Of a stretch of 64,000 nucleotides of DNA, positions 1 to 64,000 are shown piece after piece. Source of the stretch: Bacteroidales bacterium (GTDB lineage Bacteria > Bacteroidota > Bacteroidia > Bacteroidales > WCHB1-69); the NCBI GenBank assembly GCA_017616775.1, contig JAFZXM010000052.1, positions 77,282 to 141,281 of the forward strand, read 5' to 3'. The translations under genes and the position numbers were made by a program. Every line of letters starts with the position of its first letter. Positions within the stretch are counted from its first letter, which is position 1. The notes below the pieces were generated by a model that was not told the DNA's origin, did no database searches, and was given only the letters and a program-made list of their open reading frames with translations.

Positions 1-1
1 A

Positions 2-3000
2 ATGAGTATGCGGCGTTGGGTGCATCTTAATCCCGAAGCAACGGCTACGGTATATGTGGTGACGGGTTTCGGCAAATCCCGTCAGCAAGTGTTGCAGATA
101 GTGCAATTGTATAATAATAAAATGTCCATTAACAATGCTTTTGAATTGGCAACGGTTTATAGCAATATGCGTACCGCTTATTCTTTGTTGAAAGGAGAGC
201 AGATGTATTTGTACAACAGTATTGCCAAATATATGATGCAAACGGCCACCTGCGGTGTGTTTCACCAGAAAGCATTGGCAGACAACACTTTATCCCAATC
301 GGCATTGTGGAAATACGGCATATCGGGCGATTTGGCCATATTGTTGCTCGAAATAGACAGTGCCGATAAGTCATCTTATGCCAAAGAAATGTTGCAGGCC
401 TTTGAATATTATAAAAACAGGGGTATGCATTTGGATGTGGTTATTATCAACGATGCCCCTGAAGGTCAGCAGGAACAGTTGACCAAATATATATATGATA
501 TGGCCAATATAGAACATTTGAGTTATGTGCATAATCCTATAGGAAAGGTTTATGTGATAGACGGTCATCATATCAGCGGTGAAGAAAGAACACTTTTCCG
601 GACGGTGGCAAGAGTAAGTTTTACAACAGCCAACAGTTTGTCCATTACTGAGCAGATAGCCAAAATGGAATCGGAATACCAATATTATCAGGATAAAGAG
701 CACTATGGTATCTTGAGGGCGGAAAAGAATATAGTCACAGATGCCCAAAGTATGCAATTGGCGTTTTACAATCGTTACGGCGGCTTTTCACACAATGGAA
801 AGCAATATGTTATACATGACACCAATACTCCGATGCCATGGGTGAATGTGTTGGCCAATCCGTATTTCGGATGCATAGTGAGTGCCACCATGAGCGGATT
901 TACTTATGCTTACAATGCACAACAGTTCAAGCTTACGGCATGGTCCAATGATATGGCGTATGACCCTGCTTCAGAAATGCTTTTGGTGCAGAAAAAACAG
1001 TTCATCCCGGCAAATGCTATCCATGGTTTGGGCTGGTCCGGGTTTGAATCTTGTTATAAGGATTATAAAGTGCAGGTGCAATTGTTTGTGGCAAAAGACA
1101 GCCCTGCAAAATTCTATCATATCAGTCTTACCAGTTTGTCGTCCCAAGAGCAGACATTGCAATTGAGCATGGTGTATAAATTGGTGTTGGGTACCAATGA
1201 GGAGGAAACCGCCCGCTATTTGTTTTCGGAGTGGAAGCCGCAGGATAACACCTTGTATGTCCGTAATATGTATCATGAAGTGTATCGGCAGAAACAAGTG
1301 TGTTTGAGTGCAACCGAAAAGATAGAGGATGCCCAAATTGATTATCCGAACAGGAAAATGCTTACGGTAAGTGTAAATCTTCCTGCCAATGCCACTAAAG
1401 ATTTGGCTTTCGTGATAGCCTGCAGGGAGGAGTCCCAAGAGCCTTATCGGCAATGGACCATGGACGAAATAGAGGGGCAGTACAAGCAGGTACAGGATTT
1501 TTGGCAAAATAATCTGTCGGTATTGCAGGTGGAAACCGATGACGATAAGTTTAATTATATGGTCAATTATTGGTATTTATACCAAGTGTATTCCGCCCGA
1601 TTGTTTGCAAGAGCGGGTTTTTATCAGGTAGGCGGCGCTATAGGTTTTAGAGACCAGCTGCAAGATGTGATGAGCGTGCTGTACAGCAACAGTGATTTTG
1701 CCCGCAAGCAAATATTGATGCATGCCTCACATCAGTTTAAGCAGGGCGATGTATTGCATTGGTGGCACGATGATTTGCGCATAGGAGCGCGTACTACCTT
1801 TTCCGATGATTATTTATGGTTGATATATGTATGTTATCAGTATATCACGGTGACGGGAGATGACAGCATATTGGAAGAGCAGGTGCCTTATGCCGAAGCG
1901 GAAATGCTTCGCGACGGTGAAGCGGAACGGGGCATGCCGTTCAGGATAGGAGAGCAAAAAGACACCCTATATCAGCATTTGAAATTGTGTATAGAAAAAG
2001 CTTTGCGTCAAATGGGGCCGCATCATTTGCCGCTTATGGGATGCGGGGACTGGAATGACGGCATGAGCAAAGTGGGCGTGGAAGGAAAAGGCGAAAGTGT
2101 ATGGGTGGCGTTCTTTTTAATAGATTTATTACCTAAAATGGCAGCATTGTCGCGTAAGCAAGAGGATGGAGCATTTGCCGGAAAATGTGAAAACGCCGTT
2201 CCCGCATTGCGTCAGGCATTACAAGACAATGCTTGGGATGGAGCATGGTTCCTGCGTGCTTATTTCGATAACGGAGATTCCATGGGCTCCCGAAATAATG
2301 CGGAATGTCAAATAGATTTGATATCACAGGCTTGGAGTATACTTACCAATGTGGCAGGTGAGGAGCAAAAGAAATCTATATTCAAAGAAGTGGAAACACG
2401 ATTGGTGAACAAAGAGCACGAAATTATCCAATTGCTGACACCGGCATTTAAATTGTCCAAAAACAATCCGGGATATATTATGGATTATCCCAAAGGAGTG
2501 AGAGAAAACGGCGGTCAGTACACACATGGTGCAATGTGGTATATTATGGCATTGTTGCAAGAAGGAAAGGTGGATCAGGCTTATTTCTATTATTCCATTA
2601 TCAATCCTATCCACCGCACCTCCACTTTGGCCGATGTGCTTAAATATAAAGTAGAACCCTATTGTATAGCTGCCGATATATATTCTAACAAACAGCATGC
2701 GGGTCGTGGCGGATGGACATGGTATACCGGTTCGGCATCGTGGGCGTATAAAGTGGGAGTGGAAAATATATTGGGATTGCAATTAAGAGGAACAGAATTG
2801 TCGTTCGATCCCCATGTGCCCACCTCTTGGAGACAGTTTACCGTTCATTACCGATACGGCAATACGACCTATCATTGTCGTTGCCATTTTGCCGAATGCG
2901 AATTCCCCAAAGGTCAATGGCATTTGACACGGTTGACGGAAAACGGCAATCCATCCGGCAGACAGGTTGTTGTTTTGCAGGATGACGGTTTGCAGCATGA

Positions 3001-3022
3001 TTTGGATTGGTATTTTGAATAA
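2..3022 (+). CDS. GH94-family glycoside phosphorylase / cyclic beta-1,2-glucan synthase-like C-terminal region (probably 5'-truncated by the window edge)
   Basis: ORF is open to the left edge, so the ATG at 2 may be internal. The motif GCGDWNDGMSKVG and the surrounding barrel-like region match what I know of GH94 cellobiose/chitobiose phosphorylases and NdvB-type C-terminal domains. Confidence 0.7.
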   Translation: MSMRRWVHLNPEATATVYVVTGFGKSRQQVLQIVQLYNNKMSINNAFELATVYSNMRTAYSLLKGEQMYLYNSIAKYMMQTATCGVFHQKALADNTLSQSALWKYGISGDLAILLLEIDSADKSSYAKEMLQAFEYYKNRGMHLDVVIINDAPEGQQEQLTKYIYDMANIEHLSYVHNPIGKVYVIDGHHISGEERTLFRTVARVSFTTANSLSITEQIAKMESEYQYYQDKEHYGILRAEKNIVTDAQSMQLAFYNRYGGFSHNGKQYVIHDTNTPMPWVNVLANPYFGCIVSATMSGFTYAYNAQQFKLTAWSNDMAYDPASEMLLVQKKQFIPANAIHGLGWSGFESCYKDYKVQVQLFVAKDSPAKFYHISLTSLSSQEQTLQLSMVYKLVLGTNEEETARYLFSEWKPQDNTLYVRNMYHEVYRQKQVCLSATEKIEDAQIDYPNRKMLTVSVNLPANATKDLAFVIACREESQEPYRQWTMDEIEGQYKQVQDFWQNNLSVLQVETDDDKFNYMVNYWYLYQVYSARLFARAGFYQVGGAIGFRDQLQDVMSVLYSNSDFARKQILMHASHQFKQGDVLHWWHDDLRIGARTTFSDDYLWLIYVCYQYITVTGDDSILEEQVPYAEAEMLRDGEAERGMPFRIGEQKDTLYQHLKLCIEKALRQMGPHHLPLMGCGDWNDGMSKVGVEGKGESVWVAFFLIDLLPKMAALSRKQEDGAFAGKCENAVPALRQALQDNAWDGAWFLRAYFDNGDSMGSRNNAECQIDLISQAWSILTNVAGEEQKKSIFKEVETRLVNKEHEIIQLLTPAFKLSKNNPGYIMDYPKGVRENGGQYTHGAMWYIMALLQEGKVDQAYFYYSIINPIHRTSTLADVLKYKVEPYCIAADIYSNKQHAGRGGWTWYTGSASWAYKVGVENILGLQLRGTELSFDPHVPTSWRQFTVHYRYGNTTYHCRCHFAECEFPKGQWHLTRLTENGNPSGRQVVVLQDDGLQHDLDWYFE

Positions 3023-3058
3023 TCAACAAAAAAAATGACAAACCATAAAAAAAAATGT

Positions 3059-3066
3059 TACCTTTG
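3059..3066 (+). promoter_or_regulatory. Bacteroidota -7 promoter box (TACCTTTG) for gcvT
   Basis: Exact TAnnTTTG match 47 nt upstream of ATG 3113. Confidence 0.5.
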
Positions 3067-3112
3067 CATAATTAATAAAACAAGCATAATAATTTAAATA
3101 TAAATATCAAGT

Positions 3113-4216
3113 ATGAAAAACACACCGTTTACACAAAAGCACATTGATTTGGGTGCCAAGATGGCAGAATTTGCAGGTTATAATATGCCCATATCGTATG
3201 AAGGATTGATAATAGAACATAATAATGTAAGAAATGCCGTGGGCGTATTTGACGTATCGCACATGGGCGAATTCAGGGCTAAAGGTCCAAAAGCATTTGA
3301 GTTTGTTCAATATTGTACTTCTAACGATATAGCCTCATTATACGATGGCAAGGTATTATATACGGTATTGCCTAACGGTAAAGGCGGAATAGTGGACGAT
3401 ATGCTGGTATATCGTATTTCGGAACAAGAATATTTTATGGTTCCCAATGCCGCCAATATAGAAAAAGATTGGAATTGGATGAGTAAGATAGCCGAAGAAA
3501 AAGGTTTGGTGTTGGGTAAAGATTTCACCAATGAAAGCGATTGCTACGGACAATTGGCAGTGCAGGGTCCTTTGGCACTCAAAGCCATGCAAAAACTCAC
3601 CTCCACCCCTATAGAAGATATGGAATATTACACATTCAAATTTTTGACATTTGCCGGCATAGACAACGTATTGTTATCCACCACAGGCTATACCGGAGCA
3701 GGTGGCTGTGAAATATATTTCGATAAAAAATATGCCGATAAAATATGGGATGCCGTATTCGAAGCCGGCAAAGAATTCGGTATCAAGCCTGCAGGCTTGG
3801 GCTGCCGCGATACTTTGCGTTTGGAAATGGGCTTTTGCCTTTACGGACATGAAATCAACGATGAAACATCACCTATAGAAGCCGGTTTGAACTGGTTGAC
3901 CAAATTTGTTGACGGTAACAATTTTATCGACAGAGAACGCCTGGAACAACAAAAAGCCAATGGCGTAAGCAAAAAACTGGTGGGATTGGAAATGATAGAC
4001 CGTGGTATTCCCCGTCAAGGATATGAGGTGTGCGATGCCCAGGGCAATGTGATAGGTCATATCTGTTCGGGTACACAATCTCCGTCGTGCGGCAAAGCTA
4101 TAGCCACAGCTCATGTAGCCACAGCTTTCAGTAAAAAAGATACTGAAATATATGTAAAGATAAGAGAAAAACTTTTGAAAGCGGTAGTAGTTAAAATGCC
4201 TTTCTACAAAGGCTGA
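3113..4216 (+). CDS. gcvT: glycine cleavage system T protein (aminomethyltransferase)
   Basis: 367 aa. HIDLGAKMAEFAGYNMPISY and VFDVSHMGEF are typical GcvT signatures. Followed by an intrinsic terminator. Confidence 0.9.
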   Translation: MKNTPFTQKHIDLGAKMAEFAGYNMPISYEGLIIEHNNVRNAVGVFDVSHMGEFRAKGPKAFEFVQYCTSNDIASLYDGKVLYTVLPNGKGGIVDDMLVYRISEQEYFMVPNAANIEKDWNWMSKIAEEKGLVLGKDFTNESDCYGQLAVQGPLALKAMQKLTSTPIEDMEYYTFKFLTFAGIDNVLLSTTGYTGAGGCEIYFDKKYADKIWDAVFEAGKEFGIKPAGLGCRDTLRLEMGFCLYGHEINDETSPIEAGLNWLTKFVDGNNFIDRERLEQQKANGVSKKLVGLEMIDRGIPRQGYEVCDAQGNVIGHICSGTQSPSCGKAIATAHVATAFSKKDTEIYVKIREKLLKAVVVKMPFYKG

Positions 4217-4234
4217 TTGCAATAGCTTGGATTA

Positions 4235-4267
4235 AACGGGGCAACAGATGTTGCCCCGTTGTTTTTT
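4235..4267 (+). terminator. rho-independent terminator after gcvT
   Basis: AACGGGGCAAC-agat-GTTGCCCCGTT stem-loop followed by a T run. Confidence 0.8.
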
Positions 4268-4344
4268 ATGCAGGTGAAAATGAATTGTTTATACAGGAGT
4301 GTAAAAAAATATAGGAGATTGGCTCTTATTTGAAAAAAAAATTG

Positions 4345-4352
4345 TACCTTTG
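4345..4352 (+). promoter_or_regulatory. -7 promoter box (TACCTTTG) for rpmH
   Basis: TAnnTTTG 48 nt upstream of ATG 4400. Confidence 0.5.
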
Positions 4353-4399
4353 CATTCCGTTATAAAAATGCATAGTAGGGTTAATAAAATATAAGAGAG

Positions 4400-4564
4400 A
4401 TGAAAAGAACATTCCAACCTTCATTAAAGAAGAGAACCAACAAGCATGGTTTTAGAAAAAGAATGTCTACCGCGAATGGTAGAAGAGTTTTGGCTGCAAG
4501 AAGAGCAAAAGGAAGAAGAAAATTAACTGTTTCTGACGAAAAATTAAGTGGCAGAAAATTCTAA
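4400..4564 (+). CDS. rpmH: 50S ribosomal protein L34
   Basis: Absent from the ORF track (54 codons). ATG at 4400, TAA at 4562-4564. [44 protein letters not shown] is the near-invariant L34 sequence. Confidence 0.92.
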
Positions 4565-4641
4565 TTTAGCAAATTTTCTAAAAAAACATAGAGTGGGTAA
4601 TGAATGAAGTTGCTCACTTTTTTTTGTATTGGTATTTATGC

Positions 4642-4649
4642 TATCTTTG
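4642..4649 (+). promoter_or_regulatory. -7 promoter box (TATCTTTG) for the YfhO-like gene
   Basis: TAnnTTTG 22 nt upstream of ATG 4671. Confidence 0.55.
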
Positions 4650-4670
4650 CAATAATAAATTATTGGTGAT

Positions 4671-7169
4671 ATGACAAAAGAGAACAAAATCAAAATTTTA
4701 AAACATGTATTGGCTGTAGTTGTGATGGCCGTCATTACTTTGGTGTATTTCAAACCCTTGCTCGACGGGGAAGATGTGCGTCAATCGGATATGATGTTCT
4801 TTGAGGGCATGAGTAAGGAATTGAAAGACTATCATGCCGCTACCGGAGATTATTCTTATTGGACCAATGCCATGTTTTCGGGCATGCCTGCAGCTTATTT
4901 GTATGCCAAACCCGATGCCAATGTATATTGGTGGATGGGGCTTCCCATTCAAAAAGGAACCCCTATGATGAGTTATGGCATTATATTGATGATGCTATTG
5001 TGTTTTTATATAGCCATGTGCCAATTGGATGTGCATCCTTTGGTGGCGTTTGCCGCCTCGCTGGCATATGCTTTTTGCTCATATAATCTTATTATCATAG
5101 AGGCGGGACACGTAACCAAAGCATATACTATCGCTTCCATACCGTTGGTGGTGACGGGTGTTATTTTGGCTTATCGCAACAAGTATTTGGCAGGAGGTTT
5201 GTTGTTTATGTTCGGCTTTGGTTTCAGCCTGGCACAATCGCATCCTCAAATCACCTATTACACGGGAATAGCCGTTGCCATATACGTGTTGGTGATATTG
5301 GTATATGCCATTGTCAATAAATCCCTGCTGAATTTTGCAAAAGCCAGCGCCGTGTTGGCGGTAGCGGCCTTATTGGCTGTATTGCCCAATGTGGGCAATC
5401 TTTACACTTCTTACGATTATTCCAAAGAAAGCATGCGGGGTCAGAGTGAATTGACAGCCAAGTCAACAGCATCGGGTCTGGATTATGATTATGCCTATGC
5501 GTGGAGCTATGGAAAAGGTGAAACCTTTACATTGTTAATTCCCAATGCAAGAGGCGGAGCGTCTCATCCTGACAGTTGGGAAGCCTATCAAAAAGATTTG
5601 CCCCAAACCATCTCCACCTTGCAATCCACCTCTTTAGGGCAAGATCCTAATCAACTTCTGCAACAATGTTCAGCCTATTGGGGTGCCCAGCCGTTCACTT
5701 CGGGGCCGGTGTATGCGGGAGCGGCGGTGTGCTTGTTGTTTGTGCTGAGTATGTTCTGGATAAAGGGAGAAATGAGAATATGGGCTATTGCGGTGTTTGT
5801 ATGCTCCATAGTGTTTGCATGGGGAAAATTTTGTCCCGCTGTCAATGATTTCATGTTCTATCATTTCCCGCTGTTTAATAAGTTCAGAACACCTTCCATG
5901 ATATTGGTGCTGACGACTTTTGTGATGGCGTTTTTCGGTTTTTACGGGCTTAAAGCCTTGTATAACAATGAGCTTAAACAGGATTATTTGAAAAAAAGTT
6001 TGTATATATCCATGGCAATAGTGGGTGGCTCGTGTTTTCTGATAGCCATAATGCCCAATTTGTTTTTCAATTTTTCCGTAGAACGGGATGCCGCCTTGCC
6101 CGAAGTGTTGCAATCATCCCTGATAGCAGACAGGAAAGCTTTGTGTGTGGCTGATGCGTGGAGGTCTTTGATATTTATAGCCCTGGCCTTTGCGGTATTA
6201 TATTTGGGCGTAAATAAAAAGTTGAAAACCAATTATGTTGTCATGGCTTTGGCCGCAATTGTTTTGATAGACTTATGGGGTGTGGATAAGCGGTATTTGA
6301 ATGACGGGGATTTTGAAAAACACGATCAGGCTGTATCGCAGCAATATGCAATGACACCATGTGACAATGCGATTTTGGCGGATAAAACACCGGGTTATAG
6401 AGTGCTTAATTTGGCGGCTAATCCTTTTACCGATACACATGCCTCTTATTTTCACCATTCCATAGGTGGGTATCACGGTGCCAAATTGAGAAGGTATCAG
6501 GAATTTGTGGATTCGGTGATGGTGAATGATTTACAAACGTTCAGCACTCAAATCGGCAATGTGCGTTCCGATTCCGAAGTAGTGGCGCTCACCTCATCAC
6601 TTAAGAGTTTGAATATGCTTAATGCAAAATATTTTATATTCCAATATCAGGCGCAGCCGTTTGTGAATCCTTCTGTGTATGGTCCGGCTTGGATAGTGAA
6701 TGATGTGCAATGGGTGAATGATGCCAATGAAGAGTTGGCTATGACCAAAAATGCGGATACGCGTCATGTGGCCGTTGTCGATAAAAAATTCAAAGAAAAA
6801 TTGAGCGGTTTTGCAGCAAATGACGACAATCAATCGGAGATTATGCTTTTGAAGCAGACGTCCAATACCTGCGAATACAAAGTAAATGCGCAAAGTGATG
6901 TTTTGGCTGTGTTTTCCGAAATATATTATCCTAAATATTGGAAAGTGAGCATAGACGGAAAAGAAACAGACGGACTGATACGTGCGGATTATATTTTAAG
7001 GGCGCTTAAAATTCCTCAAGGCGAACATACGGTTAAATTTGAATTTTATCCTTCCTCATGGTTTGCGGCACGCAATTTATCCATGATAAGTTCTGTTATC
7101 ATCATATTGCTGGTGTTGGGAACAGCAGTATATAAATATGGGTATGAGCCTCGTAAAAAAACATGCTGA
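4671..7169 (+). CDS. YfhO-family polytopic membrane protein (putative glycosyl-transfer/lipid-linked glycan enzyme)
   Basis: 832 aa. Many N-terminal TM helices plus one C-terminal TM. The N-terminal region ..WTNAMFSGMPAAYLY.. is typical of Bacteroidota YfhO-like proteins. Confidence 0.65.
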   Translation: MTKENKIKILKHVLAVVVMAVITLVYFKPLLDGEDVRQSDMMFFEGMSKELKDYHAATGDYSYWTNAMFSGMPAAYLYAKPDANVYWWMGLPIQKGTPMMSYGIILMMLLCFYIAMCQLDVHPLVAFAASLAYAFCSYNLIIIEAGHVTKAYTIASIPLVVTGVILAYRNKYLAGGLLFMFGFGFSLAQSHPQITYYTGIAVAIYVLVILVYAIVNKSLLNFAKASAVLAVAALLAVLPNVGNLYTSYDYSKESMRGQSELTAKSTASGLDYDYAYAWSYGKGETFTLLIPNARGGASHPDSWEAYQKDLPQTISTLQSTSLGQDPNQLLQQCSAYWGAQPFTSGPVYAGAAVCLLFVLSMFWIKGEMRIWAIAVFVCSIVFAWGKFCPAVNDFMFYHFPLFNKFRTPSMILVLTTFVMAFFGFYGLKALYNNELKQDYLKKSLYISMAIVGGSCFLIAIMPNLFFNFSVERDAALPEVLQSSLIADRKALCVADAWRSLIFIALAFAVLYLGVNKKLKTNYVVMALAAIVLIDLWGVDKRYLNDGDFEKHDQAVSQQYAMTPCDNAILADKTPGYRVLNLAANPFTDTHASYFHHSIGGYHGAKLRRYQEFVDSVMVNDLQTFSTQIGNVRSDSEVVALTSSLKSLNMLNAKYFIFQYQAQPFVNPSVYGPAWIVNDVQWVNDANEELAMTKNADTRHVAVVDKKFKEKLSGFAANDDNQSEIMLLKQTSNTCEYKVNAQSDVLAVFSEIYYPKYWKVSIDGKETDGLIRADYILRALKIPQGEHTVKFEFYPSSWFAARNLSMISSVIIILLVLGTAVYKYGYEPRKKTC

Positions 7170-7188
7170 AGCCTAAAAGCACGGATAT

Positions 7189-7222
7189 AAAAAAAACGCA
7201 CATATGCTTATGTGCGTTTTTT
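7189..7222. terminator. bidirectional terminator between convergent YfhO-like gene and rpmF
   Basis: A-run, ACGCACAT-atgctt-ATGTGCGT hairpin, T-run. Confidence 0.75.
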
Positions 7223-7242
7223 ATTTTTTAGTATTAACAAAA

Positions 7243-7434
7243 TTATGCTTCAACTTCATTTTTGGGTGCAATAGCTTGTTCGCCACGATAGTAACCGCAT
7301 TCAGGACATACGTGGTGATACATAACTGCGGTGCCGCAGTTGGAGCATTCCATTAATTGAGGAGCCACCGCTTTATCGTGGGTTCTTCTTTTGTCTCTTC
7401 TTGTTGCAGAATGTCTTCTTTTCGGATTTGGCAT
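7243..7434 (-). CDS. rpmF: 50S ribosomal protein L32
   Basis: The MPNPKRRHSATRRDKRRTHDK start is classic L32. CxxC...CxxC zinc ribbon present. Confidence 0.92.
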   Translation of the reverse strand: MPNPKRRHSATRRDKRRTHDKAVAPQLMECSNCGTAVMYHHVCPECGYYRGEQAIAPKNEVEA

Positions 7435-7472
7435 GACTAATATTATTTTAAAAATTATATACTCTTATTATT

Positions 7473-8012
7473 TTATTCCTCTAATTTTATTTTTTTCAAA
7501 GCATCCCAACGGCTGTCGTAATGAGGCTCTTGAGATTGCTCCTGATTTTTTTGTATCAATTCAAGCATCAGCGGATTGCACCTGTCGTTGTCATTCTTGT
7601 TAGAATGTTCTTTACGAATGGGAATCGCTACCATCAGATATTCGTAGATGTATTGTTCCACATTGAATTTATAATCTTTTTCTGTAATGAATACAATATC
7701 TTCATCATCACTTGTGCGGGGAGTGTCCACTTTTTTCAGTATCAGTTTGTCATGTTTTGATACAGAAATGTGCATTTCTTCCAAACATATGTCACATGTG
7801 GAAACCAAATAACCCTGCATGTCAAAATCCATATTGACGATATTGTCTTCACAAGATACCATCAGTTTTATCAATACGTTTGCATCTGTAATATCTTCAT
7901 TTACATGCTTTTCAAAGAACGTTTTGTCCACCTGCATATCAAAATCGTGTTTCCCGTTTTTCAAGGAAGCGATATTGATATCAAATTGTTTAAAATACGT
8001 TTTATCTTCCAT
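7473..8012 (-). CDS. YceD/DUF177-family protein (23S rRNA accumulation protein)
   Basis: Sits directly upstream of rpmF, the classic yceD-rpmF pair. Acidic protein with a CDICLEE motif. Start moved to ATG 8012 because a -7 box (8036-8043) lies inside the longer track ORF. Confidence 0.7.
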   Translation of the reverse strand: MEDKTYFKQFDINIASLKNGKHDFDMQVDKTFFEKHVNEDITDANVLIKLMVSCEDNIVNMDFDMQGYLVSTCDICLEEMHISVSKHDKLILKKVDTPRTSDDEDIVFITEKDYKFNVEQYIYEYLMVAIPIRKEHSNKNDNDRCNPLMLELIQKNQEQSQEPHYDSRWDALKKIKLEE

Positions 8013-8035
8013 GAAACATATTCCAATAAGACTTG

Positions 8036-8043
8036 CAAAGGTA
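8036..8043 (-). promoter_or_regulatory. -7 promoter box (TACCTTTG on minus strand) for yceD-rpmF
   Basis: The forward-strand sequence CAAAGGTA is the reverse complement of TACCTTTG. It lies 24 nt upstream of ATG 8012. Confidence 0.5.
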
Positions 8044-8420
8044 GCATTTTTTATTGAATTAAAAGGCAAACAACATGGATTTTTTTTTCAATGGCTTGTA
8101 AAAAGATAAGGCACAATTGTATTTGTTCCGGGCCGCTGGCAAGTTAAAATATAGTTGATCAATAAAAAAAAGTCGGCAACATGTTTTTATACAATAAATG
8201 AAATTGCAATGCGATACTCAAAAAACAGATGAAAATGTTATTACCAAAAATTTGTAAAAGAATAGCAAGGAAGAAAACATCCACTGCTATTTTATTGGTA
8301 TTGTTCCATGTAATAGTTGTTTCGCAAGAGCAATACATGAATAGTTTTGATAATCATGTTTGCAATCATAAATTGAGAGTACCCCAATATATTTTAATTC
8401 TAAATTCAAAAAACGAAGGT

Positions 8421-12924
<4,504 letters not shown>

Positions 12925-12951
12925 GCAGAGATTATATTTTTTATAAATACG

Positions 12952-12959
12952 CAAAATTA
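12952..12959 (-). promoter_or_regulatory. -7 promoter box (TAATTTTG on minus strand)
   Basis: The forward-strand sequence CAAAATTA is the reverse complement of TAATTTTG. It lies 28 nt upstream of ATG 12924. Confidence 0.5.
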
Positions 12960-13166
12960 TCATTTTTATTATTACTATACGCTAAAAAAAACTGCATAAT
13001 TTAGCGGAGGCATTGACTTTTCCCGTTTTATGCGTATAAGGGAATAGGTTTTAAAAAAAAAATACCAGTGCCAAACTGCAGCCGGTAGGCTGCACGGGGA
13101 AGAAAAAACAGTGTGTGCAAAACGGATTTTGCGGTCCGGCAAAGGGCGGAGAAGGGGATGATGTAT

Positions 13167-13197
13167 AAAAAAAGGTTGCCTTGATGGCAACCTTTTT
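13167..13197 (-). terminator. terminator after the aminotransferase gene (hairpin flanked by A and T runs)
   Basis: AAAGGTTGCC-ttgat-GGCAACCTTT with flanking A/T runs, 18 nt past the stop codon. Confidence 0.75.
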
Positions 13198-13214
13198 ATG
13201 TGATTGTGATTTTT

Positions 13215-14417
13215 TTATTGCAATTTAGCCAAGGCTTCTTTAATGCGGCGGATAGCTTCTTTGAGTAAATCTTCCGAGGTGGCATACGACAAGCGGATGC
13301 ATTTGTCGTCACCGAAAGCCACACCCATAACGGTGGCTACATTGGCTTCGTGCAAGAGGTACATGGACAAATCGGTGCTGTTGTTGATTTTGAAATCCTT
13401 GTACGATGTTCCGTAATAGGCGCTTACTTCAGGGAAGAAATAGAATGCACCTTGGGGCAGACATACCTTGATGTCGGGTATTTCTTGTAAAAGGCTGTAA
13501 ACCAAATCCCTTCTTTGTAAGAATTTGTTGCGCATATTGATAATGTCTTCGCTTTCGGCAGGATTAATCAACATGGCTGCCACTGTCGCTTTTTGAGCTA
13601 TGGAGCAGGTGGCGGAGGTAACCTGACCTTGCAGTTTGTTGCAGGCCTTGACTATTGCCGTCGGGGCGCCAATAAATCCTATACGCCAGCCTGTCATGGC
13701 AAAGCCCTTGGCAACACCGTTGACGGTGATAACCCTGTCTTTTATATTCTCAAATTGCGCTATGCTTTCGTGTTTGCCCACAAAATTGATGTGTTCGTAT
13801 ATCTCATCAGCCATAACGAGTATGTGTTCGTATTTGGCCAATACGTCAGCCAATGCTTTGAGCTCGGCTTTGGTGTATAGCATGCCCGTGGGGTTGGAAG
13901 GACTGCTGAACATGATGAGTTTGGTTTTCGGCGTGATGGCCGCTTCCAATTGTTGCGGTGTGATTTTGAAATCGTTTTCAATTTTGGTTTGTACATAAAC
14001 ACATTTGCCGCCGGCCACTTGTACAATCGCTTTGTACGACACCCAGAACGGAGTGGGGATAATCACTTCGTCTCCGGGGTTGACGGTAGCCATTACCAAT
14101 TGGTAAATCGATTGTTTGGCACCTGTGGAGACGATGATTTGTTCGGGCTTGTAGTCCAAATTGTTGTCTCTTTTGAATTTAAGACTGATGGCTTCCCTTA
14201 AATCCGCATAACCGGGCACGGGAGGATAATGAGTGAAATTGTCGTCTATTGCTTTCTTGGCGGCTTCTTTGACTATTTCCGGAGTGTTAAAATCCGGTTC
14301 GCCTATGCTTAAACTTATCACATCTTTACCTTGAGCTTTCAACTCGCGTGCCGCTTGCGTCATGGCTAAAGTCTCCGACTCTGCCATTTGCATAATTCTG
14401 TCTGATATGTAATTCAT
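13215..14417 (-). CDS. PLP-dependent aminotransferase (aspartate/aromatic aminotransferase class I)
   Basis: 400 aa. LSIGEPDFNTP near the N-terminus and PLP-lysine context NGVAKGFAMTGWRIGF. Confidence 0.85.
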   Translation of the reverse strand: MNYISDRIMQMAESETLAMTQAARELKAQGKDVISLSIGEPDFNTPEIVKEAAKKAIDDNFTHYPPVPGYADLREAISLKFKRDNNLDYKPEQIIVSTGAKQSIYQLVMATVNPGDEVIIPTPFWVSYKAIVQVAGGKCVYVQTKIENDFKITPQQLEAAITPKTKLIMFSSPSNPTGMLYTKAELKALADVLAKYEHILVMADEIYEHINFVGKHESIAQFENIKDRVITVNGVAKGFAMTGWRIGFIGAPTAIVKACNKLQGQVTSATCSIAQKATVAAMLINPAESEDIINMRNKFLQRRDLVYSLLQEIPDIKVCLPQGAFYFFPEVSAYYGTSYKDFKINNSTDLSMYLLHEANVATVMGVAFGDDKCIRLSYATSEDLLKEAIRRIKEALAKLQ

Positions 14418-14459
14418 TATTATATTGTTTTGTTTTTATTCTTAATAGAGTATAAAATA

Positions 14460-14467
14460 CAAAGATA
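14460..14467 (-). promoter_or_regulatory. -7 promoter box (TATCTTTG on minus strand)
   Basis: The forward-strand sequence CAAAGATA is the reverse complement of TATCTTTG. It lies 43 nt upstream of ATG 14417. Confidence 0.45.
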
Positions 14468-14491
14468 CCACTTTTTGTTGAAATACACTTT

Positions 14492-14686
14492 TTATGCTTC
14501 CATATCGTAATCAGAACATATCCATACTATGATGTATAATAATCCGCCACCGCCGCCGGCTAATAATAAAACGCACATCAATATACGGATCAAAGTGGGG
14601 TCAACTTCAAAATAGTGGGCAATGCCACTGCATACACCTGCTATTTTGGCTTCTGACCGGTTTCTGTAAAATTTTTTGTATGACAT
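14492..14686 (-). CDS. PspC-domain membrane protein
   Basis: 64 aa. FYRNRSEAKIAGVCSGIAHYFEVDPTLIRIL followed by one TM helix. Confidence 0.7.
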   Translation of the reverse strand: MSYKKFYRNRSEAKIAGVCSGIAHYFEVDPTLIRILMCVLLLAGGGGGLLYIIVWICSDYDMEA

Positions 14687-14703
14687 AATAGGTGTTTTAA
14701 TGA

Positions 14704-15489
14704 TTATATGTTTGTATCTTCTGTTTCAAGTTGTAAACCGTCGTATCCCAAACGGCAATAACAGGGTAGGGTAGCAAAGTGGCTGTCTTCTTGTGCGTGC
14801 AGCCCCATATCGTGACTGATATGCGTAAAATAGGTGCGTTTGGGTTTGATTTCATTTACCAGTTGCAAAGCTTCCTCCACATTGAAATGGGAATAATGCT
14901 TTTTTTTGCGTAAAGCATCCAATATCAGGATATCCAATCCGTGAAGTTTGGCCGTTTCTTCAGGGGCTATATAGTTGGCATCGGTAATATAGGCAAAGTT
15001 ATCAATGCGATATCCCAATATAGGCATGTGCATGTGCATTAGTTGTATGGGAATAATGTGTATGCCTTGCACATCAAAAGCATCCTTGCCGATGGTGTGC
15101 AATTTTATTTCAGGCACGCCAGGATAAGGATTGTCGCAAAAGGCATAGGGAAATTCATCGCGTATGCTTTGGCAGGTGGCACTGTTGGCATATACGTCCA
15201 TGACCTGTTTTTGCAGATGATTGAAAGCACGGATGTCGTCAAGCCCGCCTAAATGATCTTTATGCTGATGGGTAAAAAGCAGAAAATCCAAATGCGTAAT
15301 GTGCTCGCGTAACATTTGAGCCCTGAAATCCGGACCCGTATCTATCACAAAAGATTTGCCTTTGTGCTCTATATATACCGACGAACGCAAACGGTGATCT
15401 TTACTGTCGGCAGAACGGCATACCTTGCATTGGCATCCTATAATGGGAACGCCTTGAGATGTGCCGGTGCCAAGTAATATTATTTTCAA
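14704..15489 (-). CDS. MBL-fold metallo-hydrolase (PhnP-like)
   Basis: HQHKDHLGG (HxHxDH) motif and GCQCKVC near the N-terminus. The track ORF (to 15663) runs through its own -7 box. No in-frame ATG follows the box, so I propose TTG 15489 (LKIILLGTGTS). Confidence 0.75.
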   Translation of the reverse strand: MKIILLGTGTSQGVPIIGCQCKVCRSADSKDHRLRSSVYIEHKGKSFVIDTGPDFRAQMLREHITHLDFLLFTHQHKDHLGGLDDIRAFNHLQKQVMDVYANSATCQSIRDEFPYAFCDNPYPGVPEIKLHTIGKDAFDVQGIHIIPIQLMHMHMPILGYRIDNFAYITDANYIAPEETAKLHGLDILILDALRKKKHYSHFNVEEALQLVNEIKPKRTYFTHISHDMGLHAQEDSHFATLPCYCRLGYDGLQLETEDTNI

Positions 15490-15515
15490 AGAATATCCGC
15501 TTTTTATTTCTGTTG

Positions 15516-15523
15516 CAAAAGTA
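15516..15523 (-). promoter_or_regulatory. -7 promoter box (TACTTTTG on minus strand) for the MBL gene
   Basis: The forward-strand sequence CAAAAGTA is the reverse complement of TACTTTTG. It lies 27 nt upstream of TTG 15489. Confidence 0.5.
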
Positions 15524-15652
15524 TCATTTTTTTTTATTAGTGTCCGCCAAACCGGCAGGAATATTGTAATGATAAAAATGTATCCGGAAAGGTATCCCTT
15601 TCCTAATAATGCACATATCACATTGAGAAAGGGAAAATTTGCAAAAAAAATG

Positions 15653-15660
15653 TATCTTTG
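15653..15660 (+). promoter_or_regulatory. -7 promoter box (TATCTTTG) for the decayed Fic-like gene
   Basis: TAnnTTTG 24 nt upstream of ATG 15684. Confidence 0.5.
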
Positions 15661-15683
15661 CAAAATAAATCAAATTCTTTGTC

Positions 15684-16145
15684 ATGGCAAAAACAAAAGA
15701 GATCATTGAAGAACCTTTGGAAAAGCCGCCGACAAGCTGATTTTGGAGAATTTTTGGAGAAGATAAAATTGTAAAGGTTGTGAAAAATAACAAAGATAAT
15801 ACTTCTTATATCAACTTTGACGAATATATCCGTCAGGGAGAGCCGGAAAAGAAGAAACGTGCCGATGCATGGCGCGTAGCCATCGGTTTGCAAGCCGTGG
15901 ACGGGCTGAAAACATCGGCGTATCTTCAAGAATTGGCTCGTCGAAATATTGAGGGCGAGATTACGATTGACGAGGTTAAGACGCTTATTGACCAATACTA
16001 TGCCGAGAAAAAGGTGGGGAGGGTACTACCTGATTTAAGCATCCCAACAAATGCCAAACCAGCACCCGACAAGCCCCGCCATCCCGGACAAAAATATCTG
16101 CTCACCGCCAAAGGAATCAGGTTGTACAACAATATGTTGACATAG
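15684..16145 (+). pseudogene. decayed Fic-family gene retaining only the VbhA-antitoxin-like N-terminal region
   Basis: ATG 15684 opens an 18-codon frame stopped by in-frame TGA 15738-15740. The same frame continues into the track ORF (GTG 15780). YINFDEYIRQGEP..AWRVAIGLQAVDGLKTSAYLQELARRNIEGEITIDEV matches the N-terminal module of Bacteroides Fic proteins. No HxFx(D/E)GNGRxxR core follows. Confidence 0.5.
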
Positions 16146-16149
16146 GTGC

Positions 16150-16201
16150 GGTGCCTTCGGCAGGCACTGAAGGGAAGGTGCCTTCGACAGGCTCAGGCAC
16201 C
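16150..16201. repeat. two GC-rich hairpins built from a 16-nt direct repeat (GGTGCCTTCGrCAGGC) between convergent genes; probable terminators
   Basis: Copies at 16150-16165 and 16177-16192 with 1 mismatch. Stems GTGCC/GGCAC and GGTGCC/GGCACC. Confidence 0.4.
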
Positions 16202-16248
16202 GGTATAAAATTGCGGAGAAAAAGGGTTGATAGGGCAAATTAAATCAT

Positions 16249-17256
16249 TTACTCTTTTTTCTTTTCAAGCATTCCACGTATCTGTTTGTCAAAATCGGAG
16301 TCAATACGCTGTGTTTTGTTGAAAATATCGTACTCGCTCTCTGCCTTGGCTTTGGCATCGGCTGCGGAGATACGCCCTTTGTCGGGCAAAATTCTGTAAT
16401 CGTTGAATGCGAGAAACTTCTCCACACTGGCAGCAAACTGCTCCATAGTGAAGGCATTGTGCAACTCTATCTGATTTTCAATATAGTCAAAATAAGAAGT
16501 AACAGCACGCTCCAGCCGCTTAATTTCATTTTCCGGCAGATAGTTCTTAGCTATTGACACATCACTTTTCAAAATTCGGCCATCAGGAGCATTTTTCCAA
16601 GTGGTCAGTCCCATATTGGCCTTTTGGTGGTCGGCATTGGTATAAATGATTTCTGCAGCTGTTTGCCCTGTGATAGCATAATGGAAACGGTTCTGTATCA
16701 TTGCGTAAAAATCGTGGGTAGAGGGGGCGTTCTTGTCGTAGTCAATGCTGCATTCCGCATAGATATCGGTAATCTGCTGCCAGATACGTCGCTCACTGGC
16801 ACGGATGGAACGCACACGCTCCAACAATTCGCGAAAATAATCTTTTCCAAAAACCGCAGTACCCTGTTTCAAACGTTCGTCATTGAGTACGAATCCCTTC
16901 CGTATATACTCGTTGAGAATCTTTGTAGCCCATATACGGAATTTGGTTGCCCGTGCCGATGACACGCGGTAGCCCACGGCAATGACCGCATCAAGAGAAT
17001 AGAACGTTGTCAAATACTTTTTGCCGTCTGAAGCAGTTGCCGAGATTTTCTCGGTAACTGAATTTTTATCTAATTCATTAGCTGCAAATATGTTTTTAAG
17101 ATGTAGTCCCACGTTGTCTGTTGAACAGCCAAACAATTGTGCCATCGCTTTCTGCGTTGCCCAAATGGTCTCATCTTTGATAACCACCTGCACCTTGCCC
17201 TCCTCCTCGGGCAATTGGTATAATATGAATTGTATTTCGTTCATTGTGCTATCCAC
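16249..17256 (-). CDS. RhuM-family protein
   Basis: 335 aa. IWATQKAMAQLF...DGKKYLTTFYSLDAVIAVGYRVSSARATKFRIWATKILNEYIRKGFVLNDERLK is the RhuM signature region as I know it. Confidence 0.75.
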   Translation of the reverse strand: MDSTMNEIQFILYQLPEEEGKVQVVIKDETIWATQKAMAQLFGCSTDNVGLHLKNIFAANELDKNSVTEKISATASDGKKYLTTFYSLDAVIAVGYRVSSARATKFRIWATKILNEYIRKGFVLNDERLKQGTAVFGKDYFRELLERVRSIRASERRIWQQITDIYAECSIDYDKNAPSTHDFYAMIQNRFHYAITGQTAAEIIYTNADHQKANMGLTTWKNAPDGRILKSDVSIAKNYLPENEIKRLERAVTSYFDYIENQIELHNAFTMEQFAASVEKFLAFNDYRILPDKGRISAADAKAKAESEYDIFNKTQRIDSDFDKQIRGMLEKKKE

Positions 17257-17407
17257 TATATTTGTTTTTACGTTTTTTTTGTTTCTATTCCTTCTTTCCT
17301 GCCTTCGAACTTCTTATTACATGCTGCTTTATTACTTCTATAAGCGGAGAAAAATGATTGTCGGGGCAAGTGTAATCTTATCTATTGATACAGTTTATCA
17401 CAATATG

Positions 17408-18337
17408 TCAATCCAAGGATTCAGGTTCGTCATTTTTGTCTGTGTTTTCACGTATTGTTGGATTCGATGCTAAAATATAATTACTATTGCATATATAACC
17501 TTCTTGCTCATAGCCTCGATGAAAACGGTGAATAGTTGAAATGAGATTTAAGACTCTTTCGTCTTCTACAGTCATATTCCTATAATGAGATAGTTGTGAG
17601 TTGTATAAATCAATGTTCCCATTGGAAATACGTTCTTCGTAATCTTTTGGTATAAATAACGAAGCTCGCTCTCCTAAATGTCGATAAAACTCATTCTGGT
17701 AGATGGCGACTCCTGCCAAATCCAAATCACCGAAATGAACATATCTGTTGGGAATAGACAAGAGCCATTTTAATAGATCTTTGCTCTGGTTTTGCGGATA
17801 GCGGGTTACGAACAGGACCTTTCTATATTCATTAAAAAGATATTTTTGACGAGCAATATGGCGAAAGTTCTCAGCATTTTCTACGCCAATAACCACGACA
17901 TCTTCGGATATGTGGAAATGCTGATAGTCAGCAATGAACATGAAAGTGCCATCTGGAGGAAGTATTGTCAGTTGTTTCCCGTCTAAAACAGCATAAATGG
18001 GCTGATAACTGTTCACTAAGAATCCTGCAAACGAGCGGTGTAACAGAAACTTACTGTCACCTGTAACTTCCACCTGTGAGGCTCTGTCAACACTCCCATC
18101 AGTAAGTAGTTCATGTGTTTGTTCCAAATTGCGGATGTCGTATTGGCCAGCCAGATAGTTGCGGAAGGTTGAGGTGTCTGACACACGAAGGCTCTTATGA
18201 CTGCCGCGTGTAATACCTAACAAGATGCCGTCTGTCTGCATCTGCTCAAACCAATCTCCCTTCAGGCTGCTGGCAGGCAAAGTCTCGCCATTAGCTAAAC
18301 GAATCAGTTTTTCTATGAGTGCAGCAGTTTTTTTCAT
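17408..18337 (-). CDS. jetD: JetD/MksG-like Toprim-domain protein (putative nuclease subunit of the SMC operon)
   Basis: 309 aa. Toprim-like acidic motifs VIGVENAENF and HFGDLDLAGVAIY. ATGA start/stop overlap with the upstream ATPase gene. Confidence 0.6.
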   Translation of the reverse strand: MKKTAALIEKLIRLANGETLPASSLKGDWFEQMQTDGILLGITRGSHKSLRVSDTSTFRNYLAGQYDIRNLEQTHELLTDGSVDRASQVEVTGDSKFLLHRSFAGFLVNSYQPIYAVLDGKQLTILPPDGTFMFIADYQHFHISEDVVVIGVENAENFRHIARQKYLFNEYRKVLFVTRYPQNQSKDLLKWLLSIPNRYVHFGDLDLAGVAIYQNEFYRHLGERASLFIPKDYEERISNGNIDLYNSQLSHYRNMTVEDERVLNLISTIHRFHRGYEQEGYICNSNYILASNPTIRENTDKNDEPESLD

Positions 18338-21300
18338 CTTATAGTCAGTAAAGTTTTAACAATGGTATTACTTTTCTCGTCTTTGCTGAGAGAGTAGGTG
18401 TATTTGTATGCCAACGCATTATAGGTCGTCGGAGATGAGTTGATTAGGAAAATGTTACGTTTGCTCGCGAAATCAAGAATTCCTTCCACGTTCTTGGGAT
18501 GCAATTTACCAATCTCATCCATCATACAATGGAGTTTGAAGTCGCCGAACTTACGGGATATTTTGGATTTGAATACATTGATGAGCATAATATTCACCAT
18601 TGCCTTCACCAAAATATCAGTGCCGTCAGAGCCTACATTTGAGAGTTTCTCTACCCAACTGGTGTCGTTATCGTTCTCCTTCACCTTAAACTCCAGTTTG
18701 AAGGTGTCTGCCAAAGTGATATTCTCTCGCTTTTGCTCAGCATCCATCATATCTATGAGTGTCATCAACAAATTTACGGCTTGTTCATTAGTGCGATTCA
18801 AGTCTTTTTCTGTCGTGAAGAGGTTCAGGTTTCCGATATCATATCCGTGTTCATCATCAAAGTGCTTGATGTTTAACAGTTGCTGCATCAGCCTGTCGTT
18901 GCTCTCCACGGCACGTAGTTCTATCTCCTTGATAACTCCGACAAAATTGTTCTCTCTGAAGTCACGATTAATGTCAAGAATTGTCTTTTCGATGTCAGAT
19001 TTATGCTGGCTTAGATCACTAACATCCTTTGCAATCCGTTTAATGATGGTAGCATACTGACGACTGGTACGAACACGATACTGCTCAATCTTGTTGTTGC
19101 TTATAAATTCATTAAGTTCTGCGGCAAAATCCGTATAGTCCGCATCAGTGTTGAATTCTGTACGGAAATGGAAGGTGTTTTGTGCTGAGAAATTGCCCTT
19201 GAATCGGACGACTGCCTGTTTGAAATCCTCAAATTTTTGTTGCTGGGTGCTAATTCGGTCACGAAGTTCTTCCAGAATGTCAGCAAGCGGTTTAACAGTT
19301 TCTATGTCCTTTGCTGAAAGCAACTCTGGCGGACAAGTGGGGTTGCCCATAAAAGCATGAACCTTGCTGATGGCATCATTCAGCTTCTTTTGTTCGTCTT
19401 GCAGTTTGCGTAATTCAGTTGAAAGCACACCGATTTTCTCGTCATATTGCTGCTTTCGTTTTTGGAATTTATCTTGTAGTTCATCTATCTTTTGGCGAAT
19501 GAGTTTACGTTCATCCTTTTTCTTCTGTTCCAGATTGAAATACTCGCGTGTGTCGTTCTGCCATGAAATAAAGTTGGGACGATGTTCTTCTATGTATTTC
19601 AGTTCATCAGTTACTTTTTGTAGTTGTTGGCGGATGATAGCCAATTGATTGACATCTACGCCAAGTCCTTTTAGTTCAGCATCCATCTGTGCCTGCAATT
19701 CACCTTTTTGTTGTGCAACATCTTGTTCTTTACTTTTCAGCTCAGCATTAATATCCGATTTTTGTTGGTCACATGTATCCTTTAACTCTTTCTTCTGTTT
19801 TTCAAAAGATTTACGATTGTTCTCCAACTCTTTGTCTCGCTGGTCTGTAAAGAGTTTTCCCTGATTGCTAATGGCCTCGATTTCTTTATCTGTCTCTCCA
19901 ATCCTCTTTTGAAGCTTCTCGAGTTCCTCATTACGCCATTTCTTCAAACTTTCCATAGAATCAAATTGCTTCTTCTGAAGCAGTTCTATTCGACGAGGTA
20001 TTTGATTGTATTCTGCATCGACAGTCATCTTCTCCATGCGGAGTTGTTTTAGGCTCGCACCCGGCTTCCGCTCCAACCCTGCAATGTCGGCTTCCAACTG
20101 CTGTTTCCTGAGAGTATTTTTTTTGTTCAGTTCGTCAATTTTCCGTTCCATCGAAACTTTCTGAGCTTTCAGTTCATCAGGTGTCTTGATGATCTTCTCA
20201 ATGTTGTCGGTCTCAATCTTAACACCATAAATGCTGTTGGATGGACCAACAAACTGAGGATTCAATGAAGTATTATAGAGTACGGCATCTTCATCAAGCA
20301 CACGTCCAATATTCTCTTCCCAGCCATTCACATTCTCGCCCAACCATTCTATGAGAGAGCCCTTTTGGCGACTGAGCATATCTGTAACCTTTTCTATTTC
20401 GGTATTGATTTGCTTTATTTCATTCTCAATGGCTGCGACATCTTTCTCACATGCCACTTCCAATTCTTTACGCTGCATACCAACTTCATTGACAATATGG
20501 TCAATCTCCTGCTGCTTGCTAGAAGACTCCTGAAATAGCTTCAACTTTTTGTCATTCAACTCCTTCAACTTCCGCTCTTGTTCATCCATCTCATCTTGGT
20601 AAGGATTTGACTGCTTCACCCTCTGCTGCTGAAGTTTAAGGTCACTCTTTGTCTGACGAGCATCGTCTAATTGGGTCTGATTTTCTTTTAGCTTCTGATC
20701 ATATTGTCCACGAACAACTTCTGTTAGTTCTGTCATTTCTGTTTGCAGACGATTTTGCGCCTGCAAAAGTTGGCTATCCAATTCGTTGATACGTTGTTGG
20801 CATTGTAACTTGTATGCCTGTAGTTGATTCTCAACATCCTGTATTAATGTGTCATATTTAGACTTGACACTCTGGTTCTTGTCCGTCAGCGTATCTTCCT
20901 GATGCAACAGAGTTTGCTGTTGTATTTTAAGTTCACCTTCTCTACCAATACGCTCTGCAATTCTTTCTATTCCGATTTCTGCATAGTGCTGACGCTTATC
21001 TTTGACCTTCTTCAAGAAGTCATCTATGATAGCTTCATTACCCTTCAATCCGTCACGCTCTTTTGTAAACTTGTCGTTTTCTTCTTCCAATAGTCTATTC
21101 TGTCGGGATAAATCCTGACTACAGTCTGTTTCTTGCTCTGCTAACTGTGGCAAAAGGTTTGTATCTCGTTCCAATGCGTAATTCAACTGACCACAAAGTT
21201 CTGAGATTAGTTTACGGACATACTCATAATCAGTGTATTTCTCAATAACAGCTTCCGCATCAGTCTTTACTTTTACTTTGCCGTTCTTCTCTACCTTGTA

Positions 21301-21993
21301 CCATTTCCAAATATCTTCATACTGCTGACGGAAATTCTTTACCTCTTCACGGTAACGATTCAGGTCAATGTCGTCGCTCGCGAAGTCCATTGAGTCAATG
21401 ATAGTGTCTTTGATTACGCGAGACTCCAAGCTTTGGTTCAGGAAGATATTCTGAATAGTCAATGGCACCTGGCGGTATTTTGTACTCTCCATCAATGAGA
21501 AACGGCGAAATTCTTTTGCCACCTGTTGACTGTTGCCATAGATAATATCACGAAACTCCTCATAGCCACGAATGATATTGCTTTTGAACACGCGAGTGCC
21601 TATCTGCTCGCTAATGCGTCCCCATTCATATCGTACACTTCTGTCTTCCTCGACAAAGAACTTTTTGTCGTACGCACAGTCAACAATACGGAAGGCTGTA
21701 CGCCCATGTGAGAGGAAGGTCATCACAAAAAACTTGCCAGTCTCACGGCATACTTCGTAAATGATGTAAGAGTTCTGGTGAGGCAGATAGAACTCATCGT
21801 AACTCTTCTGTCCAGCTTGAGTCTTAATGCCAAGTTTGTTCTTATCGACATTATAGAAGAATAAAATTGAACGGAGCAGAGTTGATTTACCAACGCCCTG
21901 CGTTCCAATAAAATGCACATTGCCATCAAGTTTTATCTCTGCGTATGGAACGTGTGCACTATTGATGAATATGATTTTATTGAGGTATCTCAT
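18334..21993 (-). CDS. jetC: SMC/JetC-like ATPase with long coiled coil
   Basis: 1219 aa. Walker A GTQGVGKST (aa 30-38), about 700 aa of E/K/Q/L-rich coiled-coil-like sequence, C-terminal Walker B-like LHCMMDE. Confidence 0.7.
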   Translation of the reverse strand: MRYLNKIIFINSAHVPYAEIKLDGNVHFIGTQGVGKSTLLRSILFFYNVDKNKLGIKTQAGQKSYDEFYLPHQNSYIIYEVCRETGKFFVMTFLSHGRTAFRIVDCAYDKKFFVEEDRSVRYEWGRISEQIGTRVFKSNIIRGYEEFRDIIYGNSQQVAKEFRRFSLMESTKYRQVPLTIQNIFLNQSLESRVIKDTIIDSMDFASDDIDLNRYREEVKNFRQQYEDIWKWYKVEKNGKVKVKTDAEAVIEKYTDYEYVRKLISELCGQLNYALERDTNLLPQLAEQETDCSQDLSRQNRLLEEENDKFTKERDGLKGNEAIIDDFLKKVKDKRQHYAEIGIERIAERIGREGELKIQQQTLLHQEDTLTDKNQSVKSKYDTLIQDVENQLQAYKLQCQQRINELDSQLLQAQNRLQTEMTELTEVVRGQYDQKLKENQTQLDDARQTKSDLKLQQQRVKQSNPYQDEMDEQERKLKELNDKKLKLFQESSSKQQEIDHIVNEVGMQRKELEVACEKDVAAIENEIKQINTEIEKVTDMLSRQKGSLIEWLGENVNGWEENIGRVLDEDAVLYNTSLNPQFVGPSNSIYGVKIETDNIEKIIKTPDELKAQKVSMERKIDELNKKNTLRKQQLEADIAGLERKPGASLKQLRMEKMTVDAEYNQIPRRIELLQKKQFDSMESLKKWRNEELEKLQKRIGETDKEIEAISNQGKLFTDQRDKELENNRKSFEKQKKELKDTCDQQKSDINAELKSKEQDVAQQKGELQAQMDAELKGLGVDVNQLAIIRQQLQKVTDELKYIEEHRPNFISWQNDTREYFNLEQKKKDERKLIRQKIDELQDKFQKRKQQYDEKIGVLSTELRKLQDEQKKLNDAISKVHAFMGNPTCPPELLSAKDIETVKPLADILEELRDRISTQQQKFEDFKQAVVRFKGNFSAQNTFHFRTEFNTDADYTDFAAELNEFISNNKIEQYRVRTSRQYATIIKRIAKDVSDLSQHKSDIEKTILDINRDFRENNFVGVIKEIELRAVESNDRLMQQLLNIKHFDDEHGYDIGNLNLFTTEKDLNRTNEQAVNLLMTLIDMMDAEQKRENITLADTFKLEFKVKENDNDTSWVEKLSNVGSDGTDILVKAMVNIMLINVFKSKISRKFGDFKLHCMMDEIGKLHPKNVEGILDFASKRNIFLINSSPTTYNALAYKYTYSLSKDEKSNTIVKTLLTIR

Positions 21994-22528
21994 CTTTCAC
22001 GTCTTCGTCTATGTTAATACAAAGTATAATCTGCTCGATGTAATGAAAAGCATTGGTAACCTGATACGTGCTGTCAACCTCATTCACCATCTCCGCAAAC
22101 CCCATATTTTCTAACGCATCTGCCAACGCCTCCAGCTTTTGGCGATTCGACGGTTTGTCTGGAAACATCTGGGACAGTTTCTCTTTTAAACCTGGTATTG
22201 TGGAAAGCTTCACTTCCATCTGAACCAAACTAAACTGAGTTCCTGCATCAAAAGCCGTGTCGTATGTCTTCAGGAAGTCAAGATAGTCAATCCAAGAAAA
22301 CAACGATTGCAACTTGTTTTCTGTTGTCACCTTCGCTTCCTTGCGGCTGAAGTAGTAGAATCCGTCGCCACTACATAGTTGGAAGTCTATCTGACTGAAA
22401 TAGTCTTCATACTCCTGTTGGTTCTCTTCTATATCATTATAAATGGCACGCGTATCCGCATCAATGCTGTTACTCGATATAAATTGTCCCCGACTGAGGC
22501 GTTGGAATATTTCGCTTGTATATTTCAT
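21977..22528 (-). CDS. small acidic subunit in the JetB/MukE (KITE) position
   Basis: 183 aa, acidic. Overlaps neighbours by 17 nt downstream and by ATGA upstream. Assignment rests on size and position only. Confidence 0.4.
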   Translation of the reverse strand: MKYTSEIFQRLSRGQFISSNSIDADTRAIYNDIEENQQEYEDYFSQIDFQLCSGDGFYYFSRKEAKVTTENKLQSLFSWIDYLDFLKTYDTAFDAGTQFSLVQMEVKLSTIPGLKEKLSQMFPDKPSNRQKLEALADALENMGFAEMVNEVDSTYQVTNAFHYIEQIILCINIDEDVKDEIPQ

Positions 22529-23718
22529 AGTGGGTATATAATAGGATATTCTATGTTGTTCATTGTCTTCATCTCGTCTGTATAGTGCAATTGGTCTGGA
22601 TATTGTGATGCCATTTGTAGAAAGAGCACCAGACGCAATTCTTTGTCAAGCAAGTCAGTAAACGAATAGTTCCATACGTAGTAGAACAAATCGCGACTTT
22701 GAGCCAAGAAACCATTCAGCAATTCTTGATGGTTGAAAGCTCGAGCCGTTTCTGTTTGTTCCTCTAGGTAGTTGGAATCTATCCTCTCGGCCAGTCTCGA
22801 CTTGATGTTGGCTTTCTTTGACAGACGCCGTCTGATGTTGTCAAGAATATCAAGCGCAGTGTCCTCATTACGAAGGAAATCAAGAGAGACACGTGTGATG
22901 TACTTTGGCTGACGTTCCATCCAGACATCGTTTGTTTGTGTAACGATTTCCTTAATATTGGTTGTTTGCTCAATCATGTACTGATCGTGCAAATATTTCA
23001 ACTGGCGAACACGTTTCACTAAACGACTTTGGTATTCAATACGGTTTAAATAATCAATAATTTGGGCTGATACAGCAATAAGGCCGTGTGCCGAATCTTT
23101 CAAACTGTCACGTACTTCGCTTACGGTTTGTTTAAGACTATAATTCGCTGCACTCGCAAAGAAGATATGTTGTTCGTCTATAACACGTTCAGTCTGCCTT
23201 ATTAGTTCTGCTATCAGTTGCCCTTTTTCATCAAAATCTTTAAGACGAAGTTCCTTAATCTTGAAATTAGGTTCCTGCTTATAGGTGTCATCAACATTCC
23301 TTTTCAAATCCATCACATTTCTGCGAGTGGTATTCTCAATGCTCTTGAATGTGTGACGTATTTCTCTGAGAAATCCTTCTCTGCGAATATTGTTCTCAGC
23401 CGCCAGATAAGAATCAATACCAAGTTTCAGTTTATCAATATATGTCTTGACAGAAGAAATATTGATATCTTCGTTTACGGCCAGAACTTCCTCAAAGAAT
23501 CGTTGATATGCATCGTCCAGTTCCAATGCTTCCCCAGATTGCACAATCACTCCGAAAGTTATCAAATGCTTTAGTTTGTTCTCGTCTCCCTCCAATGTTT
23601 CGAGAGCATCATCATACTTTACGGCAACTGTCTTGCGTTTCATAAACATATCGTTCAGCAGTTTTGTGCCCTGCTGAAGTCCACGAATCAGTTCTTTTAT
23701 TGAATGATATGTCGCCAT
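22525..23718 (-). CDS. helical subunit in the JetA/MukF (kleisin) position
   Basis: 397 aa and first gene of the coupled operon. Assignment rests on size, position and composition only. Confidence 0.4.
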   Translation of the reverse strand: MATYHSIKELIRGLQQGTKLLNDMFMKRKTVAVKYDDALETLEGDENKLKHLITFGVIVQSGEALELDDAYQRFFEEVLAVNEDINISSVKTYIDKLKLGIDSYLAAENNIRREGFLREIRHTFKSIENTTRRNVMDLKRNVDDTYKQEPNFKIKELRLKDFDEKGQLIAELIRQTERVIDEQHIFFASAANYSLKQTVSEVRDSLKDSAHGLIAVSAQIIDYLNRIEYQSRLVKRVRQLKYLHDQYMIEQTTNIKEIVTQTNDVWMERQPKYITRVSLDFLRNEDTALDILDNIRRRLSKKANIKSRLAERIDSNYLEEQTETARAFNHQELLNGFLAQSRDLFYYVWNYSFTDLLDKELRLVLFLQMASQYPDQLHYTDEMKTMNNIEYPIIYPL

Positions 23719-23883
23719 GTTTAATTTATTTAGTACTTATACGTCGCCGTGGTGTTGCTTAAAATTCCTGAAAGTGCGGAAATCGGAAGTTTGCTATTCT
23801 AAGAAAGTGATATGTCTTTTCTTTATTATTCCATTTAAATTCAATAATTTTTATTCTATTAGAAAAATCATGGTATTTATAAT

Positions 23884-24147
23884 TTGCAAAAATAATAAAA
23901 TTATCCTACATTTCTATCGTTTTTGCAAATTATTTTTTTAGATGCAGAATGAATATGTGTATAAAAAGTTATCGGTGCATTTGGCTTGTTCTGATTATTC
24001 AGATGTTTATGAGATTTTTGCTTATTTTGTTTGTCTTGGTTCATAAGATGTTTTATTTTGCATAAGATACTAAAACCCATTGAAATATCAATGGATTAAG
24101 GCAATATTTTTTTAACAAAAAAGATGTGAAAGAATAAAAAATGCAGG
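23884..24147 (-). repeat. island intergenic repeat, copy A (upstream of the SMC operon)
   Basis: About 95% identical by eye to copy B over about 225 bp. Contains inverted repeat TTGCAAAAA/TTTTTGCAA (23884-23928), -7 box TATTTTTG (23887-23894, minus), a degenerate second box (TATCTTATG), hairpin CCATTGA-aata-TCAATGG (24077-24094), and ends at ATGCAGG (24141-24147). Confidence 0.85.
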
Positions 24148-24185
24148 AAGAGGATATAAAGTTTGTATTTACTTAATTCCAAGTG

Positions 24186-25265
24186 CTATTCTTGGTTTAG
24201 TTTTGTCTCAATCTCTTCAATGGTAGGAATAGTGCCTTCCACTTTTGCGGGATAGAATTTTTCCAACTCATACTCAGATATGCCAATAGGCTGGCTGCTT
24301 GACTCCAAAGCATATTGAGCCTGTGTGTTGTCTTTGCTTCGGCAAATGAGCAGTCCTATGGTGGGGTTGTCCTTGCCTTCTTCACGCAGTTGATGGTTGA
24401 CAGCGACCACATATGAACCAATCTGTCCTATGTCAGCAGGAGTAAACTTGCCGATTTTTACTTCAATGACGACATAACAGCGGAGACGCAAATTATAGAA
24501 TAGCAGGTCGATGAAGTTTTCGGTATGCCCAATCTGTAGTCGGTACTCTCTGCCTACGTATGCAAATCCGGTACCCAATTCAACCAAGAAGTCGGTGATG
24601 TTTTTGAGCAGTGCCATTTTCAACTCTGCCTCGTTATGCTGTTTGGCAACACCGGCAAATGCAAAGTTGTAGGGGTCTTTGGTCAGTTCTTGCGCCAAGT
24701 CGCTTGAGGTGTTGGGTATGGTGGTGGCAAAGTTGGTAATAGACTTCCCGGAACGTTCATACATTCCTATATCAATCCAGTTAAGCAAAAGTGCGCGGCT
24801 CCAGCCGTTTTCTATGGTTTGACCTACATAGAACAACGCCTTGTTCACATCGCCTTTCACCTTGTCGAGGATAAGTTTATGATGGCCCCAAGGTACCATG
24901 AATATAGGCGACTGGTTTTGCTTCGGCAGGTCGGGCAATAATTTGCCCCCAGCTTGGGGGCAAAATTCAACCGCCTCGGAATAAAGGAGGTAGAACCGAC
25001 GGCAATATCTTAAATTGGTTGACGAGAGGCCTTCTGCAGTGGGCATCGCTTTTTTCAAATCTTTACTGAGTTGGTTAATGACACTTTCTCCCCAGCGGTC
25101 TTCCACATGCATTTCTACGATGTCACGCCCAAGTAGGAAGTTATAGATCAATTGCTCGGTGTTGACTTTAACTGCGGCTCTGACTTGGCACAGCCGATAA
25201 CGGTCAATCAAGGTTTCCACCCACTGCTGGTATTCTTTATCCATGATGGTTATTGCCTTACTCAT
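24186..25265 (-). CDS. DUF1016/YhcG-family PD-(D/E)XK nuclease
   Basis: 359 aa. N-terminal YQQWVETLIDRYRLCQVRAAVKVN region and C-terminal FIDLLFYNLRLRCYVVIEVKIGKF (D...E-x-K core), typical of YhcG-like proteins. Confidence 0.75.
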   Translation of the reverse strand: MSKAITIMDKEYQQWVETLIDRYRLCQVRAAVKVNTEQLIYNFLLGRDIVEMHVEDRWGESVINQLSKDLKKAMPTAEGLSSTNLRYCRRFYLLYSEAVEFCPQAGGKLLPDLPKQNQSPIFMVPWGHHKLILDKVKGDVNKALFYVGQTIENGWSRALLLNWIDIGMYERSGKSITNFATTIPNTSSDLAQELTKDPYNFAFAGVAKQHNEAELKMALLKNITDFLVELGTGFAYVGREYRLQIGHTENFIDLLFYNLRLRCYVVIEVKIGKFTPADIGQIGSYVVAVNHQLREEGKDNPTIGLLICRSKDNTQAQYALESSSQPIGISEYELEKFYPAKVEGTIPTIEEIETKLNQE

Positions 25266-25416
25266 AATCTCTGTTTCTTTGTGTTAATTACTCAATCCCA
25301 TGCCAATGCCCAAAATGCTTTCTTACGCATCCATTGCGATTCTTTCTCTCTTCGTATAAGGGCTTTCGTCACACTTTGGATTGAAATCCGATTTTCCATA
25401 ACGTTCAAATTTGTGG

Positions 25417-25424
25417 CAAAAATA
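25417..25424 (-). promoter_or_regulatory. -7 box (TATTTTTG, minus) inside repeat B, proximal
   Basis: The forward-strand sequence CAAAAATA is the reverse complement of TATTTTTG. It lies about 150 nt upstream of ATG 25265 and forms the left arm of the inverted repeat. Confidence 0.4.
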
Positions 25425-25591
25425 GTAAAATTATCCTGCATTTCTATCATTTTTTGCCAATTATTTTTTTAGATGCAGAATGAATATATGTATAAAAAGT
25501 TATCGGTGCGTTTGGCTTGTTCTGATTATTCAGATGTTTATGAGATTTTTGCTTATTTTGTTTGTCTTGGTTCATAAGATGTTTTATTTTG

Positions 25592-25599
25592 CAAAGATA
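25592..25599 (-). promoter_or_regulatory. -7 box (TATCTTTG, minus) inside repeat B, distal
   Basis: The forward-strand sequence CAAAGATA is the reverse complement of TATCTTTG. It lies immediately downstream (minus sense) of the 7-bp-stem hairpin. The equivalent box is intact in copies C and D and mutated in A. Confidence 0.5.
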
Positions 25600-25663
25600 C
25601 TAAAACCCATTGAAATATCAATGGATTAAGGTAATATTTTTTTTCAACAAAGCGGGTGGGGAG

Positions 25664-25726
25664 AAAAAATGCAGGGAGGGGGCGGTGGGTGGTCGCTCCG
25701 ATATGTTCGATAAAGGGTGGTATTAA
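25664..25726 (-). repeat. C-rich 3' cassette module, copy after Fic-1
   Basis: Minus strand reads TACCACCCTTTATCGAACATATCGGAGCGACCACCCACCGCCCCCTCCCTGCATTTTTT directly after the stop codon. Related copies lie at 27113-27170 and 27360-27405. Confidence 0.7.
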
Positions 25727-27013
25727 TTATTCCTCTTGCTTTTTAATATATCCACGAGTTACCTTGTTGATGGCAATCTCTGTCAAATAACCTTGTTGCA
25801 CCAAATCGGAGAGGTCTTTCCTTGCCGTCATGGAAGAAACAGAGAACTGCTCCTGTACATCTTTTACGGTTAAAATAGTGTCTGGTTCTTCTGTCAATCT
25901 TTGCAATACCAATGCCTGCCGCTGGTTGATGTTTCCTGTCATCATAAAGACGGCGGCAGCTTTTTTCTCCCGTTGCTTCCGCTGGATATAGTCGCGGAGT
26001 TGCTGGAAAGAAATTTCCAACGCTCTCAAATTGTATGCCACAAAATATCCCATGTCGTTGCCGTCATTTTCTGTATAGCGGAACGATTTCTCATAACTGA
26101 TTTTTGATTTCGCAATTACCCTTGATATGGACATGTATTCCATGAGTTTGTAGTTCTCTTTCAGCATATACCAATAGAAAAGAGCACGGGCCGTCCGACC
26201 ATTGCCATCCGCAAAGGGGTGCATATAAGCCACCATAAAATGAATGATGATGCCTTTGATAATGGGATGAATAAAGGTACGTGGGTTATCATTATTGAAA
26301 AAGTCACATAAAGTTGTTACAAATTCCGGAATCTCCTCAAAGGCAGGCGGAGTATGAACAATATCCCCTTCAATCATATTGGCTACAACCACGTTGTTGT
26401 TTGTCCTGAAACAACCGGCGTCTTCAGGATTGTCCAATGTCTTTTCTGTCATCAGTCTGTGAATATACAGCAACCCTTCCTCCGTCAAGGGGACATTCTT
26501 ATGTTCTACAATATATTGGATAGTCGTATAGTTGTTTACAATCATCTGCTGTGCCTTGTTTTGAGGTGTTTTTTTTTTCCTCAGCATTTCTTTAGCAACA
26601 ATGCGGGTGGTGGAAGCACCCTCCATTTTGCTGGAATAGATAGCCTCTTCCATCAAGGAACTTGACAGATAATATTTTTTTTCGGAACTTTGTGAATTGT
26701 TACCGGCTTCCCAGAAACTTCCGAACTTCATATCAAAGTCATGGCAAAGACGTTGCATTTTGTTGGTGACAAATAGTTTAATTCCATATTTGTTCCAAAC
26801 ATTCAGTCTGTCTTGCTGACGAGAGGCTTTAACGTATGTCCACAATATCTTAGGACTGACGCCTTTGGGAAGATGATTCTTGTATTTAACCTTATCCCAA
26901 TATTCATAATCATCGTTTATTTGATTAATAATCGGATAAATGCGTTCATCTACACTACCCATGATGTACTTCAAATAAGCGTCATCATTTATTTTTGGCG
27001 GATATTCTATCAT
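25727..27013 (-). CDS. Fic-family protein, class II (N-terminal inhibitory helix) with C-terminal winged-helix domain
   Basis: 428 aa. Fic core HPFADGNGRTARAL, upstream inhibitory-type motif SSKMEG ((S/T)xxxE(G/N)), C-terminal ..QALVLQRLTEEPDTILTVKDVQEQFSVSSMTARKDLSDLVQQGYL (wHTH-like). Confidence 0.85.
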   Translation of the reverse strand: MIEYPPKINDDAYLKYIMGSVDERIYPIINQINDDYEYWDKVKYKNHLPKGVSPKILWTYVKASRQQDRLNVWNKYGIKLFVTNKMQRLCHDFDMKFGSFWEAGNNSQSSEKKYYLSSSLMEEAIYSSKMEGASTTRIVAKEMLRKKKTPQNKAQQMIVNNYTTIQYIVEHKNVPLTEEGLLYIHRLMTEKTLDNPEDAGCFRTNNNVVVANMIEGDIVHTPPAFEEIPEFVTTLCDFFNNDNPRTFIHPIIKGIIIHFMVAYMHPFADGNGRTARALFYWYMLKENYKLMEYMSISRVIAKSKISYEKSFRYTENDGNDMGYFVAYNLRALEISFQQLRDYIQRKQREKKAAAVFMMTGNINQRQALVLQRLTEEPDTILTVKDVQEQFSVSSMTARKDLSDLVQQGYLTEIAINKVTRGYIKKQEE

Positions 27014-27039
27014 TGTTTTATCTTTTATTTTTCAAACGG

Positions 27040-27047
27040 CAAAGGTA
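27040..27047 (-). promoter_or_regulatory. -7 box (TACCTTTG, minus) for Fic-1
   Basis: The forward-strand sequence CAAAGGTA is the reverse complement of TACCTTTG. It lies 27 nt upstream of ATG 27013. Confidence 0.55.
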
Positions 27048-27060
27048 CAATAAAAAAATT

Positions 27061-27107
27061 AAATTCTTGCAAATTCTTGCAAATTTTTGCAAAAGTTGCA
27101 AGAATTT
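27061..27107. promoter_or_regulatory. operator-like array: four TTGCAA hexamers at about 10-bp phasing, including a perfect 12-bp inverted repeat
   Basis: TTGCAA at 27067, 27077, 27087 and 27096. AAATTCTTGCAA (27071-27082) and TTGCAAGAATTT (27096-27107) are exact reverse complements. The array sits over the -35-equivalent region of the Fic-1 promoter. Confidence 0.5.
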
Positions 27108-27112
27108 TTCTC

Positions 27113-27170
27113 AAAAAAAGCAGGGTGAGGGCGGAGGTGCCGCTTTGAAATGTTCGCTTAAAGGGTGGTA
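27113..27170 (-). repeat. C-rich 3' cassette module, orphan copy (no gene upstream of it)
   Basis: AAAAAAAGCAGGGTGAGGGCGGAGGTGCCGCTTTGAAATGTTCGCTTAAAGGGTGGTA aligns with 25664-25722. Confidence 0.6.
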
Positions 27171-27190
27171 ATGTCCATGCTGAGAAAGAA

Positions 27191-27372
27191 AAGTTATCGG
27201 TTCGTTTGCTTCTCGTTAATTAGTTAGCATTTTCTGGACTTTTTGTTTATTTTGATTAGTTTGGTTCAAAAGATGGTTTTATTTTGCAAAAATACTAAAA
27301 ACCATTAAAATATCAATGGATTAAGGCAATATTTTTTTACAAAAAAGATGTGAAAGAATAAAAAATGCAGGA
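27191..27372 (-). repeat. island intergenic repeat, copy C (diverged left part, conserved right part)
   Basis: Begins AAGTTATCGG as in A and B. -7 box at 27287-27294, hairpin with 1 mismatch at 27302-27319, ends at ATGCAGG 27365-27371. Lacks the inverted-repeat segment of A and B. Confidence 0.75.
27287..27294 (-). promoter_or_regulatory. -7 box (TATTTTTG, minus) inside repeat C
   Basis: The forward-strand sequence CAAAAATA is the reverse complement of TATTTTTG. It occupies the same position as the distal box of copy B. Confidence 0.4.
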
Positions 27373-27405
27373 GGGGGGGGAGGAATTCTCAGATATGTTC
27401 GCCTG
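27360..27405 (-). repeat. C-rich 3' cassette module, copy after Fic-2
   Basis: AAAAAATGCAGGAGGGGGGGGAGGAATTCTCAGATATGTTCGCC. It shares ATGCAGG, the G-run and GATATGTTCG with 25664-25710. Confidence 0.55.
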
Positions 27406-27427
27406 AATGTTTATCGTCTTTCACCGA

Positions 27428-28303
27428 TCAATCCTCTTGTTCATAATAGTATGAATAGTCGATGCCTTTCATAAAGATTGCACGGTCGTCAGTGCGGTCG
27501 GTAAGGGCACCGAGAAGCAGTTCCCGTATTTTAGTACTGTCCGTATGACTTGCTATCATGGCATCAAGGTATTCTTTCTTGTCAATTTTGCTCCAATCCA
27601 CACATTTCTTCAGCCGTTTTTTGAAAATGAGGTCAAGCCAGATACGCGTAGAGCGTCCGTTGCCTTCCATAAAGGGATGCGCCGCGTTCATCTCCACATA
27701 TTTGTCCACAATCTCATCAAACGTGGTTTCCGGCATCTTTTCAATTGTCCTGAGGTTTTGGGGCAGATATTCGGCCATGCAAAACAGGGTGTTGCCCTTG
27801 GCTATGGTCTTTGTGCGAATTTTTCCCGCGAAATCATACAAACCGCCAAAGAGATATGCGTGAATTTGTTGCAAGGCTTTCACCTTGCCCACATCCTTGT
27901 CAGCTACAAGTTTGCTTTCCCAAAGGGTATAAGCCTTCTTGCGGCTTTGTCCGTCAATGGTGTTCTCGCTGTATTTAAACCAGTCAAGAAAAGCCATAGC
28001 CTGGCTGTTGGGAATGGCTTTTGCCAATTGTTCCACACCTGCCAGACTGATGACATCGGTGTTGTACTTCTTTCCGTCTGCAGCCGTGAGTTTCAGTTGG
28101 GTAGTGGCACTAACCAACTCGTTTTGTTCTTTCTTCAGTTTGGCCTTGAGATACTTCCAGTAGTTACGGTTCTTCACATGGTTGTCCTGCTCATTGACGG
28201 CTCCTATAACATCAAGTACGGAAAACCACCATTGGTTGAGGTCCTCATCCCATACGGCACGCACTACATGATTTTTATAAAAACGAATGGATATCTTGCT
28301 CAT
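27428..28303 (-). CDS. Bro-N-like DNA-binding domain fused to a Fic domain (class III-like C-terminal helix)
   Basis: N-terminus IRFYKNHVVRAVWDEDLNQWWFSVLDVIGAV (Bro-N pattern). Fic core HPFMEGNGRSTRIW. C-terminus GIDYSYYYEQED is near the (S/T)xxxE(G/N) motif. Start could also be ATG 28324 or TTG 28354 (the track start). Confidence 0.8.
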   Translation of the reverse strand: MSKISIRFYKNHVVRAVWDEDLNQWWFSVLDVIGAVNEQDNHVKNRNYWKYLKAKLKKEQNELVSATTQLKLTAADGKKYNTDVISLAGVEQLAKAIPNSQAMAFLDWFKYSENTIDGQSRKKAYTLWESKLVADKDVGKVKALQQIHAYLFGGLYDFAGKIRTKTIAKGNTLFCMAEYLPQNLRTIEKMPETTFDEIVDKYVEMNAAHPFMEGNGRSTRIWLDLIFKKRLKKCVDWSKIDKKEYLDAMIASHTDSTKIRELLLGALTDRTDDRAIFMKGIDYSYYYEQED

Positions 28304-28410
28304 AATTTGTACCCGACTTTTCATTTTTTTACAATCCGTTCCCCAATTTCTCAAACTATTCTTTCAGCTTCTGCCAGCTATACTCCAAACGGACACCACT
28401 GAATTATAAA

Positions 28411-28465
28411 TGCAAAAATACTAAAAACCATTGAAATATCAATGGATTAAGGCAATATTTTTTTA
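28411..28465 (-). repeat. island intergenic repeat, copy D (promoter-proximal part only)
   Basis: TGCAAAAATACTAAAAACCATTGAAATATCAATGGATTAAGGCAATATTTTTTT matches the right part of A-C. Hairpin at 28428-28445. Confidence 0.8.
28413..28420 (-). promoter_or_regulatory. -7 box (TATTTTTG, minus) for Fic-2
   Basis: The forward-strand sequence CAAAAATA is the reverse complement of TATTTTTG. It lies inside repeat D, about 90-110 nt upstream of the candidate ATG starts. Confidence 0.5.
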
Positions 28466-28497
28466 ATAAAAAAGGCGTAACCTCATGGTTACGCCTT
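28466..28497 (-). terminator. rho-independent terminator of dnaK
   Basis: AAGGCGTAACC-tcat-GGTTACGCCTT followed on the minus strand by a T run. It directly abuts repeat D. Confidence 0.8.
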
Positions 28498-28619
28498 ATT
28501 ACTTATGGATAAATTGTTATTTATCCGGTTTATTTCGGTATTTGCTTTGCCAATTCCGCAATAAATCCTCACCTCGGCAGTGCTCAAACCTTTCGGTTTG
28601 GAATGCGCTCGGTTCGTCG

Positions 28620-30524
28620 TTATTTCACCTCTTCAAAGTCCACGTCGGTGACTTCTTGGTCTTTGCCGTTGTTGGTGTTGGAGGATTGTTGTTGCTGTTG
28701 GCCGGCATTGTTGCCTTGTTGGGCTTGTGCGTTGTACATTTCTTGGGATGCACTCTGCCAAATATTGTTCAATTCAGCCATAGCGGCATCGATAGCGGCC
28801 ATATTTTTGTTTTTGTGAGCTTCACGCAACTTTTCATTGGCGGCTTCTATTTGGCTCTTTTTGTCAGCGGGCAATTTGTCTCCGAACTCTTTCAACTGCT
28901 TGTCGGTTTGGAATATCATCGCATCGGCTTGGTTGAGCTTGTCTATTTCTTCTTTTACCTTTTTATCGTTTTCTGCGTTGGCGGCAGCTTCGGCTTTCAT
29001 CTTCTTGATTTCTTCTTCGCTCAAACCGGAAGATGCGGTAATGGTGATATGTTGTTCCTTGCCTGTTGCCTTGTCTTTAGCCGTTACGTTTAATATACCG
29101 TTGGAGTCGATATCAAACGATACTTCTATTTGAGGCACGCCACGCGGAGCAGGCATAATGCCGTCCAAGTCGAACCGTCCTACTTGTTTGTTGTCTTTTG
29201 CCATGGGACGTTCCCCTTGCAATACATTGATGGTTACCGAAGGCTGGTTGTCGGCAGCGGTGGAGAACACTTCCGTCTTCTTGGTAGGAATGGTGGTATT
29301 GGCGTCTATCAGTTTGGTCATCACGCCGCCGAGGGTTTCTATACCCAAAGAAAGCGGAGTTACATCCAACAAAAGCACGTCTTTTACTTCACCTGTCAGC
29401 ACACCGCCTTGTATAGCGGCACCCACTGCAACCACTTCATCAGGGTTAACGCCTTTGGAAGGTGTTTTGCCGAAGAAATCTTCCACCACTTTTTGTATGG
29501 CGGGGATACGGGTAGAGCCACCGACCAATATCACGGTGTTGATATCGGAAGCTTTCAAGCCGGCGTCGGCCAAGGCTTTACGGCAGGGTTCTATGGTGGC
29601 ATTGATCAAATGGTCGGCCAATTGTTCGAATTTGGTTCTTGTCAAAGTGGTTACCAAGTGTTTGGGCATACCGTCAACAGGCATGATGTAAGGCAGGTTG
29701 ATTTCGGTGGAAGCCGAAGAAGAAAGTTCTATTTTTGCTTTTTCTGCAGCTTCTTTCAAACGTTGGTGAGCCATGGCATCTTTACGAAGGTCTATGCCGT
29801 TTTCTTTCTGGAATTCTTCTGCCAGCCAGTCTATAATCACGTGGTCAAAGTCATCACCGCCGAGGTGGGTGTCACCGTTGGTGGATTTCACTTCAAACAC
29901 ACCGTCTCCCAATTCCAAAATGGAGATATCAAAAGTACCTCCGCCAAGGTCGAAAACAGCCACTTTGCTGTCGGAGGCCTTTTTGTCCAATCCGTATGCC
30001 AATGCGGCGGCAGTAGGTTCGTTGATAATACGTTTAACAGTCAAACCTGCAATTTCTCCGGCTTCTTTGGTAGCCTGACGTTGAGAGTCACTAAAATAGG
30101 CCGGTACGGTGATAACAGCTTCCGTCACTTCTTGTCCCAGATAGTCTTCTGCTGTCTTCTTCATTTTTTGCAACACTATTGCCGATATTTCTTGAGGAGT
30201 GTATAGTCTGTCACCTATTTTCACTCTCGGGGTGTTGTTGTCGCCTTTTACCACATCGTAGCTGACACGACCGACTTCTTTGGCTACTTGGTCAAAATTT
30301 TCACCCATAAAACGTTTGATGGAATAAATGGTTTTGGTAGGGTTGGTTACAGCCTGACGTTTGGCAGGATCGCCTATCTTTCTGTCACCATTATCCAAAA
30401 ACGCCACTATGGACGGAGTAGTTCTGTTTCCTTCACTGTTGGGTATTACTACCGGTTCGTTGCCTTCCATTACGGCAACGCATGAGTTGGTGGTTCCAAG
30501 GTCTATACCTATAATTTTTCCCAT
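28620..30524 (-). CDS. dnaK: molecular chaperone DnaK (Hsp70)
   Basis: 634 aa. [21 protein letters not shown] and [11 protein letters not shown] signatures. Q/N-rich C-terminal tail. Confidence 0.97.
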
Positions 30525-30780
30525 ATTTGTTTCCTTTCTATTTTTGCTTGTTTAATTTTGTGATTTCAATTTTTTTTGTCATTTCTTTTATTTCAATCAT
30601 TGTGCCAATTAGCATCTCCGGACAAGGCTTTTACAGCTTGTTTTAATTGCAAACACTTGAAAATAAGTGCAGTATGAAATATTTTTAATGTCGGACAAAA
30701 AAACGCGAAGCGAAAAAATGTCATTGTAGCGACCGGAATATACTGACAGAATGTCAGTGAAATGTCCGGAAGGGAGCGTT

Positions 30781-31821
30781 TTACCGGGTGATGATATGTA
30801 TGATTTTGCGGGAATATTCATCCACCCATTGTTTAAAGTGCAGGGGTGGGGAGTAGCTGAGTTTTTTTTCCAGAAATGCCGTTATGTTAAAATGCCGGCT
30901 ATGCCATCCTGCACCGCATTGCTGTGCTTCATGAGCGTTGCATTGTTGTTCAAAATTAGCGGGAACCATCCATACGGGTTTGTGCAGATACATGGCTTCG
31001 GCTATGGTTTCGAATCCGGCGGTGCTCATAAGGCCGTCGGCATGAGCCATATGTGCGGCAAAATTGCTGTTGTCAATAGGGTGGGTGTGTATATGAGGGT
31101 GTTTGCTTTCCGTCACGGTGTCGGAGAAGACGTGCAGGCTGACGGGGCAATTTTGTGATTCTAATTCTTGCAGATATCCGGCATTGAGCAGATAGCAGAG
31201 CAGGTAAGCCCGGTTGTCTTGTCGTGGGGGAGGTGGGGTAATATTCAAAAAAGGGGGGGCTGTGCAGAGATGTTTTTCGGGTATATCCGGCAAAGGTTTC
31301 AAAGACAGCCCTATGACAGTGTCCGCATGGGCACAGGTGATGCGGGTGAGCGTTTTGAGCATGAATTTGCGCAGGGCAAAGCGGGCGGGAAAGCTATATT
31401 GCGGATGTAAGAACATATATTGATGGGCAATACAGATTAAAGGCTTGCTGATATTGTGCCAACAATATGCCGGTCCGCACAGGGGCTCGTAAAAATTGAC
31501 AATTTTATCGGCAGAGGATTGCTGCAGTGTGCGGGCAATAAAGTTGATGGATTTAAAATAGCGGCCGCATACGGCCATGTTATAAACAATGCTGGCACAC
31601 AGGCGGGTGCGGGTGGGGGAGGTGATGAAATTGGGACTTGCGAACAAGGTGACCTCACAAGGAAAGGCCTCCTTTACATATTCCGGAATCTGCCTGAACG
31701 GGCTTACGCCTATGAGCACTTTTTCCAAAGCATGACCTTCCTGTTGCAGTTGCTTCCATAAGGTAATGGCTTGTGTAAAATGCCCTCTCCCTTCACCTTG
31801 TATGATAAACAGGAATGTCAT
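30781..31821 (-). CDS. GT-B fold glycosyltransferase (MurG/UDP-glycosyltransferase-like)
   Basis: 346 aa. N-terminal IQGEGRGHFTQAI glycine-rich loop and C-terminal ..STAGFETIAEAMYLHKP... Start overlaps the folP stop by 1 nt (TAATG). Confidence 0.55.
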   Translation of the reverse strand: MTFLFIIQGEGRGHFTQAITLWKQLQQEGHALEKVLIGVSPFRQIPEYVKEAFPCEVTLFASPNFITSPTRTRLCASIVYNMAVCGRYFKSINFIARTLQQSSADKIVNFYEPLCGPAYCWHNISKPLICIAHQYMFLHPQYSFPARFALRKFMLKTLTRITCAHADTVIGLSLKPLPDIPEKHLCTAPPFLNITPPPPRQDNRAYLLCYLLNAGYLQELESQNCPVSLHVFSDTVTESKHPHIHTHPIDNSNFAAHMAHADGLMSTAGFETIAEAMYLHKPVWMVPANFEQQCNAHEAQQCGAGWHSRHFNITAFLEKKLSYSPPLHFKQWVDEYSRKIIHIITR

Positions 31822-32645
31822 TATACTATTTGGGATACTATTTTGACGGCATCAAGTGCCGGTTTGACATCATGCACGCGGAGTATGTCGGCACCTTGCA
31901 TTAGCGCAATGGTGTCGGCGGCAACGGTGGCATATAGCGTTTCTTCAGGAGTGGTGTTCAAGAGCTTGTATAACATGCTCTTGCGGGAAATCCCCGCCAA
32001 CACCGGACATTTTAATTGCTTGAATACCGATAAATGTTTCAGCAGGGTGTAATTCTGTTGTACCGTTTTGCCGAAACCGAAACCGGGATCTATAATCACA
32101 TCGTTGACACCCATGGACCTGAGGGTGTGTAATTTTTCACTTAAAAAACAGAGTATATCTCCAATCACATCGTTATAGTCGGTATGTTGTTGCATCTCCT
32201 GCGGCAAACCTGTGGTGTGGGTGAGTATATATGGCACATGAAGTTGTGCCACGGTGGAGAACATATCGGGGTCAAAAGTGCCTCCGGAGATATCATTGAT
32301 AATACCTACCCCTTGTTCCACAGCCGTTTGAGCAACCTTTGAACGGTAGGTGTCTATCGAAAACAAAGCTTTTGACATGTAAGGACGGAGGATGTTTAAA
32401 GTATATTGCAATGCATTTAGTTCTTCATCTTCACTAATGGGAGTAGCCATAGGATTGGTAGCCATACAACCGATATCAATGATATCGGCTCCTTCCCGGA
32501 GTAATTTTTCCGTTTGGGTTTTTATGGCTGCTTCACAGGTATAGCGGCCTCCGTCGTAAAATGAATGCCGGGTTACATTAAGTATGCCCATAATGCACGG
32601 ACGGGTAAATTGTACGATATTCCCTTTATGGTTGATAGTCATCAT
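31821..32645 (-). CDS. folP: dihydropteroate synthase
   Basis: GILNVTRHSFYDGG, DIIDIGCMATNP, IDPGFGFGK motifs. Start moved to ATG 32645 because the track TTG start overlaps the -7 box. Confidence 0.85.
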   Translation of the reverse strand: MMTINHKGNIVQFTRPCIMGILNVTRHSFYDGGRYTCEAAIKTQTEKLLREGADIIDIGCMATNPMATPISEDEELNALQYTLNILRPYMSKALFSIDTYRSKVAQTAVEQGVGIINDISGGTFDPDMFSTVAQLHVPYILTHTTGLPQEMQQHTDYNDVIGDILCFLSEKLHTLRSMGVNDVIIDPGFGFGKTVQQNYTLLKHLSVFKQLKCPVLAGISRKSMLYKLLNTTPEETLYATVAADTIALMQGADILRVHDVKPALDAVKIVSQIV

Positions 32646-32663
32646 AACGCTATGAATAAAATG

Positions 32664-32671
32664 CAAAGGTA
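32664..32671 (-). promoter_or_regulatory. -7 box (TACCTTTG, minus) for folP
   Basis: The forward-strand sequence CAAAGGTA is the reverse complement of TACCTTTG. It lies 19 nt upstream of ATG 32645. Confidence 0.5.
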
Positions 32672-32766
32672 TTATTTTTTTATTGATTGTTTAAAGAATG
32701 CGGTTTCTTTGGAAATAAAAAAAATTTTTTTTAAATTCACTGCTTGTATGCCGGGCACCGATGAGG

Positions 32767-32797
32767 TTTTCAGGGCGGGCGGAGCCCGCCCTGAAAA
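32767..32797. terminator. strong 14-bp-stem GC-rich hairpin flanked by T/A runs (terminator-like) in a divergent intergenic region
   Basis: TTTTCAGGGCGGGC-gga-GCCCGCCCTGAAAA. Confidence 0.45.
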
Positions 32798-32848
32798 TGA
32801 ATAGACAAACCGATATCGGGTTCAGGCAGGAAAGTGATAAAAAAATGC

Positions 32849-32856
32849 TATCTTTG
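32849..32856 (+). promoter_or_regulatory. -7 box (TATCTTTG)
   Basis: TAnnTTTG about 105 nt upstream of ATG 32962. Confidence 0.4.
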
Positions 32857-32961
32857 CAAGCAAGAAAATGATAATGTATTTTGTGGAGCCGGAATAGCTG
32901 AAACAGCGGAAACAAGTCCGGAACACAGGCACGGATTTTTTATTGAATTAAAATAAAAGGT

Positions 32962-33279
32962 ATGGAACCGGTCAAAAAAGAGGCGTATAATTATTACCTG
33001 AATAGCAATCTGAAATCGGATACCGATAACATGTCCGTGCCGGTGGCAAATACTACAGCGAATACCCGTACTCTGCAGGAAGAAACACCGGATGAAGCAC
33101 AGCACAAGCCACTCACCACGGGGCAAGTGGTGGTGGGCGGCATGATAGGAGTGTGCCTGTTTATGTTGCTTTTGGTGCTGTTTACCAAATTGATAGGTGG
33201 TTTAAAAGAGAAATTTCAACGAAAAAATACCAAAAACGATAATGATGATAAAAACGATAGAGGCGAAAGCAGCCTATGA
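32962..33279 (+). CDS. hypothetical small single-pass membrane protein
   Basis: 105 aa with one clear TM helix (VVVGGMIGVCLFMLLLVLFTKLIGG). Overlaps the next ORF by 38 nt. No recognisable family. Confidence 0.3.
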   Translation: MEPVKKEAYNYYLNSNLKSDTDNMSVPVANTTANTRTLQEETPDEAQHKPLTTGQVVVGGMIGVCLFMLLLVLFTKLIGGLKEKFQRKNTKNDNDDKNDRGESSL

Positions 33280-33610
33280 AGCCATACAGCAGGGTGCGGT
33301 ATTGGTGGATGTAAGAGAAAAGGAAGAAACAGAAGAAAAATGGGTGGACCTGCCGGGAGTGGTAAAATTACCTTATTCCGGTTTGGAGGGGAATATAGCT
33401 GTGCTCCCGTCGGATAAACCGCTTATTGTATGTTGTGCGGTAGGCATAGTAAGCGAAATGGCGGTGCCTGTGTTGCACAATCACGGATATACAAACGTAC
33501 AAGTGTTGGAGAACGGTTTGGTATCGTGGCAGGAGGCACATCTGCCCATCAAATCATCGCAGGATATGCATTGCCATTGTAATTGCGGTAAGGCCCATCA
33601 TGAAAAATAA
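33242..33610 (+). CDS. rhodanese-like domain protein
   Basis: 122 aa. Active-site loop context LIVCCAVGIVS and a His/Cys-rich tail HCHCNCGKAHHEK. Confidence 0.65.
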   Translation: MMIKTIEAKAAYEAIQQGAVLVDVREKEETEEKWVDLPGVVKLPYSGLEGNIAVLPSDKPLIVCCAVGIVSEMAVPVLHNHGYTNVQVLENGLVSWQEAHLPIKSSQDMHCHCNCGKAHHEK

Positions 33611-33616
33611 TTAATT

Positions 33617-34615
33617 ATGAAACCATCATTAAACGGGATATTTGAAGCCTTTAACGGTAAAAATATTTTGGTGATAGGGGATGTCATGCTTGACGAATAT
33701 ATAGAAGGCAAGGTGAACCGTCTTTCACCCGAAGCCCCTGTTCCCATAGTGGATATCACCTCACGTTATACCCGTATGGGCGGAGCCGCCAATGTGGCAT
33801 TGAATATAAAAGCTTTGGGCGGTAATCCTATATTGTGCTCAGTAATAGGGTATGACGAAAAAAGTGACAGCTTGGTGCACCTGTTGGAGGAGCGGCAAAT
33901 GTCGGTGCAGGGTATTGTCAGAAGCAAACACCGTTGCGCAACGGTAAAATACAGGGTGTTGGGCAATAACACACAGTTGCTTCGCTTGGATGAAGAAATG
34001 AAGAGCCCCTTGACGGACGAAGACCATGCTCTGCTGGTCCGGCAAATGGAGGCTATGATGGACAGCGGCATTGTTGACGGGATAGTGTTTGAAGATTATG
34101 ACAAAGGGATAATTTCGCCCCCGCTGATAGACAAGGTGATGGAATCGGCTGTAAGGAAGCATATTCCGGTATCGGTGGATCCCAAAAAGAATAATTTTTT
34201 GTCTTATCATCATGCAGATGTGTTCAAGCCGAATTGGAAAGAGATGAAAGAAGGCTTGAATCTTATTGCCGATAAACCCGATGAAGCCTCTTTGGACAAG
34301 ATAAGGCAGCTGATGCGGGAAAAACATTTTTCCATGGTGGTGCTCACCCTTTCCGAAGACGGAGTGTTGTTGTTGTATCACCGTAACAATGACATAGAGG
34401 ATATACACATACCCACACGGGTCAGACAGGTGGCCGATGTGTCGGGGGCGGGAGATACCATGATAGCGGTGGCTTCGCTTGCATTGATAGCGGGTGTGGC
34501 TCCCGAAGAAATGGTGCAGTTGGCAAATTTGGCCGGAGGCATGGTGTGCGAGCAAGTGGGGGTGGTTCCCATAGACAAGCAACTTTTTTTTGAAGAAGCC
34601 GTAAAAAGTTGGTAA
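33617..34615 (+). CDS. PfkB-family sugar kinase, RfaE/HldE domain I-like (heptose-7-phosphate kinase)
   Basis: ILVIGDVMLDEYIEGKVNRLSPEAPVPIV, GGAANVALN, and the PfkB signature VADVSGAGDTMIA. Confidence 0.75.
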   Translation: MKPSLNGIFEAFNGKNILVIGDVMLDEYIEGKVNRLSPEAPVPIVDITSRYTRMGGAANVALNIKALGGNPILCSVIGYDEKSDSLVHLLEERQMSVQGIVRSKHRCATVKYRVLGNNTQLLRLDEEMKSPLTDEDHALLVRQMEAMMDSGIVDGIVFEDYDKGIISPPLIDKVMESAVRKHIPVSVDPKKNNFLSYHHADVFKPNWKEMKEGLNLIADKPDEASLDKIRQLMREKHFSMVVLTLSEDGVLLLYHRNNDIEDIHIPTRVRQVADVSGAGDTMIAVASLALIAGVAPEEMVQLANLAGGMVCEQVGVVPIDKQLFFEEAVKSW

Positions 34616-34651
34616 GAACAATTTTTTGAACAAGCTTGCGTTATCATTGAT

Positions 34652-35362
34652 ATGAAAATAAGAAAAACGCTCATAACGGTATTGCTGGCAAGTGTCACTA
34701 CCTTGCTTCATGCGCAGCTGAAGCCGCATAACATGCCGGAATATGATCTTAAAATATTCCATTTCGGTTATGCTATCGGCTATAATTTCGCCAATTTTGC
34801 AGTCCAGCCGCAATCCAACTTGAATGAATACGATTCGCTGATGCGTGTGGAAACAGCCGGTATGAGCGGCTTTGATATAGGAATAGTGGTGAATTTGCGT
34901 TTGGCAGAGTATCTGGATTTGCGTTTTATCCCCAATATCTCCCTTATAGACCGCAAGGTGGATTATAAATTGCAATATGGAGCCGGCAATACGGTGAAGT
35001 GGGTGTCGAAGAGTATAGAATCGGTGGATTTGAATTTGCCTTTGCTGCTCAAGCTGAAGTCTTCACGCATGGGCAATTTCCGCTTTTATGCCATTGGCGG
35101 TCTGCAATATAGCTTTGATATGGCCACGCGCTCCAAAAAACGGAATCCCACCAATGAGGTGGTGCTGAAATTAAAAGCGCATGATGTGGATGTGCAGGCC
35201 GGAGTGGGGGTGGATTTTTATCTTCCCAGTTTTAAATTGAGCTTGGAGGGCAAAATGTCGTATGGCATTGTCAATATCCTCAAGCCGGAGGACAACACTA
35301 TCACCAATAGCATTAAAAGGCTTAGCACCAAAACATTTCACTTTTCCATTCTTTTTGAATAA
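34652..35362 (+). CDS. outer-membrane beta-barrel protein (PorT/OMP_b-brl-like)
   Basis: Signal peptide, alternating beta-strand pattern, terminal ..FHFSILFE. Size and N-terminus resemble PorT/SprT-type barrels. Confidence 0.5.
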   Translation: MKIRKTLITVLLASVTTLLHAQLKPHNMPEYDLKIFHFGYAIGYNFANFAVQPQSNLNEYDSLMRVETAGMSGFDIGIVVNLRLAEYLDLRFIPNISLIDRKVDYKLQYGAGNTVKWVSKSIESVDLNLPLLLKLKSSRMGNFRFYAIGGLQYSFDMATRSKKRNPTNEVVLKLKAHDVDVQAGVGVDFYLPSFKLSLEGKMSYGIVNILKPEDNTITNSIKRLSTKTFHFSILFE

Positions 35363-35372
35363 GCATTGTTTG

Positions 35373-35849
35373 TCAGGTAAGGCGTACATAAAAACGCACC
35401 ACACGTGTTGAGGTGAATATTTCTTCCCATTTATCGGTTTCAAAGTCTATGCAAAAGCAAGCCCCTGTTTGCATATAATGGGAAAAATCGGGAATAAAAA
35501 ATTGTGCGAGAGTGCTTACCTGAGGGTTGTGCCCGATAATCATGCTTGCATTGATATTGTTGTCTTGTCCTACTATGGTGTAGATATAATGTTCGGATGT
35601 TCCGGTGTAGAGGTCGGGCTCTTCTATTATGTTTTGAGGCGGAACTTGCAGATGTTCTGCTAAAATTCGGCATGTTTGTAATGCGCGGCGTGCGGTGCTG
35701 GTGTGGATAATGTCCACGGAACAATGGTTGTTGACCAAATATTTTCCCAAAAGATGGGTGCGCTCTATGCCCAAAGGAAGCAGTTCGCGTGCAATATCGT
35801 CAATATTGGAATTGGTTTTGGCGTGTCGTACTATATACAATGTTTTCAT
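35373..35849 (-). CDS. histidine phosphatase family protein (SixA-like)
   Basis: 158 aa. LYIVRHAKT (RHG-type motif) and a later GHNP. Confidence 0.7.
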   Translation of the reverse strand: MKTLYIVRHAKTNSNIDDIARELLPLGIERTHLLGKYLVNNHCSVDIIHTSTARRALQTCRILAEHLQVPPQNIIEEPDLYTGTSEHYIYTIVGQDNNINASMIIGHNPQVSTLAQFFIPDFSHYMQTGACFCIDFETDKWEEIFTSTRVVRFYVRLT

Positions 35850-35861
35850 GGCGGAATAACT

Positions 35862-36554
35862 TTAAAAGAATGGTATTTGATTGCCCAAAGGGAAAAAGCA
35901 TTTTATGGTATATATGTTGATAATAAAGTTGATAATCATAAACACCAGGGCATGAACAAAGGCCGGAATATGCGTGATGCCGGCCAATACGGTGGCGTCT
36001 CCCGCTTGTTGCGGGCAGCGCCAGGCCAAAACCAGCAATTGGCATACCGCTATGATGGATTCTATAAAAATAATAAATGCATATATTTGACATGCATAGT
36101 CGGTTAACGACGGTATGTTTTTATATAGCATATAGGCATTGAGAGCGATAAAAGTGATGGTCCAGAATATGCCGAAGCCGTTGCGTATGTAAAAAATCAA
36201 AAAGAGCAACAATATAACGCATAAGGCGATGATGAAATATTGGGAGAAATTCCTGCTGACGGCGGCAAAAGCGACAAAAGCGGCAGCTGCCGATGCGGGA
36301 TAGCCTGCCAGGGCTATCAAAAATGTTTTGCCTTTACTGCTTACTATGCGGGTGTCTCCTGCCAAATTGCTGAACAGATTGACTTTATTGATACGGCACC
36401 GTAAAAGCAAAGCACACAAAACATGGCCGCCTTCGTGGAAGATGGTGTCCAGCAAGCGTATGTATTTGCCGATGAATGGAATATACATGATACACAGACA
36501 TACAAGCATTTTCAAATAAAATACCAAAGTCTCATTTTCCAACCATGCCTGCAT
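35862..36554 (-). CDS. M50B-like membrane metallopeptidase
   Basis: 230 aa, polytopic, with an HExxH motif within TIFHEGGHVLCALL. Confidence 0.55.
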   Translation of the reverse strand: MQAWLENETLVFYLKMLVCLCIMYIPFIGKYIRLLDTIFHEGGHVLCALLLRCRINKVNLFSNLAGDTRIVSSKGKTFLIALAGYPASAAAAFVAFAAVSRNFSQYFIIALCVILLLFLIFYIRNGFGIFWTITFIALNAYMLYKNIPSLTDYACQIYAFIIFIESIIAVCQLLVLAWRCPQQAGDATVLAGITHIPAFVHALVFMIINFIINIYTIKCFFPLGNQIPFF

Positions 36555-36571
36555 GAATTTCTTTTTTTTTG

Positions 36572-36579
36572 CAAAGATA
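36572..36579 (-). promoter_or_regulatory. -7 box (TATCTTTG, minus)
   Basis: The forward-strand sequence CAAAGATA is the reverse complement of TATCTTTG. It lies 18 nt upstream of ATG 36554. Confidence 0.55.
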
Positions 36580-36627
36580 CAATTTTATTTGCCATAGATA
36601 GCAGTTTGGAGTAAAAAGACTGTCTTT

Positions 36628-37251
36628 TTACAACAGCAGGGCGGTGATGGCGGAGGCTTGCAGCCAACCTAAAGCGTATCCTATATAGATTTGGGCGGGG
36701 GTGTGTGCGTTAAGATACAGGCGGGAGGCTCCCAAACAGCCGGCAAGCAGCAGCATGACCGGAATAATCCACCAAAAATATGTGGGAAACACCTGCAGAT
36801 ACACCAGGGTATAAAGTATGCCCGTCACCGTGCCGAAGAAAAACAGGTGGGCGCTCATTTTCCAGAATATACTTACTATGAGTATGGTGTATAGTGCGGG
36901 TATGGTTATGCGGAGAAGCAGGGCGGTAAAGGCATTGCCGTAAGTAGGACAATACATCCATATTATCAATGGCACAGCAAAACAAAGGAATCCTAATGGT
37001 CTGTCGGAGCGGTGCTTGAGAGTGAAGCTTTTGATCCATCGGGCTTTATAGCATATTATTAACAGCAATAAACTAACGGTTATGCATATAAGCAGTTGTT
37101 TTACGGACATCAGTAGGATATAGGGCGCATAGCTGTACCGCAAGCAGGTAATGGTAATAAATAATATTACAAATACCGTGGCGGGGTGCAGCAATGCAGA
37201 AAATGTTTTTGCTATGATGTTTTTCATTGCCGGATGTTTGTCAATAAACAA
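36628..37251 (-). CDS. hypothetical polytopic membrane protein (weak PAP2-like C-terminal motif)
   Basis: 207 aa with about 6 TM helices. ASRLYLNAHTPAQ loosely resembles the PAP2 SRxxxxxH motif. Confidence 0.3.
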   Translation of the reverse strand: MFIDKHPAMKNIIAKTFSALLHPATVFVILFITITCLRYSYAPYILLMSVKQLLICITVSLLLLIICYKARWIKSFTLKHRSDRPLGFLCFAVPLIIWMYCPTYGNAFTALLLRITIPALYTILIVSIFWKMSAHLFFFGTVTGILYTLVYLQVFPTYFWWIIPVMLLLAGCLGASRLYLNAHTPAQIYIGYALGWLQASAITALLL

Positions 37252-37298
37252 AAAGCGAGAAACCGAGGCTTCCCGCTTTTGTTGTGCCTGATAGTGTA

Positions 37299-38651
<1,353 letters not shown>

Positions 38652-38782
38652 TTAATGTTATTTTTCAGGATAACGGTTAAAAAAACTGATATCACACACT
38701 GATGGTGACGATAATATATACTTTTTTTCAGTCTGAAAAAAGATTGTGTGCCATGGTTGGCAAAATGCATTTGTTTTTTGTG

Positions 38783-38790
38783 TAATTTTG
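38783..38790 (+). promoter_or_regulatory. -7 box (TAATTTTG) for the phosphoglucomutase gene
   Basis: TAnnTTTG 19 nt upstream of ATG 38809. Confidence 0.55.
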
Positions 38791-38808
38791 CAAAAAAAAA
38801 GTGAAAGT

Positions 38809-40533
38809 ATGGAAACACTGACAAAACAAAATGTTGACACATGGCTGAATGGTAATTATGATGCCTCTGACAAAGAGCTGGTTAAGCAAATGATGCAGTC
38901 CGATCCCGAAGAATTGGAAGATGCTTTTTATAAAAGTTTGGAATTCGGAACAGGTGGTTTGCGCGGTATAATGGGCGTGGGTACCAATAGGATGAACAAA
39001 TATAATGTAGCCATGGCTACCCAAGGCTTGGCCAATTATATTGTCAAATCTTTTGCGCAGCGCCCTCTCAAGGCTGCGGTGTCTCACGACAGCCGTAACA
39101 ATAGTCGCCAATTTGCGGAAATTACAGCAAAAGTATTGGCGGCCAACGGATTTAAAGTTTATTTGTTTGAAGATTTGCGTCCCACGCCGGAATTGTCATT
39201 TGCGGTAAGGCATTTTGAGTGTCAGGTAGGGGTGATGATTACCGCATCGCATAATCCCAAAGAATATAACGGATACAAGGCCTATTGGAATGACGGCTGC
39301 CAATTGGTGGCCCCTCACGACAAAAATGTGATAGCCGAAGTGCAGCGTATAGACTCCATAGATAGCATTAAAATGCAGGGAGGAGAAGACAATATTACGA
39401 TTATAGGGGAAGAAACGGATAACATATATATGAACAGGGTAGCGCAGAATTGTCTGTTGCCGCAGGCAATAAAGCGCCAGCATGATTTGAAGATAGTGTA
39501 TTCCCCTTTGCACGGCACGGGTATCACACTGGTGCCGAAAATGTTGGCGAAATTAGGGTTTACCAATGTGCATCTTGTGGAATCGCAGGCTGTTCCCGAC
39601 GGAAATTTTCCTACCGCCCCGTCTCCCAATCCTGAAGAAAAATCGGCGATGGAATTGGCGGTGAATCTGGCAAAAGAAATAGATGCGGATATAGTGATGG
39701 CAACCGATCCCGATGCCGACCGTGTGGGCGTAGCCGTCAAACGCCCGCAAGGACAGTGGATGCTGCTCAACGGTAATCAAACGGCCTCCATTTTGATATA
39801 TTATCTGCTCAAACAATGGAATGAAACAGGTAAAAACACAGGAAAAGAATATATTGTTAAAACCATAGTCACTTCGGATATCTTGTCCGACATAGCTGCC
39901 AAAAATAAGGTAAAGTCTTATGATGTGCTCACAGGTTTCAAATACATAGGCGACAAAATCCGCGAATTGGAAGGCAAAGAGCATTTCATAGGCGGAGGAG
40001 AAGAAAGTTACGGTTATCTTATCGGTGATTTTGTAAGGGATAAAGATGCCGTGGGCGCCTGTGCCATGATAGCCGAAATAGCCGCATGGGGCAAAGAACA
40101 GGGAAAGACATTTTTTGACATTTTGGTTGACCTGTACCGGGAATACGGTTTTTATAAAGAAGACTTATTGTCCATTACCAAAAAAGGAAAGAGCGGAAGT
40201 GAAGAAATACAGCGGATGATGCAACAATTCCGCCAATGTCCGCCTGCAGAAATTAACGGTGCGGCAGTGGTGGAAGTCAGGGATTATCTGTCGTCGCAGG
40301 CCAAAAATATGCTCACAGGCCTTGTCACTCCTGTTTTGTTACCCAAAAGTGATGTTATACAATATTTTATTTCAGACGGCAGTAAAATCACCATGCGGCC
40401 TTCCGGCACGGAACCCAAAATCAAATTCTATTTCAGTGTCAAAGGACAATTGCGAAATGCAAATGAATACGACACAGCGGAACGGGAACTTGCGCAAAAG
40501 ATAGAAAACATCAGGCGGAGCTTGCATTTATAG
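38809..40533 (+). CDS. phospho-sugar mutase (phosphoglucomutase/phosphomannomutase, PgcA-like)
   Basis: Phosphoserine loop GVMITASHNPKEYNGYK and metal site ATDPDADR. Start moved to ATG 38809, downstream of the -7 box. Confidence 0.85.
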   Translation: METLTKQNVDTWLNGNYDASDKELVKQMMQSDPEELEDAFYKSLEFGTGGLRGIMGVGTNRMNKYNVAMATQGLANYIVKSFAQRPLKAAVSHDSRNNSRQFAEITAKVLAANGFKVYLFEDLRPTPELSFAVRHFECQVGVMITASHNPKEYNGYKAYWNDGCQLVAPHDKNVIAEVQRIDSIDSIKMQGGEDNITIIGEETDNIYMNRVAQNCLLPQAIKRQHDLKIVYSPLHGTGITLVPKMLAKLGFTNVHLVESQAVPDGNFPTAPSPNPEEKSAMELAVNLAKEIDADIVMATDPDADRVGVAVKRPQGQWMLLNGNQTASILIYYLLKQWNETGKNTGKEYIVKTIVTSDILSDIAAKNKVKSYDVLTGFKYIGDKIRELEGKEHFIGGGEESYGYLIGDFVRDKDAVGACAMIAEIAAWGKEQGKTFFDILVDLYREYGFYKEDLLSITKKGKSGSEEIQRMMQQFRQCPPAEINGAAVVEVRDYLSSQAKNMLTGLVTPVLLPKSDVIQYFISDGSKITMRPSGTEPKIKFYFSVKGQLRNANEYDTAERELAQKIENIRRSLHL

Positions 40534-40601
40534 TCTGCGCATGAAAACATATTGTCCCGATACAATATATATTATTTGCAGTAAAAGCAGCCGGGTGAAC
40601 G

Positions 40602-40635
40602 CAAAAGGAAAAACATCATGATGTTTTTCCTTTTG
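40602..40635. terminator. perfect 34-bp palindrome, bidirectional terminator between convergent genes
   Basis: CAAAAGGAAAAACATCA|TGATGTTTTTCCTTTTG. Confidence 0.7.
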
Positions 40636-40683
40636 TTTGCATATATTCCGATTTTTGCGGGGCAAAAATGCAGTGAAGGAAAA

Positions 40684-41835
40684 TTATTGTTTGTCTTTTT
40701 GTGCTTTTCGCAGAGCCCACAAGCGGACTAAAACGGTCAACATAATAGGAAAGGCGGCTGTGTTGAATTGTTGCGGCAACAATCCCGGCACCGCCCCTGC
40801 CAAAGCAATAAGCACGCACAGCATCACGGCATAGATAACCGCGGGAGAAGTGCGTTTGAGCCTGAATAGCAATATCCATGCTAACGGGTTAATCCACAGA
40901 ATGTTTAAATTGTATTTGGTGGCATAATGGTCGGATATCAGCCATAGATACAATATCAGGGTGCTTAAAAGTGCCAGAGCGAGATATAACAGAATATCGA
41001 ATGGTTTTGCGTAGAAGTGAGCCCTGCGTTCGAAAAAGGTGATGAATAATGCTATTAAAAATAATATGGAAAAAATGATATTGGGCGATACAGCGGTGGG
41101 CGGTATGGTGGACGTTTGCCTGAGAAGATGGTCGGTTTGTTGAACCAGGCCTCCCTTTTGATGTCCCAATATGCAGGTGTCCGCTTGTTTTTCCATGTCA
41201 AAAGGGATATACATATATTCCCATTCATTCAGTTTTTTATCGGTGCGCATGCCCAGCAGTAAATCTATGGAAAGTCTCCACCAAAGTTGGTCGGTGGTGT
41301 AGATATAATATAAATTTCTATAAGTGAGAGCATTGGCGGACTGCCGGTGGGAAAAAAGAGAGTCGGAAAAGGATGATTGAAGTATGTCGCGGATGCGTGT
41401 GGCGCAATTGTCTCTAAAAAAATCGTAGGCATAATAGCGGTTTTCGGGTTTATAGTTTTCTTCCAGCAGAGCGTATAATTTATTTTTTTCATCCGGGGTC
41501 ATGTTGAGCACTTGCATGGTAACACTTCTGCCTTCGTAAGCATAACTTTGTAAAAACGGTTCCGTATAGTCTGCGGCCAGCATGTAAGGCAAGCGTCCTT
41601 GGGCAAATTTCAAATAAAAATGAGGCTCGTTAAAACTGAACACGCCATAGTTGAATACATAGTCTATGTTCAGGCTGTCGTCTTGTATTCTGATGGCGCT
41701 GTGGCCGAAGGATTCATAAAATTCGCTGCCGGGACCGCAGGTAAGCAGGCTTACCTTTGATTGATTGCTCAATTGCGCTTGCAGAGAAACACAAAACAGG
41801 CAAAATGCAATTGTTATCCATATTTTTTTTGTCAT
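40684..41835 (-). CDS. DUF4105 (Lnb N-terminal periplasmic domain) membrane protein
   Basis: VSLLTCGPGSEFYESFGHSAIRIQD is the DUF4105 hallmark, followed by several C-terminal TM helices. Start moved to ATG 41835, downstream of the -7 box. Confidence 0.65.
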   Translation of the reverse strand: MTKKIWITIAFCLFCVSLQAQLSNQSKVSLLTCGPGSEFYESFGHSAIRIQDDSLNIDYVFNYGVFSFNEPHFYLKFAQGRLPYMLAADYTEPFLQSYAYEGRSVTMQVLNMTPDEKNKLYALLEENYKPENRYYAYDFFRDNCATRIRDILQSSFSDSLFSHRQSANALTYRNLYYIYTTDQLWWRLSIDLLLGMRTDKKLNEWEYMYIPFDMEKQADTCILGHQKGGLVQQTDHLLRQTSTIPPTAVSPNIIFSILFLIALFITFFERRAHFYAKPFDILLYLALALLSTLILYLWLISDHYATKYNLNILWINPLAWILLFRLKRTSPAVIYAVMLCVLIALAGAVPGLLPQQFNTAAFPIMLTVLVRLWALRKAQKDKQ

Positions 41836-41856
41836 AATCCAATATTTCCTGAATTG

Positions 41857-41864
41857 CAAAGATA
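41857..41864 (-). promoter_or_regulatory. -7 box (TATCTTTG, minus)
   Basis: The forward-strand sequence CAAAGATA is the reverse complement of TATCTTTG. It lies 22 nt upstream of ATG 41835. Confidence 0.55.
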
Positions 41865-41963
41865 CTATTTTTACGGCTAAATATTTGCCGGCAGATAAAA
41901 TATTTTGTGCGGCATAACGGATAAAATAAAAAGCAAACCATTGTTTTGTATTGAAAAAAAAGC

Positions 41964-41971
41964 TACCTTTG
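41964..41971 (+). promoter_or_regulatory. -7 box (TACCTTTG) for tRNA-Leu
   Basis: TAnnTTTG 16 nt upstream of the tRNA 5' end. Confidence 0.55.
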
Positions 41972-41986
41972 CAAGGTCCGGTTCAG

Positions 41987-42068
41987 GCGGGTGTGGCGTA
42001 ATTGGTAGCCGCGCTAGACTTAGGATCTAGTGCCGAAAGGCGTAGGAGTTCGAGTCTCCTCACCCGCA
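41987..42068 (+). tRNA. tRNA-Leu (anticodon UAG)
   Basis: Hand-folded. Acceptor GCGGGTG/CACCCGC, D-loop with GG, anticodon stem CTAGA/TCTAG with loop CTTAGGA, long variable arm GCC-gaaa-GGC, T-arm AGGAG-TTCGAGT-CTCCT, discriminator A. CCA is not encoded. Confidence 0.88.
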
Positions 42069-42070
42069 CG

Positions 42071-42098
42071 ATAACGAGGTGATAGCCTCGTTATTTTT
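42071..42098 (+). terminator. terminator after tRNA-Leu
   Basis: ATAACGAGG-tgatag-CCTCGTTAT followed by TTTTT. Confidence 0.7.
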
Positions 42099-42115
42099 GT
42101 ATCAAGTATATTATC

Positions 42116-42706
42116 ATGAAGTGGAAAGTGTTTGACAATATGGAGCAATGCTCTGTTGCGGAAGTGCAGCGTTTGTTGCGGCGCGTGTCGGCGCAAAGAG
42201 CTGAAAAAGCCATGGCGTACAAACGTTTGCCCAATCAATATGCGTGTTTGAAAGCATATGAGCTGTTGCATGATATGTTAGAGGAGCAAGGGGTGATATC
42301 CCGTAATGAGCCGTTGGTTTTTGAATTGTCGGAACACGGCAAACCCCATATCAGCCGCTATCCTGATGTGCATTTTAATATCAGCCATTGCAAATACGGG
42401 ATAATAGTGGCGGTAGATACGGCTCCTGTCGGTGTGGATGTGGAAAGATTATATCTTCCCGATGACGCTTTTTTGCATTATACCATGAATGAAGAAGAAA
42501 TAAGGCAAATACGTTCGGCGGCGCATCCGGCTCAGGCCTTTTCATTGTTGTGGACCAGAAAGGAGGCATATGTGAAAATGAAAGGGGAGAGCATAGGCAG
42601 GGATATTCCTCAAATATTAAACGGTTTTGGCAGGCATCCCTATTCCGTCACTTCTTGGGTGAATGAGGAAAAACAATATGCATGCACTGTTATTTCCATG
42701 CAATAG
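42116..42706 (+). CDS. 4'-phosphopantetheinyl transferase (Sfp type)
   Basis: 196 aa. GKPHIS..FNISHC, VGVDVE and WTRKEAYVKMKG motifs. Confidence 0.75.
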   Translation: MKWKVFDNMEQCSVAEVQRLLRRVSAQRAEKAMAYKRLPNQYACLKAYELLHDMLEEQGVISRNEPLVFELSEHGKPHISRYPDVHFNISHCKYGIIVAVDTAPVGVDVERLYLPDDAFLHYTMNEEEIRQIRSAAHPAQAFSLLWTRKEAYVKMKGESIGRDIPQILNGFGRHPYSVTSWVNEEKQYACTVISMQ

Positions 42707-42821
42707 CGCAGATAGTTTCCTGGCAGCGGGTGCTATCCGTGCAGTGCGTCATCAGTGCGGCTCCGGAAAGTTTGAATCAAGCTAAAAAAGTATCCGCCGG
42801 AGCGGATATTGAAAAAAATAT

Positions 42822-42829
42822 TATCTTTG
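42822..42829 (+). promoter_or_regulatory. -7 box (TATCTTTG)
   Basis: TAnnTTTG 25 nt upstream of ATG 42854. Confidence 0.55.
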
Positions 42830-42853
42830 CATTTTATACCAAAAATATTTCAA

Positions 42854-44023
42854 ATGAAATTTATAGCCAAAACATTCGCCGGATTGGAACAAATGTTGTC
42901 CATGGAATTGCAGCAGGCAGGGGCGGAAGATGTGCAAGTGCTTACCCGTGCCGTTTCGTTTTGCGGAGACACGGCATTGCTATACAAAGTGAATTATACC
43001 TGCAGGTTGGTGTTGCGGGTGCTGTTGGTGATAAAAGAATTTGAATTCAAGACCAATGAAGATTTTTATAAATCGGTGTTTAATATTGATTTAACGGATT
43101 ATCTGGATAAAGACGGCACTTTTTGTGTGCATTCCGTAGTAGCGGACTCCATATTTTATAATTCGCAATATACCAGTCTGCTTGCCAAAGACGCCATTTG
43201 CGACAGTTATAGGGACAGGTATGATTGTCGCCCGGGTATAGACAAGCAGTCACCGGAGGTGACAATAGATGTGCATGTGTATCGGAATACGGCCACCATT
43301 TCTTTGGATAGTTCCGGTATATCGCTGCATAGAAGAGGATATAAAACCACCCGGCATCCAGCTGCGCTCAATGAGGTGATGGCAGCGGGGATTATAGCAC
43401 TCAGCGGTTGGGATGGCACCTGCGATTTGATAGATTTTATGTGCGGTTCGGGCACCATATTGATAGAAGCCGCCATGAAAGCGTTAAATATGCCGGCAGG
43501 CTATTACCGCGTGGAGAATTACGGATTTATGTCATGGAAAAATTTTGATGAAAAATTGTGGAATGATATCCGTTTTCAAGCCGATGATGCCATGAAAGAA
43601 TTTACGGATATAAAAATTTACGGCAGTGATATAAATTATAAATATATAAGGTCTGATAAAGAAAATATAGAACAATTGCGCCTGGATGACATCATAGTAT
43701 TGTCGGTGGAAGATTTTGCGGATACGGCACCGGCACGTACTCCGGCATATGTAATTGTCAATCCTCCTTATGGAGAAAGATTGCAGATGGAGGAAATTGA
43801 AAATTTTTATCAGTCCATAGGCAACATTTTGAAGAAAAAATATATCAATTGTATGGCGTGTATGCTTACGTCCAACAGGCAGGCAATGAGAAGTTTCGGA
43901 TTAAAGACTTTGCGAAAATATAAGGTATACAATGCTGAATTGGAATGCTGTTTTTATGTTTATCAAATATATTCCGGCAGTAAAAAACAAAAAAGTGAAG
44001 ATCAAATAATGTCAAAGAATTAA
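42854..44023 (+). CDS. THUMP-domain class I SAM-dependent RNA methyltransferase (RlmL/UPF0020-like)
   Basis: MKFIAKTFAGLEQMLSMEL start, SAM motif DFMCGSGTILIEAA, catalytic VNPPYGERL. Start moved downstream of the -7 box. Confidence 0.8.
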   Translation: MKFIAKTFAGLEQMLSMELQQAGAEDVQVLTRAVSFCGDTALLYKVNYTCRLVLRVLLVIKEFEFKTNEDFYKSVFNIDLTDYLDKDGTFCVHSVVADSIFYNSQYTSLLAKDAICDSYRDRYDCRPGIDKQSPEVTIDVHVYRNTATISLDSSGISLHRRGYKTTRHPAALNEVMAAGIIALSGWDGTCDLIDFMCGSGTILIEAAMKALNMPAGYYRVENYGFMSWKNFDEKLWNDIRFQADDAMKEFTDIKIYGSDINYKYIRSDKENIEQLRLDDIIVLSVEDFADTAPARTPAYVIVNPPYGERLQMEEIENFYQSIGNILKKKYINCMACMLTSNRQAMRSFGLKTLRKYKVYNAELECCFYVYQIYSGSKKQKSEDQIMSKN

Positions 44024-44043
44024 TAATAAAAAAACGCTGAAAG

Positions 44044-44613
44044 ATGAAAAAATTAGTTGTAGTATTGATGGTGATAACTTGTGCCACAGCATGGGCAGAA
44101 GGTAAAAAAACGTCACAGATACCTCTCAAAAGTGACAAATCCGTTTGCATAGACGCCAATATGGTAACGGTAGCGGATTATAAAGCGTATGTGGATTATT
44201 TGCGCAAGGTTTCCGGTGATGCATATGCGGAAATGGCCATGCCGGATGCCGATATTTGTAAATCGGTGTATGGCAAGGCAAATATAATGAATGAGGCTGC
44301 CTGCCAGCAAAAACCTATAGTGGGTTTGAGTTGGGAACAAATAAGGGCTTATTGCAGTTGGAGAACAGACAGAGACAATGCTCAAAGTAAAAAGGGCAAT
44401 GAGTATGTGATATATTCATTGCCGACCATGTCACACATGCAGGAAGCTTTTGACATGGGTATAGAAGGCGTGGGAGGAAGCCTTGCCGAAATGACGGCAG
44501 AAATGAAGCTGATAGTAGGGGCAGGCACTTATGGTCTGAAATCCGAAGTTGCAACGGAAGAAGCCGGAAAATTCGGGTTCCGTTGTGTGATGCAAAAACT
44601 CAGCAGGGAATAA
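44044..44613 (+). CDS. secreted SUMF1/formylglycine-generating-enzyme-like domain protein
   Basis: Signal peptide. PIVGLSWEQIRAYCSWR and a terminal GFRCV are typical of the FGE-sulfatase fold. Confidence 0.45.
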   Translation: MKKLVVVLMVITCATAWAEGKKTSQIPLKSDKSVCIDANMVTVADYKAYVDYLRKVSGDAYAEMAMPDADICKSVYGKANIMNEAACQQKPIVGLSWEQIRAYCSWRTDRDNAQSKKGNEYVIYSLPTMSHMQEAFDMGIEGVGGSLAEMTAEMKLIVGAGTYGLKSEVATEEAGKFGFRCVMQKLSRE

Positions 44614-44762
44614 CCGGAACATACCGGCAGAATTTCCCCCTCCGGATTCGTTTATGCAGCAAAGGGGAGGAACTTTCCGCCCCTTGCCGTAAGCGGTGTT
44701 TTGTGTCATGTTGTTTTTCTGAAAAAAACTGAAAAACAGGTGTGGCATATTAACATTTTGTT

Positions 44763-44916
44763 TAACTTTGCAGTTGAAGAAAATCATTGTGGTCCGGACG
44801 GTTCTGATGCAAGCCCAACTGTCAGAAAACTGCGGTGTGGAAACATGCGGACGGGAACTATATCGCCGTATTGTATAAAGGATAAAAAAAAATGTCGCCT
44901 ATGGGCGACATTTTTT
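44763..44916 (+). ncRNA. candidate small RNA (about 140 nt) bounded by a -7 box and an intrinsic terminator
   Basis: TAACTTTG at 44763-44770, then a GC-rich (for this genome) non-coding stretch containing a GGAA-capped hairpin TGT-GGAA-ACA, ending in the terminator at 44884-44916. No + strand gene lies downstream. Confidence 0.3.
44884..44916. terminator. bidirectional terminator (also serves the minus-strand dehydrogenase gene)
   Basis: A-run, ATGTCGCC-tatg-GGCGACAT, T-run. Sits 15 nt from stop codon 44931. Confidence 0.8.
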
Positions 44917-44930
44917 GTATAATCCATTGT

Positions 44931-45890
44931 TTAGATAAGGCCTTTGGCATGTTTGGCTTTGAGGGTATCCAGCATGTCCACGGTCATTTTGTCCAAATCA
45001 TATTTGGGATTCCATCCCCATTCCTTACGGGCGCAGGAATCGTCCATTTTATCCGGCCAACTGTTGGCAATTGCCTGTTTGACAGGTTCCGGCTGGTAGA
45101 TCATTTTAAAATCGGGTATGTATTTCTTGATGGCTTGATAAATGATTTCAGGGTCAAAACTCATAGCCGTCACATTGAAGGAGTTACGGTGTATTAATTT
45201 GGAAGGATCGGCTTCCATAATGTCCACCATGGCATCCAAGGCATCGGGCATATACATCATATCCATATAAGTGCCTTTTTCCAGCGGGCATACAAATGTT
45301 TCGCCTTTTACGGCTGCATAGTATATTTCCACTGCATAGTCGGTGGTGCCGCCGCCGGGCAGGGTGAGATTGGATATCAGTCCCGGAAAACGTACGGAAC
45401 GGGTGTCCACACCGAAACGGGTGAAATAATAGTCACTCAGCAATTCTCCTGTCACTTTGGTAACACCGTAGATGGTGTTGGGACGTTGGATGGTGTCTTG
45501 CGGAGTGAGATTGTGGGGTGTGCTGGGCCCGAAAGCTCCGATAGATGACGGAGTGAATACGGCACAGTTGAAAATACGGGCCACTTCCAAACAGTTGACC
45601 AAACTGCCGATGCCGACATTCCATCCCAGCATGGGATTTTTTTCTGCCGTGGCCGAAAGTATGGCTGCCAAATTGTAAATGGTGTCGATTTCGTATTTTT
45701 TAACTACTTCTATTATTTGGGTGATTTGAGTGGAGTCAATTCTTTCAAACGGACCTTGCTCAACTATTTCTCCGCTCAATTGGCGGAGGTCACTGGCAAC
45801 CACATTTGAATTTCCGTAAGTAGCACGTAATTTTTTTACCAATTCTGTTCCGATTTGTCCACCGGATCCTACAATTAATATTTTATTCAT
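44931..45890 (-). CDS. NAD-dependent epimerase/dehydratase family (SDR-type L-threonine 3-dehydrogenase-like)
   Basis: 319 aa. Rossmann motif ILIVGSGGQIGTEL and catalytic YGVTK context. Confidence 0.7.
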   Translation of the reverse strand: MNKILIVGSGGQIGTELVKKLRATYGNSNVVASDLRQLSGEIVEQGPFERIDSTQITQIIEVVKKYEIDTIYNLAAILSATAEKNPMLGWNVGIGSLVNCLEVARIFNCAVFTPSSIGAFGPSTPHNLTPQDTIQRPNTIYGVTKVTGELLSDYYFTRFGVDTRSVRFPGLISNLTLPGGGTTDYAVEIYYAAVKGETFVCPLEKGTYMDMMYMPDALDAMVDIMEADPSKLIHRNSFNVTAMSFDPEIIYQAIKKYIPDFKMIYQPEPVKQAIANSWPDKMDDSCARKEWGWNPKYDLDKMTVDMLDTLKAKHAKGLI

Positions 45891-46147
45891 GTCTTATGTA
45901 TGCTTTAGAAAAATTTTTGCAAATGTAAAAAAAAACTATTTATCAAGAAGATGTTTTTATATATTTTTTTTCAAAAAAATATGTTGAAATATTAACCTGT
46001 TGTAATCCTTGTTTTTAATGACGGGGAAGCAAAATGTGAATTCATCAAACATTTGTTATACAATATTATTGGTGTTGGACAAGGCCGGTTTGCCAATATT
46101 TTTTTTTGTATTGAATTTTTTTTGAACAAACATATTGATTTTTTTAC

Positions 46148-46155
46148 TATCTTTG
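46148..46155 (+). promoter_or_regulatory. -7 box (TATCTTTG)
   Basis: TAnnTTTG 46 nt upstream of ATG 46201. Confidence 0.45.
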
Positions 46156-46200
46156 CAGATTGTTTAAATAAATAAAATTATAGATTACACATAAAAAAAT

Positions 46201-48333
46201 ATGGCAGCAATAGGAAGAATAAGAAAGCATTCAACTATCTTGCTTATTGTAGTGGCAGGAGCTTTGTTAGCATTTATTTTAGGAGATTTTGGCCGTAAAG
46301 GCGGTAATTCAAAATTGCAGGATAAATTCATAGTGGTGGGTAAAAATAATATATCCTACACTGAATATATGCAACAATATAACGCATATAGGGAATTGGT
46401 AAAGCAGAGGGAAAACAGAAATCTTTCGTCGGAAGAGGATTTCCAATTGGGAACACAATTGTACGAGTCTTTGGTGGACTCTATATTGTTGGCCGACGAG
46501 TCCGAACGTTTGGGTATCACTGTTACCAATGAAGAAGTCAGAGATTTGGTGTCCGGTCCCAATGCACACCAATATGCGCAACGTTTCTTTTCCGACGGAA
46601 CGTCGTACAACATGCAATTGGCCAATCAGTTCTTGGACAATATGGATCAATATGATACCACTATCAGGAATCAATATCTGGAATTGGAACGTTATATTGT
46701 CAGAGAGGCTGCTATTAACAAATATTTCAATTTGCTTACCAAGTCTTTTTATATTCCTAAGGCAATGGTGAAAAAAATGCAAGCTGAAAATTCATTGAAA
46801 GCCGATATCGATTTTGTACAGCTGCCTTATAGCCACGAATTGGTGAGTGACGATAAAATATCTGTCAGCCAATCGGATGTTAAAAAATGGTATGAAGACA
46901 ACAAATTCCGTTTCAAACAAGACAAAGAATACAGAGAAGTGGAATATGTGATTTTCCGTGTAGAGCCTTCCATAGGAGATTTGCAGGATATAGAAAAAGA
47001 AGTGAATCAAATGTATACCGAATTCGCCACCAGTGAAAGGCCTCAAGATTTTGTAAACCGTATGGTGGATACCCGTTATGACAGCACTTATAAAAAACCG
47101 GGGGAATTGATGCCTGCATTGGATACCGTATTGTTCAACGCTCCCGCAGGTACTTTGGTAGAGCCTTTTGTGGACGGTAACATGTGGGTTTTTGCCAAAT
47201 TGTTGAACATCAAAGAACGTCCCGATTCTTTGAATGTCAATTTTATGTTCATTGCAGACTTGGGCGTGCAAGGCAACGGCAGAACTCCTGCTGAAGCCGC
47301 TATGATGGTTGACAGCGCAATGGAAGCATTGCGTCAGGGAGAAGATTTTGTAGCCGTAGCCAACAAATATTCCGATATTCCCATAGAAGGCCAGCCCGAT
47401 GAAGGAAGAATTTGGATGGAAGACGGAATAGGTGACGGACAATTGTTCTTTGACACTTTGTATACTCATCCCGAAGGCAGTCTGGTACAATATAAACATC
47501 AAGGCGGCACTTATATCTTCAGAGTTAACGCCCGTTCCGCTTTCAATAAAAAAATACAAGTGGCCATAGGCAAAAAAGAAATAGCCCCGTCACGTGAAAC
47601 CATAGATAATATAGAAAGCAGAGCCAATACATTTGTAAACGGTTTGGCTACTATAAGTGATTTTGACAAAGCCGCTTCAGCACAAAATTTGGACAAACGC
47701 AGTTTTGAAAGAGTGGAAGAAATGACCTATACGCTGCCGGGATTAAATGTAACTAGCCGTGATATAGTACATTGGATATACGACAAAAACACCAAGAAAG
47801 GGGATGTGTCTTCCGTGTTCTCTACCGAAGGAGCTTATGTGGTAGTGGCATTGAAAGGTATTTATCCTAAAGGCTATATGTCTTTGGACCAGGAACAAAT
47901 CAAGAATTATTGTGAAACCATGGCCAAAAGGGATAAGAAAGCCGCCAAATTGGAAGAAATGCTCAATAAAGATTTGAAACAAGGCGCTTCCCTGGAAACC
48001 ATAGCCTCTAAATATAAAGCAGAAAATGAACAAGCCTCCGTTACCTATGCCGACAGAAATTTCTCTCATTTCGGACTGGAGGATAAAATGATAGGCCAAC
48101 TTATGGGACAACAAGCAGGCAGCACTAAAGTGTATATCGGCGATATGGGCGTGTATGTTATAAAAATCAACAAAATAGATGTGCCTTCTTTGGATGTGAA
48201 TGCCCATGATGAAAACGAAGACATGTTGGTACAACAATATCAAATGATGATGCAAAGCAGAGTGCAAAACCAAACTACACCGGCTTTGAAGAAAATGGTG
48301 AAAATCAAAGATAACCGTCCTTTAGTATATTAA
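46201..48333 (+). CDS. PpiD/SurA-like periplasmic chaperone (peptidyl-prolyl isomerase family)
   Basis: 710 aa. N-terminal anchor IGRIRKHSTILLIVVAGALLAFILGDF is typical of PpiD-like proteins. Confidence 0.65.
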   Translation: MAAIGRIRKHSTILLIVVAGALLAFILGDFGRKGGNSKLQDKFIVVGKNNISYTEYMQQYNAYRELVKQRENRNLSSEEDFQLGTQLYESLVDSILLADESERLGITVTNEEVRDLVSGPNAHQYAQRFFSDGTSYNMQLANQFLDNMDQYDTTIRNQYLELERYIVREAAINKYFNLLTKSFYIPKAMVKKMQAENSLKADIDFVQLPYSHELVSDDKISVSQSDVKKWYEDNKFRFKQDKEYREVEYVIFRVEPSIGDLQDIEKEVNQMYTEFATSERPQDFVNRMVDTRYDSTYKKPGELMPALDTVLFNAPAGTLVEPFVDGNMWVFAKLLNIKERPDSLNVNFMFIADLGVQGNGRTPAEAAMMVDSAMEALRQGEDFVAVANKYSDIPIEGQPDEGRIWMEDGIGDGQLFFDTLYTHPEGSLVQYKHQGGTYIFRVNARSAFNKKIQVAIGKKEIAPSRETIDNIESRANTFVNGLATISDFDKAASAQNLDKRSFERVEEMTYTLPGLNVTSRDIVHWIYDKNTKKGDVSSVFSTEGAYVVVALKGIYPKGYMSLDQEQIKNYCETMAKRDKKAAKLEEMLNKDLKQGASLETIASKYKAENEQASVTYADRNFSHFGLEDKMIGQLMGQQAGSTKVYIGDMGVYVIKINKIDVPSLDVNAHDENEDMLVQQYQMMMQSRVQNQTTPALKKMVKIKDNRPLVY

Positions 48334-48340
48334 TATAAAA

Positions 48341-48853
48341 TTGATGAATATGAAAAAGATAGCAGCAATAGTTTTAGGTATAACAGCGCTTACCATGGTG
48401 AGTTGCGATAAAAATACACCTGAAGAAGTGGCAAAAGAATTTTTTACCCATTATGCCAAATACGAATTTGATCAAATTCAAGATTGTGTGTTAGAAGAAG
48501 ACCGTGCTTATTACCAACTCGTACAGGCAATGGTTCCCGAAGAAGATAAAGAAAATGCCGCCAATTCAAAATTGGATATCAAAGATATACAATGCGAAAT
48601 AGTGGATGATACTTTGGCTACCTGTACTTGTGTTTTAAGTCTGGAAGACAAACAAACTTCCGAAAAAGAAGAGATAACACAAGTAATAGATTTGAAGAAA
48701 GTGGGCAAAAAATGGTATGTGGATCCGGGAAAGGAAAACGGCAATAATGAATATATGAATGACCCTGAAGACGACATCCCTTCCGAATTGGAAGAAGATG
48801 ATATCCTTTCTATATCCGAAGATGATATTATTGCGACCGAAAAGAGTGAATAA
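48341..48853 (+). CDS. hypothetical lipoprotein (DUF4878-like) with acidic C-terminus
   Basis: Lipobox LTMVSC, PEEVAKEFFTHYAKYEF start, D/E-rich tail. Confidence 0.4.
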   Translation: MMNMKKIAAIVLGITALTMVSCDKNTPEEVAKEFFTHYAKYEFDQIQDCVLEEDRAYYQLVQAMVPEEDKENAANSKLDIKDIQCEIVDDTLATCTCVLSLEDKQTSEKEEITQVIDLKKVGKKWYVDPGKENGNNEYMNDPEDDIPSELEEDDILSISEDDIIATEKSE

Positions 48854-48906
48854 ATTATTTGTTACCATATTCTTAGCTGTTTGATATCAAACAGCTATTT
48901 TTTTTT

Positions 48907-49581
48907 ATGAAAAAAAAATATGCTTTTATTTTATCGGCAGTAATATTGGCAGGCATGCTGGTGATATCTTTGTCACGCATGTGTAAGGGCACTGCAGGAT
49001 ATTATGAACATCAGGCGACAGCTTCGTTCGATAACCAAGAGTATGCCCTGTTGCGTAACGGCGATGTGATTTTAAGGCACGGATTCGGTTGGGTTAGCAA
49101 TACAATAGCAAAATATGCACACGATGATTATGCGGTGTCGCATTGCGGGGTGTTGGTACAAACCAAAGACAGCGCCTGGTATGTTATACATACGGTATCA
49201 AATTCTTTGTCCAAAACCGACGGCATGCAAACAGACCCTTTGTCCCGGTTTTTAACCGACAGTCATGAAAATTCAATAGTGGTGCAACGGTTTGTTTCGC
49301 AAGACAGCAATGCCGGAAACAAAATAGCCTTTGCCGCATGGAATTATTATAAGCAGCGCATCCCGTTTGATGATGAATTTAATTTTGAAGACAGCACAGA
49401 GTTTTTTTGTACCGAAATGCTATGGCATGTGTTTAAAAATGCTGTGAATGTGAATTTGTTGAATGCTGCTGATGAAAGTGAATATCATATCATGCATTTT
49501 GCCATGCTTTTTGATACATTGCATTTTGCCACTGTTATCAATCAGTTTGATGAAAATAAAAGTAAAAAGATATGCAGATAA
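48907..49581 (+). CDS. YiiX/permuted papain-like (NlpC/P60 superfamily) hydrolase
   Basis: N-terminal TM. Motifs AVSHCGVLV and FFCTEMLWHVF resemble the YiiX family. Confidence 0.45.
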   Translation: MKKKYAFILSAVILAGMLVISLSRMCKGTAGYYEHQATASFDNQEYALLRNGDVILRHGFGWVSNTIAKYAHDDYAVSHCGVLVQTKDSAWYVIHTVSNSLSKTDGMQTDPLSRFLTDSHENSIVVQRFVSQDSNAGNKIAFAAWNYYKQRIPFDDEFNFEDSTEFFCTEMLWHVFKNAVNVNLLNAADESEYHIMHFAMLFDTLHFATVINQFDENKSKKICR

Positions 49582-52500
49582 ACGATATAGCAGGCATATA
49601 TGAACATTGCGACAAGACAGGGGCAATAGCCGGTTCTTTGCATTCTGCCGGTTTGCAAAGAATACATTTGAAAGGTTTGAAAGGAAGCGCAAGGGCCTTT
49701 TATATATCTGCATTGGCCCGCAGGATATCCTCTTTGCAATTGTGTATATTGCCCGATAAAGAAACGGCATCGTTCTTTTTTGGTGATTTGGAATGCATAT
49801 TTCAAGAGCAGGAAAAGGATTTTAGCGATAGAAAAGTGCTCTTTTATGCCGCCAGAACAGAAAATAAAAAAATGGACAGCTATATGACCATGCTTCGCAA
49901 TACAGTATTGCAACAAATAAGTGAAGGGCATTCAAACATAATAGTCAGTTATCCTGAGGCTTTGTCCGAAAAGGTGGCGGATATCAGCACCTTCAAAAAT
50001 GCAAGATTGTTGTTGAAAACCAATCAGATATATGGTTTTGATGCTTTGGTGGAGGATTTGTCCGAAGCGGATTTTGAATATAGCGATTATGTGGTGCAGC
50101 CCGGACAATTTGCCATACGCGGTGGCCTGATAGATGTGTTCTCCTATACCGATGAGCATCCGGTGAGAATAGAATTCAAAGGCGATATGATAGCCTCCAT
50201 ACGCTTGTTTGACATAGAAAGCCAATTGACAAAAAAGGTGTTGGAAGAAACGGTCATTACTGCGGACATACAAAATTTGAATACAGACAACAGCATGGAT
50301 ATCATGCAATTGCTGCCCGACAACACCTGCATATGGATAGAAGATATAGAAGCGTGTGAACATGCGCTCAAAAAGTTTTGGCAAGAAGCTGCTGCAAATG
50401 CTGACATAGAGGTGGAGCATACCGGTGTTGAAGATTTTAAAAGAAATATTTTGAGATGCCATTTGTTGGAGTTCGGACACAATTTTTATACCGTTCCCAC
50501 CATGGAAGTTGCCTTCAACATGCAGGTACAGATGTCGTACAACAAGCAGTTTGATATTCTTGTCAATGAATGGATAGAGCATTATCAGCAGGGAATATGC
50601 AATATATTTGCCGCCGCCAATGAAAATCAATCGGTAAGGGTGCGAAATATAGTGTGGGATATGCTGCAGGACGCACGCTATAGGCAAACATACGGGGAAA
50701 AATTGTTGCAACAAATGGAGTGCAACATGGTGCAATATGTCAATTACTCTTTGCACGAAGGCTTTGTCGATAAAGACAACAAATTGGCTTTATATACCGA
50801 TCATCAGGTATTTAACAGATATCACAGGTATAAAATAGAAGATAAATATAGAAAAAACGAGTCGCTGACTTTAAAAGAGCTGTATGACCTGAAGCCGGGA
50901 GACTATGTGACGCATATTAATTATGGAATAGGCCAATATGCGGGATTGGAAAAAATAGATGTGGGCGGAAAACAGCAGGAGGCTATCAAAATATTGTACA
51001 AGGATAAGGATGTGTTGTATATCAGCATACATTCTTTGCATCGCATAGCCAAATATTCAGGAAAAGACGGCATGGCACCCGCTTTGCACCGTTTGGGCAG
51101 CAATGCTTGGAATAAGGTAAAAGAAAAGGCCAAGACCAAAGTAAAACAGTTGGTTTTTGATTTAACCAAATTGTATGCAGAGCGCAAAGCCGCAGACGGC
51201 TATGCTTTCTCTCCCGACAATTTCATGCAAAATGAGCTGGAGGCATCGTTTGTATATGAAGACACCCCTGACCAAATAAAGGCGACGGCGGAAGTGAAAA
51301 AAGATATGGAAGCCTCTTATCCTATGGACAGACTGATATGCGGGGATGTGGGCTTCGGAAAAACGGAAATAGCCATAAGGGCAGCCTTTAAAGCCGTGTG
51401 CGACAACAAACAGGTGGCGGTATTGGTGCCCACTACCGTGTTGGCACTGCAGCATTACAACACTTTTAGAGACCGGCTGTCCAATTTTCCTTGCAGCGTG
51501 GATTATGTTAACAGGTTTAAATCGGCCAAACAGCAAAAAGAAATTTTGCAAAAACTCAAAAAAGGACAATTGGATATCATCATAGGAACGCATCGTCTGT
51601 TGGGCAAAGATGTGGAATTTAAAGATTTGGGATTGTTGATAGTAGATGAAGAGCAAAAATTCGGTGTGGGCGATAAAGAAAAATTGCGGTGCATGAAGGT
51701 GAATGTGGACACACTCACCATGACAGCCACCCCCATTCCCCGTACTTTGCAATTTTCACTCATGGGAGCAAGGGATATTTCTATCATGCGTACACCTCCT
51801 TTAAACCGGTATCCTATAGAAACATCGGTGAAAGTGTTTGATGAGCACACCTTGTTTTCGGCTATAGACAATGAGGTGTCCCGCAACGGACAAGTGTTTG
51901 TAGTGCACAACAGAGTGCAAAATATTAATGAAATAGCCGATTTGATAAGAGGACATTTCCCCAACCATAAAGTAGCCGTGGCTCATGGTCAAATGGAAGG
52001 CAATATGTTGGAAAAAATAATGTTGGATTTCATTGACGGATATTATGATATTTTGGTGTCCACCGCTATCATTGAGTCCGGACTGGATATTCCCAATGCC
52101 AATACAATTATTATCAACGAAGCCCAAAATTTCGGATTGAGTGAATTGCATCAGTTGAGGGGCAGGGTGGGGCGCAACAATAAAAAAGCCTTTTGCTATC
52201 TGCTCACACCGCCCCGGGATATGTTGTCCTCCATTGCTTGCAAACGATTGGATGCCATAGAAGAATATGCAGATATAGGCAGCGGTTTTAATATAGCCAT
52301 GCGGGATTTGGATATTCGCGGTGCCGGTAATCTGCTGGGAGCGGAACAAAGCGGTTTTATTACCGAAATAGGGTATGAAATGTACCAGAAAATTTTGCAG
52401 GAAGCCATAGAAGAAATGCAGGAATCTACAGCGGGCAACGAATTGCAGGAGGTGTGTTTTGTGCGTGAATGTGCTATAGAAACCGATATGGAACTCTTTA

Positions 52501-52916
52501 TACCCGACAGTTATGTGTATTCAGGCGAAGAGCGTTTCGCATTATATAAAGAACTCAACGGATTGTCGTCGGACGAGGAACTTGAATTGTATGCCAACCG
52601 CCTGATAGACAGATTCGGGGACATGCCTGCACAAACCTCCGATTTGATTACCTCCATGAAAATGCGGAATAGGGCCAAAGAGGTGGGGTTTGAAAGGATA
52701 GTGCTTAAACAAAAACGCTTTGTAGGCTATTTTCCCGCCATGCAGGATTCGGCTTATTATGAAAGTCAGCAGTTTGTCAATGTGCTCACTTATGTGCAGT
52801 CGCATCCGCAAGTGTGTCATATGAAAGAACAGCCCGGAAAACTTACCCTTACCGTAGATAAGATAGATACTGTGTCAAAAGCTCTGCAGCTGATAGAAAC
52901 ATTGAAAAATTCCTGA
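49572..52916 (+). CDS. mfd: transcription-repair coupling factor
   Basis: 1114 aa. CarD-like region (GDYVTHINYGIGQY), helicase motifs GDVGFGKTE, DEEQKFG, TATPIPRT, QLRGRVGR. Confidence 0.93.
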   Translation: MQINDIAGIYEHCDKTGAIAGSLHSAGLQRIHLKGLKGSARAFYISALARRISSLQLCILPDKETASFFFGDLECIFQEQEKDFSDRKVLFYAARTENKKMDSYMTMLRNTVLQQISEGHSNIIVSYPEALSEKVADISTFKNARLLLKTNQIYGFDALVEDLSEADFEYSDYVVQPGQFAIRGGLIDVFSYTDEHPVRIEFKGDMIASIRLFDIESQLTKKVLEETVITADIQNLNTDNSMDIMQLLPDNTCIWIEDIEACEHALKKFWQEAAANADIEVEHTGVEDFKRNILRCHLLEFGHNFYTVPTMEVAFNMQVQMSYNKQFDILVNEWIEHYQQGICNIFAAANENQSVRVRNIVWDMLQDARYRQTYGEKLLQQMECNMVQYVNYSLHEGFVDKDNKLALYTDHQVFNRYHRYKIEDKYRKNESLTLKELYDLKPGDYVTHINYGIGQYAGLEKIDVGGKQQEAIKILYKDKDVLYISIHSLHRIAKYSGKDGMAPALHRLGSNAWNKVKEKAKTKVKQLVFDLTKLYAERKAADGYAFSPDNFMQNELEASFVYEDTPDQIKATAEVKKDMEASYPMDRLICGDVGFGKTEIAIRAAFKAVCDNKQVAVLVPTTVLALQHYNTFRDRLSNFPCSVDYVNRFKSAKQQKEILQKLKKGQLDIIIGTHRLLGKDVEFKDLGLLIVDEEQKFGVGDKEKLRCMKVNVDTLTMTATPIPRTLQFSLMGARDISIMRTPPLNRYPIETSVKVFDEHTLFSAIDNEVSRNGQVFVVHNRVQNINEIADLIRGHFPNHKVAVAHGQMEGNMLEKIMLDFIDGYYDILVSTAIIESGLDIPNANTIIINEAQNFGLSELHQLRGRVGRNNKKAFCYLLTPPRDMLSSIACKRLDAIEEYADIGSGFNIAMRDLDIRGAGNLLGAEQSGFITEIGYEMYQKILQEAIEEMQESTAGNELQEVCFVRECAIETDMELFIPDSYVYSGEERFALYKELNGLSSDEELELYANRLIDRFGDMPAQTSDLITSMKMRNRAKEVGFERIVLKQKRFVGYFPAMQDSAYYESQQFVNVLTYVQSHPQVCHMKEQPGKLTLTVDKIDTVSKALQLIETLKNS

Positions 52917-52920
52917 TATA

Positions 52921-53652
52921 TTGTTGAAGATAACTATGGATTCCCGTTTTCATTTCAAACAATTTTCCGTCATGCACGATATGTCCACCATGAAAGTGGG
53001 AACCGATGCCATGTTGTTAGGCGCATGGGCAAACATTCCGGAGACCTGTGCTTCCGTTTTGGACATAGGCACCGGTTGCGGGGTGATATCGTTGATGATA
53101 GCCCAGCGGACGCAGGCGGAAATATGGGGAGTGGATATTCATGCGCCGTCAATAGAGCAGGCCGGGCAAAATGCTGTAGCCTCCCCGTGGGCCGACCGCT
53201 TGCATTTTATGCAAAAAGATATCAGGACCATGTCAAAGGAATGTGAGCGGAAATTTGATTTGATAGTCAGCAATCCCCCCTTTTTTTCTCATTCATTGCT
53301 GTCACACAGTCCGTCCCGAAATTTAAGCAGGCATACCGTCACTCTTACTTCTGCCGATATGGCTGAAGCCGTTTCCTGTTTGCTTGCCTGCAAAGGACTA
53401 TTTGCCGTCATACTTCCCTCCGGCTATGCTTCCGGGTTGCAATCGGCATTGCAACGGAACGGACTGCAATTGCTGCGGCAATGTACAATATATCCCAAAC
53501 AGGGAAAACCTTCGCACAGAATGTTGTTGGAATTTAAGAGCATGCAGGAAAAAACGGAAACAAAACAGGAACAATTGTGCATAAGGGATGAGCACAATCA
53601 ATATACAGCGGATTACATGGCACTGACAAAAGCTTATCATACCATATTCTAA
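52921..53652 (+). CDS. tRNA (adenine-N6)-methyltransferase, TrmN6/YfiC-like
   Basis: FHFKQFSV..MKVGTDAMLLGAW, SAM motif VLDIGTGCGVISL, catalytic SNPPFF. Start may be ATG 52936. Confidence 0.75.
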   Translation: MLKITMDSRFHFKQFSVMHDMSTMKVGTDAMLLGAWANIPETCASVLDIGTGCGVISLMIAQRTQAEIWGVDIHAPSIEQAGQNAVASPWADRLHFMQKDIRTMSKECERKFDLIVSNPPFFSHSLLSHSPSRNLSRHTVTLTSADMAEAVSCLLACKGLFAVILPSGYASGLQSALQRNGLQLLRQCTIYPKQGKPSHRMLLEFKSMQEKTETKQEQLCIRDEHNQYTADYMALTKAYHTIF

Positions 53653-53662
53653 CCTGAGCAAC

Positions 53663-53702
53663 AAAAAAAAAGCACTGTCAATTTTGACAGTGCTTTTTTT
53701 TT
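53663..53702. terminator. bidirectional terminator between convergent genes
   Basis: A-run, GCACTGTCA-attt-TGACAGTGC, T-run. Confidence 0.8.
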
Positions 53703-53715
53703 GTGTCCGCTGTTG

Positions 53716-55836
53716 TTATTGTATAGTCACCTTTTTGGTGGTACTTCCTTGGGAAGTGGTGATTTTGAGTAAATACATGCCTTTAGCCAAATTGTCCACA
53801 TTGATAGAGGCACGGGCGTCGGTGGTGGAGGTGTTGGCAACCATTTCGCCTAATACATTGTAAAGCATAAGGTCTGCATCTTCACCGTTGATGGTATTTA
53901 CTTCCACGTTAAGTATGCTGTTGGCAGGGTTAGGATATACTTTAATGGCACCGAATCCGGCTTCTTTTTCATTAATGTTAACATTGTCTATCCATTCTAT
54001 TTCCCAACCGGTGCCCGCATCTGCGTTGTCGGATAGGAATTTAACATATACTGCATTGGAATTCACCACATATACGGAATCTAATGTAGGCATGTTATCT
54101 TTGGAAAAACGATATTGTCCGTGAGTGGGATATTTCATTGCGGCACCTATGGATGAACCTTGTTTCATTAATTCAACTTTGTCGCCTTGTCCTATATCGA
54201 ATTTTCTGAATATAATACCTACTTTGTCCGGATTGGTATTAGGAGCAATGGTCCAATAGCAGGTTATATCTTTGTCGTAAACACTGTTATTGCTTCCGTT
54301 AGTGATGGAGCCGGTGGCAGAGGTTAGTTTGACAGGATTGGAACTGGTGGAACAATAACCGTGTGAGGTTTTTGTGCTGGTGTAGTTAAAACGGAAACCG
54401 TCTCTGGTGGAATCGCTGTCGGTGGTGAAGGTGATAAATGCTTCCGCATTGTTAATGGTAATAAAGGTGCCTTCAGGAACATCACCGGAATAGGTGGCTT
54501 TTAAATTGGCATTATCTGCTGTGTTGCCTGCATATATTTTAACAATGTCTTTACCGCTTTCGGTAGCGAAATTTGCTATATTCAAAGTGATGCTGGTGGT
54601 GTTTTCACCCGGGGAAATCAACCAGGAGCAATTGGTGTTGTTTCTGTATTTCAAACGGCAGCTTCCATCATCAAACGAGCCGTATGTTGCGGAAAGAGTT
54701 TTGGTGCCGGTGAAGAAGTTGGTGGTATCCACACGGGGTTTGATGCCGAAAATTGCTTGATTGCTTAAGGTATAGCCGTCCATGTTGGATAATGAGAAGA
54801 AGGCGTTGTTATAACCTCCCCATCCCCAGTTGATATGCAAATTGTTATCGGAATCGTAGCCGTCGCAAATGAAAGCGTGTCCTGCATGAACGCCGGAACC
54901 TCCGTTGTATGCGCTGTAATATATAGGGCAGTTGTCGTTAATATCGTTTTTGATTAAATTTAACCATTCGGTATCATTATATCCCGATTTGCTTTTGATA
55001 TTAACGGTAGTGGCATACAGGAATCTTCCTTTTATAGCAGTAACCACATCTGCCGATTGGCAGCCGGAGCCTTCCGCAGCATAGTCCATTTTAATGGATA
55101 CATCGCAATGATATATCAAACGGGCTATAGCATCGCTATAGTTGGTGGCTACATCCGACATGGCGTCATAATCGTAAGTGGTGGCGGCATAGTTGGCTGT
55201 TTGTTTGCCGTAATTTTCGGAGATATAGGTGCTTGAACCGTATCCGTTTGCAGGATATCTGTGGTAATACAGCAATTGGGCCATGGCTACGGCACCGCAT
55301 CCGTTGGGCACGTGCAAATCGTATCCGTTGGGAGCGTCTATCTCATCAGGACATAAAGCATTGTAATATTTATCCTGATTCCATTTGCTTGTCATTAAGA
55401 TGATGGAATAAGATGCAGCTTTTTGTATTTTATTTGTCTCCAACGATATCCATTCTTTGGCAATTTCCGGTTCGGCCGGTGCATTTTGGCTGCGTATGTC
55501 CGCAATTTTACGTTCATACATAGTTACAAAATCATCGCATGCGGGTATTTTGTCCATTTTGTATTCATCGGTGAGCGAATAAGCCAAAATAGGATTCATT
55601 CTATTGTCGGCAGCTACTAAAACAAAACCGCCATCGGTAAAATTGAATACATAAAAAACAGGTTGCTTGTCGGCATTGGTTTTGGTTTGAACGGATGCAA
55701 TGCTATTGTTGTGGTTAATGTCTTTGGCTTTGATGTAGTTCTGTGCTATGGTTTGAGCAGTGTTGACGTTTACCTGTTGTGCGTAAACAAATCCCATCAG
55801 GGCCGCTAAACTTAATGTTAAAACTAATTTTTTCAT
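53716..55836 (-). CDS. C10-family (streptopain/SpeB-like) cysteine peptidase with T9SS C-terminal sorting domain
   Basis: Signal peptide plus Spi-like propeptide. LMTSKWNQDKYYNALCP, catalytic Cys context GCGAVAMAQLLYY, His context GHAFICDGY, WGWGG. C-terminus KVYPNPANSILNVEV...KKVTIQ (T9SS CTD). Confidence 0.8.
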   Translation of the reverse strand: MKKLVLTLSLAALMGFVYAQQVNVNTAQTIAQNYIKAKDINHNNSIASVQTKTNADKQPVFYVFNFTDGGFVLVAADNRMNPILAYSLTDEYKMDKIPACDDFVTMYERKIADIRSQNAPAEPEIAKEWISLETNKIQKAASYSIILMTSKWNQDKYYNALCPDEIDAPNGYDLHVPNGCGAVAMAQLLYYHRYPANGYGSSTYISENYGKQTANYAATTYDYDAMSDVATNYSDAIARLIYHCDVSIKMDYAAEGSGCQSADVVTAIKGRFLYATTVNIKSKSGYNDTEWLNLIKNDINDNCPIYYSAYNGGSGVHAGHAFICDGYDSDNNLHINWGWGGYNNAFFSLSNMDGYTLSNQAIFGIKPRVDTTNFFTGTKTLSATYGSFDDGSCRLKYRNNTNCSWLISPGENTTSITLNIANFATESGKDIVKIYAGNTADNANLKATYSGDVPEGTFITINNAEAFITFTTDSDSTRDGFRFNYTSTKTSHGYCSTSSNPVKLTSATGSITNGSNNSVYDKDITCYWTIAPNTNPDKVGIIFRKFDIGQGDKVELMKQGSSIGAAMKYPTHGQYRFSKDNMPTLDSVYVVNSNAVYVKFLSDNADAGTGWEIEWIDNVNINEKEAGFGAIKVYPNPANSILNVEVNTINGEDADLMLYNVLGEMVANTSTTDARASINVDNLAKGMYLLKITTSQGSTTKKVTIQ

Positions 55837-55872
55837 CTGTATGCTTTCTTTTTTTTGTGTGAAGTTTAAACT

Positions 55873-55906
55873 AAAAAAGATTGGTACATAGCACCAATCT
55901 TTTTTT
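55873..55906 (-). terminator. terminator after the BNR-repeat gene
   Basis: AGATTGGT-acatagc-ACCAATCT with flanking A/T runs. Confidence 0.65.
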
Positions 55907-55918
55907 ATTGGACTATTG

Positions 55919-58780
55919 TTATTTTTGAATTACCAATTTAATGGTTTTGCTATTATTGTCAGTTTTAATATTTACAAAATATATGCCATTTGACATGTTG
56001 TCGCAATCAATATTTTCGGTGTGCGGGCCATAAGGCAAATAACCTAAATTTTTGTTGCTTATCATTCTGCCGGTGATGTCATAGATATTCAAAGAAACCT
56101 GTTCTTCTCCGGTTATGTCAAATGTTAGCGTTGCACGGTTGTTAGCAGGGTTAGGATAGATAATCATATTGGCAACCTCTGTTTGTCCTTTCGGGTAACG
56201 GTATTCTTGGATACCGTTGAAATAGGAGCTGTCTATAAAAATACCCAAACCGTGAGATGCTGCATAGATGCTTCCGTAGTTGGAAGTTCCCGGGAAATCA
56301 ATTTTCACGCTCGATCCGTCAGCAGAATAGGTTACAGATTGATTGTTGGGGAAATATTGTGTTTGTTGGAACAATTTAAATATGGGTATTTTCACATTAA
56401 TACCGTTGTTGTACAATGTCCATGCAGGCATATCGGAGGTGAAGTTCTCTGTTTTGTACACGCCGACTTCCGTTCCGATATAAGCGATATCGGAGTTGGA
56501 CATTTCTATTAAAGAAGTGTAAATGGCAACATCTTCAGGAATGCCGCTGCCTTCTTTTACTTCTTCTATTACCGTGCTCAAAGTGGCGGTAAGTGCGTTG
56601 GTGATGGCATTAACGCGATAGAATGCAATGCCGTCTCCGTTGGTGGTATATACCAAGGTGTTGTTATCTTGAGGGTCCAAAGCGATGGAAAGTACATCTA
56701 CACTGGATAATTCAAATAACAAGGTATCGTCTACCAACATTCTGTGGTCATTATAGGTGGTGTAGGCAGCTTCCGGATCGTATACGTGTTTGGATACGTC
56801 TATTTGTTCAGGAGTGCGGTATGTGTCAAAACCAGATACCCTGTAGATGGAATAACTTTGAACAGTACCTGTATATTTGTGGGTGAGCACAAATAAGTCG
56901 TTACCGTCATTGCTTACCTTTAAGTCCATTACCTGTTCGGTGGAATCGTTGGTGCGGAATACACATATAAATTCAGGTTTGTTTGAAAAATCCAATGCCT
57001 GAGTGGTCATATAAACGGGTGCACCCACTGCGATATTGGAGTTTTTGGTGTATTTGTGTCCGCCGCCGCCTATAAACAAACGGGAAGTGATGATGTCTTG
57101 CACCACTATAGTGTCTTCATTTCTGTGCAGAGTGTCGGTGCCTTCATATTTATAATGTATAGGATAGTTGTTGCGTTTGCTCTTAACGCATATTTCATCT
57201 CCTGTAACATAAGTTTTGTCTATAATGAAAGATACACTGTCTATGCTGTTGAGGTCGTTAATGGATTCCCACATCACCATCGGGTTCACTCTTGCGCTGG
57301 TATAGGTGTTGGTTAAATTGTTTTCATCGGGATGCCAACGGGGATAAGAAGCTTTTTTTGCCATAATGGTGGTAACTTCCTCATTGTTGCCATACCATTC
57401 TACCGGTGTTTGGGCATCACTGTTAATACTGGCCCTGCGATAGCAATATCCGTAATAACCTGTGTAGAATACGGCTTCAGGTTTGATAAAAGAGAATATG
57501 CAATTGCCGCCGTCACCTTGGGGAACGCTTATTTCCGATGCTTGTTTGGTGGTGCTGCGGGGATTGGCCAAATAAGCCATGCCTCCGTTTTTGATACCGC
57601 TCATAAAACGGCCGTCATTGGCAACAGCCAATGTATAGGCTTGCATGGTGGCAAAATAATTGTTTTTGGCAACAAAACTGCCGTTGCCGGATTTTTTGAG
57701 TATGCCGTTTTGTGTGCAAAGGTAGATGTCTTCGCCTTCGGCTACCATATCATAAAGATAGATGGTGGAACTTAAGCTGGTCCAGTTGAAATAGTTGGAT
57801 TCACTGTATTCTGTACCGTAATACAAAGCTCTTCCGCCTGCATATATTTCGGTGGAATCGGTTGCGCTGACTAAAATTTGGTTACAAGCAATTCCGGAAG
57901 CACCGCCGATAGGGTCTATTAATCCGCCGATAGGGCATATCAATCTCCATGACGAACCTTTGTCTTTTGATTGGTAGATGCCGTAAAATGAGCCGTTACT
58001 GTTGGCCAATAATGCATATACCACATCGTGACAGGAAGGTGCTATTGCCATGCTTATTCTGGCAGCATCGGAAGGAAGTTTGGAATTGCTGCATACCGAA
58101 GTGAAATTCGTGCCTGCATCGGTGGAAATATAGGCATTGGCAGTACCTGCATAGGTACAATAGGTTACCATATCTCCCATCACCCTGACATCCGTACATT
58201 TTACCGTATTGCCTATGTCGGTAAATGAATTTCCGCCGTCGGTGGTCACCTTTAAACCTTCCGATGTGGCAACGTATAATTTATTATTGACAGCATCGTA
58301 TGCCATGGCATTTACCGCTTCCCAATCTGTGGTGTTGCCCAATTGGGTGAAAGTGGCCCCGCCGTCAACGGATTTATAAATACCGTCACCTTTGATACCG
58401 TAATTACTATAGTTATCTTCTACTCCGGGTGTGGCATATCCTGAACTTGCAGGAATCAAGCCGTCACCTGTTCCTATATATAATGCACCTGAATTGTCTT
58501 GCGCTATTGCAGATACGGCAGCAGAACCGTTGAACGCTGTGTTGATAGCCCATGTGGATCCACCATTGGTAGATACCCATAAACCGCTACCTGCAGCCCC
58601 TGCATATAGTTTGGATGTGTTATCCTTGTCCACACATATGGTGAGTGTGCGGCCGGAAATGTTAGCCGGACCGATGTTTGTCCAACCGTTACCGGACTTT
58701 CTGCCTTTGGCATTTTGTGCTCCGCTGGTGATAACCAAGCATAGGGATAGACCTAATAAAATGTACTTAATTGTTCTCAT
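55919..58780 (-). CDS. BNR/Asp-box repeat beta-propeller protein with T9SS C-terminal sorting domain
   Basis: Repeated SxDxGxT(W/F) boxes (STNGGSTW, SVDGGATF, TTDGGNSF, STDAGTNF, SKDKGSSW). C-terminus IIYPNPANNRATLTFD...KLVIQK. Confidence 0.7.
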   Translation of the reverse strand: MRTIKYILLGLSLCLVITSGAQNAKGRKSGNGWTNIGPANISGRTLTICVDKDNTSKLYAGAAGSGLWVSTNGGSTWAINTAFNGSAAVSAIAQDNSGALYIGTGDGLIPASSGYATPGVEDNYSNYGIKGDGIYKSVDGGATFTQLGNTTDWEAVNAMAYDAVNNKLYVATSEGLKVTTDGGNSFTDIGNTVKCTDVRVMGDMVTYCTYAGTANAYISTDAGTNFTSVCSNSKLPSDAARISMAIAPSCHDVVYALLANSNGSFYGIYQSKDKGSSWRLICPIGGLIDPIGGASGIACNQILVSATDSTEIYAGGRALYYGTEYSESNYFNWTSLSSTIYLYDMVAEGEDIYLCTQNGILKKSGNGSFVAKNNYFATMQAYTLAVANDGRFMSGIKNGGMAYLANPRSTTKQASEISVPQGDGGNCIFSFIKPEAVFYTGYYGYCYRRASINSDAQTPVEWYGNNEEVTTIMAKKASYPRWHPDENNLTNTYTSARVNPMVMWESINDLNSIDSVSFIIDKTYVTGDEICVKSKRNNYPIHYKYEGTDTLHRNEDTIVVQDIITSRLFIGGGGHKYTKNSNIAVGAPVYMTTQALDFSNKPEFICVFRTNDSTEQVMDLKVSNDGNDLFVLTHKYTGTVQSYSIYRVSGFDTYRTPEQIDVSKHVYDPEAAYTTYNDHRMLVDDTLLFELSSVDVLSIALDPQDNNTLVYTTNGDGIAFYRVNAITNALTATLSTVIEEVKEGSGIPEDVAIYTSLIEMSNSDIAYIGTEVGVYKTENFTSDMPAWTLYNNGINVKIPIFKLFQQTQYFPNNQSVTYSADGSSVKIDFPGTSNYGSIYAASHGLGIFIDSSYFNGIQEYRYPKGQTEVANMIIYPNPANNRATLTFDITGEEQVSLNIYDITGRMISNKNLGYLPYGPHTENIDCDNMSNGIYFVNIKTDNNSKTIKLVIQK

Positions 58781-58855
58781 TCGTGTATCTGTTAATTATC
58801 TAAATCTTTATCATTCAATTTTTTTTATAAAATCATTCTTATCAAATGAACTTTG

Positions 58856-58863
58856 CAAAGATA
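58856..58863 (-). promoter_or_regulatory. -7 box (TATCTTTG, minus)
   Basis: The forward-strand sequence CAAAGATA is the reverse complement of TATCTTTG. It lies 76 nt upstream of ATG 58780. Confidence 0.4.
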
Positions 58864-59099
58864 CATAATTATTCTATACAACACACAATTTTATGCATTT
58901 TTTTTATGCATGCCCTCCTTTGTCAACAAACAGATAAGCCTGTATTCAAAATCATTTTGTCAAAAAATGCTGACATTTTGGCATAAAACAATAAAACACA
59001 ACGGAATATACAGCCATATTGTCATAAAAAACGGTTTGGAATAGGTTTTGATAGATAAAAAATAAAATCAAATGAATAAAAAATAGAAAGGATAAAATA

Positions 59100-61706
59100 A
59101 TGAATTTTGAAAAATTTACGGTAAAATCCCAAAATATGATCTCCAGGGCTCAGGAAACAGCCAAAGCCGGAGGTCATCAGTTTGTGGAGAATGTACACAT
59201 ATTAAAAAGCATGTTGGAAGACGAAAGCGATGTGCCTGCATGGCTGTTGAAAAAATGCGGCGTGAATGTGGCGGGACTGAAAGTGGTGCTCAATCACGAA
59301 ATTGCATCTTTGCCGAAAGTGTCGGGAAATGAGGCGGTGTATTTGTCGCAGTCTGCAGCGGCCATGTTGCAGAAGGCATACGATATGTTGGAAAGCATGG
59401 GAGATGAGTATGTGGCAGTGGAACATTTGTTGTTGGCCATGTTGCAGGGAAAAGACAACAGTGCCCGTATGCTCAAAGATGCAGGCCTGACGGAAAAAAC
59501 ATTGAAACAGGCCATTGGGGAAATGCGTAAAGGGAGCAAATCCGTTTCTCCTCATTCCGAAGACAGCTACAATGCATTGAACAAATATGCCCGAAATCTT
59601 AACGACTTGGCTCACAAAGGCAAATTGGACCCCGTGATAGGAAGAGATGAGGAAATCAGGCGGGTGTTGCAAATATTATCCCGTCGTACCAAAAACAATC
59701 CTATCCTGATAGGTGCTCCCGGTGTGGGCAAAACCGCTATTGCCGAAGGCTTGGCACATAGAATAGTGGAAGGTGATGTGCCTGAAAATTTGAAGTCCAA
59801 GCAGGTGTTCTCGTTGGATATGGGAGCATTGGTGGCGGGTGCCAAATACAAGGGCGAATTTGAAGAGCGTTTGAAAAGCGTTATCAAAGAAGTGGTGTCT
59901 TCCAACGGGGAAATTATACTTTTTATAGATGAAATACACACTTTGGTGGGTGCCGGCGGCGGTGAAGGCGCCATGGATGCGGCCAATATTCTTAAGCCGG
60001 CGTTGGCCCGCGGTGAATTGAGGGCTATAGGCGCCACCACCACATCGGAATATCAAAAATATTTTGAAAAAGACAAAGCTTTGGAACGCCGTTTTCAAGT
60101 GGTGTATGTGGATGAGCCGGATGTGGAATCGTCGGTGTCGATATTAAGAGGCTTGAAAGAACGTTACGAAAATCATCATCAGGTGCGTATTTTGGATGAA
60201 GCCATTATTGCGGCCGTAACATTGTCCAAGCGTTATATCACGGAGCGTTATCTGCCCGATAAAGCCATAGACCTGATAGACGAAGCTGCCGCTAAATTGC
60301 GTCTGGAAATCAATTCCGTACCTCAGGAGTTGGATGAAATAGAGCGTAAAATACGTCAGCTGGAGATAGAACGCGAAGCCATCAAGCGGGAATCGGATAA
60401 TACCAAGATAGAGCAGTTGTCGGCAAAGATAGAAGAATTGCGTTCCCAACGCAACACCCTTTATGCCAAATGGAAGGAAGAAAAATCGTTGGTGGATGCG
60501 GTGCAGGCGGCCAAGCATGATATAGAAAATTACCGTTTTGAAGCAGCCAAGGCGGAGCGTGACGGCGATTACGGCAGGGTGGCAGAGCTGAGATACGGAA
60601 AAATACGGGAGAAAGAAGCAGAAATAGAGGCAGGAACCCGAAAGTTGCACGAGCTGCAAGGCGATAAGCCCATGATAGACGAGGTGGTGGACGCCGATGA
60701 TATCGCCGAAGTGGTTGCCCGCTGGACAGGCATTCCTGTCAGCAAGATGATGCGCAGCGAAAAAGAAAAACTGTTGCATCTGGAAGAAGAACTGCACAAA
60801 AGGGTAGTCGGTCAGGAAGAGGCTATATCGGCAATAGCCAATGCCATCAGGCGCAGCCGTGCCGGATTGCAAGACGAACACCGTCCCATAGGCTCGTTTA
60901 TATTCATGGGTACCACAGGCGTGGGTAAAACCGAGTTAGCCAAAGCTTTGGCTGAATATTTGTTCAACACCGAGGATGCTATCGTCAGAATTGATATGAG
61001 TGAATATCAGGAAGCACACACGGTATCCCGTTTGGTAGGGGCTCCTCCGGGATATGTGGGCTATGAAGAAGGCGGCCAATTGACAGAAAAAGTAAGAAGA
61101 AAACCTTATTCCGTAGTATTGTTTGACGAAATAGAAAAAGCCCATCCCGATGTGTTCAACATATTGCTGCAAGTGCTTGATGACGGCCGGCTTACCGATA
61201 ATAAAGGAAGGGTGGCGGATTTTAAAAACACCATCATTATCATGACTTCTAATCTGGGATCGCATATCATAGAAGAAAATTACGACAATCAATCGGCTTT
61301 GTCGCCTGATGAATTGCAGGAAAAAACACAAAATGAAGTCATGGCTTTGTTGAAGAAAACCATCAGACCGGAATTTCTGAACAGAATAGATGAGATTTTG
61401 ATGTTCAAACCTTTGACCAAGAGTGAAATCCGTTCTATTGTGGACATGCAGTTGCAACATTTGCAAGCATTGCTTCGCAAACAAGATATCACTGTCAAAT
61501 TAACCGATTATGCCATGGATGAACTGGCCAATTTGGGCTACGACCCGCACTATGGTGCCCGTCCGCTTAAAAGGGTGATACAAAAAAATATCATGGACAA
61601 TTTGTCCAAAATGATTCTGGATCCCAAATTCGACCCGCAAAAGCCTGTTATTATAGATGTTATAGACGACCAGTTTGTGATGTATCCCGATAGGGAAAAT
61701 AAATAA
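59100..61706 (+). CDS. clpB: ATP-dependent chaperone ClpB
   Basis: 868 aa. Two AAA+ modules ([18 protein letters not shown]), a long middle coiled-coil domain, and a Clp N-domain. Confidence 0.96.
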
Positions 61707-61738
61707 AAAACAAGTAAGGATAATTGTAAAAAAAATGA

Positions 61739-61746
61739 TACCTTTG
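61739..61746 (+). promoter_or_regulatory. -7 box (TACCTTTG)
   Basis: TAnnTTTG 65 nt upstream of ATG 61811. Confidence 0.45.
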
Positions 61747-61810
61747 CAAAAAAAATGGAGTATGCCGAAAATCCGATAAAGAGTAGGCTGAATTTAAATT
61801 TAAATTAAAA

Positions 61811-62020
61811 ATGAAAAAAGTTTTAGTAGCATGCGCAGCTATAGCATTAATCGCTGGTTTCACCTCTTGCAACAAAAATTGCAAATGCAAAACTTATGCA
61901 GCAGGTGTAGTCGTTAAAGAATACGAACAAGAAATTGACGAAGGAATGAAATGCAGTGATTACACTGAAATCTTTACCGACGAAGACGGTGGTTTAAAAA
62001 CCGGTGTTGAATGCAAATAA
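61811..62020 (+). CDS. small Cys-rich lipoprotein, hypothetical
   Basis: 69 aa. Signal peptide with lipobox GFTSC and four further Cys residues. Followed by a terminator. Confidence 0.5.
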   Translation: MKKVLVACAAIALIAGFTSCNKNCKCKTYAAGVVVKEYEQEIDEGMKCSDYTEIFTDEDGGLKTGVECK

Positions 62021-62042
62021 TAAATTTGTGTTAACCGAAATT

Positions 62043-62072
62043 AAAATGGGCAATCTTTTTTGCCCATTTTTT
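62043..62072 (+). terminator. terminator after the small lipoprotein gene
   Basis: AAAATGGGCA-atcttttt-TGCCCATTTT followed by T's. Confidence 0.7.
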
Positions 62073-62084
62073 ATATTTTAAAAT

Positions 62085-63029
62085 ATGAAAAACCGGATTA
62101 CAGACAATAAGTTATTTACATACGTTATTCGTATTTTCATAGGTGGGGTATTTGTGGCATCGGCAGTGCTGAAATACTTGTCTATAGATATATTTGACTT
62201 GTATGTTTATGAACATAACATTTTTAATTTAGCCCTCACTGAAACGCTTACTCGTGGCCTGATTGCCTGTGAATTTTGCATGGGTGTCATGCTCATTTTC
62301 GGTTTAAAATTCCGGTGGGCATATTTCGGGGCTTTGTTATTGTTGACAGCTTTCACCATATATTTGGTTAGCATGCCCCTGCTGTTTGATGTAGATATGA
62401 ACAATTGTCACTGTTTTGGTGATAAAATAATATTGAACAGAACACAATCCATCATAAAAAATATCATACTGATAGTGCTGTTGTTGTTACTATCTCCCAA
62501 TGGTGTGAAAGATTTTAGAAAATCATGGATAGTGGTCTTGATTTTAGCAATATTGTCTTTAGGAATGACATTCGCTTTCAATCCGCCCGATTATATCTAT
62601 ACCGCAATTTACGGTAGTGAGGTGAGGATAGATGAAGATTTGTATCATCAGGCACTGGCGGCTCAGCAAAAGCAGGAAAGTTATTCCCAAGGCAGGCAGA
62701 TTATATGCATGTATTCCACGGCCTGCTCCTATTGCCGCAAATCGGCACGCAGGGTGCAGTTGATGTCCCAAAGGGAACATTGGAATACGGAGCATATAAA
62801 ATTGATATTTTGGAGAATGTCCAACGATAGCGCCATCACTCGTTTTTACGATAAGCAGCAACTCCCCGACATGGAATATACCACTTTCACCGTAGATACT
62901 TTTTTAAATATCACCAAAGGCCAGCAGCCTGTGATATTGTTGTCCGACAACGGCAAAATAGTAAAGTCGTTAGACTATATCGCCTTCAACGAAAAAGAGA
63001 TCACCCGTTTTTTGGAGGGGAAAGAATAA
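62085..63029 (+). CDS. MauE/DoxX-like membrane domain fused to a thioredoxin-like domain
   Basis: 314 aa. Four to five N-terminal TM helices (IRIFIGGVFVASAVLKY..). C-terminal soluble part has a CxxC (ACSYC). Confidence 0.5.
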   Translation: MKNRITDNKLFTYVIRIFIGGVFVASAVLKYLSIDIFDLYVYEHNIFNLALTETLTRGLIACEFCMGVMLIFGLKFRWAYFGALLLLTAFTIYLVSMPLLFDVDMNNCHCFGDKIILNRTQSIIKNIILIVLLLLLSPNGVKDFRKSWIVVLILAILSLGMTFAFNPPDYIYTAIYGSEVRIDEDLYHQALAAQQKQESYSQGRQIICMYSTACSYCRKSARRVQLMSQREHWNTEHIKLIFWRMSNDSAITRFYDKQQLPDMEYTTFTVDTFLNITKGQQPVILLSDNGKIVKSLDYIAFNEKEITRFLEGKE

Positions 63030-63034
63030 AGGAG

Positions 63035-63757
63035 CTATTTCAATTGTTGTAAATAACTTTGTATTGTTTTTTCCAGACCCAAATACAAGGCATCGCAAAT
63101 TAATGCGTGTCCGATGGAGACTTCTAATAATCCCGGAATATTACGTTTGAAATATTGCAAGTTGGCCAACGACAAGTCGTGTCCGGCGTTCAAACCTATA
63201 CCTTGAAGATTGGCTTCTTGGGCAGTAGCTACAAAATCTTTGATGGCATTTTGCGGATGCTGGCTGAAATTACGGGCATAACTTTCGGTATAAAGTTCCA
63301 CTCTGTCGGTGCCTGTATCTTTTGCTGCAGAAATCATCATGGGATCGGCATCAATAAAAATGCTGGTTCTGATATTTTCTTTATGAAACATTTCTATAAC
63401 GGAACGGAGAAAATCCATGTGGGCGGGAATATTCCATCCGGCATTGGAGGTGAGGGCCTCGGGAGGGTCGGGGACCAAGGTGACTTGTGCGGGTTTTACG
63501 TCCAACACCAAATTGATGAATTTGTCTGAGGGGTAGCCTTCAATGTTGAATTCTGTGGTTACCGTTTTTTTTAAGTCATATACGTCTTGATAGCGGATAT
63601 GGCGTTCGTCCGGCCTCGGATGCACGGTGATGCCTTGGGCACCGAAACGTTCGCAATTGACAGCCGCTTCTATAACATCGGGAACATTGCCTCCGCGGGC
63701 ATTGCGCAATGTTGCAATTTTATTGATATTAACACTTAATTTGGTTTCGTTTGTCAT
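63035..63757 (-). CDS. pdxJ: pyridoxine 5'-phosphate synthase
   Basis: 240 aa. [29 protein letters not shown] and NAGHDL motifs. Confidence 0.92.
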
Positions 63758-63835
63758 GTCAATGGATTTTATATGGCAAAAATAACATTTTTTTATGGAA
63801 TAGAATGTAAGGCAAATATAAATTCTGTCCCTTTG

Positions 63836-63999
63836 CTTACGGAATAAGGTGAGAATGTGTCCGGGGCGCGGAAGCCGGCATGGAGCCGGTGCTGTTGCTT
63901 ACGTGTATGGTGCATGTGGCTTCTGTTTGCCCCACGGAGGCTTTAATAAGGGCATTTCCCGGAGCGACAGCGGTAACCATGCCGGTGTTGTCCACTTGT
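63836..63999 (-). CDS. 3' end of a gene encoding a Big_2-like (bacterial Ig-like) domain; start lies beyond the window
   Basis: Minus-frame translation ..[32 protein letters not shown].. fits the Big_2 pattern. Stop hand-placed at 63836-63838. Too short for the ORF track. Confidence 0.3.
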
Positions 64000-64000
64000 G

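Follow-up and report, generated by a model that had tools for sequence, protein, structure and literature searches.

A probable composite defence island with a divergent Wadjet-group SMC operon downstream of dnaK in an uncultured Bacteroidales bacterium

The closest described counterparts of the locus analysed here are the Wadjet systems (JetABCD, types I-III, corresponding to MksBEFG/EptABCD), in which co-directional, overlapping genes specify a kleisin-position protein, a KITE subunit, an SMC ATPase and a Toprim subunit in that order, and which reside in defence islands. The group is diverse, including forms with and without the MksG nuclease, and its plasmid-restricting forms are marked by the Toprim subunit; operons ordered B-E-F-G, with similar subunit sizes, have been catalogued as well (PMC7617805, Data S1). 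The MksBEF and MukBEF condensins, whose SMC belongs to the same superfamily as that of the operon described here, have no nuclease, and a DUF3584 protein of Shewanella has a chromosome/repair phenotype, its mutants being cisplatin-sensitive (bioRxiv 10.1101/072470). Among single-gene units, the SoFic defence proteins combine a Fic core motif with a C-terminal wHTH, and NmFic represents the class III Fic proteins. Related arrangements are chromosomal defence-island hotspots, where a conserved position carries different defence cargo from one sister species to the next, and cassette arrays such as integron cassettes and Xer/dif modules.

The window, a 64 kb stretch of DNA from an uncultured gut/rumen Bacteroidales bacterium, contains a defence/toxin cluster of 12.9 kb located just 3' of dnaK. 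Eight of the nine ORFs between an MBL-hydrolase gene and the dnaK terminator match defence, toxin or Wadjet-group families; a sequence-only reading of the same DNA had already placed every unit there in families typical of defence or toxin islands. The gene content and coordinates given there are borne out by the agreement of ORFs, PADLOC, Pfam and NCBIfam, as is the placement of every island gene except a Fic remnant on the minus strand. The features are as follows.

14704-15489, minus: MBL-fold hydrolase, core gene, left flank (261 aa, TTG start; NCBIfam PRK02113, 1.6e-88)
15560-28410, limits approximate, no strand: island-specific DNA, five intact defence modules and one remnant
15780-16145, plus: Fic-family gene truncated to its N-terminal inhibitory-helix part (PDC-S72, 5.9e-26)
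16249-17256, minus: RhuM-family protein (PF13310, 8.8e-104; PADLOC candidate PDC-S05, 4.7e-151, full length)
17408-18337, minus: candidate Toprim nuclease (DUF7281) in JetD/MksG position, 309 aa (DUF7281, 27.2 bits; PADLOC JetD1, 7.8e-7, Toprim core)
18334-21993, minus: JetC/MksB-type SMC ATPase, 1219 aa (PF12128 DUF3584, 2.1e-67, residues 18-1195)
21977-22528, minus: JetB/MksE-type KITE subunit, 183 aa (PF21980 MksE, 1.9e-40, full length; weak JetB1/DUF4194 matches)
22525-23718, minus: all-helical protein of 397 aa in kleisin (JetA/MksF) position, kleisin homology unproven
24060-24121, minus: element E4, between YhcG and the four-gene operon
24186-25265, minus: YhcG/DUF1016 PD-(D/E)XK nuclease (PF06250, 2e-57; PF17761, 9e-29; PADLOC candidate PDC-S02, 8.9e-147)
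25590-25651, minus: element E3, between Fic-wHTH and YhcG, within a 237-nt repeat 95% identical to the E4 region
25727-27013, minus: Fic AMP-transferase with C-terminal DeoR-type wHTH, SoFic-like architecture (Pfam Fic and HTH_DeoR)
27285-27346, minus: element E2, between Bro-Fic and Fic-wHTH
27428-28303, minus: Bro-N plus NmFic-like Fic (ORF extends to 28354, called start M18; PADLOC candidate PDC-S04, 4.6e-154)
28411-28472, minus: element E1, immediately following the dnaK terminator and native to this locus (-33 TTG, -7 TAttTTTG)
28472-28497, minus: dnaK intrinsic terminator hairpin (11-bp stem, T-run)
28620-30524, minus: dnaK, right flank (HSP70 Pfam match on the identical product; homologues found)

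The MBL-fold hydrolase, for which 308 relatives were found across Bacteroidota, had been read as starting at 15663; its start is the TTG at 15489. The PRK02113 match begins at residue 59 of the long ORF, and in four contigs the called product is exactly these 261 aa.

The core of the island is an operon of four overlapping, co-directional genes (17408-23718, minus strand) with products of 397, 183, 1219 and 309 aa, in the A-B-C-D order of Wadjet. Its SMC protein matches DUF3584, the domain named in the description of the PADLOC JetC1 model, and contains a Walker A motif (GTQGVGKS, residue 30); a regex scan recovered neither Walker B nor the signature motif, and a Walker B-like CMMDE was recognized by eye in the translation near the C-terminus. 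As in Wadjet, this protein is accompanied by an MksE/JetB-like subunit and a Toprim subunit with a conserved E...DxD and a predicted Topo VI-A-like fold. Across 38 sequences the segments GVENAENF and HFGDLDLAG show no variation, and the best fold matches of the AF2 model (pLDDT 76) are Topo VI-A and Spo11 (probability 1.0), with no JetD/MksG chain among its top 50 structural matches. Homology of the DUF7281 protein to its relatives stops near 17492, the final ~26 aa being a local extension; nucleases of this type have about 283 aa, in contrast to the 346-409 positions of the PADLOC JetD models, and belong to DUF7281 rather than to DUF2220/DUF3322. The 397-aa protein matches no JetA/MksF model, and as a single sequence it found no match in Pfam, PADLOC, NCBIfam or the PDB; 76 members of its family are likewise without a Pfam or PADLOC match, and the family profile has none in the PDB. 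It has 765 homologues (416 clusters at 50% identity), its gene is always the first of the operon, and its single-sequence AF2 model has a pLDDT of 36. The operon proteins resemble the PADLOC Jet models only marginally and in part (E 1e-3 to 1e-6), the JetD1, JetC1 and JetB1 matches being weak and the PADLOC and NCBIfam scores far below the level at which Wadjet is called. What had been described as an SMC-ATPase plus Toprim operon is indeed present and is, more specifically, a divergent system of the Wadjet/MksBEFG group, one that PADLOC would miss.

Comparable operons are found in proteobacteria, in the B-E-F-G arrangement, on a plasmid of Polaromonas JS666, on a Vibrio campbellii plasmid, and as Tn7-like cargo on an Enterobacter IncC plasmid. 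In that of Polaromonas, a DUF3584 SMC occurs together with a DUF7281 protein of ~270-290 aa and proteins of ~210-225 and ~400 aa; the protein of 224 aa gives a full-length alignment with the island MksE-like protein (E 2e-6). These operons are likewise missed by PADLOC, except for one weak JetB1 match to a Vibrio protein. They differ from the island operon in that the SMC gene, rather than the kleisin-position gene, comes first, in an SMC identity of only ~21-22%, and in ~400-aa proteins that are barely alignable (hhalign E 0.05). The operon itself, with products of 397, 183, 1219 and 283 aa, is present in three or more further chromosomal settings; the DNA is 74-83% identical there, with homology extending from the first start codon to the last stop. 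Among Bacteroidales it moves as a module of 6.2 kb. A DUF3427 PLD-helicase, NUDIX, a Schlafen/AlbA_2 ATPase and RhuM are among the genes found beside it in these other places. RhuM or NUDIX genes recur directly 3' of operons of this type, NUDIX being sometimes fused to the nuclease, and a RhuM 48% identical to that of the island directly follows the homologous operon in two loci (L188/L190). In two others (L192/L193) the operon is placed among metabolic genes, and Parabacteroides distasonis has a 33%-identical, nuclease-free three-gene version among housekeeping genes. If the system works as JetABCD/MksBEFG do, a dimer of the DUF3584 SMC would join with the MksE-type KITE subunit and the presumed 397-aa kleisin into a DNA-loop-extruding ring that may recognize small circular DNA and license cleavage by the DUF7281 subunit, resulting in plasmid restriction.

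This system and the two Fic proteins, the YhcG nuclease and RhuM probably act independently. Strong PADLOC matches were found for five single-gene units (PDC-S72, S05, S02, S04 and SoFic); PDC-S02, S04, S05 and S72 are candidates in PADLOC-DB and are not known to be validated defence systems, and the corresponding genes may have defence activity. The Fic remnant, described earlier as a decayed Fic/VbhA-like gene, aligns with PDC-S72 only over model positions 5-72 of 377; its VbhA score (21.6 bits) is under the cutoff, and a motif scan for HxFx(D/E)GNGR found none. The Fic-wHTH protein shares with SoFic the core motif (HPFADGNGR, residue 265) and the C-terminal wHTH and matches positions 22-350 of the 361-position PADLOC model (2.2e-45), but at 57 bits it does not reach the NCBIfam SoFic equivalog cutoff of 550. 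The Bro-N/Fic protein, called as a 291-aa product in another contig (L001), has an NmFic-like core (HPFMEGNGR) that passes the NCBIfam cutoff (254 versus 230 bits), and differs from NmFic by its additional N-terminal Bro-N domain. Both Fic AMP-transferases are presumably toxins or abortive-infection effectors.

On the left, homology to the nearest species (L003/L004) ends at the MBL promoter region. On the right, the island had been thought to abut the terminator without a spacer; the hairpin is indeed there, but the next 55-60 nt are matched in an island-free related species (L181/L182), so island-specific DNA begins near 28410. In agreement with what had been noted for the borders, the Pfam lists of the identical contig include no integrase or transposase domain and no tRNA borders the island, the sole tRNA in the window being a tRNA-Leu at 41987-42069. 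The GC content of the island is 40.6% against 42.4% in the rest of the window, a difference of 1.8 points or about one SD of 3-kb windows; the impression of a more AT-rich block holds only marginally, while tetranucleotide distance is ~2x background only across the SMC operon at 16-25 kb.

This right-hand segment after the terminator is one of four direct copies of a 62-nt imperfect palindrome, element E, which lie at the module junctions and nowhere else in the 64 kb. Its perfect core, CCATTGATATTTCAATGG, is restricted to the island, with 0 occurrences expected by chance, and the element folds as an extended hairpin. E1 has an orthologous copy after dnaK in the island-free species (score 48 versus 18.9 +/- 2.9 for shuffles); the element was not found in any of the other fetched loci or in viral contigs. 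It is promoter-like, palindromic and native to the dnaK 3' flank. Palindromic direct repeats at each module junction, and different cargo at one position in sister species, are shared with chromosomal defence hotspots and with integron and Xer/dif arrays; in contrast to these, the island has no integron integrase, attC-type site or recognizable dif site, and its repeat also resembles a promoter/operator.

In the two nearest GTDB species, homologues of window positions 42785-52679 border the MBL gene, with neither island nor dnaK beside it, and the closest sister MAG (dnaK 94%) has AlpA-HTH, AbiH, integrase, MTase, RE_MjaI and RT genes at the same dnaK-3' position. Content downstream of dnaK differs in each of four related species. 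The site is therefore a hotspot at a rearrangement junction and does not represent a simple insertion: the island does lie between the MBL gene and dnaK, but their adjacency is not ancestral, so it was not wedged between formerly adjacent genes. Relatives do not carry the block in collinear form and defence-family matches are present, so the accessory defence-island reading stands, with accessory status shown between species only; within the species no contig lacking the island was found (L001, L002, L164, L165, L166).

We consider it probable that the locus is a composite of defence modules that has lost its self-mobility, lying at a variable site 3' of dnaK and including the Wadjet-group operon. 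Such an island is ordinary in kind, its core being a very divergent, unannotated Wadjet relative; it was probably built by successive acquisitions at this site, the MBL gene joining later through genome rearrangement. Against this stand the low Wadjet scores, the first gene without detectable kleisin similarity and its poor model, the lack of JetD/MksG among the structural matches, the nuclease-free relatives among housekeeping genes, the Shewanella DUF3584 phenotype, the candidate status of four PDC families, the small GC difference and the lack of an island-less strain. The last of these, with the absent mobility genes and near-host GC, also fits a fixed species-level trait left by old acquisitions rather than an island still variable between strains, a less likely alternative: same-species contigs with exact flanking proteins from four or five independent samples (99.5-100% identical) all carry whichever island parts they reach. 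These contigs are, however, few and near-clonal, the block is missing from the nearest species and replaced by another island in the sister species, and micro-variation exists: L166 has an indel in RhuM, and in L002 the 3' end of dnaK shows a duplication.

Unlikely is growth as a cassette array by site-specific recombination at E, as in integron or dif-module arrays, with E as a native att-like site duplicated at each insertion and the recombinase acting in trans or lost. The four copies exactly at junctions, the hairpin fold, the orthologous dnaK-proximal copy, the single-gene units of 1.1-1.7 kb between copies, and the tyrosine integrase island at the sister's site, in whose alignment the left half of E is missing, argue for it. 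Yet there is no recombinase within the island or close to it, and E is also compatible with a promoter of the Bacteroidetes type (-33 TTG, 19 nt, -7 TAnnTTTG) that carries a palindromic operator, or with a weak terminator; the copies would be accounted for just as well by homologous recombination or by the duplication of a regulatory module. The intergenic homology of E2-E4 is also much longer than a core att site needs, E is confined to this locus among those fetched, and cassette-number polymorphism between strains was not seen. We regard as improbable that the operon is a chromosome-organizing MksBEF-type condensin with an accessory topoisomerase-like subunit, despite the MksE and DUF3584 families being condensin-type, the Parabacteroides version, the metabolic-gene context of L192/L193, the Shewanella phenotype and the Topo VI-A resemblance. 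The operon adds a Toprim gene of the kind that marks plasmid-restricting Wadjet forms (PMC7617805), is patchily distributed, moves as a precise module into unrelated sites, and is flanked by defence genes in several genomes. A chance run of unrelated genes, with which the missing mobility genes and weak GC signal would agree, is very improbable given the family matches of eight of nine ORFs, the common junction repeats and the synteny break in all relatives.

The locus is a defence island of an ordinary kind; its noteworthy part is a divergent Wadjet-group operon, followed in interest by a palindrome repeated at the module junctions. A mechanical ORF list searched with three HMM libraries (PADLOC, Pfam and NCBIfam) bore out the gene inventory that the sequence-only reading had drawn up, and PADLOC matched the island ORFs to the families PDC-S72, PDC-S05, PDC-S02, PDC-S04 and SoFic. 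These families and the operon lie together within 12.9 kb, a clustering by which the segment qualifies as a defence island. Its genes, flanks and the four direct copies (E1-E4) of the 62-nt junction element E are as follows:

14704-15489, MBL-fold hydrolase, 261 aa, start at the TTG at 15489; core gene of the left flank
15780-16145, plus strand, Fic remnant, 121 aa; PADLOC PDC-S72, positions 5-72 of 377 only
16249-17256, RhuM; PDC-S05, full length
17408-23718, minus strand, four overlapping genes, the Wadjet-like operon
24060-24121, E4
24186-25265, YhcG/DUF1016 nuclease; PDC-S02
25590-25651, E3
25727-27013, Fic with C-terminal DeoR-type wHTH; PADLOC SoFic 2.2e-45; HPFADGNGR
27285-27346, E2
27428-28303/28354, Bro-N and Fic; PDC-S04 at 5e-154; NCBIfam NmFic 254 bits (cutoff 230); HPFMEGNGR
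28411-28472, E1
28472-28497, dnaK terminator hairpin, right flank
28620-30524, dnaK, right flank

The start of the hydrolase gene is placed at the TTG because residue 59 of the long ORF is where the alignment to NCBIfam PRK02113 opens, and because a product of 261 aa is called in public contigs. This protein also has a precomputed Pfam match to PF23023 (Anti-Pycsar Apyc1) besides Lactamase_B_2 and, given that its 308 relatives are spread over Bacteroidota, probably belongs to a cellular branch of the Apyc1-type fold. The ORF at 15780-16145 is a truncated Fic gene, since its match to PDC-S72 is partial and a motif scan found no Fic catalytic motif in it. The Fic-wHTH protein retains the catalytic motif and its PADLOC match, and scores 57 bits against the NCBIfam SoFic equivalog (cutoff 550). 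Upstream of the Fic remnant, a short plus-strand ORF at 15686-15742 (MAKTKEIIEEPLEKPPTS) is possibly left over from a type I restriction-modification locus, faintly resembling the HsdM N-terminus; its assignment as a decayed hsdM 5' fragment was set aside, the resemblance being limited to five residues (AADKL) in a shifted frame. A 34-nt direct repeat, 76% identical between its copies (16213-16246 and 17344-17377, just 3' of the RhuM and JetD-like stop codons), flanks the 1131-bp RhuM unit, and could represent a cassette boundary or a chance similarity.

The earlier observation that no integrase, transposase or bordering tRNA accompanies the island stood up to closer inspection: the gene tables spanning window positions 3.2-40.5 kb contain no integrase or transposase domain, and the sole tRNA found by a scan of the window, tRNA-Leu at 41987-42069, is 13.5 kb away. 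With no mobility domain, and with repeats confined to the internal copies of E, the segment does not conform to an integrase/tRNA-type island; neither is it an integron-like array, as these tables list no IntI integrase. Comparison of the island with plasmid and phage collections returned no near-identical match. An ENA contig (ERZ27256916 k141_3557029) is 100% identical to the window, and NCBI annotates proteins of the window contig as hypotheticals under 'MAG: Bacteroidales bacterium' (locus tags J5701_07320 and J5701_07335).

The four genes of the operon encode proteins of 397, 183, 1219 and 309 aa. PF12128 (DUF3584) covers residues 18-1195 of the 1219-aa protein at 2.1e-67. The protein displays a Walker A motif (GTQGVGKS) together with a C-terminal CMMDE that is Walker B-like by eye, a regular-expression search having found neither Walker B nor the signature motif; it corresponds to the SMC subunit of Wadjet (JetC/MksB). 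The 183-aa protein corresponds to the KITE subunit, matching PF21980 (MksE) at 1.9e-40 over its full length and, weakly, DUF4194 and JetB1; it scores 24 bits against NCBIfam MksE (cutoff 400). Searched alone, the 397-aa protein matched nothing in Pfam, PADLOC, NCBIfam or the PDB; 76 diverse relatives yielded no link to a kleisin or JetA in Pfam or PADLOC, and their profile yielded none in the PDB. Its family comprises 765 matches in 416 clusters at 50% identity, the homologues among the matches listed being at least 83% identical to it, and a single-sequence AlphaFold (AF2) model with a pLDDT of 36 was unusable. Only gene position, size and helical content mark it as the putative kleisin (JetA/MksF). 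PDB sequence and profile searches with all four proteins gave nothing meaningful, and the PADLOC Jet matches to the operon are all partial (E 1e-3 to 1e-6), leaving it outside the curated models of types I-III.

The 309-aa protein, the candidate nuclease subunit (JetD/MksG), reaches the threshold of the Pfam family DUF7281, not that of DUF2220/DUF3322, and weakly matches PADLOC JetD1 (7.8e-7) over a Toprim core at residues 137-214. The Toprim motifs GVENAENF (E153) and HFGDLDLAG (D204, D206) are invariant in an alignment of 38 homologues, which are 64-83% identical to the window protein. Tyr61 and Arg59 are likewise invariant. An AlphaFold model from this alignment (pLDDT 76) has subunit A of Topo VI and Spo11 as its sole significant structural neighbours (E ~1e-5, probability 1.0), with most of the length aligned at a TM of 0.34-0.39; its top 50 structural matches include no JetD or MksG chain. 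A winged-helix and Toprim architecture of this kind is a feature of JetD. MksG is reported to have it as well (PMC10123090).

The operon forms a discrete module: its DNA homology to three other Bacteroidales contexts begins at the first start codon (23718-23729) and ceases at ~17492-17553, an end point that accounts for the 26-aa C-terminal extension of the nuclease gene in the window. One of these contexts has a DUF3427 PLD-helicase ahead of the operon and, after it, a NUDIX gene and a Schlafen/AlbA_2 ATPase, the whole lying beside pheT/yebC; in another a RhuM gene stands downstream, as in the window (48% identical, with an extra N-terminal domain); in the third the operon is alone amid metabolic genes. 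Across the comparison loci L168-L175 (e.g. L168 15382-16658) a 142-aa NUDIX gene overlaps the DUF7281 gene, with the Schlafen/AlbA_2 ATPase next, and some proteins of ~410 aa are fusions of NUDIX and DUF7281 (L168-L175; proteins P0009, P0010 and P0018). Operons of this type may have NUDIX as a fifth component.

More distant SMC relatives are present in Bacteroidota 'plasmid' records. Parabacteroides distasonis has a three-gene, nuclease-free relative (395/189/1209 aa; locus L177 6200-11630, 'plasmid 9', NZ_OY725754.1) that sits amid the housekeeping genes rpmA, gcvT, glnA and dapF, and the record resembles a piece of chromosome deposited under a plasmid label. A Polaromonas plasmid operon combines a DUF3584 SMC (1e-253), proteins of ~224 and ~407 aa and a DUF7281 protein (6e-14), and plasmids of Vibrio and Enterobacter (Tn7-like cargo) carry SMC-first operons of similar sizes. 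The Polaromonas 224-aa protein aligns end to end with the window MksE-like protein at E 2e-6; hhalign comparisons with single Polaromonas homologues were too weak for use. PADLOC left the Polaromonas and Vibrio operon proteins unrecognised, bar one weak JetB1 match in Vibrio. The SMC-first operon of the Enterobacter IncC plasmid pVIM-Exn692 (locus L178, 137928-144830), in layout like the Polaromonas DUF3584/DUF7281 operon, adjoins a Tn7-like tnsD and a WYL gene, and an IS256-family element splits its SMC gene.

The Wadjet group is diverse in sequence and includes forms with and without MksG/JetD (PMC7617805). The operon table of that study includes, from Psychrobacter and Acinetobacter, B-E-F-G ordered operons whose subunits are of closely similar size; its Bacteroidales entries differ in size, e.g. 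482/194/1133/388 aa in Phocaeicola vulgatus; its filter required an MksF of at least 400 aa, so the 397-aa protein would be dropped (PMC7617805). The term DUF7281 received no mention in the literature searched. In Shewanella, an SMC-like DUF3584 protein is co-fit with two hypothetical proteins and is needed for cisplatin resistance (10.1101/072470).

We read the four-gene operon as a Wadjet-group SMC-nuclease system of an uncharacterised subtype. By analogy with JetABCD it most likely restricts small circular DNA, on which the SMC complex would extrude loops and the Toprim subunit would then cleave the looped molecule. The system is abundant in gut and rumen Bacteroidales (~780 nuclease clusters at 90% identity; 416 first-subunit clusters) and goes uncalled by current defence-finding models; hence the plasmid-restriction capacity of these microbiomes is probably under-counted, and with it the barriers that gene transfer and genetic tools face in Bacteroidales. 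With a compact DUF7281 nuclease and a putative kleisin diverged beyond recognition, the system would also offer a minimal, divergent comparison for the coupling of loop extrusion to cleavage in Wadjet.

The accessory nature of the island, as proposed from the sequence, is upheld by comparison between species; the same-species contigs found are near-identical only, each carrying whatever island parts fall within its reach. On the hydrolase side, a scan of the MBL protein against one genome per GTDB species identified uncultured Bacteroidales MAGs as its closest relatives (UBA1205 88%, JAZLLK01 76%, UBA1215 72%). In UBA1205 and JAZLLK01 the genes lying beyond the MBL gene (PspC, aminotransferase, TonB receptor, ligase) keep the order of window 8.4-15.5 kb, and the DNA upstream of the MBL gene is collinear with window 42785-52679; none of the segment 15.5-42.8 kb separates the MBL gene from that at 42809 in these two nearest species. 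The segment 15490-42790 comprises the island, the housekeeping block dnaK-enolase-PGM, tRNA-Leu and, at 42116-42706, a 196-aa ORF that by eye is a putative phosphopantetheinyl transferase. Its absence from between the MBL-flanking genes implies that MBL and dnaK are not ancestral neighbours, and indicates a lineage-specific rearrangement. A mobile insertion of the entire 15.5-42.8 kb at tRNA-Leu was rejected, as the segment carries such core genes as dnaK, enolase and folP.

On the other side, dnaK homologues were retrieved and their contigs obtained by exact-protein look-up; a metagenome scan with dnaK gave relatives of at most 81% identity among the matches listed. The 94% identical dnaK comes from JAZLLK01, the MAG that also has the 76% MBL locus, and retains the upstream block running from enolase through folP and a glycosyltransferase to dnaK. 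At the dnaK 3' site this sister species bears an island unlike that of the window (locus L180 12120-20364; GCA_045598105.1, JAZLLK010000047.1), with genes for an AlpA-type HTH, AbiH, a tyrosine integrase, an N6/N4 MTase with an SNase domain, RE_MjaI, a reverse transcriptase and DUF3987. The same flank is occupied by Lon protease in a 91% species, by a convergent 694-aa gene in an 89% species and by Kdp genes in an 85% species. Since its content differs in four species, the dnaK 3' flank is a variable position; the island is absent beside MBL in the nearest species (L003/L004), and other cargo follows dnaK in L180, L181-184, L185/186 and L187. The defence cargo of the flank differs between the two closest lineages. 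The earlier description of the island as wedged between MBL and dnaK needs refining: the site is a hotspot at a rearrangement junction, MBL and dnaK not being ancestral neighbours.

The AT-richness suspected by eye proved to be real but marginal, with 40.6% GC in the island versus 42.4% in the rest of the window (in 3-kb windows, a mean of 40.4% versus 42.3 +/- 1.9% outside). Measured against the rest of the window, the strand-symmetrised tetranucleotide distance reaches 29-33 over 17-24 kb versus 10-16.5 away from the island; over the Fic/YhcG part it is just 17-18. Amino-acid bias from the coiled coil encoded by the SMC gene may contribute part of the peak. The compositional signal of the island is weak.

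The copies of E are all intergenic, one at each module boundary. The element is an imperfect palindrome, whose core palindrome CCATTGATATTTCAATGG occurs within the 64 kb only in the island copies, none being expected by chance. Its fold is an extended hairpin with a T-run behind it, and on the gene strand it reads TTG, 19 nt, TAttTTTG, which fits the Bacteroidetes -33/-7 promoter consensus, the palindrome spanning the -33 to -15 region. E could serve as a promoter/operator, a weak terminator or a recombination site. A structured leader RNA in the repeated leader was rejected, its fold being no more stable than those of shuffled sequences; Rfam found no family at the junctions, and its sole match over the island, MicX, is sub-threshold (21 bits versus a gathering score of 75, E 0.55) and overlaps the dnaK terminator.

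The copies differ in their surroundings: E2-E4 lie 65-82 nt past the stop codon of the upstream gene and share flanking homology longer than the core (237 nt at 95% between E3 and E4), whereas E1, directly after the dnaK terminator, has only the core in common with them. In a related island-free species (dnaK 89%; loci L181/L182) a sequence clearly related to E1 follows the dnaK terminator, with a local alignment score of 48 against 18.9 +/- 2.9 for shuffles, none of 500 reaching 48. Its presence at the same place suggests that E1 is native to the dnaK locus, and it appears to have been multiplied as modules were added. Searches of viral contigs and of all other loci retrieved did not find E, and the left half of E is missing from the alignment with the integrase-bearing island of the sister species. 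The copies could have arisen by site-specific insertion at the palindrome, by homologous recombination between shared regulatory DNA or by duplication of the promoter. A dnaK 3' flank that varies in defence cargo between sister species and has E at every module junction offers a tractable case for the assembly of integrase-less defence islands.

A joint reading, in which the 397/183/1219/283-aa operon is an unrecognised Wadjet subtype and the 62-nt element native to the dnaK 3' flank is also a recombination site where single-gene defence cassettes accumulate with no integrase resident, we regard as rather unlikely to hold in both its parts. Under it, the subtype would be common across gut and rumen Bacteroidales, would have the proteobacterial DUF3584/DUF7281 operons as relatives, and would be marked by a compact Topo VI-A/Spo11-like nuclease, a kleisin diverged beyond recognition and recurrent RhuM or NUDIX partners that work together with it.

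Length differences were observed among the same-species contigs. In L002 (11969-11992 versus window 28535-28641) another strain has a tandem duplication of ~85-107 nt across the dnaK stop codon, a length polymorphism at the edge of the hotspot, and a 655-aa dnaK variant (P0392, 99% identical, 8 member sequences) is consistent with it. In L166 (992-1140 versus window ~16729-16747) an in-frame insertion or duplication of ~130-150 nt gives a RhuM of 354 aa versus 335.

Follow-up and report, generated by a model that had tools for sequence, protein, structure and literature searches.

The closest described relatives of the locus analysed here are complexes built around SMC-family ATPases. Wadjet type I (JetABCD of P. 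aeruginosa PA14 and E. coli GF4-3, MksBEFG of C. glutamicum, EptABCD) combines a kleisin (JetA), a KITE subunit (JetB), an ATPase (JetC) and a nuclease (JetD, MksG), and the IFDR motif of JetB has been reported as a JetD contact (PMC10586767). In MksG, E236 is needed for nuclease activity, D279 lies 43 aa further on, and E349 and E351, 70 and 72 aa after D279, are suggested to be alternative nucleophiles in JetD (PMC10123090). MksBEF (P. aeruginosa and a three-gene operon of Shewanella), which lies among housekeeping genes, and MukBEF (E. coli) have no nuclease partner, and two Bacteroidetes genomes turned out to contain no known condensin (PMC10197239). Lamassu (LmuB ATPase, LmuA effector, LmuC) likewise has an SMC-like ATPase serving defence, but lacks a MukE-type KITE, a MukF-type kleisin and a Toprim JetD-like nuclease.

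In the window (the whole 64,000-nt stretch of gut Bacteroidales chromosomal DNA that was analysed), positions 17408-23718 of the minus strand hold four intact, translationally coupled genes for proteins of 397, 183, 1219 and 309 aa (Table 1). Their order, kleisin-KITE-ATPase-nuclease, is that of jetABCD, and the first three follow mukFEB. Stop and start codons overlap as ATGA at the ORF1/ORF2 (CTATGAAAT) and ORF3/ORF4 (AAGATGAAAA) junctions and ORF2 and ORF3 overlap by 17 nt, so the ORF list and the junction sequences bear out the sizes and overlaps given in a first-pass annotation of the DNA. The only sizeable non-coding gap preceding the operon on this strand is the AT-rich region 5' of ORF1, where a sigma-70 scan stayed at chance level and demonstrated no promoter. 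The same annotation had read the locus as a divergent Wadjet/MksBEFG-like SMC-ATPase and Toprim operon, and the family and fold matches described below agree with this. We consider it likely that the four proteins form an SMC-family complex for DNA restriction, of the same kind as Wadjet/MksBEFG but from a separate, very divergent lineage; it would be a so far undescribed relative of this plasmid-cutting machine.

Table 1 Features of the operon, with coordinates in the window.
Feature	Position	Strand	Remarks
ORF1	22525-23718	-	397 aa; putative MukF/JetA-type kleisin, family without Pfam match
ORF2	21977-22528	-	183 aa; MksE/MukE/JetB-type KITE subunit
ORF3	18334-21993	-	1219 aa; SMC-like (MksB/JetC-like) ABC ATPase, Pfam DUF3584
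ORF4	17408-18337	-	309 aa; compact JetD/MksG-like Toprim nuclease, Pfam DUF7281
ORF3 Walker A / P-loop GTQGVGKST, aa 30-38	21880-21906	-	at least 95% conserved at 8/9 positions, T31 at least 70%, 57 homologues
ORF3 NVGSDGTD, aa 1119-1126, candidate ABC signature (C-motif) equivalent	18616-18639	-	at least 95% conserved
ORF3 Walker B LHCMMDE, aa 1154-1160	18514-18534	-	conserved in 57 homologues
ORF4 winged-helix-like domain, aa 1-80	18098-18337	-	AF2 10-residue block pLDDT 75-92
ORF4 Toprim-like catalytic region, aa 141-280	17498-17917	-	spans DUF7281, JetD_C, DUF2399 and PADLOC JetD1 matches
ORF4 E153 codon, Toprim glutamate of G-[IV]-E-N-x-E-N-F-R	17879-17881	-	invariant, 29 diverse homologues
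ORF4 D204-L-D206 codons, Toprim DxD metal-binding motif	17720-17728	-	invariant, 29 homologues
ORF4 aa 277-279 codons, acidic-Q-E within Y-[DE]-Q-E-G	17501-17509	-	Q278, E279, G280 invariant
AT-rich intergenic region, presumed operon promoter region	23719-24185	-	467 nt, 5' of ORF1

ORF2, ORF3 and ORF4 are homologous to KITE, ATPase and nuclease families, respectively. ORF3 matches PF12128 (DUF3584), to which the Shewanella ATPase also belongs, over its full length (aa 18-1195; 2.1e-67). Across 57 homologous ATPases the head regions (aa 1-240 and 920-1219) are conserved and the middle is variable, with a conserved island at aa 541-600, a candidate hinge with an arm of about 300 aa on either side. 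The Walker A and Walker B-like motifs named in the first-pass annotation are both present and conserved in this set, and E1160 is the presumed catalytic glutamate. NVGSDGTD is read as the signature motif because it lies about 30 aa ahead of Walker B. The N-terminus had been thought unusual; it is instead ordinary for MukB-like heads, with a hydrophobic strand, I-N and then G-x-x-G-x-G-K-S-T, as at the start of E. coli MukB. ORF3 also gave weak matches to PADLOC LmuB (9.3e-4), but these covered coiled-coil segments only, and it is often the composition of such segments that produces a match.

The earlier placement of ORF1 and ORF2 as kleisin and KITE by position is upheld firmly for ORF2, which matches Pfam MksE (PF21980) over profile positions 1-162 of 163 (1.9e-40), with weak matches to PADLOC JetB (1e-3) and NCBIfam MksE (1.8e-5). 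The protein is acidic (pI 4.3) and carries the N-terminal motif [IV][FY][QED]R-L at aa 7-11, whose first four positions are kept in most ORF2 homologues and resemble the IFDR motif of JetB. ORF1 is a putative kleisin, a role suggested by weak fold evidence and operon position. It had zero matches in Pfam, PADLOC and NCBIfam profile searches, a search with 77 diverse relatives gave no kleisin (MukF/JetA) match, and neither profile searches nor hhalign detected sequence similarity to JetA or MukF; its family comprises 416 clusters at 50% identity, with members of about 400 aa. The AF2 model (pLDDT 76) is laid out like a kleisin, running from a winged-helix-like domain through long helices and a low-confidence linker (aa 248-325) to C-terminal helices and a hairpin. 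Its top PDB fold match was 8q72_E of the JetABCD core, and MukF (1t98, 3euh, 3rpu, 9gm7, 9gm9, 7nz2; the majority) or JetABCD-core chains made up 10 of the 16 top matches (E 4.7e-3 to 9e-2, all above 1e-3; probability up to 0.98; TM-scores 0.16-0.41). The matched 8q72 chain is probably the JetA kleisin.

The ORF4 family is tied to JetD by several profiles. ORF4 itself scored 27.2 bits against PF23947 (DUF7281; cut-off 27), a family of which we found no mention in the literature; all 29 relatives matched it (best 2.1e-11), 16 of them matched JetD_C weakly, and a full-length hhalign match linked ORF4 to proteobacterial DUF7281 proteins (96.8%, 2.6e-10). Among 5,027 PADLOC models, the family matched only those of JetD (types 1, 2 and 3; 29 of 29 members, best 6.1e-7). 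The Toprim-like acidic motifs noted earlier are present and invariant in 29 homologues: G151, E153-N154 and E156-R159 do not vary, nor does H-F-G-D-x-D-L-A-G (aa 201-209) save at residue 205 (L or F), and the DxD motif lies 51 aa C-terminal to E153. The window protein has E at position 277 (E-Q-E), where at least 90% of relatives have D (D-Q-E), and 277 and E279 follow D204 by 73 and 75 aa. E153 is the counterpart of MksG E236, and the E...DxD metal site is common to ORF4 and MksG/JetD; the acidic-Q-E, to go by its spacing, may correspond to E349/E351, and the downstream acidic pair would then be shared as well. Only aa 1-80 were modelled confidently, and Foldseek matched this part weakly to ArsR/SmtB-type wHTH proteins (E 0.2-0.5). 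The Toprim-like region reached a block pLDDT of about 51-76, and a fold search with the low-confidence whole model (pLDDT 60) gave no Toprim match.

The operon and Wadjet type I agree in their four subunits and in the order of these, but no Pfam family that the first-pass annotation had expected reached significance: DUF3375 (JetA) and DUF3322 (the JetD N-terminus) gave no match, and DUF4194 (JetB) and JetD_C (formerly DUF2220) stayed below threshold. Its description of the system as compact holds for ORF4, whose family is typically about 283 aa, some 100 aa shorter than the 382-430 positions of the PADLOC JetD type I/II models, and has a small winged-helix N-terminus, and for ORF1, which is shorter than MukF (440 aa) and the 466-residue chain in 8q72; it does not hold for ORF3, slightly longer than the JetC1 model (1146 positions), or for ORF2, similar in length to the JetB models (189-202 positions). 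For MukBEF, no sequence similarity was detected by Pfam or hhalign, and MukB has 1486 aa where ORF3 has 1219.

The operon is better placed in a separate, very divergent DUF3584/MksE/DUF7281 lineage than in Wadjet types I-III, and this lineage includes plasmid-borne clusters of proteobacteria and nuclease-free three-gene versions. Profile-profile comparison related all four families to the proteobacterial ones (ATPase 99.9%; KITE 97.1%, 6.5e-11; kleisin 90.8%, 1.2e-6; nuclease 96.8%, full length, 2.6e-10), the proteobacterial nuclease matches DUF7281 (6.2e-14), and PADLOC v2 does not recognise those clusters as Wadjet either. Unlike the operon, they run ATPase-KITE-kleisin-nuclease, their ATPase belongs to the core of DUF3584 (1e-253) and their KITE misses Pfam MksE; existing annotation calls the genes hypothetical, ATP-binding or, in a single case, DUF2399. 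Carriers are Polaromonas JS666 plasmid 1, Pseudomonas Leaf58 pBASL58, Vibrio, Acinetobacter, Marinobacter and Enterobacter IncC, the settings being large conjugative plasmids and a Tn7-like element. Among related loci in species-representative genomes, mostly Bacteroidales, the operon stays together in about 55 of 65 while its neighbours vary (ORF1 396-403 aa, or up to 427 aa where a first-ATG call adds an N-terminal extension; ORF2 183-185 aa; ORF3 1215-1230 aa; ORF4 274-303 aa), and it recurs, tightly coupled, in metagenome contigs. Since order, sizes and coupling recur in this way, the arrangement is not due to chance.

By analogy with characterised Wadjet, two copies of ORF3 would have their heads bridged by the ORF1 kleisin, which would carry ORF2 dimers, and this core would hydrolyse ATP and extrude DNA loops. 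On small closed-circular DNA, extrusion would run to completion and stall, licensing ORF4 to cut. We picture ORF4 as a dimeric, metal-dependent Toprim nuclease using E153, D204, D206 and possibly the acidic 277/E279, with its N-terminal winged-helix domain binding DNA. Gut and rumen Bacteroidales would thereby restrict plasmids that enter them, and possibly further small circular elements; for the complex we infer its stoichiometry, the extrusion of loops, the recognition of DNA as circular and the phenotype against plasmids.

It is highly improbable that the divergence seen by eye is deceptive and the operon is a standard MksBEF or MukBEF complex or an ordinary member of one of the defined Wadjet types (I, II or III). 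It shares its order of genes and its classes of subunit with jetABCD, and PADLOC describes JetC type I with a DUF3584 domain, but the PADLOC Wadjet matches here are weak and partial (JetC1 to ORF3 aa 1-64 only, 1.7e-6; JetD1 to ORF4 aa 137-214, 7.8e-7; JetB as above; JetA none), ORF2 scores 24 bits against the NCBIfam MksE cut-off of 400, MksB and MksF from NCBIfam and MukF, MukE and MukB from Pfam are unmatched, and no solved JetABCD, MksG or MukBEF chain was matched at the sequence level. PADLOC v2 and NCBIfam accordingly class the operon neither as Wadjet types I-III nor as MksBEF, and the annotation's suspicion that this is not a standard Wadjet subtype is borne out. An MksBEF-type condensin organising or repairing the host chromosome, with ORF4 as an accessory Toprim enzyme that works on the host's DNA rather than a defence nuclease, is unlikely, though several observations favour it. 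Three-gene relatives without ORF4 occur in Persicobacter and, among housekeeping genes, in Parabacteroides distasonis (32-37% identity to ORF1-3, order and sizes alike); they are interleaved with four-gene versions in an ATPase tree without bootstrap support; resistance of Shewanella to cisplatin requires DUF3584 operons; and two Bacteroidetes genomes, as noted above, contained no known condensin. Decatenation, resolution of stalled loops and processing of cross-link damage are examples of what ORF4 might do in such a complex. The four-gene version, however, is patchy. In the window it shares a small island, flanked on both sides by housekeeping genes, with genes for RhuM, Fic, a VbhA-like protein and a YhcG nuclease; in Persicobacter it lies on a plasmid beside a relaxase and a toxin-antitoxin pair; and the ATPase-first version occupies large proteobacterial plasmids, adjoining Tn7-like transposition genes in Enterobacter, where the ATPase gene is IS-disrupted and this copy is therefore dispensable. 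Islands, plasmids and Tn7-like cargo are typical locations of defence systems, and JetD, the one PADLOC match of the ORF4 family, is a defence nuclease. Because of the nuclease-free relatives among housekeeping genes and the Shewanella cisplatin-sensitivity phenotypes, the SMC core of the proposed restriction complex may also have chromosome-maintenance roles.

A defence system of the same build whose target or trigger differs from that of Wadjet (phage genomes, linear DNA, replication intermediates or abortive infection) also seems decidedly unlikely. It is proposed because ORF4 lacks the N-terminal arm that couples JetD to JetABC, so that coupling of the nuclease to the SMC core could differ; the shortness of ORF4, an ORF1 kleisin family unrelated to JetA in sequence, and one subclade with a fusion of ORF4 to a Nudix hydrolase and a RecQ helicase gene after it, hinting at added activities, point the same way. 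Yet all four Wadjet subunit classes are present in canonical order, the IFDR-like motif is kept in most ORF2 homologues, and the data indicate no phage-specific sensor. Restriction of plasmids by the complex may help explain the poor transformability of bacteria such as Prevotella. Wadjet targets have been reported to reach at most about 100 kb (bioRxiv 10.1101/2022.10.04.510915), and this agrees with the size of the plasmids of undoubted status that carry a confirmed four-gene cluster, none of which is smaller than about 110 kb. The system also occurs in two Phocaeicola records of 65 and 76 kb that bear a plasmid label; they count against this reading, although their plasmid status is doubtful.

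The four minus-strand ORFs proposed by the first-pass annotation were recovered with the same coordinates and sizes in the ORF list, and the coupled junctions it described were also confirmed: an ATGA is common to ORF1 and ORF2 and to ORF3 and ORF4, and ORF3 starts 17 nt inside ORF2. The genes run in the order A-B-C-D (probable kleisin, KITE, ATPase, nuclease), as in Wadjet and MksBEFG, and their products are annotated as 'hypothetical protein' in the matching Bacteroidales MAG. The GC content of the operon (0.39-0.42) lies inside the range of the rest of the window. Of 65 related loci taken from species-representative genomes, about 55 had all four genes intact and in the same order, with homologue sizes of 396-403 aa for ORF1 (as many as 427 when an N-terminal extension comes with the first-ATG call), 183-185 aa for ORF2, 1215-1230 aa for ORF3 and 274-303 aa for ORF4; most loci without a complete operon were cut by contig ends or had disrupted genes. 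The same four-gene unit was present in metagenome contigs, and the arrangement is under selection. The operons of the survey fell into two clades, with at least 44% and about 34-45% identity to the window proteins, respectively. This survey used a close ORF1 alignment and is biased to relatives of at least 35% identity, so that it says little on spread outside Bacteroidales. All but two loci were from Bacteroidota, the named families being Bacteroidales except one. The two loci assigned to Firmicutes, in a Candidatus Limiplasma MAG (L020) and a Ruminococcus MAG (L068), showed 76% and 35% identity to ORF1; their assignment is likely explained by binning contamination or recent transfer. On an uncultured Bacteroidales chromosome (OZ007033.1), the ORF3 homologue is truncated to 751 aa and lies about 3 kb away from where the ORF2 homologue ends, suggesting an insertion that disrupted the ATPase gene.

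Coordinates of the operon, its motifs and its neighbours in the window, and of related loci in other records.
Feature	Position	Strand	Size or motif	Remark
ORF1	22525-23718	minus	397 aa	ORF list
ORF2	21977-22528	minus	183 aa	ORF list
ORF3	18334-21993	minus	1219 aa	ORF list
ORF4	17408-18337	minus	309 aa	ORF list
ORF3 Walker A	aa 30-38		GTQGVGKST	conserved (57 homologues)
ORF3 signature-like motif	aa 1119-1126		NVGSDGTD	conserved (57 homologues)
ORF3 Walker B	aa 1154-1160		LHCMMDE	conserved (57 homologues)
ORF3 mid-arm island	aa 362-380 (about 20854-20910)			moderately conserved
ORF3 mid-arm island	aa 765-790 (about 19624-19701)			moderately conserved
ORF4 motif 1	E153		G-[IV]-E-N-x-E-N-F-R	invariant (family alignment)
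ORF4 motif 2	D204, D206		H-F-G-D-x-D-L-A-G	invariant (family alignment)
ORF4 motif 3	near C-terminus		Y-[DE]-Q-E-G	position 277 acidic, E279 invariant
VbhA-like gene	15780-16145	plus		island neighbour
RhuM gene	16249-17256	minus		island neighbour
YhcG gene	24186-25265	minus		island neighbour
Fic-HTH gene	25727-27013	minus		island neighbour
Locus with truncated ATPase gene	L031:10745-16001			OZ007033.1
Nudix-fused nuclease	L005:6189-7433
RecQ-family helicase gene	L005:7453-9522
Locus of distant ORF1-family member	L084:3730-8350			P0292
Three-gene cluster	L071:3200-8630			Parabacteroides distasonis NZ_OY725754
Three-gene cluster	L072:3215-8678			Persicobacter pPP3
Three-gene cluster	L082:325-5742
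ATPase-first cluster	L073:5989-12371
ATPase-first cluster	L076:5806-12324
ATPase-first cluster	L077:4848-11290			Vibrio campbellii
ATPase-first cluster	L079:6953-13459
ATPase-first cluster	L080:6989-13408
ATPase-first cluster	L081:6935-13412
ATPase-first cluster	L075:6977-14522

ORF3 matched Pfam DUF3584 (PF12128) end to end (E-value 2.1e-67, aa 18-1195; 228 bits, the cut-off being 31, with profile positions 12-1180 of 1191 covered). An alignment of 57 homologues showed conservation of both head halves (aa 1-240 and 920-1219) with their ATPase motifs and variability of the region 240-920, apart from one conserved central island (541-600) that we infer to be a hinge, with an arm of about 300 residues on each side. 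With its putative coiled-coil and hinge folds, ORF3 has the layout of the SMC-like ABC ATPases of Wadjet and MksBEFG (two head halves, long arms and a hinge). Its N-terminus, at first considered unusual, turned out to follow the MukB pattern ahead of the P-loop. Two moderately conserved islands occupy corresponding places in the middle of the arms, each about 175 residues from the putative hinge, and might, from their position only, form an elbow or joint as in MukB and JetC.

ORF2 was a full-length match to Pfam MksE (PF21980; 1.9e-40, profile positions 1-162 of 163), with weak matches to JetB (PADLOC) and DUF4194 (Pfam, 2.4e-3), and thus provides the MukE/JetB/MksE-type KITE subunit of Wadjet and MksBEFG; it is also acidic (pI 4.3), as first noted. 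Most ORF2 homologues carry a conserved N-terminal motif [IV][FY][QED]R-L (IFQRL at aa 7-11 in the window). This resembles the N-terminal IFDR motif of JetB, which cross-links to JetD (PMC10586767), and may hint at a similar nuclease docking site. The arginine of the motif was discarded as a marker of nuclease-containing systems: it is missing in both three-gene examples (IYDYL and VFDVL; see below), but also in the four-gene loci L065, L068 and L070.

For ORF4, the match to Pfam DUF7281 (PF23947) was borderline (27.2 bits, threshold 27), and weak matches to JetD_C and DUF2399 were also obtained. All 29 diverse ORF4 relatives matched DUF7281 (best 2.1e-11), 16 of them touched JetD_C, and PF23947 is precomputed on most homologues. 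Searched against 5,027 PADLOC models, the family matched JetD models only (types 1, 2 and 3), with JetD1 found for 29 of 29; the JetD1 alignment of the window protein covers the Toprim core (aa 137-214) and model positions 259-336 only. The Toprim-like acidic motifs noted in the first-pass annotation are conserved, with E153 and D204-x-D206 invariant in 29 homologues. In Corynebacterium glutamicum MksG, E236 and D279 bind metal and are needed for cleavage, and E349 and E351 are the counterparts of alternative nucleophiles proposed for JetD (PMC10123090). The residues are comparably spaced: the Glu-to-Asp distance is 51 aa in ORF4 compared to 43 in MksG, and the acidic pair follows the Asp by 73 and 75 aa compared to 70 and 72. 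ORF4 therefore resembles JetD and MksG in its catalytic Glu and DxD residues and in its JetD matches; the Toprim fold is unconfirmed, with a poor AF2 model (34-sequence alignment, mean pLDDT 60). Confidence in that model was limited to the N-terminal 80 residues, a winged-helix-like domain, and Foldseek returned weak wHTH matches alone and none to Toprim. Because the remainder of the model is unreliable, it is of no use for or against a Toprim fold. DUF3322, the arm that together with CAP makes up the JetD N-terminal domain, was not matched by ORF4 or its relatives, and only about 140 residues stand ahead of the Toprim region. A subclade sharing 74-78% identity with ORF4 has its nuclease fused to a C-terminal Nudix hydrolase (about 408-451 aa; P0129, P0130, P0138-P0141, P0147, P0149, P0152, P0153, P0168 and the protein of locus L005, where a RecQ-family helicase gene comes next); at the place of this fusion, the window ORF4 ends in a unique tail of about 26 aa.

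ORF1 had no match in Pfam, PADLOC or NCBIfam, and 77 diverse relatives, down to 22% identity, matched no kleisin (MukF or JetA) model. Despite the absent database match, the family is real and comprises 416 clusters at 50% identity, all of about 400 aa. The AF2 model (pLDDT 76) starts with an N-terminal winged-helix-like domain and continues in long helices as far as about residue 246; a low-confidence linker (248-325) leads on to a C-terminal domain in which helices are combined with a hairpin. This predicted layout follows the general plan of MukF-type kleisins. Foldseek of this model against the PDB gave nothing below E = 1e-3. The best chain was 8q72_E of the E. coli JetABCD core (4.7e-3), probably JetA, as its 466 residues fit that subunit, and 9 more of the best 16 matches were MukF chains (9gm7, 9gm9, 3rpu, 3euh, 1t98, 7nz2); the fold matches ranged from 4.7e-3 to 9e-2, with TM-scores of 0.16-0.41 and probabilities up to 0.98. 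Based on these weak fold matches, the gene position and the strict co-occurrence with MksE and the ATPase, ORF1 is likely, but not proven, to be a MukF/JetA-type kleisin. At L084, the locus of the distant family member P0292 (28% identity), two TPR/LRR genes lie between the P0292 and MksE genes and no DUF3584 ATPase was found nearby; this locus seems to be rearranged or degenerate.

Known systems were then considered as a whole. With the Wadjet types I-III of PADLOC-DB v2.0.0, JetA was not matched, JetB (1e-3, aa 26-76) and JetC1 (1.7e-6, aa 1-64 only) were matched in part, and JetD1 was matched in the ORF4 core (7.8e-7); membership of these types was rejected on this comparison, which was made through PADLOC models. 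Membership of the NCBIfam MksBEF equivalogs was also rejected (ORF2 reached 24.4 bits for an MksE cut-off of 400; MksB and MksF unmatched), as were sequence membership of the MukBEF families (no Pfam Muk match for the window proteins) and Lamassu (weak PADLOC matches of LmuB, 9.3e-4 and 0.39, inside the ORF3 coiled-coil; LmuA and LmuC unmatched). With hhalign, probabilities stayed <1% when the family profiles were aligned to one E. coli sequence each of MukF, MukE and MukB, which is not evidence against homology because single-sequence targets are insensitive. When the four proteins and the profile of the ORF4 family were searched against PDB chains, nothing relevant came up, and no solved JetABCD, MksG or MukBEF chain was matched in sequence. 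The first-pass annotation had itself named the case that would remove the novelty, namely four full-length members of one defined Wadjet type; the matches to PADLOC v2 were partial, weak or absent, and we regard such ordinary membership as very improbable. Its proposal of a divergent Wadjet-like subtype held in that the operon lies outside PADLOC types I-III, with its own probable kleisin family and a truncated ORF4; the overall logic is still that of Wadjet.

A search by tblastn of plasmids and annotated regions retrieved three groups of relatives, and every plasmid match was of the DUF3584/DUF7281 type. The first group has the same four-gene operon, on the Persicobacter plasmid pPP6 (adjoining relaxase, HigB toxin and AAA-PDDEXK genes) and on two Phocaeicola records that lack annotation, are 65 and 76 kb long and are unverified as plasmids. 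The second consists of three-gene versions without ORF4 (an ORF1-like gene, MksE and the DUF3584 ATPase), 26-37% identical to ORF1-3. The P. distasonis example sits among housekeeping genes (gcvT, NAD synthase, glutamine synthetase), on a record labelled as a plasmid that looks chromosomal. The third is a recurrent, unannotated proteobacterial cluster with the ATPase first (about 1220-1265 aa), followed by proteins of about 212-224, 407-432 and 266-287 aa, the last being a DUF7281/DUF2399 protein. Polaromonas, Pseudomonas, Vibrio, Acinetobacter and Marinobacter have it on plasmids that are large or conjugative, and an Enterobacter IncC plasmid has it beside Tn7-like transposition genes. ISSod4 interrupts the ATPase gene of the Enterobacter copy, and in Vibrio campbellii the ATPase and kleisin-like genes are both split. 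In Polaromonas, the ATPase belongs to the core of DUF3584 (1e-253) and the product of the last gene to DUF7281 (6.2e-14); PADLOC v2 made no Wadjet call on the ATPase-first clusters. Profile-profile comparison linked these clusters to the Bacteroidales families for the ATPase (99.9% probability), the KITE (97.1%, 6.5e-11), the nuclease over its full length (96.8%, 2.6e-10) and, with the diverse ORF1 alignment, the kleisin (90.8%, 1.2e-6), all cross-family controls staying below about 1%. Given the three groups and these links for all four components, the window operon belongs to a wider DUF3584/MksE/DUF7281 lineage that lacks annotation, in which the genes come in two orders and the nuclease can be lost or gained. 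Distant ORF1-family members sampled included both a four-gene (P0317) and a three-gene form (P0300). In a neighbour-joining tree of the ATPases, three-gene and four-gene versions were interleaved, which is only suggestive because the tree has no bootstrap support.

Overall, the operon probably encodes a Wadjet-like machine. This reading builds on the observed family membership of ORF2, ORF3 and ORF4 and on the conservation of the catalytic residues and of the operon; from there, we infer that ORF1 acts as the kleisin and that the complex assembles, extrudes loops, recognises circular DNA and produces an anti-plasmid phenotype. An ORF3 dimer with the ORF1 kleisin and ORF2 KITE dimers would form an ATP-driven loop extruder, which, once a small circular DNA is fully extruded, would license the ORF4 Toprim dimer to cut. 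An alternative explanation is a chromosome-maintenance condensin with an accessory Toprim enzyme. DUF3584 also includes a Shewanella three-gene operon whose mutants are cisplatin-sensitive (bioRxiv 10.1101/072470). We consider this alternative unlikely. Slightly less likely still is the same hardware with a different target or trigger. The plasmids of undoubted status that carry a confirmed four-gene cluster are all at least about 110 kb, and a maximum size near 100 kb for JetABCD targets is reported in 10.1101/2022.10.04.510915; the carrier sizes are compatible with such a limit, as an anecdotal observation to which the 65 and 76 kb Phocaeicola records would be exceptions.

We tentatively extend the Wadjet-like reading, as a joint proposal whose chances fall somewhat short of even, to an unclassified fourth Wadjet-like SMC-nuclease lineage with a DUF3584 ATPase, an MksE KITE, a Pfam-less kleisin family and a compact DUF7281 nuclease. 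It would occur in gut Bacteroidota (order kleisin-KITE-ATPase-nuclease) and on large proteobacterial plasmids and Tn7-like cargo (order ATPase-KITE-kleisin-nuclease), be missed by the defence-detection models tested, and derive from, or repeatedly swap its nuclease with, a three-gene nuclease-free sister that could be the condensin 'missing' from Bacteroidales. If true, condensin-to-immunity transitions would be in action within one protein lineage, and a major barrier to plasmid transfer in Prevotella and Bacteroides would have gone unrecognised.

Our literature search found no paper mentioning DUF7281 or describing this lineage. The operon is not a new kind of system, because its overall logic follows Wadjet and three of its four protein families are already delineated in Pfam. 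What is new is a different, sequence-unrecognisable probable kleisin family, a truncated nuclease architecture, and alternative gene orders and nuclease-free sister complexes that are invisible to the defence-detection models tested. Wadjet is the best-understood SMC loop-extruding motor in immunity, almost all work being on type I (PMC10586767). As the four subunit classes are kept with an unrecognisable kleisin and a nuclease without the JetD N-terminal arm, the lineage is a natural test of the contacts coupling extrusion to cleavage. Gut and rumen Bacteroidales (Prevotella, Bacteroides, Phocaeicola, Muribaculaceae) commonly carry it, and because it escapes the PADLOC v2 models, SMC-based plasmid restriction is probably undercounted in defence censuses of these microbiomes. 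The practical relevance is to Bacteroidales genetics: the lineage may be one of the reasons why these genera transform poorly, and if so, its deletion could improve genetic tools. In two Bacteroidetes genomes, Lamy-Besnier et al. 2023 (PMC10197239) found none of the known condensins, and from Bacteroides Hi-C they proposed SMC complexes yet to be identified, for which the nuclease-free three-gene relatives in housekeeping contexts are a candidate. With its mixture of three-gene and four-gene forms, the lineage also lends itself to work on how condensins turn into defence systems. For SMC and defence specialists, this is not astonishing, but it opens testable questions on extrusion-cleavage coupling and the route from condensin to defence.

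The operon is held in an island of about 11 kb, with an MBL-fold hydrolase and an aminotransferase at one edge and DnaK at the other. The island also encodes a VbhA-like small protein with an antitoxin domain (2.2e-4), a RhuM-family protein (8.8e-104), a YhcG/DUF1016 PDDEXK nuclease and a Fic-HTH protein. Scans for sigma-70 promoters and intrinsic terminators were at chance level, the sigma-70 model not being appropriate for Bacteroidota promoters. Homologues of RhuM, YhcG, VbhA-like and Fic were beside the operon in only 5, 2, 9 and 0 of the 65 loci, and were therefore rejected as parts of the system, leaving the four genes as the functional unit. In five other loci (L007, L008, L009, L013 and L016) a VbhA-like ORF lies 6 nt downstream of ORF4, and a RhuM gene follows ORF4 in L001 and L003.

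Follow-up and report, generated by a model that had tools for sequence, protein, structure and literature searches.

How one promoter-bearing repeat came to lie upstream of four defence units that are unrelated to one another is the question raised by this locus, a 13-kb island of anti-phage genes in an uncultured Bacteroidales bacterium. The island is bounded by dnaK and an MBL-fold housekeeping gene and is located within the window, the whole 64-kb stretch of DNA that was analysed. The explanation that we favour, at somewhat better than even confidence, is a lineage-private, locally duplicated promoter module that serves defence units derived from restriction–modification (R-M) operons and works without a dedicated recombinase.

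Module copies and gene content of the island

The features of the island are listed in Table 1. The four genes of the Wadjet/Mks-like condensin operon encode a 397-residue protein without a match, MksE, a DUF3584/JetC-like protein, and a weakly matched DUF7281/JetD-like protein. The 150-nt spacer upstream of the RhuM gene contained no TAnnTTTG box, so that this gene is probably co-transcribed with the condensin operon.

Table 1. Features of the island and its module copies, from the dnaK edge to the far end (window positions)
Feature	Position	Strand	Details
dnaK terminator	28472..28497	-	canonical, GC-rich; upstream edge of the island
Copy D, minimal module	28411-28477	-	5' of Fic-2, directly after the dnaK terminator; T/A-tract, palindrome, -7 box; blastn
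Palindrome of D	28428-28445		exact pattern
P1 -7 box of D	28413-28420	-	intact
hsdM 3' remnant	28304..28375	-	5' of Fic-2; comparison with L022-L024
Fic-2	27428..28303	-	BRO-N and NmFic-type Fic domain; PADLOC PDC-S04
hsdS 5' remnant	27392..27427	-	after the Fic-2 stop codon; GTGAAAGACGATAAACATTCAGGCGAACATATC
Copy C	27189-27401	-	5' of Fic-1; C-rich stretch and CCTGCATTTTTT (27360-27371), A-tract, palindrome, -7 box, ~100-nt A/C-rich leader; blastn
Palindrome of C	27302-27319		one mismatch, G.U-type
P1 -7 box of C	27287-27294	-	intact
Orphan tail	27105..27178	-	hsdS 5' remnant, ATG included (27146-27178); C-rich stretch and CCTGCTTTTTTT (27113-27124)
Fic-1 own promoter	27014..27107	-	box TACCTTTG (27040-27047), 26 nt before ATG
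Fic-1	25727..27013	-	SoFic-like Fic protein, C-terminal winged HTH; Pfam/PADLOC
Copy B	25416-25726	-	5' of YhcG; hsdS-5'-like tail (25696-25722), C-rich stretch and CCTGCATTTTTT (25664-25675), ~170-nt leader between P1 and P2 boxes; blastn
Palindrome of B	25607-25624		exact pattern
P1 -7 box of B	25592-25599	-	intact
P2 box of B	25417-25424	-	gene-proximal end
hsdM 3' remnant	25266..25381	-	5' of YhcG; last ~38 codons, decayed; DNA homology to L016
YhcG/DUF1016	24186..25265	-	PD-(D/E)xK nuclease; PADLOC PDC-S02
Copy A	23886-24153	-	5' of the Wadjet/Mks-like operon; CCTGCATTTTTT (24136-24147), palindrome, broken P1 box, leader, P2 box; blastn
Palindrome of A	24077-24094		exact pattern
P1 box of A	24060-24069	-	disrupted; TATCTTATGC
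P2 box of A	23887-23894	-	gene-proximal end
Wadjet/Mks-like condensin operon	17408..23718	-	four genes; Pfam/PADLOC
RhuM family gene	16249..17256	-	PADLOC PDC-S05
Far-end debris	15653..16145	+	promoter and hsdM 5' remnant, then Fic fragment

Four direct copies of the module, all on the coding (minus) strand, were found by blastn and pattern searches. These agreed with a preliminary description of four shared copies upstream of different defence units, whose coordinates were correct to within a few bases. Copies A (23886-24153) and B (25416-25681) were 91.8% identical over 269 bp with gaps (E 8e-86; blastn of island against window), and megablast gave 95.4% over 237 bp, close to the ~95% over ~225 bp described before. 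Copy A matched copy C (27189-27377) with 83.9% identity over 192 bp (E 4e-44; blastn), and the alignment of B with C reached 25709/27401. Copy D, described as holding the promoter-proximal part only, indeed had just a core of 62–67 bp in common with the other copies (88–95%, E 1e-13 to 1e-16). A 35-nt core occurred four times at two or fewer mismatches and in none of 100 shuffles, and an nhmmer profile search found no fifth copy in the window or ~17 kb past its ends. The modules opened with a C-rich stretch and CCTGCATTTTTT, placed after an hsdS 5' remnant. The copy lengths were unequal (67, 213, 268, and 311 bp), with boundaries that varied from copy to copy.

Predicted promoter core and palindrome

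Every copy contained an A-tract, the palindrome CCATTGA-N4-TCAATGG, and the Bacteroidota -7 box TAnnTTTGCA, which was broken in copy A. The palindrome occurred nowhere else in the 64 kb. The -7 consensus of sigma-ABfr is TAnnTTTG (PMC7366714). Housekeeping genes of the window carried an A-tract and TAyCTTTGCA 16–56 nt before the ATG, and this extended consensus was matched by P1 of copies B, C, and D and by P2, a second promoter-like box, of copies A and B. By this match, the 60-bp conserved core is a predicted sigma-ABfr-type promoter, and both P1 and P2 would be expected to fire. The promoter core was the most conserved part of the module, and copy D kept it alone. No other TAnnTTTG box was present within ~115–180 nt of the starts of Fic-2, YhcG, and the Jet-like operon. 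Fic-1 had its own predicted promoter, with inverted and direct TTGCAAGAATT repeats beside it (27061-27107).

The copies were co-oriented with their units, in line with the proposal that one promoter-bearing module was reused upstream of four unrelated defence units. The preliminary description also had the -7 box intact in B, C, and D and mutated in A, and both statements were correct for this sequence. The mutation was, however, no feature of the element: a 1-nt insertion seen in this strain alone interrupted the box of copy A, which was intact in strains L018 and L108.

In the proposed layout, the core would consist of the A-tract, the 18-bp palindrome over the -33 region, and then TAnnTTTGCA. 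The palindrome thus separates the A-tract from the -7 box, which is atypical for this genome, and P1 lay ~110 to ~330 nt from the start codon, compared with the 16–56 nt of typical promoters here. The palindrome may serve as an operator or a weak terminator. It is unlikely that the hairpin acts mainly as an intrinsic terminator or insulator of the upstream unit, with the module kept as a terminator–promoter boundary or mainly as a terminator. The minus-strand RNA hairpin was stable, with an energy of -13 kcal/mol in A and B (z -4.3 to -4.7) and of -7 to -9 kcal/mol for the hairpins of C and D, and was followed by a U-rich tract, although this tract was partly paired into the stem in A and B. 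A simple scan classed the hairpin of D as terminator-like; however, the genuine dnaK terminator lies 30 nt upstream of D and makes its hairpin redundant, and the stem is AT-rich and short by comparison. The plus-strand hairpin was much weaker (z -0.8 to -1.8), and both variant copies, C and strain-2 B, retained a G.U pair only on the minus strand, but a strand asymmetry cannot be based on just two C-to-T changes (chance ~1 in 4). Furthermore, a terminator would leave the conservation of the TAnnTTTGCA box unexplained.

Cassette and mobile-element readings of the array

The locus had been likened to integron and rAID-type arrays, with the remark that no recombinase lies in the window. The remark was confirmed, as neither Pfam, run on nearly every ORF of 150 aa or more, nor the gene tables revealed an integrase, a transposase, or a recombinase anywhere in the 64 kb; a linked recombinase outside the window was sought in ~17 kb of extra flank and was likewise absent. 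The search for further module copies and for a recombinase acting in trans thus covered ~80 kb of the genome. The likeness itself was not supported. An array whose units are moved at the repeat by a site-specific recombinase encoded elsewhere is very unlikely here. The island resembled rAID-1 in being a one-strand Bacteroidales array of unrelated small conflict genes with repetitive intergenic sequences among them (Ross et al., bioRxiv 10.1101/471110). However, the defining traits of rAID-1 are a conserved tyrosine recombinase of the XerD family, a skewed GC content, and orphan immunity genes of the T6SS (10.1101/471110), whereas the GC content of the island was not skewed and its cargo comprised phage-defence and toxin-type genes with hsd stubs. 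Each copy did have a conserved palindrome, but its spacer of 4 bp was shorter than the 6–8-bp overlap regions of tyrosine-recombinase core sites, and the copies had the unequal boundaries given above.

Integrons contain intI, attI, and a single Pc promoter, and their promoterless cassettes end in a structurally conserved attC; sedentary chromosomal integrons carry phage-defence cassettes. The tandem, unrelated single-gene defence units of the island, with a recurring sequence between them, resembled this arrangement. However, every unit had its own promoter copy, and neither intI nor an attC-like site was found at the island. The cassette-level variation suggested for an array of this kind was not seen either: the organism's assemblies from different samples, at least four in number, all had the same gene order, although this is a weak test, as the strains differ by at most 0.5%.

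A MITE-like, non-autonomous mobile element with an outward-facing promoter, inserted repeatedly upstream of genes, is also very unlikely. Copy B had 9-bp terminal inverted repeats, CCTGCATTT ... AAATGCAGG (25667-25675 / 25435-25443), which were conserved at 8 of 9 positions in A. However, this was one among 30 inverted repeats of similar length in 5 kb, the A–B homology passed the right repeat by ~25 nt and the left by a few nucleotides, and the right end was missing from C and D. Target-site duplications were absent, as were dispersed copies in ~80 kb or any database searched. Neisseria Correia elements are likewise short repeats that give a promoter and hairpin beside different genes, but they are scattered in hundreds of copies, have defined inverted ends, and show TA duplications, in contrast to the four clustered, ragged-ended modules without target duplications.

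The module was found in no other genome searched: it was not present in GTDB species representatives, JGI metagenomes, IMG/VR, plasmids, or phages, and neither 80 Fic-2 loci nor the 77%-related species contained it. A 5.8-billion-protein database queried with the ORF of the repeat gave no match outside this organism. In this poorly sampled lineage, in which the nearest MBL orthologue was 77% identical, the searches revealed no related species with the island.

When strain 2 was compared with the window, seven differences were present over 7.7 kb, six of them inside module cores; five fell in 25606-25645, and four of these five took the state of a sister copy. This clustering of mostly sister-copy states points to gene conversion among the modules. 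The module copies diverge by 5–22%, against at most 0.5% among strains, so that a duplication in situ must be old. In our reconstruction of how and in what order the duplications took place, the copies would have arisen in situ by segmental duplication or by unequal, Campbell-type homologous recombination, and would still swap sequence through gene conversion.

Type I R-M remnants around the defence genes

Fic-2 was flanked by the first ~36 nt of an hsdS on one side and the end of an hsdM on the other. The hsdS remnant aligned to the hsdS starts of loci L021-L023 with a score reached by 0 of 500 shuffles, and an exact 14-mer in the hsdM remnant, TTTGAGAAATTGGG (28342-28355), was common to the hsdM ends of L022-L024. 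The closest Fic-2 homologues (L021-L024, 94% identical) were placed between hsdM and hsdS, in operons that are intact. In L016, an 88%-identical YhcG homologue directly followed hsdM, and the homology to this locus continued 116 nt into the spacer upstream of YhcG (score 87; shuffles 17 ± 2). The tail of copy B and an orphan tail with no gene in front both resembled hsdS 5' ends (shuffle-scored) and formed a ~66-bp direct repeat on either side of the Fic-1 unit; in the orphan tail, the C-rich stretch came after the hsdS remnant. The spacer 5' of the Jet-like operon contained no hsd remnant.

Because the cargo carries hsdM 3' and hsdS 5' remnants, an origin in type I R-M operons with duplication in situ is indicated, rather than capture of free cassettes. 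On this basis, the cargo is read as a set of accessory defence genes that survived the decay of type I R-M operons. Fic-2, Fic-1, YhcG, and probably RhuM would once have stood inside such operons as hsdM-X-hsdS, where they would have shared a transcript with hsdM. Decay may then have reduced the R-M genes to stubs, and each surviving unit, together with the Wadjet/Mks-like operon, would now start from its own module copy; the units would therefore be independent, probably co-regulated transcription units.

All three hsdS stubs stopped at one codon (~13), just past ATATCnGAG, where the conserved N-terminal segment of hsdS ends. This could be a preferred, possibly enzyme-mediated, recombination point. 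The shared break also agrees with a rival reading, a homology-guided, recombinase-independent cassette system in which accessory defence genes would travel as units bounded by conserved hsdM 3' and hsdS 5' ends, with the module array as a landing pad. RecA-type recombination would then swap or add units via the short stubs, or through module–module Campbell integration of circles. The inner stub parts differed like hsdS alleles, TATAAAC (L021/L022) or TACCAGC (L023), and the outer parts had derived states in common (CGAACATATC). The ~66-bp tail repeat around Fic-1, the gene conversion between modules, an independent duplication, in L024, of the hsdS 5' end around a DUF1016 gene that is embedded there, and duplicated hsdS 3' ends in L063 and L058 agree with such exchange. 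We nevertheless regard this system as unlikely. The shared break is explained equally well by one ancient junction that was copied together with the module, the hsdM-side junctions varied among units, the stubs of 25–116 nt are short for efficient homologous recombination, and no strain showed gain, loss, or reordering of units.

The favoured origin of the units in R-M operons has parallels in known systems. YhcG (PDC-S02), Fic (PDC-S04), and RhuM (PDC-S05) are typically R-M-embedded accessory genes ('guilt by embedding'; PADLOC PDC-S), in accordance with the closest homologues of the island cargo between hsdM and hsdS. However, the R-M genes of the island were only stubs, and the formerly internal genes each had a separate module copy. 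A gammaproteobacterial DarTG2-in-RMS island is regulated by RptR (PMC12255303), and the palindrome over the island promoter echoes this repressor control; neither an RptR-like regulator gene nor TAGCTA sites were present at the island.

The same architecture, with unrelated, locus-specific promoter repeats, recurred in other Bacteroidales loci holding Fic-2 homologues, at least five in number (L082, L065, L037, L031, and L078), where similar arrays adjoined housekeeping genes. The recurrence indicates that the pattern first described for this locus is real. At the far end of the island, an intact-looking promoter at 15653 preceded a frameshifted hsdM 5' remnant (ATG 15684; MAKTKEIIEEPLEK / FGKAADKL), and an N-terminal Fic fragment of VbhA-like type came after this remnant.

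The defence island and its repeated module

The island occupied 15.5–28.6 kb of the window, with all of its genes on the minus strand, and was bordered by dnaK and an MBL-fold housekeeping gene. The remaining window genes, assigned with Pfam on all large ORFs, were housekeeping genes (ligA, aminotransferase, folP, enolase, PGM, mfd, clpB, pdxJ and others). The Mks/Wadjet-like (Jet-like) operon is a divergent condensin-type defence operon. Its gene 1 (22525–23718, minus; 397 aa) had no match in Pfam, NCBIfam or PADLOC, and gene 4 matched only DUF7281 and, weakly, JetD. In one strain, RhuM was composed of 354 aa instead of 335 aa (L011:575–1639; window ~16729–16806) owing to a ~78-bp duplication and a short insertion within the gene.

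Self-blastn and repeat finding defined four direct copies (A–D) of a repetitive intergenic sequence between the island genes (E 1e-13 to 8e-86), located 5′ of the Jet-like operon, YhcG, Fic-1 and Fic-2, respectively. The repeat feature itself is real. A 35-nt core occurred four times in the window and 0 times in shuffles, and the palindrome CCATTGA-N4-TCAATGG was found in the window at these four module sites only. The preliminary description of four copies and their coordinates was therefore borne out by self-blastn, repeat finding, and the core and palindrome scans.

Positions of island genes, module copies, restriction-modification remnants and repeat arrays at other loci (window positions unless a locus is named)
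Feature	Position	Strand	Remarks
MBL-fold housekeeping gene	14704–15489		One border of island
hsdM 5′ stub, frameshifted (MAKTKEIIEEPLEK / FGKAADKL), with promoter and Fic fragment	15653–16145	plus	Intact-looking consensus promoter 15653, hsdM stub 15684
RhuM	16249–17256	minus	PADLOC PDC-S05
Mks/Wadjet-like (Jet-like) operon	17408–23718	minus	Four genes
Copy A	23886–24153	minus	92% to B over 269 nt (95% over 237); 84% to C over 192 nt
YhcG/DUF1016	24186–25265	minus	PADLOC PDC-S02
hsdM 3′ stubs	25266–25381; ~28304–28375
Copy B	25416–25681	minus	Homology with C on to 25709, with orphan tail up to 25726
hsdS 5′ stubs	27392–27427; 27146–27178; 25696–25722
Fic-1	25727–27013	minus	SoFic-like, C-terminal wHTH
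Copy C	27189–27401	minus	78% to B over 218 nt
Fic-2	27428–28303	minus	BRO-N and NmFic-type Fic; PADLOC PDC-S04
Copy D	28411–28477	minus	Only 62–67-nt core in common with other copies (88–95%)
dnaK	28620–30524		Other border of island; canonical terminator 28472–28497
Array	L082:3924–6107		RapZ – Fic-2 – repeat – YhcG – repeat – KilA-N – repeat
Array	L065:1310–4040		FGGY kinase – repeat – polyvalent-protein kinase – repeat – two small genes – partial repeat – Fic-2 – repeat
Array	L037:2884–4500		Hsp20 – repeat – Fic-2 – repeat – DUF2971
Arrays	L031:21–2047; L078:1–1378		Two repeat copies each

On the coding strand, the full module began with an hsdS-like stub and a C-rich stretch that ended in CCTGCATTTTTT. 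A T/A-tract came next, followed by the palindrome, by TAnnTTTGCA (the core −7 box, P1), and by an A/C-rich leader of 100–175 nt. Only A and B also had a second, gene-proximal TATTTTTGC box (P2) at the end of the module. Copy C contained a C8 homopolymer (27373–27380) in its C-rich stretch, whose counterparts in B and in the orphan tail (27105–27178), an hsdS remnant and C-rich stretch with no gene in front, were interrupted C-runs.

A small K/N/Q-rich ORF (42/47/59 aa) was present in the leaders of A and B. It was rejected as a coding sequence, with TTG in place of ATG and a stop after 17 codons in C, and with an A–B indel that shifted the C-terminus. A riboswitch or sRNA in the module was rejected because the leaders were unstructured (z −0.4 in A, −1.0 in B, and +0.7 in C) and an Rfam scan of 15000–35000 at E ≤ 1 returned nothing relevant, its lone MicX match being a chance match outside the repeats.

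Predicted promoters and the palindrome

For the primary sigma factor of Bacteroidota (sigma-ABfr), the −7 consensus is TAnnTTTG (PMC7366714). The housekeeping genes of the window carried an A-tract and TAyCTTTGCA 16–56 nt before the start codon, and this extended consensus was matched at P1 in copies B (25592), C (27287), and D (28413) and at P2 in copies A (23887) and B (25417). With this −7 element, the modules carry predicted promoters of the sigma-ABfr type. The earlier reading of the −7 box as intact in B, C, and D and broken in A held within the window; the break, in TATCTTATGC, was a 1-nt insertion missing from strain 2 (L018) and the TONG22-1 strain (L108), so that the copy A alleles among strains were TATCTTATGC and TATCTTTGC. 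Since the box of A is intact in both strains, all four P1 boxes would have been intact until recently. An ATTG, matching three of the four positions of the −33 TTTG expected ~19–21 nt upstream, was located 19 nt upstream within the left arm of the palindrome. The window's own promoters had no clear −33 element either.

No further TAnnTTTG box was found near the starts of Fic-2, YhcG, and the Jet-like operon. Fic-1 had its own putative promoter (27040–27047) with TTGCAAGAATT repeats, which were inverted and direct (27061–27107, minus) and distinct from the module palindrome. These repeats may serve Fic-1 as an operator for autoregulation through its C-terminal HTH. RhuM had no box of its own and probably shares a transcript with the operon above.

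The palindrome overlapped the −33 position and may be a repressor operator common to the four putative promoters. If so, a single switch would control four different defence systems, which would provide a simple model of coordinated island regulation. Alternatively, the palindrome may be a weak terminator insulating each unit. The predicted minus-strand RNA or ssDNA hairpin (7–10 bp) had a folding energy of −13 kcal/mol in copies A and B (z about −4.5), whereas copies C and D gave −7 to −9 kcal/mol. The z values from folding were −3 to −4.7 over the minus strand, and the plus strand was much weaker. The stem was AT-rich and was followed by a U-rich tract, with U5 after the stem in C and D, and the D hairpin passed a simple terminator scan. 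The variant copies (C, and B of strain 2) kept G·U pairing on the minus strand only, in two events that are too few to decide. The palindrome was present in 0 of 80 loci with Fic-2 homologues, and for this reason no regulator was nominated. Fic-2, through its BRO-N domain, was thus rejected as the palindrome-binding protein, being without co-occurrence support in these loci.

Restriction-modification remnants and exchange among the copies

The closest YhcG homologue (L016, 88% aa identity) was located directly 3′ of hsdM, a type I restriction-modification (R-M) gene. The DNA homology between the window and L016 began at the YhcG stop, spanned the gene, and continued for 116 nt beyond its ATG, so that the segment upstream of YhcG is a decayed hsdM 3′ end. 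The closest Fic-2 homologues (L021–L024, 94% aa) sat between hsdM and hsdS. The first codons of hsdS in these loci aligned with the 36 nt that follow the stop codon of Fic-2 in the window, with a score reached by 0 of 500 shuffles, and the spacer before Fic-2 retained an hsdM end, with an exact 14-mer at 28342–28355. The stretch after Fic-1 and the orphan stub, which has an ATG and lies before the Fic-1 promoter, resembled the 5′ end of hsdS in its L023 allele type. Every hsdS stub left hsdS at the same codon (~13) and then entered the same C-rich stretch. For the cargo, the position between hsdM and hsdS was preserved as remnants only; the intact hsdM–X–hsdS arrangement occurred in L016 and L021–L024. 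Neither the spacer 5′ of the Jet-like operon nor the tail of copy A held a significant hsd remnant.

On the plus strand, an hsdM stub was fused to a VbhA-like Fic N-terminal fragment. Its promoter at 15653 faced antisense into the island (RhuM and the Jet-like operon).

Because hsdM and hsdS stubs flank the cargo and the closest homologues sit in R-M operons, the island reads as a graveyard of type I R-M operons with surviving passenger genes. Two origins of the module were rejected. Homology with the YhcG homologues (80% and 88%) and with the 80 Fic-2 loci ended at or just past the CDS or in the hsd stubs and never entered the module, which argues against a module brought in with the cargo. 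A native hsdM promoter was rejected because the module did not resemble the sequences 5′ of hsdM in L021–L024; the likeness of the module to the promoter of the plus-strand hsdM stub was limited to the generic GTATCTTTGCAAAATAAA consensus.

When the window was compared with strain 2 over 7.7 kb, six of the seven differences were located in module cores. Five of these fell within 25606–25645, four of which turned B to the state of A, C, or D, and copy D showed two more changes to a sister-copy state. Such a pattern of strain differences is that expected of copies that undergo gene conversion with one another. The mosaic relationships, in which A and C had one common segment, B and C a common tail, and A and B a common leader, point to gene conversion too.

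In strain 2, the dnaK 3′ end and 3′ UTR were also duplicated in tandem over 84 bp, just upstream of copy D (L007:11905–12140; window 28535–28641). Of the 14 strain-2 differences over the 2.9 kb from here to the end of Fic-1, 8 lay in this region as well.

On balance, the somewhat favoured explanation is a locally duplicated promoter/boundary module that keeps former R-M passengers expressed as separate units. The passenger genes would outlive the R-M genes, and copies of one local promoter module would then maintain their expression, the module being itself created and homogenised by ordinary homologous recombination.

Cassette systems, distribution and recurrence

Integrons are defined by intI, attI/attC sites, and promoterless cassettes. 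In contrast to an integron with intI, attI, and Pc, the window contained no Phage_integrase-type protein, and each island unit was preceded by a promoter-like box. The GTTRRRY core sites of attC were unmatched at the unit boundaries in the sequence read by eye, and the Rfam scan of 15000–35000 gave nothing relevant.

The rAID-1 arrays are defined by a XerD-family tyrosine recombinase, skewed GC content, and immunity-gene cargo (10.1101/471110). The island shared with them the repetitive intergenic sequences between array genes. However, rAID-1 has the recombinase at the array head, whereas the surroundings of the island were housekeeping genes only. The GC content of rAID-1 is skewed, while the island coding parts had 0.38–0.47 GC versus 0.42 for the window, and the cargo was Fic, YhcG, RhuM, and the Mks/Wadjet-like operon instead of orphan immunity genes. 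No recombinase or transposase was found in the window or ~17 kb beyond (Pfam on all large ORFs; flank gene tables). The preliminary description had correctly noted a window free of recombinase genes and a defence/toxin cargo (Pfam, PADLOC), and the search that it proposed for a linked recombinase outside the window found none in these flanks.

Gene order was identical in all assemblies of this uncultured Bacteroidales bacterium, which came from two Logan runs and at least four samples in ENA (ERZ27256916, ERZ27297857, ERZ28653445, and ERZ28633325), with several contigs ending inside repeats. The cassette gain, loss, or reordering proposed among strains was not seen, in a test of low power given a strain identity of at least 99.5%. 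The integron or rAID-type array suggested earlier is therefore very unlikely.

The module was absent from GTDB species representatives in an exact-core scan, which gave five chance matches to the palindrome only. Exact-core scans of JGI metagenomes and IMG/VR, blastn against plasmids and phages, and nhmmer profiles against all fetched loci gave no further copies. The peptide of the leader ORF, used as a query against 5.8 billion proteins to look for further copies, matched the same organism only. The copies sought in related genomes were thus not found, and in these databases and loci the repeat was private to the organism. A dispersed or mobile repeat was rejected by the negative core scans, blastn, and nhmmer. 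A MITE-like element, which is very unlikely, would draw on a 9-bp inverted repeat, but this was present in B only, was overrun by the homology, and was one among 30 chance-level inverted pairs; target-site duplications and dispersed copies were lacking.

The comparative test was of limited power because the nearest sampled relative had only 77% MBL protein identity and a different synteny. In the nearest species, the MBL gene abutted RlmL (L012:1–2300 versus window 42814–45273), which was 27 kb off in the window, and the island is therefore located at a synteny breakpoint.

Self-comparison of 80 metagenomic loci with Fic-2 homologues revealed this architecture again in L082, L065, L037, L031, and L078. 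The repeats of other loci were locus-specific (46–157 bp), unrelated in sequence, and directly 5′ of successive genes. Each contained TAnnTTTG, degenerate in the first L082 copy (TATTCTTG), and abutted the next ORF, and the arrays adjoined housekeeping genes. In L024, the hsdS 5′ end was duplicated (3879–3955 and 5156–5236) around an embedded DUF1016 gene, independently of the window. The hsdS 3′ end (...REKQYEYYRNKLLTFE*) was duplicated around embedded genes in L063 (270–340, 2183–2235, and 2930–3000) and L058 (92–153 and 1782–1843). The R-M operons of L024, L063, and L058 were otherwise intact. These duplications hint that embedded genes were inserted or exchanged at conserved hsd segments.

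In a recombinase-independent cassette mechanism for building defence islands in Bacteroidales, the hsd gene ends and the module would act as portable homology. Accessory genes from within type I R-M operons would move as units bounded by conserved hsdM 3′ and hsdS 5′ ends, and homologous recombination would add them one after another to a chromosomal site, with each addition duplicating the locus-specific promoter module. This mechanism is improbable; if true, it would explain the promoter-punctuated arrays here and, with their unrelated repeats, in L082, L065, L037, L031, and L078.

A defence island and a repeated intergenic promoter are already known in kind, and a literature search found no description of promoter-repeat-punctuated defence arrays. 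Current ideas are not overturned, and the element is private to one poorly sampled lineage. To our knowledge, defence-island assembly and gene expression within such islands are largely unexplained so far, and the locus offers a concrete, testable picture of assembly. Passengers embedded in type I R-M operons may be able to outlive the R-M genes, and the module copies would offer homologous stretches within the island at which gene conversion, and potentially rearrangement, can take place. The recurrence of this design in several rumen-type Bacteroidales contigs suggests a recurrent evolutionary route and not a one-off.

Beyond the window end, a polymorphic-toxin locus beside pdxJ was variable among strains (L104:1–8825, L105:1–4955). 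One strain carried a protein of >2500 aa and a CDI_toxin_EC869-like/CdiI pair, and another strain carried different genes. Unlike in the defence island, unit-level strain variation was seen at this locus.
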